DNA from: Candidatus Pelagibacter ubique HTCC1062 | Lineage (GTDB): Bacteria; Pseudomonadota; Alphaproteobacteria; Pelagibacterales; Pelagibacteraceae | NCBI RefSeq assembly: GCF_000012345.1 | Contig: NC_007205.1 | Location: forward strand, 1,230,001 to 1,262,000 | Reading direction: 5' to 3' | DNA length: 32,000 nucleotides | Shown: positions 1-32,000 of the stretch, piece after piece | Layout: each line of letters starts with the position of its first letter | Position numbering within the stretch: the first letter of the stretch is position 1 | The notes under the pieces: model-generated | The model's database searches: none | Told to the model about the DNA's origin: nothing | The model's input: only the letters and a program-made list of their open reading frames with translations | Translations under genes and position numbers: made by a program

Positions 1-1
1 A

Positions 2-538
2 ATTTTATGTACTGGATATCTTCATCATTTCCCTTTTATATCTGAAGATCTTAAATTAAAAACTGGCAATAGATTGTATCCACCAATGCTATACAAAGGT
101 GTAGTTTGGCAAAATAATCACAAATTAATGTATTTAGGTATGCAAGATCAATTTCATACTTTTAATATGTTTGATTGTCAGGCTTGGTTTGCAAGGGATG
201 TTATAATGGGAAAAATTAAAGTTCCAAATGACTCTGAAATTGAAAAAGATATTAATAAATGGGTATCAATGGAAGAAAAATTGGAAAATCCTGAACAAAT
301 GATAGATTTTCAAACTGAGTACACCAAAGAACTTCATGATTTATCTGATTATCCTAAAATTAATTTTGAATTAATTAGAAAAACTTTTAAAGAATGGGAA
401 CATCATAAAGTGGAAAATATAATGACTTATAGAAATAAATCATTTGCTTCACCAGTGACAGGCTCTGTTGGACCAATTCACCATACACCATGGGAAGAAG
501 CTATGGATGACTCTTTAAAAACATTTTTAAATAAATAA
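2..538 (+). CDS. tmm: Flavin-containing monooxygenase, trimethylamine monooxygenase-like; C-terminal part only (5' end lies outside the window)
   Basis: Frame 2 is open from the window edge (ILCTGYLHHFPFISEDLKLKTGNRLYPPMLYKGVVW...), so the Met at 74 in the ORF track is internal. The LCTGY..FPF block and the following YLGMQDQ..FNMFD.QAW.ARDV region are typical of bacterial FMO/Tmm C-termini. It sits next to a TMAO transporter and tdm. Confidence 0.8.
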   Translation: MLCTGYLHHFPFISEDLKLKTGNRLYPPMLYKGVVWQNNHKLMYLGMQDQFHTFNMFDCQAWFARDVIMGKIKVPNDSEIEKDINKWVSMEEKLENPEQMIDFQTEYTKELHDLSDYPKINFELIRKTFKEWEHHKVENIMTYRNKSFASPVTGSVGPIHHTPWEEAMDDSLKTFLNK

Positions 539-570
539 AAGATTTATTATCTAGTTTAAGAGAATATTAG

Positions 571-2724
571 CTATCCTATACCAAGGTGTTTTTTTCTTTT
601 CCCAACCCACGTTCTGATTAAATGGTCAAATATTAGGCCAATAAAAGCAACACAAAGTCCCAATGTCAATCCTATACCTGCACCCTTTTTATCAGATAGA
701 GCTTTTAGAATGTACTGTCCTAAATCTTCTGTTCCAATAAAAGCCCCAATAATTACCATGAACAAAGCAAATACAATTGTTTGATTTAAACCAAGCATCA
801 TGTGAGGAAAAGCTAAAGGGAATTCAATTTTTAATAACCTTTGTACTTTATTTACACCTGACATTGTGGCAGCGTCATGTAAAGCTTCTGGAACACTTCT
901 TAAACCTTCAATAGTATACCTTGTTGCAGGTATAGTTGCATAAACTATTACAGCAATTAATACTGAAGTATCTGTAACTCCAAAAAGCATCATCACAGGA
1001 ATCAAGTATACAAACGAAGGGAAGGTTTGAAAGATATCACAAACGCCCAGCATAAAATTTGCAGTATGCTTGTTTTGAAATGATATAATTCCAACTGTAA
1101 ATCCAATTATAGTGGATATAAAAACTCCAAAAGTTGCCATGTACAATGTAACTAAAGCTCTATCCCACCAAGGACTCAATGCAATAAATAAAGTTAATCC
1201 GCCCACTACAAGAGCTGAACGAATTCCTCCAATTATATAACCCGCTCCAATGACTAAAACTAAAGTAGCAACTGCTGGCATTCTTAAATATAAAGCTCTC
1301 ATGGGTTGCAACACATCTACTATCAACCAAGTATTAAAAATCTTTAAAGTATGAAAGAAAGTATCCCAAATCCAATCCACACCTTTATTCCAAAAATCTG
1401 CTGTTGATATTCCTTTATTGTGAGGAACTTCAAATAAATAATTAGACCCATCTTTAAAATAAAATGACCCCAGATATGAAAAAATAATTCCTAGAATTAC
1501 AGCAGCTGCAAAAAATAATATATTTTTATTACGCTGAAAATAAGTCAAGTTACCAAAATAATCTATTTGCTTATTTGCCCAAGCTAAGGACATCTTATCC
1601 AAAAGTATTGCAATCAAACTAATACATAAACCAGCCTCTAATGCTAATCCAATATTTAGCTGGTTTAATGCTAATAATAAATTAAACCCTAAACCTTTTG
1701 CTCCTATAAAAGCTGAAATAACTGCCATAGAAAAACACACCATTATGACCTGGTTAACTCCAATTAAAATATCTCTTCTAGCAGTAGGAATTAATACTTT
1801 AGTCATCAGTTGCCAATTATTACACCCACTCATTCTACCAGCCTCAATAACCTCAGAGGGTATTCCTCTTAGACCTAACAAGGTTAATAATATCATTGGT
1901 GGAACCGCTACAACCATAGTTATAATAACTGCAGCATGATCACCAATGCCAAAAAGAACAATTGCAGGAACTAATACTGCGTATTGAGGCATAGTTTGCA
2001 TAACCAAAAGTATTGGATATAAGAATTTTTCTACACGTTTGCTTTTAAATGCCATAACTCCAAAAGTTAAACCAAAAAGAAAAGAAAGTGGTGCTGCTAC
2101 TAATATAAAAGAAAGAGTTTGCATCGAAGGTTTCCATTGACCAAAAACAGAAATATAAATCATGACTAAACCTGCAAATAAAGCTAAGCCTTTACCGCTT
2201 AATTTATATCCAAGTATTACCGCACCTGCTGTAACGATTGTCCAAGGTAATCCTGGCAGTTCTGCCCATGGATTTGCATCTATCCAATCCCAACTACTAA
2301 ATGAAACAATTGTTTCAACACCTCCTAATAAAATTTCTCTTATTAACTCTATAAGAAACGTCATAAATGAAGTTAAATTTCTTGTAATTTGTAAAAGTAG
2401 AGGTTGAGTTCTGAACTCTTGAATGTCTTCATTCCAAAACTCCATTGGCATCCATTCATTCATTAAAAAAAATAAAGAATCGTTTATCCAAATAGGCAAC
2501 CATCCAAGTAAAGGTGGTAGTCTCCAAAAAACATCAAACGCATAATATCTCACCTCAGCACCAAATAATGTGTAAGTACTTTGATTAGGGTCTTTAATGA
2601 ATTCGGCTTGGCCTCTTATAAAATTATAAGTTTCAGGAACTTCTATTGCAAAACATAAGCTAAAAAATACAATTAACAAAAATAACCATTGAAAAAATTT
2701 TGGATATTTTTTTAATAATTCCAT
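571..2724 (-). CDS. tmoW: ABC transporter permease, betaine/choline/TMAO (OpuAB/ProW) family; two fused permease domains (717 aa)
   Basis: Highly hydrophobic polytopic protein. It has two copies of the OpuAB-type motif region (..TMPQYAVLVPAIVLFGIG.. and ..TFPSFVYLIPVMMLFGVT..). It starts 9 nt downstream of the ATPase gene. The tmoW symbol is assigned by context (tmoX/tdm neighbours), not proven. Confidence 0.8.
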   Translation of the reverse strand: MELLKKYPKFFQWLFLLIVFFSLCFAIEVPETYNFIRGQAEFIKDPNQSTYTLFGAEVRYYAFDVFWRLPPLLGWLPIWINDSLFFLMNEWMPMEFWNEDIQEFRTQPLLLQITRNLTSFMTFLIELIREILLGGVETIVSFSSWDWIDANPWAELPGLPWTIVTAGAVILGYKLSGKGLALFAGLVMIYISVFGQWKPSMQTLSFILVAAPLSFLFGLTFGVMAFKSKRVEKFLYPILLVMQTMPQYAVLVPAIVLFGIGDHAAVIITMVVAVPPMILLTLLGLRGIPSEVIEAGRMSGCNNWQLMTKVLIPTARRDILIGVNQVIMVCFSMAVISAFIGAKGLGFNLLLALNQLNIGLALEAGLCISLIAILLDKMSLAWANKQIDYFGNLTYFQRNKNILFFAAAVILGIIFSYLGSFYFKDGSNYLFEVPHNKGISTADFWNKGVDWIWDTFFHTLKIFNTWLIVDVLQPMRALYLRMPAVATLVLVIGAGYIIGGIRSALVVGGLTLFIALSPWWDRALVTLYMATFGVFISTIIGFTVGIISFQNKHTANFMLGVCDIFQTFPSFVYLIPVMMLFGVTDTSVLIAVIVYATIPATRYTIEGLRSVPEALHDAATMSGVNKVQRLLKIEFPLAFPHMMLGLNQTIVFALFMVIIGAFIGTEDLGQYILKALSDKKGAGIGLTLGLCVAFIGLIFDHLIRTWVGKRKKHLGIG

Positions 2725-2733
2725 ATTTTGCCT

Positions 2734-3759
2734 TTATTTTTTCTCCCTTGAAAAAACAGTATGAATTATTTTTGAGGGGTGAACGCTTCCAACAATTTTA
2801 TTATTTTCATCTGTAACAGCTACAGATTTTTCTTGAGTTAAAATTTTTTCAGCCACATTTTCAATTATTTCATTTTTCGAAACTTTGAAATCACTTAAAT
2901 TTTCAGTTTCTGGTTTTTCCATTAGATCTGCTATTTTTAGAACCTTTCCCCTAGGTACTTCTTCGGTAAATTTTCTTACATATTCAGTTGCTGGATTTAA
3001 GACAATGTTGGCGGGTGTATCCAATTGCTCAATAACTCCATCCTTCATAATTGCAATACGGTCAGCAAGTCTTAATGCCTCATCAAAATCATGAGTAATA
3101 AACATAATTGTTTTTTGTAACTTTTCTTGAAGTCTTAAAAATTCATCCTGCATTTCTTTTCTAATTAATGGATCTAATGCAGAAAATGGTTCATCTAAAA
3201 ACCAAATATCGGGCTCAACCGCTAATGATCGAGCAATACCTACTCTTTGTTGTTGTCCACCAGAAAGTTCTCTTGGAAAGTAGTTTTCTCTTCCATCAAG
3301 ACCTACAAGTTTAACCATTTCCATTGCTTTATTGATGCTATCTTGAGTTTTAATCCCTTTGATTTGAAGTGGAAAAGCAATATTTTCAACAACTGTTTTA
3401 TGAGGCAGTAAAGCAAAACTTTGAAAAACCATTCCCATCTTATTTCTTCTAAGTTCAATTAATTCTTTATTATTTAGTGTAAGTAAATCTTGACCGTCTA
3501 TATAAATTTTTCCGCTTGTTGCATCTGTTAATCTAGAAATACATCTTAGTAATGTTGATTTTCCTGAACCAGATAGCCCCATCACAACTAACATTTCACC
3601 TTTTACAACTTCAAAAGAGGCATTATTTACACCAACTATACACCCATTATCTTGAAATGTTTTTGCATCCACATTTCCATTTGCTTCATGAAGCATCTTC
3701 TTGGCGTTAGAGCCAAAAATTTTGTAAACTGATTCACATTTAATTACAGGATCGCTCAT
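2734..3759 (-). CDS. tmoV: ABC transporter ATP-binding protein, OpuAA/ProV-like (betaine/TMAO importer ATPase)
   Basis: Walker A GLSGSGKST, ABC signature LSGGQQQRV, Walker B IWFLDEPFSALD, H-loop ITHD. The C-terminal extension resembles the regulatory tail of ProV/OpuAA. Confidence 0.88.
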   Translation of the reverse strand: MSDPVIKCESVYKIFGSNAKKMLHEANGNVDAKTFQDNGCIVGVNNASFEVVKGEMLVVMGLSGSGKSTLLRCISRLTDATSGKIYIDGQDLLTLNNKELIELRRNKMGMVFQSFALLPHKTVVENIAFPLQIKGIKTQDSINKAMEMVKLVGLDGRENYFPRELSGGQQQRVGIARSLAVEPDIWFLDEPFSALDPLIRKEMQDEFLRLQEKLQKTIMFITHDFDEALRLADRIAIMKDGVIEQLDTPANIVLNPATEYVRKFTEEVPRGKVLKIADLMEKPETENLSDFKVSKNEIIENVAEKILTQEKSVAVTDENNKIVGSVHPSKIIHTVFSREKK

Positions 3760-3831
3760 AATGTATTAATAAGTTATACGAAATAGAAATAAAATACACT
3801 GTATATTATTTTTATTTATTGTTTTTCCTCC

Positions 3832-4380
3832 TTAAAAATTTTTAATAAAATAAACTCTTGTATCAATACCAGTACTTAAAAAACTTAAAGCTTCACCAGT
3901 AACAGTAATTGTTTCATCTATCCCAATGTTATTTCCACTTACCGTATAACCTGTAATACATTTGTTTTTGTCTTTGTCCCATTTAACAAATGTTTCATCA
4001 ATTAGATTTCCATTCTTAGTATAAATTTCATGTGCCTTAAAATTTAAAAAATTTGCACCCATAATTGCACGTTGTGGAATAAGTTTTGTTGCATTACAAA
4101 CTGCCTCATACAATTCATCTGTTAATTTAAAATGATTCGTTCCATCAAAAGTTACTAAAATACCTGATGGAAGACTTGATGTCAGTTCACTTAGTTTTCT
4201 TTCTTTTGCAATTCTTTCTTCTTCTATTTTCATCTTTTTAACTAATTCATCTCCTTGACCAAAAAAGATATTTAGAGTTACAAAAAATAAAATTACAACA
4301 ACGGTAACTGAAATAAGACCAACAAATTGATTAAGTGCATGAGGTAAGTTTCTTAATTTATCTAAATATTTTTTTTCCAT
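3832..4380 (-). CDS. Hypothetical membrane-anchored (N-terminal TM helix) exported protein
   Basis: The longest ORF reaches 4419 but would overlap the upstream gene by 28 nt. The internal Met at 4380 (MEKKYLDKLRNLPHALNQFVGLISVTVVVILFFVTL...) leaves an 11-nt gap. It has one hydrophobic helix, then a charged coiled segment and a soluble domain with 2 Cys. No family recognised. Confidence 0.55.
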   Translation of the reverse strand: MEKKYLDKLRNLPHALNQFVGLISVTVVVILFFVTLNIFFGQGDELVKKMKIEEERIAKERKLSELTSSLPSGILVTFDGTNHFKLTDELYEAVCNATKLIPQRAIMGANFLNFKAHEIYTKNGNLIDETFVKWDKDKNKCITGYTVSGNNIGIDETITVTGEALSFLSTGIDTRVYFIKNF

Positions 4381-4391
4381 TATTATTTTAA

Positions 4392-4769
4392 TTATTCTTG
4401 TAACTTCCCATTTTTCCAAATTCCTATTTTTTCCTTTCCATCGGACCAGGTAAATTTTCCTTCACCATTCATGAAGCCATTAGTCCATTCCCCATCATAA
4501 GTTGAGCCATCAGGAAAAGTTAAAATACCTTGACCACTCCATTCGCTATTTTTAAATTCACCTTTATAAATATAGCCATTTGGCCAAGTTTCAGTTCCAT
4601 TACCCTCTTTTTGCGTCTGAACCCACTCTCCTTCATAGGTGGTTTTATCTGTGTACACCCATTTTCCAAAGCCGTTTTCACAGTTTCCCTCTTTACATCC
4701 GGTACTTCGGGCTAGGGCTATAGATGTGGTTAAAAAACTTAAAATAATACAAATAAGATATTTTTTCAT
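4392..4769 (-). CDS. Exported MORN-repeat protein (125 aa)
   Basis: N-terminal signal peptide (MKKYLICIILSFLTTSIALA). It is followed by 3-4 MORN-type repeats (YEGEWVQTQKEGNG / YIYKGEFKNSEWSGQG / STYDGEWTNGFMNGEG). Confidence 0.7.
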   Translation of the reverse strand: MKKYLICIILSFLTTSIALARSTGCKEGNCENGFGKWVYTDKTTYEGEWVQTQKEGNGTETWPNGYIYKGEFKNSEWSGQGILTFPDGSTYDGEWTNGFMNGEGKFTWSDGKEKIGIWKNGKLQE

Positions 4770-4803
4770 TATTATATTTTACACAAAATTAGATAAAAAA
4801 AAA

Positions 4804-5283
4804 TCAGACTTTTTTCTCATTTTTTTTACATGAATAAAAAGAAATATCTTTTTCAGAGTTTTCACTTTTCATGTCTCTTGTAATTTCATGAATTAATTCA
4901 CCAGATTTTCTATTTATAATTCCTGATTCAGAGTAGTTTTTTTCTTCATCAATAGCTTTAAATAAAACTACGTCTTTGTTTACTATTCTAACTGTTAGTT
5001 TTTCTTTTTTTGAAAGAAATGAAGATAATCCATTTATTAAAAGTGTTTTTGGTTGTTTTGCATTGATTTCAAATTTATCTAAATCTTTATCCTCTAAATC
5101 CTTAGCTAAAAAAGTTTGATAATTATATTCTGCATTCTTAACTATTTTTTTTTCTAATTCACATACAAAGCTAAGACTAATATTTTCCTCTATATTCACA
5201 TCTTGTGCTAAAGAAAAATTAAAAACAAATAAACTTATGGAAATGTAAAAAAAATATTTCATAACTTGTATAATTTTTTTCAT
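4804..5283 (-). CDS. Hypothetical exported protein (159 aa)
   Basis: Signal-peptide-like N-terminus (…ISISLFVFNFSLA/QD). Lys/Glu-rich mature part with two Cys (positions 41 and 152). No recognisable family. Confidence 0.5.
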   Translation of the reverse strand: MKKIIQVMKYFFYISISLFVFNFSLAQDVNIEENISLSFVCELEKKIVKNAEYNYQTFLAKDLEDKDLDKFEINAKQPKTLLINGLSSFLSKKEKLTVRIVNKDVVLFKAIDEEKNYSESGIINRKSGELIHEITRDMKSENSEKDISFYSCKKNEKKV

Positions 5284-5317
5284 TAATAATATGAATGTTT
5301 CTTGAAAAATTACCTAT

Positions 5318-5350
5318 AAAAAAATCCCCCCCAATAAATATTGGGGGAGA
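5318..5350 (-). terminator. Rho-independent terminator downstream of tmoX
   Basis: On the minus strand: stem CCCCCAAT / ATTGGGGG (5328-5335 pairs with 5340-5347), 4-nt loop, followed by a T7 run (plus-strand A run 5318-5324). The C/G runs stand out in this AT-rich sequence. Confidence 0.7.
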
Positions 5351-5373
5351 TCTTAAATTATTTGTTTATATCC

Positions 5374-6318
5374 TTATTTAGTAAAAGGAGTCCAAACTGA
5401 CTTATTATCTGCAAGCCACTTTTTAGCTGCATCTTCGTGAGTCATTTTGTCAACGTCAACTAAAGCAGCCATTGCACCAATGTGACTTGTAGAGAATGAC
5501 ATCTTTTTAAACGTTGCAGCCGCAGCTGGATGAGTTTTTGGAAAGTCTGCATTTACAGCTTTTTTCAAGTAACCATCAGGCGAACCACATTTACCGTCAC
5601 CACCATCTTCTGGTCTACAACCAGCAGTATATGGAGGGAAGTCTATAAATGTAAAACCAGCACCATCTGTAAAGTTTGGTGTCCAGTTGAATATTATAGT
5701 TCCTCTTCCTTCTTTTTCAGCAGCTACTAATTCTGCCCAAAGTGCATCTGCACTTCCAGCAAATTTAACTGTCCAAAGATCTCCTAAGCCTAAAGCATCA
5801 ACCCTTTGAGGTATCAAATCTCCATGCCAAGTTTGAGGTCCTTCTAACATTCTTCCTTTTCCACCTGAGTCAGGTGTTGTAAAGTTTTTAGCACAAGCTG
5901 GATTTTTTAAAGCAGTCCAATCTGGTAGACCTGGACATAATCCTTTTTCAGCAACCCAGTTTGGATATCCCATATCTTCAAGCGTTCGAGCTTCATGATC
6001 TCCCCAATCAACTAAACCACCTTTATCAAGCGCTGTAGTAAATGATTTACCAAAAGCAGATTCCCAAACTTCATGAGATAAACTTACATCACCTAGACGA
6101 ATTGACTCATACACAGCTTGTGAATCAGTATTTACGTATTTTACGTTATTTCCCATACTTTCGAAAATTCCACCAATAACGTGAGCCATTACAATTTGGC
6201 TTGACCAGTTATGAGTTGGAATTACGATGGGCTTTTTACTGTCTGCTGCGTTAGAAATTCCAGCGAAACTTACTACTGAAATTACTAGGGCAGACATTAA
6301 TGATACTATTTTTTTCAT
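5374..6318 (-). CDS. tmoX: Periplasmic substrate-binding protein, glycine betaine/choline/TMAO (OpuAC-like) family
   Basis: Signal peptide MKKIVSLMSALVISVVSFAGISNA, and an OpuAC-type fold signature (NWSSQ.., Trp-rich aromatic-box residues). Strong SD (GGGAGAGAGAATAATG). Divergently placed next to tdm. Substrate assignment is by context. Confidence 0.8.
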   Translation of the reverse strand: MKKIVSLMSALVISVVSFAGISNAADSKKPIVIPTHNWSSQIVMAHVIGGIFESMGNNVKYVNTDSQAVYESIRLGDVSLSHEVWESAFGKSFTTALDKGGLVDWGDHEARTLEDMGYPNWVAEKGLCPGLPDWTALKNPACAKNFTTPDSGGKGRMLEGPQTWHGDLIPQRVDALGLGDLWTVKFAGSADALWAELVAAEKEGRGTIIFNWTPNFTDGAGFTFIDFPPYTAGCRPEDGGDGKCGSPDGYLKKAVNADFPKTHPAAAATFKKMSFSTSHIGAMAALVDVDKMTHEDAAKKWLADNKSVWTPFTK

Positions 6319-6433
6319 TATTCTCTCTCCCTTAATATTAAGTTATAGAAGTATGTTCTCATTTATTAAATTTATAGTCAATCCCTTATGAATATATTAT
6401 GCTTAAGGTAATTTATCAAAATTTACACTGGCA

Positions 6434-8761
6434 ATGCTACATACTAGTAAAGATATACGAAGTCCTGGTTTAAGAACGTTACCACCTGGAGTTGAAAGAT
6501 ATTTTGTAAGAGGTGGAGGTTTATCAATTATAGAAGTTTTACCAGAAGATAAAATAGAAATAATAAATGAAGAAGGAAAACAAATTTGTGAAATAATTGT
6601 TTTTAATTCAAAAGGTAAATCTGATTTATCTATTTTAAATTTAAAAGAAAATTCTAACGCAGATTTTTCAAAAAAAACTATCTCAAACGATGAAAAAATT
6701 TCAAAAATTTTAAAGAAAAAAAACTTAAATTTAAGTAATGCTAAAGCATCTATCATTTTTAACGATGATTGCTTGATGGGTGAAAAAATAACACTAACCT
6801 CAAAAGATAAATGCATTGTAATGATTGCTGCACCTGGTGATGCAATGAATGTTCATGAACAAAATCCTCCAACAGATTTAACGATTTATTTAAATAAAGC
6901 TAAATTTATTGAAACTGATGAACAATTTATCTTACCAGATCCACTTAGTGATCCAATTATAGAACAACTTGTAAAAAGAAGAACTGCTGAAACCTACAGT
7001 GTTAAAGCTGGTGAATATATTCAAATAATTGATCCAGGTGGAAGACAGTGTTCTGATTTTTTAGCTTTTGATACACAAAAATTAAATGACGGTATTGAAA
7101 GCATTATTGATGATAAAACAACACGAACCTTTATGGGTGGTGCCTACCCTGGGCCAGGATTATTTTCAAAGTTTTATGACGGCGATCATGAAGCTATGAT
7201 TGAAGTTGTGAGAGATACCGTTGGAAGACATGATACTTTCAATCTTGCTTGCACATCAAAATACTATGAAGACATGGGATATATGGGGCACATAAATTGT
7301 ACAGATAATTTTAATAATAGGCTGGATAAATATGACATCAATTCTCGAAAAAGCTGGTCTGCAATAAATCTTTTTTTCAATACTGCTATTGACGCTAATA
7401 ATGTTGCATCTTTTGATGAGCCTTGGTCAAGACCAGGGGATTATGTTTTGTTTAGGGCTTTAAAAGATTTAACTTGTATATCCTCTGCTTGCCCATGTGA
7501 TGTAGATGCTGCAAATGGCTGGAATCCAACTGATATTTTTGTTAGGACTTATTCAAAGGAAAAAAAATATTCAAAAGCAATAGCATTTAGAATGAAAACA
7601 GACTCAGAGCCTAAATTAACACAAGAGACAGGGTTTCATAAAAAAACTTCTGAGCTAACAAGAAATTTTGTTGAGTATAAAGGTTTTTGGCTTGCTAATA
7701 ATTTTACAAATTCAGGAACAATAAAAGAGTATACGGCTTGTAGAGAAAGTGCGATTGCAACAGACTTATCACCTCTTAGAAAGTTTGAAATTCTTGGACC
7801 TGATGCAGAAAATTTAATGCAATACACACTTACTAGAAATGTTAAAAAACTATCTATCGGACAAGTTGTTTATACAGCTATGTGTTATGAAAATGGCTGT
7901 ATGCTAGATGACGGTACTTTATTTAAATTAGGACAAGATAATTTTAGATGGATCGGTGGAGATGAATACAGTGGTGAATGGTTAAAAGAACAAGCTAAGA
8001 AGAAAAATTACAAAGTTTGGATAAAATCTGCAACAGATCATATTCATAACATTGCCGTTCAAGGTCCAAATAGTAGAAAAATTTTAGAAAAGTTTGTATG
8101 GACGGCGCCAATCCAACCATCAATCACTGAACTTGAATGGTTCAGATTTAATATTGCAAGAATAGATCATGAAACAGGTACGCCAATTGTTATTTCAAGA
8201 ACAGGTTACACGGGTGAACTTGGTTATGAAATATGGTGTCATCCAAAAGATGCTGCAGAAGTTTGGGATAAAGTTTGGGAAGCTGGTAAAGAGTTTGATA
8301 TTACCCCATTAGGTTTAGAAGCTTTAGACATGGTTCGTATAGAAGCTGGCCTTATTTTTTATGGTTATGAGTTTGACGATCAAACAGATCCATTTGAAGC
8401 TGGAATTGGTTTTACAGTTCCACTTAAAACTAAGGAAGATGATTTTATAGGTAAAGAAGAATTAATTAAAAGAAAAGCAAATCCACAAAAAAAATTAGTT
8501 GGTCTGGAATTAGTAGGTCATGAACCGGCATTACATGGAGATTGTGTTCATGTAGGTCGTGGTCAAGTAGGTGTAATAACAAGTGGAATGCTATCCCCTA
8601 AACTTGGAAAAAATATTGCGCTTTGTAGAATAGATGTAAAATATTCTGAGATTGGAACTGAAGTTGAAATTGGTAAACTTGATGGTCATCAAAAAAGAAT
8701 TGGAGCGAAAGTTGTACCTTTTCCTTTCTACGATCCAACAAAATCAAGAGTTAGAGCGTAA
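6434..8761 (+). CDS. tdm: Trimethylamine-N-oxide demethylase (DUF1989 N-terminal domain fused to GcvT-like aminomethyltransferase/THF-binding domain)
   Basis: 775 aa. The N-terminal half carries the DUF1989-type block AGEYIQIIDPGGRQCSDFLAFD. The C-terminal half carries GcvT motifs (ISRTGYTGELGYEIW, EALDMVRIEAGL). This fusion architecture is the hallmark of Tdm. Confidence 0.88.
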   Translation: MLHTSKDIRSPGLRTLPPGVERYFVRGGGLSIIEVLPEDKIEIINEEGKQICEIIVFNSKGKSDLSILNLKENSNADFSKKTISNDEKISKILKKKNLNLSNAKASIIFNDDCLMGEKITLTSKDKCIVMIAAPGDAMNVHEQNPPTDLTIYLNKAKFIETDEQFILPDPLSDPIIEQLVKRRTAETYSVKAGEYIQIIDPGGRQCSDFLAFDTQKLNDGIESIIDDKTTRTFMGGAYPGPGLFSKFYDGDHEAMIEVVRDTVGRHDTFNLACTSKYYEDMGYMGHINCTDNFNNRLDKYDINSRKSWSAINLFFNTAIDANNVASFDEPWSRPGDYVLFRALKDLTCISSACPCDVDAANGWNPTDIFVRTYSKEKKYSKAIAFRMKTDSEPKLTQETGFHKKTSELTRNFVEYKGFWLANNFTNSGTIKEYTACRESAIATDLSPLRKFEILGPDAENLMQYTLTRNVKKLSIGQVVYTAMCYENGCMLDDGTLFKLGQDNFRWIGGDEYSGEWLKEQAKKKNYKVWIKSATDHIHNIAVQGPNSRKILEKFVWTAPIQPSITELEWFRFNIARIDHETGTPIVISRTGYTGELGYEIWCHPKDAAEVWDKVWEAGKEFDITPLGLEALDMVRIEAGLIFYGYEFDDQTDPFEAGIGFTVPLKTKEDDFIGKEELIKRKANPQKKLVGLELVGHEPALHGDCVHVGRGQVGVITSGMLSPKLGKNIALCRIDVKYSEIGTEVEIGKLDGHQKRIGAKVVPFPFYDPTKSRVRA

Positions 8762-8764
8762 TAA

Positions 8765-9115
8765 ATGCCTAATAACAGTAAAGATCTTTTAAGTTTTTGG
8801 GAAGACCAAATGAAGCAATCCCATACTTCAAGCAACTATTTTTTTAGAAAATCCCCTTCTCATTATCATATGATGCTACTTGTAATGTCAGCTTACAAAC
8901 ATAATGAAAAGTTATCTGTTGAAGGGCTAAAGACAAAACTATTCAAAACTTCTAGACCAAAATCTGCATTGATTATTAATGAAGCTTGTGAAAAAGGATT
9001 CTTTCGTCTTGAAAAGACTTCAACTGACCAGCGAATAAAAAACATAGTGCCTAGTGAGACTTTTATTAATGAGTTTAAAGAATATTTAAATACACTGCAA
9101 AAGTTAAGTTATTAG
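8765..9115 (+). CDS. Small MarR-like winged-helix protein (116 aa), putative transcriptional regulator
   Basis: Starts 3 nt after the tdm stop (TAA TAA ATG). The segment LSVEGLKTKLFKTSRPKSALIINEACEKGFFRLEKTSTDQRIKNIVPSE matches the MarR wHTH pattern (recognition helix, then wing with D-x-R). It is shorter than typical MarR proteins. Confidence 0.55.
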   Translation: MPNNSKDLLSFWEDQMKQSHTSSNYFFRKSPSHYHMMLLVMSAYKHNEKLSVEGLKTKLFKTSRPKSALIINEACEKGFFRLEKTSTDQRIKNIVPSETFINEFKEYLNTLQKLSY

Positions 9116-9130
9116 TCACTTTTTAAAAAA

Positions 9131-9172
9131 ATCTATAATATATAATTTATATATATAATTTATAGATCTATA
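9131..9172. promoter_or_regulatory. AT-rich operator/promoter-like repeat cluster upstream of the SoxB-like gene
   Basis: Direct repeat TATAATTTATA at 9141-9151 and 9154-9164 (each contains a TATAAT -10-like hexamer). Perfect palindrome TATAGATCTATA at 9161-9172. Inverted repeat ATCTATAA (9131-9138) / TTATAGAT (9160-9167). Confidence 0.4.
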
Positions 9173-9214
9173 AAAAATTGTATTTTTTTTTATCCAAAAA
9201 AATATTGTTTTGCT

Positions 9215-10543
9215 ATGTCAACTTTACCAAAAAAAGCAAAAGTCGTAATTATAGGTGGTGGGATTCATGGCTTAAGTACAGCATGGAAACTTTCTGAAAC
9301 TTATAAAAACGAAAATGACATAGTTGTTCTAGAAAAAAAAGATATCGCAGCAGGTGCAAGTGGAATTGCTTGTGGTGTTGTTAGAAATAATTATTTTCAG
9401 CCCGCTATGAGAGAATTAATGGCTCACTCAGTATCGGTTTGGGAAAGTGATCCCAAAGCATTTAAATATAACTCTGTCGGTTATTTGCAAATTTCACCGG
9501 AAGTTATGCACGAAGATGTTGCTTCAATAGCTAAACAACAAAAAGCAATAGGATATGATTCAGAATTTATAGAAGGTGAAGCAGACTGCATGAAGTATAT
9601 GAAAAATATGTTTGGTGACTGGCAAGCTCAAGGGATAACTTCAGTTCTTCATGAAAAAAAAGGTGGTTATGCATTTAATAAAGATTCTATAAAAGCGCTT
9701 GAAGAAAAATCAACATCAAATGGGGTCAAGGTTGTTAAAGGGGTAACTGTTACAGGTTTTAAAAGAGGTAGTAACAGTAAAGCTGTTACAGGTGTTGAAA
9801 CAGACAAAGGTATTATTGAGTGCGATCAAGTTGTTGTTGGTGCTGGTCCTTGGGTGAGAGATTTTTGGAATATGCTAGAGCTACCAAAAACTGCAAAAAT
9901 TAAAGATAAAGATGGTAAATTTCATGAAACTGAAATGTGGAAATACTGGATGCTACAGGAAGGTGTAATTGGTGTTGATGAGGATTTTTTAAAAATGGAT
10001 AATGGTGGTCAACCACCTGTAATTCATGTCGATTCTACGGCTCCTTTATATTCTGATAAAACAAAAAAATTAATTACTGATAAAATTTGGGGAATTTATT
10101 ATAAACCTGATATCGAAGGTTTGGGAGTACAAGGTGGAACGTCACCCTACATAGTTGATAAACATTTTGATAAAGTTAATGTTGACCCCTATGGAATTGA
10201 GTCTCCTGAATTTCAAACTACAGAAGAGTTTAATGATATGTGGTGCTCAGCTTTAGCTCATTGTCAAAAAAGATTTGAAGGAAAATCTGATCTTTATAGA
10301 AAAGGCCCTTCAGGTGGACTTGGTTGCATGACCCCTGACTCATTTCCAATTTTTGATAAATTTTTAGAAAATGTTTACATGATTGCTGATGCTAACCACG
10401 GTTACAAAATGATTGGTGTTGGTGAACTTGTTGCAAAAGAAATTCTTGGAACTGAAAGTGATTTATTAAAACCGTTTAGATTCAACCGTTACGAGAAAGG
10501 TGAACTTCACCCAACTTCTAACAGTCCGTTCCCTTGGAGTTAA
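9215..10543 (+). CDS. FAD-dependent oxidoreductase, sarcosine oxidase beta-subunit (SoxB)/DAO family, stand-alone
   Basis: N-terminal dinucleotide fold VVIIGGGIHGLSTAWKL...VVLEK, followed by GASGIACGVVRNNY. This closely mirrors the SoxB N-terminus (GGGGHGL...RSNY). 442 aa. No alpha/gamma/delta subunit genes are adjacent. Confidence 0.75.
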   Translation: MSTLPKKAKVVIIGGGIHGLSTAWKLSETYKNENDIVVLEKKDIAAGASGIACGVVRNNYFQPAMRELMAHSVSVWESDPKAFKYNSVGYLQISPEVMHEDVASIAKQQKAIGYDSEFIEGEADCMKYMKNMFGDWQAQGITSVLHEKKGGYAFNKDSIKALEEKSTSNGVKVVKGVTVTGFKRGSNSKAVTGVETDKGIIECDQVVVGAGPWVRDFWNMLELPKTAKIKDKDGKFHETEMWKYWMLQEGVIGVDEDFLKMDNGGQPPVIHVDSTAPLYSDKTKKLITDKIWGIYYKPDIEGLGVQGGTSPYIVDKHFDKVNVDPYGIESPEFQTTEEFNDMWCSALAHCQKRFEGKSDLYRKGPSGGLGCMTPDSFPIFDKFLENVYMIADANHGYKMIGVGELVAKEILGTESDLLKPFRFNRYEKGELHPTSNSPFPWS

Positions 10544-10615
10544 ACTTCAAGCCTAGACACTAATAAATTTTTCAGTTACGGTTCGTTAAATAAAAATTCA
10601 TTAGAGGGAGAGATA

Positions 10616-12085
10616 ATGACAGATTTAGATAGACACGTAAGACAACCTGGTAGAGACAAATTAGTAAAGCAAGTTAGAGCTAAGATTAATGAGCTAGGTG
10701 TTGAATATATTTTTTTTCAATTTATTTCAGTAACTGGAAGAGTTGTAGGTAAAGGTATTCCTACTGATCACTGGGAAAGAACTTGCGAAAAAGGTTTTCA
10801 ATTAGTTTACGGTGCTACAGCTAACTTATTTGTTGATCGTCATGGAGATTATATTGGTTATGGTCCAGAAGCAAAAGAGCTAGTTGGTATTCCTGATCCT
10901 GAAACTTTTTGCCAACTCCCTTGGGATAAAAAAGTTGCAAGAGTGTTTGTTACTTGCTTTAGAAATAGAGAAGAAAGAGAAAACCCAGGTGCACACTTAA
11001 CTTCAGACTGCCGTGGAAATTTAAGAATACACGCTCAAGAATTTAAAAAGAAACACGGCTACCAATTAAGAGTTGGAACAGAGCCTGAAATGATGTGGTT
11101 AACTAAAAATGAAGATGGTTCACCAACAGGTAAAGGTTTTTCTAAACCCTACTGCTATCATATTGATCAATTCGAGTCGTTAAGACCAGTATTTATGAAA
11201 GTTTTTGAATACGCTAGAGCAATGGGCTTTGACATGATTCAAGGTGATCATGAGGATGCACCAGGACAATTAGAATTAAACTGGATGTATGATGACGTAT
11301 TAAGAAATGCAGATAGACTTTCAACTTATAGACAAATTTGTGCTCAAGTTGCAAGAGAGTTTAATTTGATAGCTTGCTTTATGACAAAACCTTTTATGGG
11401 AGTGTCAGCAAGTGGTTGTCATACTAATATGTCTTTGTGGAAAGGTGGAAAAGATAAAGTTAATAAATTATCCCACAAATCAATACCAGCGATGGATGAA
11501 GTTTTCACTTATGTTGAAGGTGGAACTAATTACTTTATGCCTGATACTAAAGATATTCAGTTACCAGGTAAGATTGGATTAAAAGCAATTGGTGGAGTAA
11601 TGAAACATTTAGGTGCATTAACTGCAATTGGATCATCAACTGTAAACTCTTATAGAAGATTATGGGATACAGGTTTTTGGGCTCCTGTTTATGCTGATTG
11701 GGGATTTCAAAACAGAACATGTGGATTAAGAGTTTCTGCACCAGGAAGATTTGAATATCGTTCAGTTGACTCAATGCATAATCCTTACTTGATGGGTTCA
11801 GGATTATTGAAATGTTTTGATGATGGGATAACAAATAATATTGATCCAGGAAAACCAGAATCTAGAAGTATGTACGATGCTCAGGCAGCTGGTAAAGAAG
11901 TTAAAAAATTACCTTTAAGTCTAGGTGAAGCTTTAGATCGTCTGGCAGAAGATGAAGTGATCAAAGCAGCTATGCCAGATGAAATGTATAAAGTTTTCCA
12001 TTGGTATAAAAATGATGAATGGGAAAGATTTTTAGGGGCAACAACTCAGTGGGACTTAGATACTTATCTAGATTGTCTACCGTAA
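10616..12085 (+). CDS. Glutamine synthetase-family protein, GmaS-like paralogue (module 1, 489 aa)
   Basis: GS catalytic-domain motifs (GTEPEMMW, DHEDAPGQLELNW, SGCHTNMSLW, NSYRRL). It shares the DHEDA.GQ.E.NW variant with the second GS-like gene rather than the classical GlnA HHEV motif. Strong SD GAGGGAGAGATAATG. Confidence 0.8.
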   Translation: MTDLDRHVRQPGRDKLVKQVRAKINELGVEYIFFQFISVTGRVVGKGIPTDHWERTCEKGFQLVYGATANLFVDRHGDYIGYGPEAKELVGIPDPETFCQLPWDKKVARVFVTCFRNREERENPGAHLTSDCRGNLRIHAQEFKKKHGYQLRVGTEPEMMWLTKNEDGSPTGKGFSKPYCYHIDQFESLRPVFMKVFEYARAMGFDMIQGDHEDAPGQLELNWMYDDVLRNADRLSTYRQICAQVAREFNLIACFMTKPFMGVSASGCHTNMSLWKGGKDKVNKLSHKSIPAMDEVFTYVEGGTNYFMPDTKDIQLPGKIGLKAIGGVMKHLGALTAIGSSTVNSYRRLWDTGFWAPVYADWGFQNRTCGLRVSAPGRFEYRSVDSMHNPYLMGSGLLKCFDDGITNNIDPGKPESRSMYDAQAAGKEVKKLPLSLGEALDRLAEDEVIKAAMPDEMYKVFHWYKNDEWERFLGATTQWDLDTYLDCLP

Positions 12086-12109
12086 TCTTTAATAAAATAG
12101 GGGAAATAT

Positions 12110-13054
12110 ATGTGTGGAATAGCAGGATTAATACATAGAGGAAAATCATCCAATGTAGGAAGTGAGCTACAAGGAATGCTTCAAGCTTTAAAACATAGAG
12201 GAGAAGATTCTACAGGTTATGCTTTGTATGGAGATACTGATGGTAAAAATTTTATCATGCGTTTTAAAGTTGGAGAAAATGTTGGTGAAGGAAGTTCATC
12301 CATAATGGAAGATGTTTCTGTTTATGACAAAAGAAAGAAAATTGTTGATCAATATTTATCTGAACTAGGTGCTAAAATAGTAAAAGAGGAAAGAATTTTA
12401 CCCTACTCTTTGAGATATGAGCTTGATTATGATGTAAAAGATCTACTAGAATTTTCACAAAAGATTGAAAGTATTCCAGGTGTTGAAATTTTATCTATGG
12501 GAAAATCCTTAGAGGTAATTAAAGATTTAGGAAATGCTCAAATGGTTCTTGATAGGTATGATTTAGGTAAAGTAGTTGGAACTCATGCAATTGGCCATGC
12601 AAGAATGGCTACAGAATCTGGTGTAGATATTAAATCAGCCCACCCTTTTTGGGGTTATCCTTTCAGTGATGTATCAGTAGTTCATAACGGTCAGTTAACT
12701 AACTATTGGAACAATAGAAGAATGCTTGAAAATAAAGGCATGAGATTTATGTCTGAGTGCGATTCAGAATTAATAGCGGTTTATATTGCTCAAAAAATGA
12801 AAGAAGGAGCAAGCCTTGAAGAGGGCATGAAAGCTTCATTAACAGGTCTTGATGGAGTGTTTACATATTTTGTTGCAACTAAAGATTCTTTAGGAATGGC
12901 AAAAGATACTATGGCTGCAAAACCTTTGGTTCTTTATGAGTCAGATGATTTAGTGGCAATGGGCTCAGAAGAAATAGCAATCAGATCAGTTCTACCACAA
13001 GAGATAGATACATATGATCCATTTGATGGAGAGGTAAAAGTATGGCAAATTTAA
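12110..13054 (+). CDS. Class II (Ntn) glutamine amidotransferase, GltB domain-1-like; N-methylglutamate synthase subunit A-like (module 1)
   Basis: Catalytic N-terminal Cys (MCGIAGL). Conserved THAIGHARMATES and VVHNGQLTN blocks. Followed by GXGXG and FMN subunits. Confidence 0.8.
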   Translation: MCGIAGLIHRGKSSNVGSELQGMLQALKHRGEDSTGYALYGDTDGKNFIMRFKVGENVGEGSSSIMEDVSVYDKRKKIVDQYLSELGAKIVKEERILPYSLRYELDYDVKDLLEFSQKIESIPGVEILSMGKSLEVIKDLGNAQMVLDRYDLGKVVGTHAIGHARMATESGVDIKSAHPFWGYPFSDVSVVHNGQLTNYWNNRRMLENKGMRFMSECDSELIAVYIAQKMKEGASLEEGMKASLTGLDGVFTYFVATKDSLGMAKDTMAAKPLVLYESDDLVAMGSEEIAIRSVLPQEIDTYDPFDGEVKVWQI

Positions 13055-13896
13055 AGAATACAGAGAAAAAAACTAAAGCCCAGTCAATGGGTATGCACTC
13101 AGAAGTTTTAACAGGAAGAACTCAACAAAAGTTTTTTAATCCTGATGAAGGTGAAAACCTTTATTATTTTGGAACTTACGATGTAGATTTTAATAAAAGA
13201 ACAGAGCTAGATGTTAAAGATATGACAGCTCCAGAAGCTAATAAAGAAATTGATAACTTAATGAGCCAAGGATTTGGCACAATTGTTATTAAAAACCCTC
13301 AAGGTAAACATAGTTTAGGGGTTGGTATTTTAAATAAATTAAATTTAATTTTTGAGGGAAGTTTAGGTTATTTTGGTATGGGTTCATGTGATGGACCTAC
13401 TGTTAGAATTAATGGTAGAGTTGGTTGGTCTTGTGCAGAAAACTTAATGGCAGGAAAAGTTGTTATAGAGAAAAATGCAGGGTCTTGCTTTGGTGCCGCT
13501 ATAAGAGGTGGTGATTTAATTTGCAAAGGAAGTGTTGGTGCAAGAACTGGAATTGACATGAAGGGTGGAACTATCATTGTTGGTGGTGATGCTGGAGCGT
13601 TCACTGGTTTTATGATGCAAAGAGGAAGAATAATTATTCTTGGTGATGTTGGAATAAACTTAGGTGACTCTATGTATGATGGCACAATCTTTATTGGTGG
13701 AAAAATAGGATCATTTGGAAGTGATGCTGTGCCTGCTGATCTAACTGCTAGTGATCAAGATTGGTTAAAACGAAAATTAAAAGTTGCAGAAATTGGTGAA
13801 AAATTTGATGTTAGTAAAATGACTAAAATTGTAGCTGGTAAAAAACTTTGGAACTATGACAATCTAGAACCTCATGAAAAGAAAGGAGCTATCTAA
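13042..13896 (+). CDS. GXGXG-motif protein, GltB C-terminal-domain-like; N-methylglutamate synthase subunit B-like (module 1)
   Basis: Repeated beta-helix G-x-G-x-G turns (GKVVIEKNAGSCFGAAIRGGDLICKGSVGARTGIDMKGGTIIVGGDAG...). The start overlaps the upstream gene by 13 nt. An alternative Met at 13087/13093 is possible. It has an N-terminal extension of roughly 45 aa relative to the module 2 paralogue. Confidence 0.78.
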   Translation: MANLKNTEKKTKAQSMGMHSEVLTGRTQQKFFNPDEGENLYYFGTYDVDFNKRTELDVKDMTAPEANKEIDNLMSQGFGTIVIKNPQGKHSLGVGILNKLNLIFEGSLGYFGMGSCDGPTVRINGRVGWSCAENLMAGKVVIEKNAGSCFGAAIRGGDLICKGSVGARTGIDMKGGTIIVGGDAGAFTGFMMQRGRIIILGDVGINLGDSMYDGTIFIGGKIGSFGSDAVPADLTASDQDWLKRKLKVAEIGEKFDVSKMTKIVAGKKLWNYDNLEPHEKKGAI

Positions 13897-15320
13897 TGGC
13901 TAAAAAGAAAACAAAAAAAAATGAAAAAAAATTAAAAAAAGCTAAAGGTAGTGTTGGTGGAAAAGCTGATGTTCATGCACATGAAGATGGTAAAAGAAAT
14001 AAAAGTCTATTAGGTCACAATGCTATTTTTACTCCTGAAGTTATAGACGATATTCATATCAAAGCTCAACTTGGAAGATACAGAATGCGTGGAATGGCAT
14101 TAATGAAAAAAATTCCAACATTTGATGATTTAGTATTCCTACCAGGAACTCTTACTAGATTTGTAATTGAAGGTTATAGAGAAAAATGTGAAACAAAAAC
14201 TATTATCGGTCCTAATTGTGAGAACCCGATTGAACTAGATATACCAGTATATATTACAGGTATGAGTTTTGGTGCGCTTTCTTATGAAGCTAAAACTGCT
14301 TTAGCAAGAGGAGCAACAATGGCTGGAAGTGCTACTTGTTCAGGAGAGGGTGGAATGATTCCAGATGAAAGAAGATATTCTGAAAAATGGTACTATCAAT
14401 GTATTCAATCAAGATACGGGTTTAACCCTCACCACGCTCAACTTGCTGATGCAATAGAAGTGTTTATTGGTCAAGGACAAAAAGTTGGAATGGGTGGACA
14501 TTTAATGGGTCAAAAAGTTACTGATCAAGTTGCAGAAATGAGATCTTTACCATCTGGTATTGATCAAAGATCTCCAGCAAGACACCCCGACTGGCTAGGT
14601 CCAGATGATTTAGCTTTAAAAGTTGAAGAATTAAGACAACTTACAAAAAACAAAGTACCAATTCAGTTAAAACTAGGTGCATCAAAAGTTTATGATGATG
14701 TTCGTATGGCTGCAAAATGTAATCCTGACTCAATCTTTTTAGATGGTATGGAAGGTTCAACTGGAGCTGGTCCACATATAGCTGCTGCAAATACTGGTAT
14801 CCCAGGAATTGCTGCAATCAGAGAAGCAAGAAGAGCTATTGATGATGTGGGTAAAACTGGACAGGTAACTTTAATTTATGCAGGTGGTATTAGAGATGGT
14901 GCTGATATGGCGAAGGCTTTAGCCTTAGGTGCTGATGCAATAGCAATTGGAACTGGTGCTTTAATAGCCTTAAACTGCAATAAAGATATTCCAGAAGCAA
15001 ACTTTGAAAAAGAAATGGGTGTTAAGGCTGGTGACTGTTATCACTGCCACACTGGTCGTTGTCCAGTTGGTGTTGCAACCCAAGATCCTAAATTAAGAGC
15101 TAGATTAAATCCTGATGATGCTGCTTTAAGAGTTTATAATTACTTGCATGCAATGACATTAGAGGCTCAACTTTTAGCAAGAGCTTGTGGTAAAACTAAT
15201 ATTCACTCATTAGAACCAGAGGATTTAGCTGCACTAACAATGGAAGCTTCTGCACTAGCAAAAGTTCCTTTAACAGGAACCAACTTCACTGTTGGTGTTG
15301 ATAACTATCACAAAATATAA
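13896..15320 (+). CDS. FMN-binding glutamate synthase domain protein (GltB domain-2-like); N-methylglutamate synthase subunit C-like (module 1)
   Basis: Conserved blocks ITGMSFGALS, GQG.K.G.GGHL.GQKV, LDGMEGSTGA, AGGIRDGADMAKALALGADA, CHTGRCPVGVATQDP. TAATG stop/start overlap with the preceding gene. Lys-rich N-terminal tail. Confidence 0.85.
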   Translation: MAKKKTKKNEKKLKKAKGSVGGKADVHAHEDGKRNKSLLGHNAIFTPEVIDDIHIKAQLGRYRMRGMALMKKIPTFDDLVFLPGTLTRFVIEGYREKCETKTIIGPNCENPIELDIPVYITGMSFGALSYEAKTALARGATMAGSATCSGEGGMIPDERRYSEKWYYQCIQSRYGFNPHHAQLADAIEVFIGQGQKVGMGGHLMGQKVTDQVAEMRSLPSGIDQRSPARHPDWLGPDDLALKVEELRQLTKNKVPIQLKLGASKVYDDVRMAAKCNPDSIFLDGMEGSTGAGPHIAAANTGIPGIAAIREARRAIDDVGKTGQVTLIYAGGIRDGADMAKALALGADAIAIGTGALIALNCNKDIPEANFEKEMGVKAGDCYHCHTGRCPVGVATQDPKLRARLNPDDAALRVYNYLHAMTLEAQLLARACGKTNIHSLEPEDLAALTMEASALAKVPLTGTNFTVGVDNYHKI

Positions 15321-15329
15321 GAGGTAAAT

Positions 15330-15731
15330 ATGGTTAAGAAAAAAACGAAAATAAAAGTAAAAAAAGAAAATCTAGGTGGAAAGTCTAAAGAAACTGCTAG
15401 AGAAAAAATGATTGGGCAACATATTGGTTATAGATATGATGTTAACTTACTCCCTGATTATAAAAAAATCACTCCATTCTTAAAAAAGTATATTGAAGCA
15501 ATGGGATGGGATGATCTTAATTGGCTAGAAGATATACACATGGGTTATGAAGAAGATAGACCTGCTGTATTTTGTAGAAATGCAAATGGCTGGGTTACAA
15601 TTCCAAAATCAATCAAATTGCCAAACAACCAACAAGACAGAGATATGATCGCAAGAGAGCTTTTAGTTAAGTTTCAAATGTCTAAAAAACACCCTCTTGT
15701 TGATTTGAAAAAAGCTTACCTTAAGTTTTAG
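15330..15731 (+). CDS. Hypothetical protein (133 aa) with Lys-rich N-terminus, embedded between the mgsC-like gene and amt
   Basis: ORF with an AGAGG SD, 9 nt after the upstream stop. No family recognised. The N-terminus MVKKKTKIKVKKENLGGK resembles that of the preceding gene product. Confidence 0.5.
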   Translation: MVKKKTKIKVKKENLGGKSKETAREKMIGQHIGYRYDVNLLPDYKKITPFLKKYIEAMGWDDLNWLEDIHMGYEEDRPAVFCRNANGWVTIPKSIKLPNNQQDRDMIARELLVKFQMSKKHPLVDLKKAYLKF

Positions 15732-15801
15732 TACCTCAATCAAAGGTTGATTATTTTTCAAAACTTGTAGTTATTACTTGCTTATTTAAGCAATGTATAG
15801 T

Positions 15802-15828
15802 TTGTCACGTCTCTATAAATTTTATAGT
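15802..15828 (+). promoter_or_regulatory. Putative sigma70-type promoter for amt
   Basis: TTGTCA (15802-15807) and TATAGT (15823-15828) with a 15-nt spacer, about 28 nt upstream of the amt ATG. The palindrome TTGCTTA-TT-TAAGCAA lies just upstream at 15778-15793. Confidence 0.35.
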
Positions 15829-15856
15829 CTTTCTTAAAACTAATAGGAGAGAGATT

Positions 15857-17257
15857 ATGGATGATCAATTAGGCGCTCTTACAGTTATATTTACAGAATT
15901 TTACTACTGGGTAACAGTGGTATTAATGTTCCTGATTCACGTCGGGTTTTGTATGTATGAAGTTGGAGCCTCACGATACAAGCATCACCAACATACTTTA
16001 ATGAAAAATACCATGGTAATACCACTAGTAACGGTAACCTGGTTTTTCTTTGGTTGGTGGATTTACTGGGCATTCCCAACAGGACCGGGAATAGCACCTT
16101 CAATAATGAATGAGAGTTCAGCATTAATTACTGATGAAAGTACTTTTAGTGCGAAATGGTATGTGGCAAATACTGAATTTATGGCTGTCAACTTAGGTGA
16201 CCGTATAAGTGGAGTATTCTGGGCTGCATTCTTACTATTTTCATGGACAGCTGCTTCAATTGTTTCTGGAGCAATCATTGAAAGAATTACAACTTTTGCA
16301 TTTGGTATTTTAGCAATTGCAATTGGTTCGTGTTTCTGGGTAATTGATGCTGCTTGGGGATGGCACTTTGATGGATGGATGCTTAAAATTTTAGGGTATC
16401 ATGACGCTTATGCATCAGGAGTAATTCACGCAATTGCGGGTGGATTTGCTTTAGGTGTTCTAATCGTACTAGGACCTAGAATTGGAAAATTCTCATCAAG
16501 TGGTGAACCAAGAAATATAGGACCAAGAAATCCATGGCTAGTTACAGTTGGATTATTTTTAATCTATACTGGTTTCTGGGGATTTTATGCGGCATGTAAT
16601 ATACCAATATTTGATCTTGGACCTGAGTATGGAATGGAAGGTGTCACATACTGGACAGCAACAAACATATATGTAACCCCAACCACACTGAGTGGAATAA
16701 CCTATAACTTCTTGATGTCACTATCAGGTGGATTATTGGCTGGATACGTGGTCGCTAAAGGTGATCCATTCTGGACTTACTCAAGTGGACTGGCTGGTAT
16801 CATCTGTGCATCTGCAGGTAATGATTTGTATCACCCGATACAAGCAATGCTTATTGGTGCAATCGGTGTAGTTATTTCATATAAAATGCATTACTGGGTT
16901 GAACGTAAGTTCAAAATTGATGATGCAGTTGGTGCAGTAGCAGTGCATGGTTATGCAGGGTTTGTTGGTCTTGTAATTTGTGGATTTGTTTTAAATGGCT
17001 ATCCTTCATCTGGATACAGTGTTGGAGCTATGTGGGACGGATCAACTTATGCATCAATCAATCCACTGGGACAATTCCTTGGAGCAATTATAATGTTCGG
17101 AGTTCTTGGAATGTTACCAGGTTATGTTTTAGCTAGAATACTAAGCGCATTTGGCAAATTAAGAATACCACGTGAAGTTGAAATAGCTGGACTAGACTAT
17201 GAAATAATGGAGGACGATAGAGAAGCTGAAAAAGCGGTCGCCTCTGCAACTAGGTAA
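15857..17257 (+). CDS. amt: Ammonium/methylammonium transporter, Amt family (divergent)
   Basis: About 11 hydrophobic helices. Amt signatures are present in modified form (HDAYASGVIHAIAGGFALG and DDAVGAVAVHGYAGFVGL contain the twin-His positions). Strong SD AGGAGAGAGATTATG. Confidence 0.85.
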   Translation: MDDQLGALTVIFTEFYYWVTVVLMFLIHVGFCMYEVGASRYKHHQHTLMKNTMVIPLVTVTWFFFGWWIYWAFPTGPGIAPSIMNESSALITDESTFSAKWYVANTEFMAVNLGDRISGVFWAAFLLFSWTAASIVSGAIIERITTFAFGILAIAIGSCFWVIDAAWGWHFDGWMLKILGYHDAYASGVIHAIAGGFALGVLIVLGPRIGKFSSSGEPRNIGPRNPWLVTVGLFLIYTGFWGFYAACNIPIFDLGPEYGMEGVTYWTATNIYVTPTTLSGITYNFLMSLSGGLLAGYVVAKGDPFWTYSSGLAGIICASAGNDLYHPIQAMLIGAIGVVISYKMHYWVERKFKIDDAVGAVAVHGYAGFVGLVICGFVLNGYPSSGYSVGAMWDGSTYASINPLGQFLGAIIMFGVLGMLPGYVLARILSAFGKLRIPREVEIAGLDYEIMEDDREAEKAVASATR

Positions 17258-17268
17258 AGGAGAAAAAT

Positions 17269-17493
17269 ATGGCTACAGTTACAAACTGGATAGATCATTT
17301 AAGTGCAGAAGAGGTTGTCGGAGCCATTTATCCGGGAGCTGGATCCACTGAAACTTTGCTAGTTATTCTTGGTGTAGTTTTTTGGATTGGGTGGCATGTC
17401 ATCACAGCTAAATCTGAGAGTGAAAAACTCTCAAGATTAGCTAAGAAAAGACATGGTGCAAATGATCATAAAAGCAATATTACCGACTGGTAA
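17269..17493 (+). CDS. Small single-pass membrane protein (74 aa) coupled to amt
   Basis: Starts 11 nt after the amt stop with an AAGGAG SD. It has one TM helix (LLVILGVVFWIGWHVITA) and a basic C-terminal tail. No family recognised. Confidence 0.55.
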   Translation: MATVTNWIDHLSAEEVVGAIYPGAGSTETLLVILGVVFWIGWHVITAKSESEKLSRLAKKRHGANDHKSNITDW

Positions 17494-17508
17494 TATTAAA
17501 TAAACTTT

Positions 17509-17540
17509 GGGCGCTGCTTAATTGTGGCGCCCTTTTTTTT
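17509..17540 (+). terminator. Rho-independent terminator ending the module 1/amt transcription unit
   Basis: GGGCGC (17509-17514) pairs with GCGCCC (17527-17532), 12-nt loop, then T8 (17533-17540). This fully GC stem stands out in the AT-rich window. Confidence 0.8.
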
Positions 17541-17553
17541 ATAAAAATTCTAT

Positions 17554-17706
17554 ATGAATGAGAATAATCAAGAAAATCAAAGACCAAGTAAGATGAGAGG
17601 TGTTGTTTTTCCAAAAGCAAAGTACGGAGTAATAGCAGCTATCATCATCATTGTAGTGGGAAATATTTTCTACTATAAGGAATTCTTACTATCTTTAATA
17701 AAATAA
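17554..17706 (+). CDS. Possible small membrane protein (50 aa), not in the supplied ORF track
   Basis: ATG at 17554, TAA at 17704-17706: MNENNQENQRPSKMRGVVFPKAKYGVIAAIIIIVVGNIFYYKEFLLSLIK. It has one clear TM helix and ends 12 nt before the next gene. No SD and no homology recognised, so the call is tentative. Confidence 0.3.
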   Translation: MNENNQENQRPSKMRGVVFPKAKYGVIAAIIIIVVGNIFYYKEFLLSLIK

Positions 17707-17718
17707 ACTTAAAAATTT

Positions 17719-18597
17719 ATGTGTGGAATTGTAGGGATTTATCTTAAAACAAAGAAATACGAAAAAGATCTTGGTAAATTTTTATCTGGAATGCTTGATG
17801 GTATGGCGACTAGAGGCCCTGATAGTGCTGGATTTGCAATATATACAAAGCAAAATAAAAATAAATTTAAATACTCTATTTGTTTAAATCAATTAACAGA
17901 TAAAGAATTTAAAAAAAAAATATCTAAATTTTTAAAAAAAATAACACTTAAAACTTTTTCGGATCATGTAATTCTTGAAACAGAGGAAAAACCCAAAAAG
18001 GTATTAGAAATCCTAGATACTAAATTAAAAGAAGTTTCTTTGGTGGGCTATGGTAAAAGTATTAATATTTTTAAACAAACGGGAAACCCTAAAGATGTCG
18101 TTAGAAAATTTAAATTATCTTCTTTTTCAGGAACTCATGCAATAGGCCATACTAGAATGGCAACAGAGAGTGCAATTACAACTCAAGGTTCTCACCCCTA
18201 CTCTACATCAGAAGATGAGTGCTTGGTTCATAATGGATCTCTTTCAAATCATAACAACGTACGAAGGTCTTTAAAAAAAGAAGGTCAGAAATTTAATTCA
18301 GAAAATGATACTGAGGTTGCGGCTGGTTACATCTCTAATCAAATTTCAAAAGGAGAAAATCTAGAAGAAACCCTAAAAAATAGCCTAAAAGATTTAGATG
18401 GTTTCTACACCTTTATAGCTGGTACTAAAGATGGTTTTGCATTGTTGAGAGATGAAATAGCTTGCAAGCCAGCAGTTGTTGCAGAAACAAAAGATTATGT
18501 AGCGGTTGCTTCAGAATTTCAATGTATGGCGCACTTGCCAAATGTAAACACAGCTAAAATTTTTGAACCAAAACCAGGTATTGTTTATCACTGGTAA
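17719..18597 (+). CDS. mgsA: N-methylglutamate synthase subunit A-like class II glutamine amidotransferase (module 2)
   Basis: MCGIVGI catalytic Cys, plus THAIGHTRMATES and LVHNGSLSN blocks. First gene of an A-B-C-gmaS array, the order I recall for characterised alphaproteobacterial NMG-pathway clusters. Confidence 0.75.
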   Translation: MCGIVGIYLKTKKYEKDLGKFLSGMLDGMATRGPDSAGFAIYTKQNKNKFKYSICLNQLTDKEFKKKISKFLKKITLKTFSDHVILETEEKPKKVLEILDTKLKEVSLVGYGKSINIFKQTGNPKDVVRKFKLSSFSGTHAIGHTRMATESAITTQGSHPYSTSEDECLVHNGSLSNHNNVRRSLKKEGQKFNSENDTEVAAGYISNQISKGENLEETLKNSLKDLDGFYTFIAGTKDGFALLRDEIACKPAVVAETKDYVAVASEFQCMAHLPNVNTAKIFEPKPGIVYHW

Positions 18598-18600
18598 ATT

Positions 18601-19281
18601 ATGAATTTAGATCTAAATAAAAAAAAACTAAGAGAAATTAATCAACTACTACAAAACGTTGGTAGAGAAAAAAATAACAGAAGTTTCCAAATTTTAAATC
18701 CCCAAGGTCAACACGCTATTTGTGCAGGTTTAAAAGATGATATTGAAGTTTCAATAAAAGGACACACTGGCTATTATTGTGCTGGGATGAATAAAAATGC
18801 TTCTATTACCGTACACGGAAATGTTGGAACGGGTGTAGCTGAAAACATGATGTCTGGTAAAGTAATTATCAAAGGCAATGCTTCGCAGTCTGCTGGTGCC
18901 ACCGGACATGGGGGCTCTTTAATTATTGAAGGAGATGCAAGTTCAAGATGTGGAATTTCAATGAAGGGGATTAACATTATAGTAAAGGGGTCTGTTGGTC
19001 ATATGTCAGCATTTATGGCACAAAAAGGTAATTTAATTATTTTGGGAGACGCTGATGCTGATTTAGGAGACTCAATTTATGAGGCAAAAATATTTGTTAA
19101 AGGTAAGGTTAAAAGTTTAGGTTCTGATTGTATAGAAAAACAAATGGATGATAAAAATATAAAGGAATTAAATAAAATTTTTAAAGATTTGAATATATCT
19201 GAAGATGCAAAAAAATTTAAAAGATATGGATCTGCAAGAAATTTATATAATTTTAAAATTGATAATGTGAGCTCATATTAG
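18601..19281 (+). CDS. mgsB: N-methylglutamate synthase subunit B-like GXGXG protein (module 2)
   Basis: GXGXG beta-helix repeats (GKVIIKGNASQSAGATGHGGSLIIEGDASSRCGISMKGINIIVKGSVG...). 3-nt gap to the upstream gene. Confidence 0.75.
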   Translation: MNLDLNKKKLREINQLLQNVGREKNNRSFQILNPQGQHAICAGLKDDIEVSIKGHTGYYCAGMNKNASITVHGNVGTGVAENMMSGKVIIKGNASQSAGATGHGGSLIIEGDASSRCGISMKGINIIVKGSVGHMSAFMAQKGNLIILGDADADLGDSIYEAKIFVKGKVKSLGSDCIEKQMDDKNIKELNKIFKDLNISEDAKKFKRYGSARNLYNFKIDNVSSY

Positions 19282-19283
19282 TT

Positions 19284-20600
19284 ATGAAAAAAGATTTAAA
19301 AGAATTTAAAACGTTTCCATCTTCAACAATTAAAGAAATTCAAAGAGCTGCTAAGGAAGGAATTTACCAAATTAGAGGATTGGGTGCTAAAAGAAAAGTT
19401 CCAGACTTTGATGACTTGGTATTTTTAGGAGCTTCCATGTCTAGATATCCATTAGAAGGTTATAGAGAGAAATGTAATACCTCTGTAATACTTGGAGACC
19501 GTTTTGCAAAAAATCCTATTAAATTAGATATACCAATTACTATTGCTGGAATGAGTTTTGGAGCTTTAGGTGCCAATGCAAAGGAAGCTTTGGGCAGAGG
19601 TGCTTCTGCTATGGGAACTTCGACAACCACTGGAGATGGAGGCATGACAAAAGAAGAAAGAGGATCTTCTAAATATCTAGTATATCAATTATTACCTTCT
19701 CGATACGGTATGAATCCAGATGATTTAAGAAAAGCAGATGCTATAGAAATAGTTGTGGGACAAGGTGCAAAACCTGGAGGGGGTGGAATGCTTCTTGGAC
19801 AAAAAATTAATAAAAGAGTTGCTGGTATGAGAACTTTACCTGAGGGCATAGATCAAAGAAGTGCTTGTCGACATCCAGATTGGACAGGACCTGACGATTT
19901 AGAAATAAAAATTCAAGAATTGAGAGAAATTACAAATTGGGAAAAACCAATTTATATAAAAGTTGGAGCAGCAAGACCATACTATGATACGACTTTAGCA
20001 GTAAAAGCTGGTGCTGATGTTGTTGTGTTAGATGGAATGCAAGGTGGAACCGCTGCAACACAAGATGTTTTTATAGAACATGTGGGTATACCAACTCTTG
20101 GTGCCTTAAGAGAATCTGTAGATGCTTTAAAAGAATTGAACATGCATAGAAAAGTTCAATTAATTGTTTCTGGTGGAATTAGAACTGGTGCTGATGTTGC
20201 AAAAGCAATTGCAATGGGAGCAGATGCTGTATCAATAGGATCTGCTGCTATGATGGCTTTAAATTGTAATGCAGATCTTTATAGAAAAGATTACGAAAAA
20301 CTTGGAACAGAGCCAGGTTACTGTCATCACTGTCATACAGGAAAATGTCCTGTAGGTGTTGCTACACAAGATCCTATACTAGAAAAAAGACTCAATCCTA
20401 TAGAGGGGGGTAAAAGATTAAAAAATTATTTATCCACATTAACCCTAGAGTTGCAAACATTAGCAAGAGCAAATGGAAAATCAGATGTAAGAAATTTAGA
20501 ACCTGAAGATTTAGCAGCTTTAACAGTAGAAGCTGCAGCAATGGCAAGAGTTCCACTGGCTGGAACAGATTGGATACCAGGACTAAAAAATAAAAAATAG
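19284..20600 (+). CDS. mgsC: N-methylglutamate synthase subunit C-like FMN-binding glutamate synthase domain protein (module 2)
   Basis: IAGMSFGALG, GQGAKPGGGGMLLGQK, LDGMQGGTAA, SGGIRTGADVAKAIAMGADA, CHTGKCPVGVATQDP. By eye, roughly half the residues are identical to the module 1 paralogue. Confidence 0.82.
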   Translation: MKKDLKEFKTFPSSTIKEIQRAAKEGIYQIRGLGAKRKVPDFDDLVFLGASMSRYPLEGYREKCNTSVILGDRFAKNPIKLDIPITIAGMSFGALGANAKEALGRGASAMGTSTTTGDGGMTKEERGSSKYLVYQLLPSRYGMNPDDLRKADAIEIVVGQGAKPGGGGMLLGQKINKRVAGMRTLPEGIDQRSACRHPDWTGPDDLEIKIQELREITNWEKPIYIKVGAARPYYDTTLAVKAGADVVVLDGMQGGTAATQDVFIEHVGIPTLGALRESVDALKELNMHRKVQLIVSGGIRTGADVAKAIAMGADAVSIGSAAMMALNCNADLYRKDYEKLGTEPGYCHHCHTGKCPVGVATQDPILEKRLNPIEGGKRLKNYLSTLTLELQTLARANGKSDVRNLEPEDLAALTVEAAAMARVPLAGTDWIPGLKNKK

Positions 20601-20643
20601 TATTGTGAAGACTAATTAACAGTTGTAAATTAAGAAATAAAAT

Positions 20644-21969
20644 ATGCCTATTAATTTATCTAAAATTGCTAAAGCTAAAAAAATAAAATATTTTTTGATT
20701 AGTTTTGTAGATTTTTTTGGTGTCTTGAGATCAAAATTAGTACCAGCACAAGCGATTGCAGACATGCAAAAAAATGGGGCGGGTTTTGCAGGTTTTGCAA
20801 CTTGGCTAGATATGTCTCCTGCAGATGGGGATATGTTTGCTCTACCAGATCCTAAAAGTTTAATTCAATTACCTTGGAACAAAGAAATTGGCTGGTTAGC
20901 TTCTGATTTATATATGTATGGTAAGCCTGTTAAGGCTTCACCTAGAGTAATGCTCAAAGAGCAAATTAATAAATTAGATAAAAAAGATTTGGTCATGAAG
21001 TCAGGTGTAGAGTGTGAATATTTTTTGATATCAGAAGATGGGAGTAAAATTGCTGATGCAAGAGACACTCAATCAAAACCTTGTTACGATCAGTCTGCTT
21101 TAATGAGGAGATATGATTTAATCAAAGAAATATGTGATAGCATGATTACTATGGGTTGGAACCCATACCAAAATGATCATGAAGATGCTAATGGCCAGTT
21201 TGAAATGAATTGGGATTATACAGATTGTTTAACTACTGCTGATAGACATGTATTCTTTAAATATATGGTGAAATCATTAGCTGAAAAACATGGTCTTAGA
21301 GCAACATTTATGCCAAAACCTTTTAGCAATCTAACTGGTAATGGCTGTCATGCTCACATTTCTTTATGGAATGGAAAAATTAATAAATTTCTAGATAATG
21401 GAGACAAATTAGGTTTGAGCAAATTAGCATATAATTTTCTAGGTGGAATTATGAAACTTACTCAGCCTTTAACTGCTTTTTTTAATCCGACAATTAATAG
21501 CTATAGAAGAATAAATGCACCACCAACAAAATCAGGAGCTACATGGTCACCTAGTAGTATTTCTTATACAGGAAATAATAGAACTCATATGATAAGAATT
21601 CCTGATAAAGGTAGATTTGAATTAAGGTTAATGGATGGAGCAGTAAATCCTTATTTACTTCAAGCTGGAGTAATAGCTGCTGGTTTACATGGAATAAATA
21701 ATAAAATAGATCCTGGTGAACCTTTATCTTGTAATATGTACACTGATCATAAAAATTACCCTCACCTAAAAAAATTACCTGACATAATTGAAGATGCATT
21801 AGATCAACTAGAAAATAGTAAAGAAATTAAGGAAGCATTTGGCGGTGATACTATTAAAAGCTATCTAAAGTTAAAAAGGTCTGAAATTAATGATTTTAAT
21901 CAAGAAGAAAAATTTGATAAAAAAAGTTCGGTAACTCACTGGGAAAAAAATAGCACTCTTGATTGTTAA
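20644..21969 (+). CDS. gmaS: Gamma-glutamylmethylamide synthetase-like glutamine synthetase homologue (441 aa)
   Basis: GS fold motifs (GVECEYF, NDHEDANGQFEMNW, NGCHAHISLW, NSYRRI). Its size and its position directly after mgsABC match canonical gmaS. Confidence 0.75.
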   Translation: MPINLSKIAKAKKIKYFLISFVDFFGVLRSKLVPAQAIADMQKNGAGFAGFATWLDMSPADGDMFALPDPKSLIQLPWNKEIGWLASDLYMYGKPVKASPRVMLKEQINKLDKKDLVMKSGVECEYFLISEDGSKIADARDTQSKPCYDQSALMRRYDLIKEICDSMITMGWNPYQNDHEDANGQFEMNWDYTDCLTTADRHVFFKYMVKSLAEKHGLRATFMPKPFSNLTGNGCHAHISLWNGKINKFLDNGDKLGLSKLAYNFLGGIMKLTQPLTAFFNPTINSYRRINAPPTKSGATWSPSSISYTGNNRTHMIRIPDKGRFELRLMDGAVNPYLLQAGVIAAGLHGINNKIDPGEPLSCNMYTDHKNYPHLKKLPDIIEDALDQLENSKEIKEAFGGDTIKSYLKLKRSEINDFNQEEKFDKKSSVTHWEKNSTLDC

Positions 21970-21972
21970 TAA

Positions 21973-23115
21973 ATGAAATCAATCATGCAGAAAAACCTTT
22001 GGTCTATTACATCATTTTTAGAGAATAAAAATTATAAATTTAATAAAGAAAATATATTTACGCAACTTCCAGAAAAATTTATAGATGAAGCAATTAAGGC
22101 TATATCTAGTTGGGATAATTATGCCCCCACTCCATTGGTTAAATTAAATAAACTAAATGATGAATTAAAATTTAAAAATATTTACTACAAAGATGAGGAT
22201 AAACGGTTTGATCTAAAATCTTTTAAAGCTTTAGGTGGAGCTTTTGCTGTTTATAAGATTGCCAGTGAAAAAAAGAATATAACTGTATCAACAGCAACAG
22301 CTGGAAATCATGGTCGATCTGTAGCCTGGGGAGCTCAAAGACTTGGATTAAAATGTAAAATATTTATAAGTGAATTTGTTAGTGAATCTAGAGCTGAAGC
22401 AATGCGTAAATTGGATGCTGAAGTGATTAGAGTTAAAGGTAATTATGATAATTCATTAAAAGAATGCATAAAACAATCTAAAGAAAATAATTGGGAAATT
22501 GTGCAAGATGTGTCTTGGGAAGGTTACAAGGAAGTACCAAAATTAATTATGGCTGGATACACCATAATGATTAAAGAAATTTTAGATGAAGTAAAATCTA
22601 ATTCAATATCACACGTATTTCTTCAAGCTGGAGTTGGTGGAATGGCTGCAGCAATGATTGCTGGCTTTGCAAAATTATCACAAGATATTCCAAAATTTAT
22701 TATTGTTGAACCGGAAAATGCAGACTGTGTATTTCAAAGTATTAAGAATAATAAACCCACAAGTGTTGATATTAAAAAGGAAACAGTAATGGGTGGAATG
22801 TCATGTGGTGATGTATCAAGTATTGCCTGGGAAATTTTAAAAAATTCTTCAAATTATTGTTTAACTATATCTGATGAAGCAATCTCAACTACTGTAGCAT
22901 TGCTAGCAGAAAAGCGTTTATCCGATGAAAAAATAATAGCTGGTGAATGTGCGGTCCCAGGTATAATCGCGTTAATAAGCTCATTTAACAATAAAGAATA
23001 CTTAGATAAGCTAGAGTTAAATGAACAATCAAATGTACTTTTATTTGGTTGTGAAGGTTTAACTGATAGTGCAATGTATCAAAAACTACTAAGTGATGGA
23101 TTGCAAAAAATCTGA
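21973..23115 (+). CDS. PLP-dependent fold-type II enzyme, diaminopropionate ammonia-lyase (DpaL/YgeX)-like
   Basis: The PLP-lysine context RFDLKSFKALGGAF and the TAGNHGRSVAWGAQRLG block resemble diaminopropionate ammonia-lyases. The Gly-rich loop GVGGMAAA is present. Starts 3 nt after the gmaS stop. Confidence 0.65.
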   Translation: MKSIMQKNLWSITSFLENKNYKFNKENIFTQLPEKFIDEAIKAISSWDNYAPTPLVKLNKLNDELKFKNIYYKDEDKRFDLKSFKALGGAFAVYKIASEKKNITVSTATAGNHGRSVAWGAQRLGLKCKIFISEFVSESRAEAMRKLDAEVIRVKGNYDNSLKECIKQSKENNWEIVQDVSWEGYKEVPKLIMAGYTIMIKEILDEVKSNSISHVFLQAGVGGMAAAMIAGFAKLSQDIPKFIIVEPENADCVFQSIKNNKPTSVDIKKETVMGGMSCGDVSSIAWEILKNSSNYCLTISDEAISTTVALLAEKRLSDEKIIAGECAVPGIIALISSFNNKEYLDKLELNEQSNVLLFGCEGLTDSAMYQKLLSDGLQKI

Positions 23116-23121
23116 GTAAAT

Positions 23122-24543
23122 ATGACAAAAAAAGCCATTGTTTGGATTAGAGAAGATTTTAGAATTGAATATAACGAAGCCTTAGCGACAGCAACTCAAA
23201 ATCATGAGTATGTAAGTGCTATTTATATATATAACCCAAAAAACTTTGATAAAAAAAGAGAGGCCCAAAAATGGTGGCTGTCTAAATCATTAGAAAATTT
23301 AAGTATAGATCTAAAGAAATTAAATATCACATTGGAAGTTCAGTTAGGTGATGAACTAGAGGTATTATCAATTTTAAAAAAGAAAGATGATGTTACTGTT
23401 TATTGGAGTAAGGTTTATGAGCCAGATGTAATTAATAAAGGTAAAAAAATAAGAGATCTATTTATTAAGAATGAAATTCAATATAAATATTTTAAAGGAA
23501 ACATTCTTGTAGAATTTCAAGAAATGACTAAAGACGATGGCACTCCCTATAAAGTATTCACTCCATTTTGGAAAAAAACTGAACAGCACTATATTTCAAA
23601 AGCTCCTTCAAAATTAATACGAGTTAAATCAAAAATTAAAAAGATAAACATATTCAAAAATTCAATTTCTATAAAAGAAATTTTGCCTAAAAAAAATTGG
23701 CATAAAAAATTTGAGAAATACTGGGACCCATCTGAAAAAGAAGCTAAAAAATATTTACAAGAATTAATAAATAATAAAATTGAGGACTATGGTGACGCAC
23801 GAGATATTCCAGGTGTTAATGGAACCTCCAAGTTATCTCCTTTCTTAAAATTTGGTCAAATACATGTAGAAACAATTTGGAAGAAATGCCAAGACATTAA
23901 AGTTAAAAAAATTGGATATAGAAAGTATATTAATGAATTAGGATGGAGAGAATTTTCTCATAGTTTAATTAATTACTTTCCACAAATGTTAAAAGGTAAT
24001 CTTAGAAAAGATTTTGACAATTTTCCTTGGGTTAAAAATGATAAATTTCTTAAAGCTTGGAAAGCAGGCATGACAGGATACCCTATTGTAGATGCTGGAA
24101 TGAGAGAACTATACGAAACAGGATGGATGCACAATAGAGTTCGAATGATTGTTGCTTCTTTTCTTGTTAAGCATTTAAGAATTCATTGGATGGAGGGTGA
24201 AAAACATTTTAAAAATTGTTTAGTTGATTATAATGAAGCTAGTAACGTTGCTCAATGGCAATGGGTTGCAGGATGTGGTGCAGATGCAGCTCCCTACTTT
24301 AGAATCTTCAATCCTATTCTCCAGGGTGAAAAATTTGACAAAGATGGGATTTATACAAAAAAGTGGGTTCCTGAACTTAAAAACATGCCTAATAAATTTT
24401 TATACAAGCCATGGGAACTTGAAACCAAATACCAAGAACAGATTAAAGTAATTGTTGGTATCAACTATCCAAAACCAATTATAGATCACGTTGAAGCAAG
24501 AAATGCTGCTCTAGATGCTTTTAAAACAATTAAAAAAAACTAA
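23122..24543 (+). CDS. phrB: Deoxyribodipyrimidine photolyase (class I CPD photolyase/cryptochrome family)
   Basis: TSKLSPFLKFGQI, GWREF, GWMHNRVRMIVASFL, DYNEASNVAQWQWVAGCGADAAPYFRIFNP. Confidence 0.9.
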   Translation: MTKKAIVWIREDFRIEYNEALATATQNHEYVSAIYIYNPKNFDKKREAQKWWLSKSLENLSIDLKKLNITLEVQLGDELEVLSILKKKDDVTVYWSKVYEPDVINKGKKIRDLFIKNEIQYKYFKGNILVEFQEMTKDDGTPYKVFTPFWKKTEQHYISKAPSKLIRVKSKIKKINIFKNSISIKEILPKKNWHKKFEKYWDPSEKEAKKYLQELINNKIEDYGDARDIPGVNGTSKLSPFLKFGQIHVETIWKKCQDIKVKKIGYRKYINELGWREFSHSLINYFPQMLKGNLRKDFDNFPWVKNDKFLKAWKAGMTGYPIVDAGMRELYETGWMHNRVRMIVASFLVKHLRIHWMEGEKHFKNCLVDYNEASNVAQWQWVAGCGADAAPYFRIFNPILQGEKFDKDGIYTKKWVPELKNMPNKFLYKPWELETKYQEQIKVIVGINYPKPIIDHVEARNAALDAFKTIKKN

Positions 24544-24959
24544 TCTCCTAAATAATGAAGAATAATCAATCTTTTTTGCTTCTCAATTCTGTGCTCAAAA
24601 AGATATAAACCCTGCCAGGTACCAAGTAATAACTCATTGTTTTTAACGCTTAAAGAGATTTGATTATTAGTTAACGCAGATTTTATATGTGCAGGCATGT
24701 CATCTTTTCCCTCAGCTGTATGGATGTAAAGGGAATTGTCCATAGGTACGAGCTTATTAAAAAAATTTACTAAATCACTCTGAACATCTGGATCAGCATT
24801 CTCTTGAATTATTAAAGAAGCACTGGTGTGTTGAATACTTATATTGATAATTCCATTATTAAATTCATTATCCTTGATCCATTTATTAGTTTCGCTTGTA
24901 AATTCATAGAGACTCTGGCCATTAGTACTCAATTCTAAATTAAAAAACTCTTGTCTCAT
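24540..24959 (-). CDS. yjbQ: YjbQ/UPF0047 family protein (secondary thiamine-phosphate synthase-like)
   Basis: 139 aa with the family block IQHTSASLIIQENADPDVQSDL and ..DDMPAHIKS... ATGA start/stop overlap with zapE. Confidence 0.75.
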   Translation of the reverse strand: MRQEFFNLELSTNGQSLYEFTSETNKWIKDNEFNNGIINISIQHTSASLIIQENADPDVQSDLVNFFNKLVPMDNSLYIHTAEGKDDMPAHIKSALTNNQISLSVKNNELLLGTWQGLYLFEHRIEKQKRLIILHYLGD

Positions 24960-26014
24960 AACTTCGTATACTTAATAGATGTTAATTCATACAACCTACT
25001 AATGGTTCTTTTAAATATCTTTTTTAAATCTTCAGAAGAGCTTAATAAATCTAATTGTAGTTGAGAAGTTATCATAAGTGGTATATTTTTTTCATAAAGA
25101 ATATCAATTAAAGTAATAAATCTTTGTTGTTGATTAGAATTATCACTATTAAAAATTGGAATATTTTCTATAACAATAAAATTGCATACTTCAGTTATTT
25201 TAATGTAATCTTCAGCTCCAATATTTTTAGAACATAACTCTTTAAAATCAAAACGTGCTATTCCATTAAAGTAATTCTTAATAGTAAGCTTTCTACCTTT
25301 AATACTTAAGATCATTTCTTGATTAGTAAGATTTTTTGTTATTTTTCTGAAAAATTTATTAAGTTTAAAATTAGTTGATTCATTTAATGGATAAAAATAT
25401 CTTTCATTTCTGTTTTTTACAGACTTCCTATAATCATCTTGGATAATTAATTGTGTCTCATAAGATCTTTCCTTCATTATTTTAATAAAGGGAAGAAATT
25501 GATCTCTTTGTAATCCATCTTTGTAAAGATCATTTATTTTAGTATTTGATGAAAATAAAACTTTGATATTCTCATCAAATATTTTTTTGAATAAGCTACC
25601 TAAAATCATAGCATCTACAATATTTGTAACCTGAAACTCATCTAAATAAATTAATTTAGATTTATTTTTTAGTTTTTGAACAAATTTATCTATAATATTT
25701 TCTTGTTTATTTTCTTTGTTTTTAAATACAAAGTCATGAAAACTAATCATAAACTCGTTAAAGTGAAATCTTTGTTTAGTTTTATCAAATTTATTATAAA
25801 AAAAATTTAGTATCATGGTTTTACCCACACCCACATCCCCTTGTAAATAAAACCCTGTTTTATAATTTTGTTTAGTAAATATTTTTTTTAGAAGTGATTT
25901 ATTAAAGTTTTGATTATAGAATAAATTCAGCTCATCGATTGAGCCTAATTGATTGGGATTAATTTCTAAATTGTTAATTTTACAATAACTAAGAAATAAT
26001 TTATTTAAATTCAT
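24956..26014 (-). CDS. zapE: AFG1-like ATPase / cell division protein ZapE
   Basis: Walker A in typical AFG1 context (GFYLQGDVGVGKTMILNFFY) and Walker B (LIYLDEFQVTNIVDAM). About 350 aa. Confidence 0.8.
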   Translation of the reverse strand: MNLNKLFLSYCKINNLEINPNQLGSIDELNLFYNQNFNKSLLKKIFTKQNYKTGFYLQGDVGVGKTMILNFFYNKFDKTKQRFHFNEFMISFHDFVFKNKENKQENIIDKFVQKLKNKSKLIYLDEFQVTNIVDAMILGSLFKKIFDENIKVLFSSNTKINDLYKDGLQRDQFLPFIKIMKERSYETQLIIQDDYRKSVKNRNERYFYPLNESTNFKLNKFFRKITKNLTNQEMILSIKGRKLTIKNYFNGIARFDFKELCSKNIGAEDYIKITEVCNFIVIENIPIFNSDNSNQQQRFITLIDILYEKNIPLMITSQLQLDLLSSSEDLKKIFKRTISRLYELTSIKYTKL

Positions 26015-26438
26015 TTGTTGTTTTAAAATCTATACCATATTCTGATCTAGGGCCTTTTCTTAATCCAAAAGGACCAGATAAAAATAATGTAAGAGGTCTT
26101 GTTCCTGGTTTAAGATCAACTCTGTGTAAATTATTTGCTGATCTAAAACCAATATATCCTGGCGGTCTCCAAAATCTTCCATTTTTTAACGTTTCCCAAT
26201 AACCCCCTCTTAATATAACGGTTATGTAAGGAAATGTGTGATTATGAACCCCTTCCCCATGATCGTCTGCTAACATTTCATGTAATAAAATATTAAATGG
26301 AAACCATTTAGGCCTATGTCTTAATAAAACATAATATCTATTCATCCAGGGTTTAGCTTCATTAAATTTGGGGTGGGAAGGTCCACGATCTAAAACAACT
26401 TTTTTTCTTCCTAATTTATCGAGTAACTTAAGAAACAT
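26001..26438 (-). CDS. Hypothetical protein (145 aa) with His-rich, cupin-like metal-site motif
   Basis: ORF packed between bamB (2-nt gap) and zapE (14-nt overlap). Motifs LLHEMLADDHGEGVHNHTFPYITVILRGGYWE and NLHRV suggest a small metal-binding beta-barrel. Family not recognised with confidence. Confidence 0.5.
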   Translation of the reverse strand: MFLKLLDKLGRKKVVLDRGPSHPKFNEAKPWMNRYYVLLRHRPKWFPFNILLHEMLADDHGEGVHNHTFPYITVILRGGYWETLKNGRFWRPPGYIGFRSANNLHRVDLKPGTRPLTLFLSGPFGLRKGPRSEYGIDFKTTNEFK

Positions 26439-26440
26439 TA

Positions 26441-27742
26441 CTAATTAAATTTGATAATAGAACCGTTGCTTATTAAAAAAAGATTATTTTCATTTATAAA
26501 TGGCTGCAAAATTTTACTTCCTGAAACTTTTACTACATTCAAGATGTTACCTTCATTACTATTTACAATAATTAATTTTCCGTCACTATTAGTTAAATAT
26601 ATTTTATTCAAAGCTACGATAAAACCAGTAGGTTTTATTTGGTTTCTTTTTTTATCTTTATAGTTTTTATATAAATCGTTAATTCTTATTATATTCCCTG
26701 ATTTTTTGTCAATAATATATAAATATCCTTTTTCAGATATGGTTATTATAAGTTTGCCAATAACAACAGGTTTAAGATCTGAGCTAATCTCAGTTTTCCA
26801 ATTAATTAATCCTGTAGCACTATCAATAGAATAAAATTCATTTTTATTATTAGAGAAAAATATTGTGTTTTCATTGATAACTAATTCTGAATTAGATAAT
26901 TGAAATGCATTTTGACTAATATTATTATTTTGTGTGGGTAGTTGCCACACCAGTTGACCAGATTTTATATCTACCGCTGTGATGTCTCCAATTGAATTAT
27001 TAAAATAAATATTTTTATCATCGAGCACAATTGATATTTGGGTATTTGATTTTGTTAAAGACTCTTCAGTTTTTAAATTCCATATTTCTGATCCATCCTT
27101 TATTGATATTGATCTTAGAATATTTTTGTAATCCACCACATAAAAAACATCATTTTTTATTTTAATGTTAGAGTTAAAAGGAACTATGTTTGTTTTTGTC
27201 CATAATAGCTCTCCTGTATCAATATTAATTGCATAATATTTTGCCACATCATCAGTTACAATTAATATATTGTTTTTTAATGCAAAATTTAGTCTTGGCC
27301 TAATTTTTTTTTCACTTTTATTGTAAAAATTATTTTTCCATAAAGTTTTTTGGTTTTCATCGTAAAGAGTTATTTCACCTTTGTTGTCATAAAAAACTAA
27401 ATTATTATTATAAAATAAAGGGCTGGGACTTATAAAATCAAAATCATTAAATTTAGAAAAGTTATATTTTCCAATTTTTTCTAAGACCCCTTCATAAGTT
27501 AGTTCGCCAGTATCATTTTGATCATTCAAGCTGTTTTGATTTAGCTTGCCATTTGATATTTTAACATAAAGATTTGAATTAAATTCATCTTCAGGTCTTA
27601 TTTGTTTGGTTAAAATAGTTTTGTTATTTTCAATTTGCTGTTGATTTTTGTCATCTTTATTCCAAAAACCTGCTTTTTTACTAGTTGAGCAATTGTTTAA
27701 AATTAAGAGGATTAGGACTGATAATAGTACTTTATTCACCAA
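26441..27742 (-). CDS. bamB: Outer-membrane protein assembly lipoprotein BamB (PQQ-like beta-propeller repeats)
   Basis: Signal peptide plus a Cys lipobox-like site (LILLILNNCS). Repeated propeller blades with G..(L/I/V)W motifs (GELLWTK, GSEIWNL, GQLVWQL, GLINWKT). Conserved yfgM-bamB synteny. Confidence 0.75.
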   Translation of the reverse strand: MVNKVLLSVLILLILNNCSTSKKAGFWNKDDKNQQQIENNKTILTKQIRPEDEFNSNLYVKISNGKLNQNSLNDQNDTGELTYEGVLEKIGKYNFSKFNDFDFISPSPLFYNNNLVFYDNKGEITLYDENQKTLWKNNFYNKSEKKIRPRLNFALKNNILIVTDDVAKYYAINIDTGELLWTKTNIVPFNSNIKIKNDVFYVVDYKNILRSISIKDGSEIWNLKTEESLTKSNTQISIVLDDKNIYFNNSIGDITAVDIKSGQLVWQLPTQNNNISQNAFQLSNSELVINENTIFFSNNKNEFYSIDSATGLINWKTEISSDLKPVVIGKLIITISEKGYLYIIDKKSGNIIRINDLYKNYKDKKRNQIKPTGFIVALNKIYLTNSDGKLIIVNSNEGNILNVVKVSGSKILQPFINENNLFLISNGSIIKFN

Positions 27743-28376
27743 GGTCTCTGTTTAGTCTCTTTTGTGACTCAGTTTTAATTGTGCTGTTAGCATTAGGTAA
27801 AATTATAATTTGGTTAAAAAATTCTTTAGCTTTTTGTTTTTCATCTTTTGAATAAAAAAATTCTGCAAGTAAGTATAATGCATGGGACTTCCAGATACTT
27901 TCAGAATTAATTACTGGATTAAGTATTTTCAATAATTCATTTTCACTAACAAAGTCTGAATTAAATAATGCTTTTTTATATATAATCAAATTCTTAATTT
28001 CATTATCAAGTTTTGTATTTTCAATTAACTCATTAAATAATATATTTATCTCATCATTGTTCTCTAATAAATTATTGTCTAGTAGATGGTATAAAGCTAA
28101 TGGAGAATAAGTTGCATCATTACTTTTTACAACATTAACCATTTCATCAATTGTTTTTTGTTTATTTTCAGGATTAAGATCTATTAATGCTAAGTTGTAT
28201 TGATTGGCTAATTTAATTCTATTTTTTTCTTTAGAATTTTCAAATGATAGATAGCCAATTATAATTACTAATATTATTGAAATAATTATTATAAGTTTTT
28301 TTTTATTATTTATAAAAAAATTCTTTATTCTCTCATTTCTTGCGTTTGTATCTATGATTGTAATTTCTTCGTCCAT
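27732..28376 (-). CDS. YfgM-like membrane-anchored TPR-like protein
   Basis: N-terminal TM anchor (KKLIIIISIILVIIIGYLSF) and a helical repeat C-terminal domain. It lies immediately upstream of bamB, as yfgM does in other proteobacteria. Confidence 0.6.
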   Translation of the reverse strand: MDEEITIIDTNARNERIKNFFINNKKKLIIIISIILVIIIGYLSFENSKEKNRIKLANQYNLALIDLNPENKQKTIDEMVNVVKSNDATYSPLALYHLLDNNLLENNDEINILFNELIENTKLDNEIKNLIIYKKALFNSDFVSENELLKILNPVINSESIWKSHALYLLAEFFYSKDEKQKAKEFFNQIIILPNANSTIKTESQKRLNRDLGE

Positions 28377-28378
28377 TG

Positions 28379-31048
28379 CTATATCATATTCCTTAATACA
28401 TACTGAAGTATTCCACCATTCTTATAATATTCTAATTCGTTTTTAGTGTCTATTCTACATAGAGTTTTAATCTTTTTAATATCTCCCGAGGCATATTTTA
28501 TTTCAACTTGAACATGATCTGATGCATTTATACCGTCTTCAATTTGAAGAACGGTTATCAACTCTGAACCAATTAATTTTAAGTTTACCCTGTCGTGTCC
28601 TTCAGTAAATTGTAGAGGTAAAACACCCATTCCAATTAAATTAGATCTATGAATTCTTTCAAAACTTTCTGCTATTACAACTTTAACACCTAATAGTTTT
28701 GTTCCTTTAGCAGCCCAATCTCTTGACGATCCTGTTCCATATTCTTTTCCTCCTATAACAACAAGGTCTGTCCCTCTTTTTTTATATTCCTCAACAGCAT
28801 TATAAACTGGCATTACTTTTTCTTCTGGATATAATTTTGTAAACCCACCTTCTGTTCCTGGTGCCATTTCATTTCTTATTCTAATATTTGCAAAAGTTCC
28901 TCTCATCATTACCTCATGGTTTCCTCTTCTTGATCCGTAAGAGTTATAATCTGTTGGAAGTATTTGATGTTCCATAAAATATTCACCTGTCGGGCTTTCT
29001 TTTTGAATATTTCCTGCTGGAGAAATATGATCAGTTGTAACCATATCCCCTAAAATTAAAAGTGGTCTTGCCTCTTTAATAGGTTTAAACCCCTCAGGTT
29101 GATCAGATAAATTTTCAAAAAATGGTGGTTTCTTCACATAAGTTGAACTTGAGTCCCAATTGTAAATACTGGTATTTTCAGTTTTAATTTCTTGCCATTG
29201 TTTAGGGCCTTCTGAAACATTTGAATATCTTTTAACAAACATCTCTGCATTTAGAGATTCTCTTAATGTGTCTTCAATTTCTTTATTTGATGGCCAAATA
29301 TCTTTTAAAAATATATCTTTACCATCTTTACTTTTTCCTAAAGGCTCTTTGTATAAATCAAATTCCATGTGACCAGCAAGTGCATAAGCTACTACAAGTG
29401 GTGGTGATGCTAAGTAATTAGCTTTTATATGTGGAGATATTCTTCCTTCAAAATTTCTATTTCCAGATAAAACTGACACAGCGTAGATGTTTTCCTTGTC
29501 TATTGCTTTAACAATTTCCTCTGGTAAAGGGCCTGAATTTCCTATGCAAGTCGTGCAACCATATCCAACCAAATTGAAACCAAGTTTATCTAAAAATACA
29601 TTCAGTCCTGCTTTTGCTAAATAATCTGTAACTACTTGTGAGCCTGGTGCTAATGATGTTTTAACCCAAGGTTTGGTCTCTAAACCAAGTTCAACTGCTT
29701 TTTTTGCTAATAACCCAGCACCAATTAATACATTTGGATTAGATGTATTTGTGCATGAAGTTATAGCTGCAATTAATATTGAGCCATCTTTAATTTCATA
29801 ATCTGTTCCTGATACTTTTGAAATATGCTGTTCTTTTCTATTAGTTGCATCTTCAAAAACTTTTTTAAATCCGGTAGATGCATCTGTTAATAAAACTTTG
29901 TCCTGAGGTCTTTTAGGTCCTGAAATAGTTGGAACAACTGTAGACATATCTAACGATAAGGTATCAGTAAATTCAACTTGGTCATTAGCCCATAAACCTT
30001 GTTCTTTTGCATAATTTTCAACTATATTTACTGTGTTCTCATCTCTACCTGAGAATCTTAAATATTTTAATGTCTCTTCATCAATTGGGAAAAAACCACA
30101 TGTCGCTCCATATTCTGGTGCCATATTTGCAATTGTTGCTCTATCAGCAAGAGTTAAATTCTTTAAGCCTTCTCCATAAAATTCAACAAATTTTCCAACA
30201 ACTCCTTTATCTCTTAACATTTTTACAACTGTTAAAACTAAATCTGTCGCAGTAGTACCTTCTGGCATTTTATTTTTAACTTCAAATCCTATTACTTCTG
30301 GAATTAACATTGAAATTGGCTGACCTAACATTCCAGCTTCAGCTTCTATTCCACCAACACCCCAACCAAGAACTGATAAACCATTAACCATAGTAGTGTG
30401 ACTATCAGTACCAACTAACGTGTCAGGAAATAAATAGTCCTCGTTTTGAAATTTTTCAGACCAGACTACTTTTGATAAATATTCTAAATTAACCTGGTGA
30501 CAAATCCCAGTTCCAGGAGGAACAATTCTAAAGTTATTAAAAGCTTGTTGTCCCCATTTTAAAAAAGAATATCTCTCACCATTTCTTTTAAATTCAATAT
30601 CAACATTTTTTTCAAATGAATCTGAGTTTGCAGATTTATCTACTTGTACAGAGTGATCAATAACTAGATCAACTGCAGAAAGTGGGTTGATTGTATTGGG
30701 ATCTTTATTTTTTTCTTTAACCGCTTCTCTCATAGCTGCAAGATCAGCAACTGCTGGTATTCCCGTGTAGTCCTGCAACAAAACTCTAGCTGGTCTATAA
30801 GCTATCTCAGTTAATGATTTTTTTGTCTTTAGCCATTCTTTAATTGCTTCTATTTGACTTTTAGTAACTGATAGATCGTCCTCGTATCTTAAAAGGTTTT
30901 CTAACAAAACTTTTAATGACTTTGGAAGTTTTGAAATTCCATCTAAACCGTTCTTTTCTGCTTCTACTAGAGAATAATATTTGTAATCCCTATCATTAAT
31001 ACTGATAGTTTTTAGGGAGTTATAAGAATTTTGATTTCCTGGTTTCAT
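28379..31048 (-). CDS. acnA: Aconitate hydratase A
   Basis: 889 aa. Fe-S cluster ligand motifs ITSCTNTSNP and GCTTCIGNSG, plus the conserved SGNRNFEGR and GSSRDWAAKG blocks. Confidence 0.95.
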   Translation of the reverse strand: MKPGNQNSYNSLKTISINDRDYKYYSLVEAEKNGLDGISKLPKSLKVLLENLLRYEDDLSVTKSQIEAIKEWLKTKKSLTEIAYRPARVLLQDYTGIPAVADLAAMREAVKEKNKDPNTINPLSAVDLVIDHSVQVDKSANSDSFEKNVDIEFKRNGERYSFLKWGQQAFNNFRIVPPGTGICHQVNLEYLSKVVWSEKFQNEDYLFPDTLVGTDSHTTMVNGLSVLGWGVGGIEAEAGMLGQPISMLIPEVIGFEVKNKMPEGTTATDLVLTVVKMLRDKGVVGKFVEFYGEGLKNLTLADRATIANMAPEYGATCGFFPIDEETLKYLRFSGRDENTVNIVENYAKEQGLWANDQVEFTDTLSLDMSTVVPTISGPKRPQDKVLLTDASTGFKKVFEDATNRKEQHISKVSGTDYEIKDGSILIAAITSCTNTSNPNVLIGAGLLAKKAVELGLETKPWVKTSLAPGSQVVTDYLAKAGLNVFLDKLGFNLVGYGCTTCIGNSGPLPEEIVKAIDKENIYAVSVLSGNRNFEGRISPHIKANYLASPPLVVAYALAGHMEFDLYKEPLGKSKDGKDIFLKDIWPSNKEIEDTLRESLNAEMFVKRYSNVSEGPKQWQEIKTENTSIYNWDSSSTYVKKPPFFENLSDQPEGFKPIKEARPLLILGDMVTTDHISPAGNIQKESPTGEYFMEHQILPTDYNSYGSRRGNHEVMMRGTFANIRIRNEMAPGTEGGFTKLYPEEKVMPVYNAVEEYKKRGTDLVVIGGKEYGTGSSRDWAAKGTKLLGVKVVIAESFERIHRSNLIGMGVLPLQFTEGHDRVNLKLIGSELITVLQIEDGINASDHVQVEIKYASGDIKKIKTLCRIDTKNELEYYKNGGILQYVLRNMI

Positions 31049-31053
31049 TTAAT

Positions 31054-31641
31054 TTAGATATAGAACCCTATTATACAAACAATAAGTAGCAAGGACATAG
31101 CATAATTAAATCGTTTAATAAAATTATTATTTGTCGCAAAATTCCTTAAAAACTTACCTAAAAAAGCCCATGCTGTAATACTTGTTAGAGCTGTCAAAGA
31201 GCAAACGACAATAACTGTTAAAGAACTATTTAAGTAATCGTTTTCTAATACAAATTTTGAGATTAATGTAATAGCTGCCATTACTCCTTTAGGATTTAAA
31301 AACTGGAATGTAAAAGTATCAATAAATTTTACTGGATTAATTTTTTTACCCTCTTTGGATGTTTCAGAAAATGAAATTTTATAAGCTAAATATATGAGGA
31401 ATAAAGTTCCTAATATTCTGATCACTTCCTGGATTAATGGATATTTAATAAAAGTTGATATCAATACAAAATTGATCAAAATTACTAACACAGTATAACC
31501 CAACCAAACTCCCATTATTAATGGAATTGTTTTTTTTATACCAAAATTAAAACCTGAGTAAGAAGCAACAGCATTATTAGGTCCTGGTGTAAAACCTAAT
31601 GAACAAGAAATTCCAATCAATAAAAATACTTCAGGATGCAT
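31054..31641 (-). CDS. LysE/RhtB family amino-acid efflux transporter
   Basis: 195 aa with about 6 TM helices. N-terminal family motif (GFTPGPNNA). Confidence 0.7.
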   Translation of the reverse strand: MHPEVFLLIGISCSLGFTPGPNNAVASYSGFNFGIKKTIPLIMGVWLGYTVLVILINFVLISTFIKYPLIQEVIRILGTLFLIYLAYKISFSETSKEGKKINPVKFIDTFTFQFLNPKGVMAAITLISKFVLENDYLNSSLTVIVVCSLTALTSITAWAFLGKFLRNFATNNNFIKRFNYAMSLLLIVCIIGFYI

Positions 31642-31646
31642 AAAGT

Positions 31647-31988
31647 TTAAGCTATTGGAAGCCCATTCTCTGATTGTTGAGATGGGTGAACTAGTATAAC
31701 TTTGCCTTCATCATCAATCGAACCTAAAATAAGAACTTGTGAAACTACACCTGCAATATTTTTTTCTGGAAAGTTACAAACGCCAATAACTTGTTTACCT
31801 TTTAAATTTTCTTCATTGTAATAATGTGTAATTTGTGCAGATGATTGCTTAACACCTATATCTTTTCCAAAATCCACTTCAATTATTAGTGAAGGTTTTC
31901 TAGCTTTTTCATTTTTTTTAACTGATATTACAGTGCCTACTCTAATGTCTATTTTGTCAAAAATATCATAGGTTATTTGTTCTTTCAT
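31647..31988 (-). CDS. csaA: tRNA-binding domain protein (CsaA/EMAP-II-like OB fold)
   Basis: 113 aa. DIRVGTVISV...KPSLIIEVDFG... matches the tRNA-binding-domain pattern seen in CsaA and the MetRS C-terminus. Confidence 0.7.
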   Translation of the reverse strand: MKEQITYDIFDKIDIRVGTVISVKKNEKARKPSLIIEVDFGKDIGVKQSSAQITHYYNEENLKGKQVIGVCNFPEKNIAGVVSQVLILGSIDDEGKVILVHPSQQSENGLPIA

Positions 31989-32000
31989 AAATTTAATATA

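Follow-up and report, generated by a model that had tools for sequence, protein, structure and literature searches.

The window analysed here comprises 32,000 nucleotides of the 'Ca. Pelagibacter ubique' HTCC1062 genome. At 9215–10543 on its forward strand lies SAR11_1304, termed FLAV below, a genuine open reading frame whose 442-residue product is a predicted FAD-dependent amine oxidoreductase of the DAO/SoxB superfamily; the motifs GGGIHGL and VVRNNY occupy residues 14–20 and 55–60, respectively, and the protein has been detected in this strain (PMC3870248). Upstream on the same strand, tdm (6434–8761), encoding TMAO demethylase (1177 bits with NF053776), is a frequent but not obligate neighbour, and a small protein of 116 residues, orf116 (8765–9115, +), which gave no significant Pfam or NCBIfam match, is encoded between tdm and FLAV. 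The position between tdm and the GS/Mgs genes assigned to FLAV in an earlier note on this DNA thus holds, with orf116 also intervening.

Downstream of FLAV, GS1 (SAR11_1305; 10616–12085, +) is the first gene of a cluster that we call module 1 and encodes a divergent GS/GmaS-like ligase of 489 residues (PF00120), which scores 291 with TIGR03105 (cutoff 469.6) and is ~70% identical between alphaproteobacterial families. MgsA1 (12110–13054, +), MgsB1 (13042–13896, +) and MgsC1 (13896–15320, +) follow as N-methylglutamate-synthase-like subunits; the domains found in MgsA1/MgsB1/MgsC1 are GATase class II, GXGXG and Glu_synthase, and MgsC1 is 52–53% identical to canonical MgsC. The conserved orf133 (15330–15731, +; no Pfam match, 64–98% identity between loci) always comes after MgsC1 and tracks MgsC1 rather than FLAV, being absent from the genomes G015, G147 and Pelagibius, all of which carry FLAV. 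A divergent Amt-family transporter (15857–17257, +; PF00909) often accompanies module 1, and homologues with 61–68% identity lie beside the unit in six loci (L029, L114, L124, L125, L127 and L128). Further along are the canonical mgsABC genes (17719–20600, +) and gmaS (20644–21969, +; 616 bits with TIGR03105). The GmaS/Mgs modules of the earlier note are present, but they are two different things: canonical mgsABC is missing from about 60% of same-genus genomes, and most SAR11 loci have lost it but retain gmaS. The sole N-methylglutamate-synthase-like enzyme of most Pelagibacter genomes is thus that of the divergent module rather than the literature's named one.

Several palindromes lie in the AT-rich spacer 5′ of FLAV (9116–9214, 99 nt), the core of which is conserved in an alignment of 72 distinct SAR11 sequences. 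Around FLAV, a scan for the sigma-70 consensus returned 9 matches with 8.3 expected by chance, a terminator scan did not exceed the shuffled expectation, and no Shine-Dalgarno sequence precedes the FLAV start codon. Of the promoter/operator-like region claimed previously, the conserved palindromic spacer stands, whereas the sigma-70 matches are no more than chance. Upstream of FLAV, orf116 is found in 67/69 SAR11 loci with tdm and is still beside FLAV in G015 and G031, whose loci have lost tdm, module 1, amt and gmaS; it may be a candidate regulator. Between FLAV and GS1, the ~72-nt spacer (10544–10615, +) combines a strong Shine-Dalgarno sequence for GS1 with a promoter-like motif, TAGACA (10554–10559) separated by 17 nt from TACGGT (10577–10582), the columns of which are conserved in an alignment of 64 sequences; the gap measures 63–80 nt in 69 of 74 loci. 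An Rfam scan of 6000–18000 yielded no credible family, its one match lying far under the gathering score, and eight metatranscriptome runs contain 56–81% of the words from 8600–12200.

Published proteomics of HTCC1062 show that SAR11_1304 is strongly induced by nitrogen starvation: the protein was found only in nitrogen-limited cells, its mRNA increased 2.3-fold, and the limitation medium contained no methylamines (PMC3870248). It ranks among the two proteins of this strain most strongly induced by nitrogen starvation. As FLAV rose, GS1 and MgsC1 fell slightly (0.67× and 0.66×, respectively; Smith 2013), and these opposite changes imply that the genes are not co-regulated.

In profile comparisons, the existing annotation of SAR11_1304 as a 'monomeric sarcosine oxidase' finds no support as a statement of orthology. 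FLAV scores 38.2 with TIGR01377 (cutoff 479.65) and 51.9 with NF008425 (cutoff 257), below the cutoffs of both MSOX/MTOX models, and its HMM similarity to ThiO and MTOX is weak. At the levels of HMM, sequence and fold alike, it best matches β subunits of heterotetrameric sarcosine oxidase, which bears out the earlier description as SoxB-like. The TIGR01373 (soxB) profile, however, matches residues 7–209 only and reaches 87 bits against a curated cutoff of 529.45 in the NCBIfam search, whereas the true SoxB copies of the same genome score 710 and 670 bits. SoxB chains in the PDB align to residues 5–211 with E values of about 1e-15. Foldseek places the AlphaFold model of FLAV (pLDDT 77, pTM 0.81) closest to SoxB chains (3AD7_B, 2GAG_B and related; TM 0.66–0.77, ~20% identity), followed by proline dehydrogenase β, L-amino-acid deaminase, DMGO and MSOX. 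PF01266 (DAO) matches residues 9–221 with 119.6 bits (threshold 27.9) over profile positions 1–213 of 353 only, and the glycines of the GxGxxG dinucleotide-binding motif (G14, G16 and G19) are conserved. The substrate domain is ~55 residues longer than that of SoxB and unmatched at the sequence level, so that homology does not give the side-chain specificity. In a tree from a quick IQ-TREE search, the FLAV family forms a separate clade; P0173, P0184 and P0124, apparently frameshifted, were left out of the alignment used for folding. On these comparisons, FLAV is SoxB-like in fold yet no orthologue of SoxB or MgdA, and belongs to a widespread, distinct family inside the SoxB/MSOX (DAO) superfamily. 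The labels 'monomeric sarcosine oxidase' and 'methylglutamate dehydrogenase subunit A' are corrected accordingly.

Seven residues, C53, R57, Y60, E147, H271, H395 and K398, are invariant in the family alignment. Carboxylate binding in the Sox family involves the conserved Arg52, Tyr55 and Lys348 (PMC12582975). By HMMER alignment, R57 corresponds to β-Arg69 and K398 to β-Lys358 of SoxB; the MSOX numbering was reached via this alignment and motif spacing rather than by direct alignment to MSOX, as PDB segment searches for a direct MSOX counterpart gave SoxB or chance matches only. R57, Y60 and K398 are unchanged in 32/32 FLAV members (25 tier-A and 7 tier-B), and this invariant anchor favours an N-substituted amino acid over free dimethylamine as substrate. 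The active site would therefore suit a carboxylate-bearing N-substituted amino acid better than a free amine. With regard to flavin linkage, FLAV lacks the linking histidines of both SoxB and DMGDH. The FMN-linking His of SoxB (β-His173 region, AKHDH) aligns to Asn155, which is Asn in 25/25 tier-A and Thr or Pro in tier-B members, and the position of the DMGDH-type FAD-linking His (TWHAAG) is Ile51. C371 sits in a GGxGC-x-TPD region corresponding to that of MSOX Cys315, which carries the 8α-S-cysteinyl FAD, but it is an uncertain equivalent: the spacing is off by 3 residues, and Ala replaces it in 3/25 tier-A and 7/7 tier-B members. The protein stops at residue 442 and has no C-terminal folate-binding GcvT domain.

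In agreement with the earlier reading, no α, γ or δ subunit gene lies in the window, and none adjoins FLAV in 81 related loci except, coincidentally, in Pelagibius, where a complete divergent soxBDAG set with its own β subunit is found next to FLAV. A genome-wide search for partner subunits located two complete soxB+soxA sets (C1:1031922–1036448 and C1:1214312–1218821). Since each has its own β subunit and Asn155 takes the place of the FMN-linking His, FLAV is unlikely to assemble with Sox subunits from another part of the genome.

FLAV is not the orphan that had been supposed: it usually heads a conserved unit of flavoprotein, GS-like ligase, MgsA/B/C-like synthase and orf133 that occurs in SAR11 and many other alphaproteobacterial families. 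Among 116 sampled same-genus genomes, 107 encode FLAV (79–95% identity); FLAV and MgsC occur together in 105, FLAV alone in 2, neither in 9 and MgsC alone in none. In each of the 74 loci whose sequence extends far enough, GS1 follows FLAV, and module 1 lies beside FLAV in 13/15 orthologue-tier loci from ~14 other alphaproteobacterial families. Of 401 genomes sampled evenly from the class, 28 have FLAV and GS1, 10 FLAV only, 10 GS1 only and 353 neither, so that the family is present in about 10% (38 carriers). FLAV is carried by 19/33 of the tdm-positive genomes of this sample as compared with 19/368 of the tdm-negative ones, and GS1 by 24/33 of the tdm-positive genomes. Pelagibius and G147 have FLAV but no tdm above the curated cutoff. 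At L123, FLAV and module 1 adjoin canonical mgsABC, a soxBDAG-type set and gmaS, a layout in which each module has its own oxidoreductase. G308 has an Mgd-like set alongside FLAV. The link between FLAV and module 1 is strong, but separable in both directions. The closed genome G015 keeps orf116 and FLAV without tdm, gmaS or Mgs; conversely, the closed genome G269 and G558 contain module 1 without FLAV, which is hence not essential to the module. Module 1 is also absent around FLAV in Pelagibius, where a DMGDH-like gene lies near in addition to soxBDAG, at L107 (soxA-family gene, amidase and GbdR) and at L126 (GbcA/GbcB-like Rieske system), and in the tree FLAV members without the module are interspersed among module-linked ones.

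On the basis of the observed fold, family, residues, synteny and distribution and of the published expression, we propose, at about even odds of being right, that FLAV is a stand-alone oxidoreductase for N-methyl(alkyl)-glutamate or another N-methyl-amino acid; substrate, products, electron acceptor and the mechanism of regulation are what we infer. As a single-subunit, FAD-dependent enzyme, FLAV would oxidize the C–N bond of an N-methylated (N-alkylated) α-amino acid, and hydrolysis of the imine would release the free amino acid and formaldehyde. In SAR11 the likeliest substrate would be the N-methyl- or N-alkyl-glutamate supplied by its neighbours GS1 and Mgs1ABC (with orf133), so that FLAV may regenerate glutamate for module 1 and so play the part that MgdABCD, with its four subunits, has in the classical N-methylglutamate pathway; no folate-binding subunit would take part. 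Control would be exerted through its own conserved upstream region and the promoter-like element between FLAV and GS1, and switch-on by nitrogen starvation would suit the use of methylamines for nitrogen scavenging. Methylated-amine metabolism as the setting of FLAV is supported. Of the two steps suggested in the earlier note, conversion of N-methylglutamate to glutamate fits the invariant Arg57/Tyr60/Lys398 (32/32; PMC12582975), and direct conversion of dimethylamine to monomethylamine is disfavoured by it. The nearest fold relatives of the modelled protein are N-methyl-amino-acid oxidases, and the loci with FLAV but without the module (Pelagibius, L107 and L126) also appear, from their gene content, to be N-demethylation loci. 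Further support comes from the synteny of FLAV with module 1, from the layout at L123 and from G281, which has FLAV, GS1 and gmaS but in which no SoxB/MgdA was found. Against this proposal, the lack of tdm, gmaS and Mgs in G015 means that endogenous N-methylglutamate cannot be the substrate there, and the two soxBDAG sets of HTCC1062 might be enough to deal with N-methylglutamate (Sun 2011, PMC3160333), as might the Mgd-like set of G308. The existence of module 1 without FLAV in G269 and G558, the opposite expression changes of FLAV and GS1/MgsC1 and the longer substrate domain also count against it.

SAR11 bacteria, the most abundant heterotrophs of the sea, demethylate TMAO to dimethylamine, for which to our knowledge no SAR11 enzyme has been described; a published dimethylamine 'bottleneck' in SAR11 has been invoked for marine aerosols derived from dimethylamine. 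FLAV and module 1 together might constitute the missing SAR11 route, and that of many other tdm-positive bacteria without DmmDABC, although we regard this as unlikely. GS1 would γ-glutamylate dimethylamine, and transfer by Mgs1ABC (with orf133) would yield N,N-dimethylglutamate. FLAV would then remove the first methyl group to give N-methylglutamate, and a SoxBDAG/MgdABCD-type enzyme the second, a glutamate-based analogue of the sequence dimethylglycine, sarcosine, glycine. Such a route would account for the cases in which one synthase module is found with both FLAV and an Mgd-like enzyme (G308, L123 and SAR11), and for the tendency of tdm to co-occur with module 1. DmmC may be GltS-like; GltS-like paralogues with 30–38% identity were considered as dmm candidates and rejected, being generic members of the 'glutamate synthase family' among unrelated genes. 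On inspection, the tdm neighbourhoods of tdm-positive genomes without GS1 contained no recognizable dmm genes, and dmmDABC is absent from SAR11 (PMC5520151).

The induction of FLAV in a methylamine-free medium would also agree with a general nitrogen-scavenging oxidase for exogenous amino or imino acids such as sarcosine and other N-methyl amino acids, glycine, D-amino acids or opine-like compounds, with a genomic rather than metabolic link to module 1. This we hold to be doubtful. Several further observations agree with it: in G015 and G031, which have no methylamine genes, FLAV and orf116 lie beside a DAP-ammonia-lyase-like gene, 10 of the 38 FLAV carriers have no GS1, FLAV and GS1 have separate promoter-like elements and respond oppositely, and the weak ThiO and MTOX similarity could be read in the same way. 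Yet FLAV and GS1 have stayed adjacent over ~14 families despite 35–45% divergence, which is hard to understand without a shared pathway, and module 1 never occurs without FLAV in 105 same-genus genomes.

A direct oxidase or dehydrogenase of free amines, turning dimethylamine into monomethylamine and formaldehyde or monomethylamine into ammonia and formaldehyde, would fill the step left by the absence of DmmDABC in SAR11 (PMC5520151). The proximity of FLAV to tdm, which it adjoins or abuts in SAR11, MarineAlpha5, L117 and L124, its enrichment in tdm-positive genomes and its nitrogen-starvation response are compatible with such a role, and use of FLAV on its own would account for its retention in G015. 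We nevertheless judge this improbable: the carboxylate anchor is invariant and dimethylamine has no carboxylate, amino or imino acids are the substrates of every near structural relative, no tdm above the curated cutoff accompanies FLAV in Pelagibius and G147, and monomethylamine would be a dead end in G015, which lacks gmaS and Mgs. In addition, tdm co-occurs more often with module 1 (24/33) than with FLAV (19/33).

The γ-glutamylputrescine oxidase PuuB works with the ligase PuuA, and PauB is likewise paired with PauA. The place of FLAV directly 5′ of a GS-like ligase mirrors these pairs; a GS1-like gene lies directly upstream of a Sox-type oxidase in G292 with no MgsC, and amidase or CN-hydrolase genes occur with the unit in L029, L107, L117 and L127. 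That FLAV might analogously oxidize the γ-glutamylated amine from the ligase, and not the Mgs product, is quite improbable. The γ-glutamyl amide of mono- or dimethylamine offers no oxidizable amine nitrogen, the 25 NCBIfam hits listed for FLAV include no PuuB-type model, and the constant presence of the MgsABC-like synthase in the module implies that this synthase consumes the amide. Finally, FLAV is very improbable indeed as a spare β subunit for SoxA/D/G (MgdB/C/D) encoded elsewhere: SoxB β is its closest fold and one of the two soxBDAG operons is ~20 kb away, but each operon supplies its own β subunit, the FMN-linking His is Asn155 (Thr/Pro in tier B), the soxB HMM score of 87 falls below the cutoff of 529, FLAV has a remodelled substrate domain, and in G281 (94% complete) FLAV, GS1 and gmaS are present with no SoxB/MgdA-type set found.

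Coupling of the FLAV family to a second GS/Mgs module, together with a carboxylate-type active site, narrows the candidate substrates to a small, testable list and bears on the use of methylated amines by the most abundant bacteria of the ocean. With SoxB (1VRQ/3AD7/2GAG) and its paralogue MgdA, FLAV shares the two-domain FAD amine-oxidoreductase fold, the GxGxxG motif, the arginine of (I/V)VR-xNY (β-Arg69), the lysine of G(Y/F)K (β-Lys358) and a genomic setting of methylated-amine catabolism. It differs from them in its ~20% identity, with the N-terminal half alone aligning, its separate clade and its lack of α/δ/γ partner genes and consequently of a folate site. Like MSOX/MTOX, the gene encodes a single polypeptide with an Arg52/Tyr55/Lys348-type anchor and an xHG(F/Y)K motif, and the expected chemistry is oxidative N-demethylation with release of free formaldehyde; unlike them, FLAV has 442 rather than ~385 residues and HMM scores far below the cutoffs. 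The polyamine systems PuuA/PuuB and PauA/PauB also join a GS-like ligase to a DAO-family flavoprotein, but have no MgsABC-like synthase, and their oxidases act on a distal free amine that adducts of mono- and dimethylamine do not possess. The N-methylglutamate pathway of Methyloversatilis, Methylocella and Methylobacterium (GmaS, MgsABC and MgdABCD) has the same ligase, synthase and oxidoreductase logic as GS1, Mgs1ABC and FLAV, and GS1 and Mgs1ABC are homologues of its ligase and synthase genes. In contrast to that pathway, GS1/Mgs1ABC is a divergent paralogous set with an extra 133-residue protein (orf133), and one-subunit FLAV would replace the four-subunit dehydrogenase.

The 442-aa SoxB-like flavoprotein SAR11_1304 (FLAV) is encoded at 9215-10543 (+) by an open reading frame that carries both the GGGIHGL and the VVRNNY motif in the window sequence. 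As proposed in the earlier note, genes for Sox alpha, gamma and delta subunits are all missing from the window; a genome search located two complete Sox sets elsewhere in HTCC1062, each with a beta subunit of its own. Of 116 same-genus genomes sampled, 107 carry FLAV (79-95% identity), and copies with ~65% identity extend to another three genera of the Pelagibacterales. Its Pfam DAO match is restricted to residues 9-221, and the best curated HMM is soxB with 87 bits against a cutoff of 529; the ThiO, MTOX, pipecolate oxidase, DadA and MSOX models scored below soxB and far under their own cutoffs. A PDB sequence search retrieved SoxB beta chains (E ~1e-15, residues 5-211 plus a weak C-terminal stretch). 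The AlphaFold model displays a complete two-domain fold (pLDDT 77, pTM 0.81) and matches SoxB beta best (TM 0.66-0.77, ~20% identity), followed by PH L-proline dehydrogenase beta, L-amino-acid deaminase, DMGO and MSOX. SoxB is thus the best match in all three comparisons, as had been supposed, although FLAV is no member of that family: in a quick ML tree it belongs to a separate clade (SH-aLRT 99), with long branches from true SoxB and DMGDH-type domains. The low HMM scores, the low identity and the separate clade suggest that FLAV would work like a SoxB/MSOX-type amine oxidoreductase while standing outside the SoxB and MSOX families. The designations 'monomeric sarcosine oxidase' and JGI's 'methylglutamate dehydrogenase subunit A' are mere similarity labels.

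Neither covalent-flavin histidine is found in FLAV: Asn155 aligns with the FMN-linking His of SoxB, and Ile51 with the FAD-linking His of DMGDH. C371, inside a GGLGC-x-TPD motif, lies near the position of MSOX Cys315; as it is replaced by Ala in 3/25 members of the nearer of two similarity tiers (tier A) and in every member of the more distant one (tier B), a Cys link is not a family feature. The counterparts of the Sox carboxylate anchor Arg52/Tyr55/Lys348 (PMC12582975) are R57-x-x-Y60 and K398, of which R57 and K398 align with SoxB beta-Arg69 and beta-Lys358 in the PDB sequence alignment. R57, Y60 and K398 are invariant in 32/32 family members examined, as are C53, E147, H271 and H395. SAR11_1304 has been printed as an unconfirmed candidate for dimethylamine oxidation (PMC5520151), and the earlier note considered both this reaction and the conversion of N-methylglutamate to glutamate. 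The invariant anchor disfavours oxidation of the free amine and fits the second role; judged from these residues, it argues for an N-substituted alpha-amino acid with a carboxylate as substrate, rather than free di- or monomethylamine.

FLAV can no longer be called an orphan. Among 81 related loci, GS1-MgsA1-MgsB1-MgsC1-orf133 (module 1: a GS/GmaS-like ligase, an N-methylglutamate-synthase-like set and a protein without family) lies directly downstream in all 74 whose contig reaches far enough past FLAV, with a near-constant FLAV-GS1 spacer of ~72 nt. In the window, the C-terminal end of tmm (2-538), the TMAO ABC transporter (571-6318, (-)), tdm (6434-8761) and orf116, without family (8765-9115), precede FLAV; the divergent ligase GS1 (10616-12085), MgsA1, MgsB1 and MgsC1 (12110-15320), orf133 (15330-15731), amt (15857-17257), canonical mgsABC (17719-20600), gmaS (20644-21969) and a DAP-ammonia-lyase-like gene (21973-23115) follow. 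This order agrees with the published locus tags: SAR11_1303 (tdm), SAR11_1304 ('monomeric sarcosine oxidase'), SAR11_1305 (glnT), SAR11_1308 (gltB2), SAR11_1310 (amt), SAR11_1313-1315 (glxBCD), SAR11_1316 (glnT/gmaS) and SAR11_1317 (ygeX) (PMC3160333, PMC3870248).

The association extends beyond SAR11. In an even sample of 401 genomes across the class, 45 from 38 genera carry FLAV: 38 in tier A (48-66% identity outside SAR11) and 7 in tier B (36-42%). Module 1 adjoins FLAV in 13/15 tier-A loci (~14 families), tdm is present in 2/15 and a divergent Amt in ~7/15, and none of the three was found at five tier-B loci. These copies (L129-L133; 34-42% identity) make up another subgroup, which retains every invariant active-site residue; one has an amidase gene and a GS-like gene in its vicinity. 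Tallied by hand on the same genomes, whose rows are not phylogenetically independent, tier-A FLAV and GS1 occur together in 28 genomes, FLAV alone in 10, GS1 alone in 10 and neither in 353; the corresponding counts are 24, 9, 14 and 354 for tdm and GS1, and 19, 14, 19 and 349 for tdm and tier-A FLAV. Within the genus, the FLAV/MgsC counts, likewise not phylogenetically independent, are +/+ 105, +/- 2, -/- 9 and -/+ 0.

At L029, on an unrelated 1.5-Mb contig, a homologue with 35% identity leads the same gene string. This copy (10001-11365) is an intact 454-aa ORF without the GxGxxG motif, C53, R57, Y60, E147, H271 and D375, and may be either degenerate and non-catalytic or repurposed; GS1, MgsC1 and orf133 are still 71-79% identical to SAR11. 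A conserved ~189-aa protein without known family often lies 3' of orf133 outside SAR11 (L029, L115, L116, L117, L120, L123, L124, L125 and L127). A CN-hydrolase (nitrilase-superfamily amidase) accompanies the module in L029, L117 and L127, and in G308 stands next to an mgdABC-like set ~12 kb from the FLAV unit. In L029 the stretch concerned is 16546-17954. Both proteins are thus candidates for additional members of the unit.

FLAV and module 1 also occur without each other. In the closed genomes G015 and G031, orf116-FLAV alone is left, adjoining the DAP-ammonia-lyase-like gene; genome-wide, tdm, gmaS and Mgs were not found in G015. At both loci (L110 and L111, ~9000-12400) orf116-FLAV is inverted and the entire tmm/tmoXVW/tdm and GS1..gmaS block is missing. 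The DAP-ammonia-lyase-like gene forms the island's end in every case and, since it stays beside orf116-FLAV after all else is deleted, may share a nitrogen-scavenging regulon with FLAV. In G147, FLAV is joined to canonical mgsABC-gmaS by a deletion from GS1 through amt, marked by a 40-aa GS1 remnant (L112, 10251-10367). In Pelagibius marinus, FLAV adjoins true soxBDAG and a DMGDH-like gene; its genome holds canonical mgsC-gmaS, and GS1 and tdm were not found there. Elsewhere the neighbours are an amidase, a GbdR-type regulator and a gene of the soxA family (L107), or a GbcA-like Rieske oxygenase ahead of FLAV, a GbcB-like reductase and a LysR regulator (L126). Module-free members are scattered among module-linked ones in the tree, so they represent one orthologue that has been put to use in further N-demethylation settings. 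Conversely, G269 (closed) and G558 carry module 1 without FLAV, a GntR regulator taking its place in G269. G292 presents a different pairing of a GS1-like ligase with an oxidase: true soxB (675 bits) is immediately preceded by a GS1-like gene with 65% identity (C1:1772184-1774960), and no MgsC-type gene was found in that genome. In one closed genome (G183; L113, 300-17900), tmm, tmoW, tdm, FLAV and amt are frameshifted; because so many genes are hit, these look like assembly indels, not pseudogenes.

An AT-rich promoter/operator-like region of its own had been ascribed to FLAV. The upstream spacer does have a conserved AT-rich core and lacks a Shine-Dalgarno sequence, but a consensus promoter scan around FLAV gave no excess over chance. 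The FLAV-GS1 spacer (10544-10615) holds a conserved TAGACA-17-TAnnnT motif and a strong Shine-Dalgarno sequence for GS1. Together with the opposite changes in Smith 2013, where FLAV went up and GS1 and MgsC1 down, these elements suggest separate control of FLAV and GS1. Four strains (L030, L031, L033, L034) have an extra AT-rich insert of ~45 nt in this spacer, whose resemblance to the element upstream of FLAV suggests a shared operator. A short palindrome, CAAAAAAATATTGTTTTG (9195-9212), with related forms in other SAR11 strains, directly precedes the FLAV start codon, again without a Shine-Dalgarno sequence, and may be a translational control element.

From HTCC1062 grown on DMSP, oxaloacetate and pyruvate only, SAR11_1304 has already been described as a putative demethylase or deaminase of amines that N starvation induces (PMC3870248); the papers found to cite its locus tag contain no assay of it. 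Oxidative N-dealkylation of an N-methylated amino acid is the best-supported reaction for FLAV, and in SAR11 the substrate would most likely be the N-methyl- or N-alkyl-glutamate from module 1. The reaction would restore glutamate and set formaldehyde free without a folate subunit, and the starvation induction fits a nitrogen-scavenging mode. G308 (100% complete) has only module 1 and FLAV, with the mgdABC-like set 12 kb off; canonical gmaS, canonical mgsC and tdm were not found. G281 (94% complete) has FLAV, GS1 and gmaS, and SoxB/MgdA was not found. In a less probable reading, module 1 would handle dimethylamine via N,N-dimethylglutamate: FLAV would remove the first of the two methyl groups and an Mgd/Sox enzyme the remaining one. 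The tdm association and the coexistence of FLAV and Mgd beside one synthase module both agree with this reading.

The literature names canonical mgsABC as the SAR11 N-methylglutamate synthase. However, ~60% of same-genus genomes carry MgsC1 only and retain gmaS while mgsABC is missing, and mgsABC is also absent from most SAR11 loci. The divergent module is thus the sole N-methylglutamate-synthase-like enzyme in most Pelagibacter, and the retention of gmaS points to Mgs1ABC as the clade's core enzyme. At L123 the two modules are neighbours; FLAV accompanies module 1, and the canonical genes are paired with a soxBDAG-type set.
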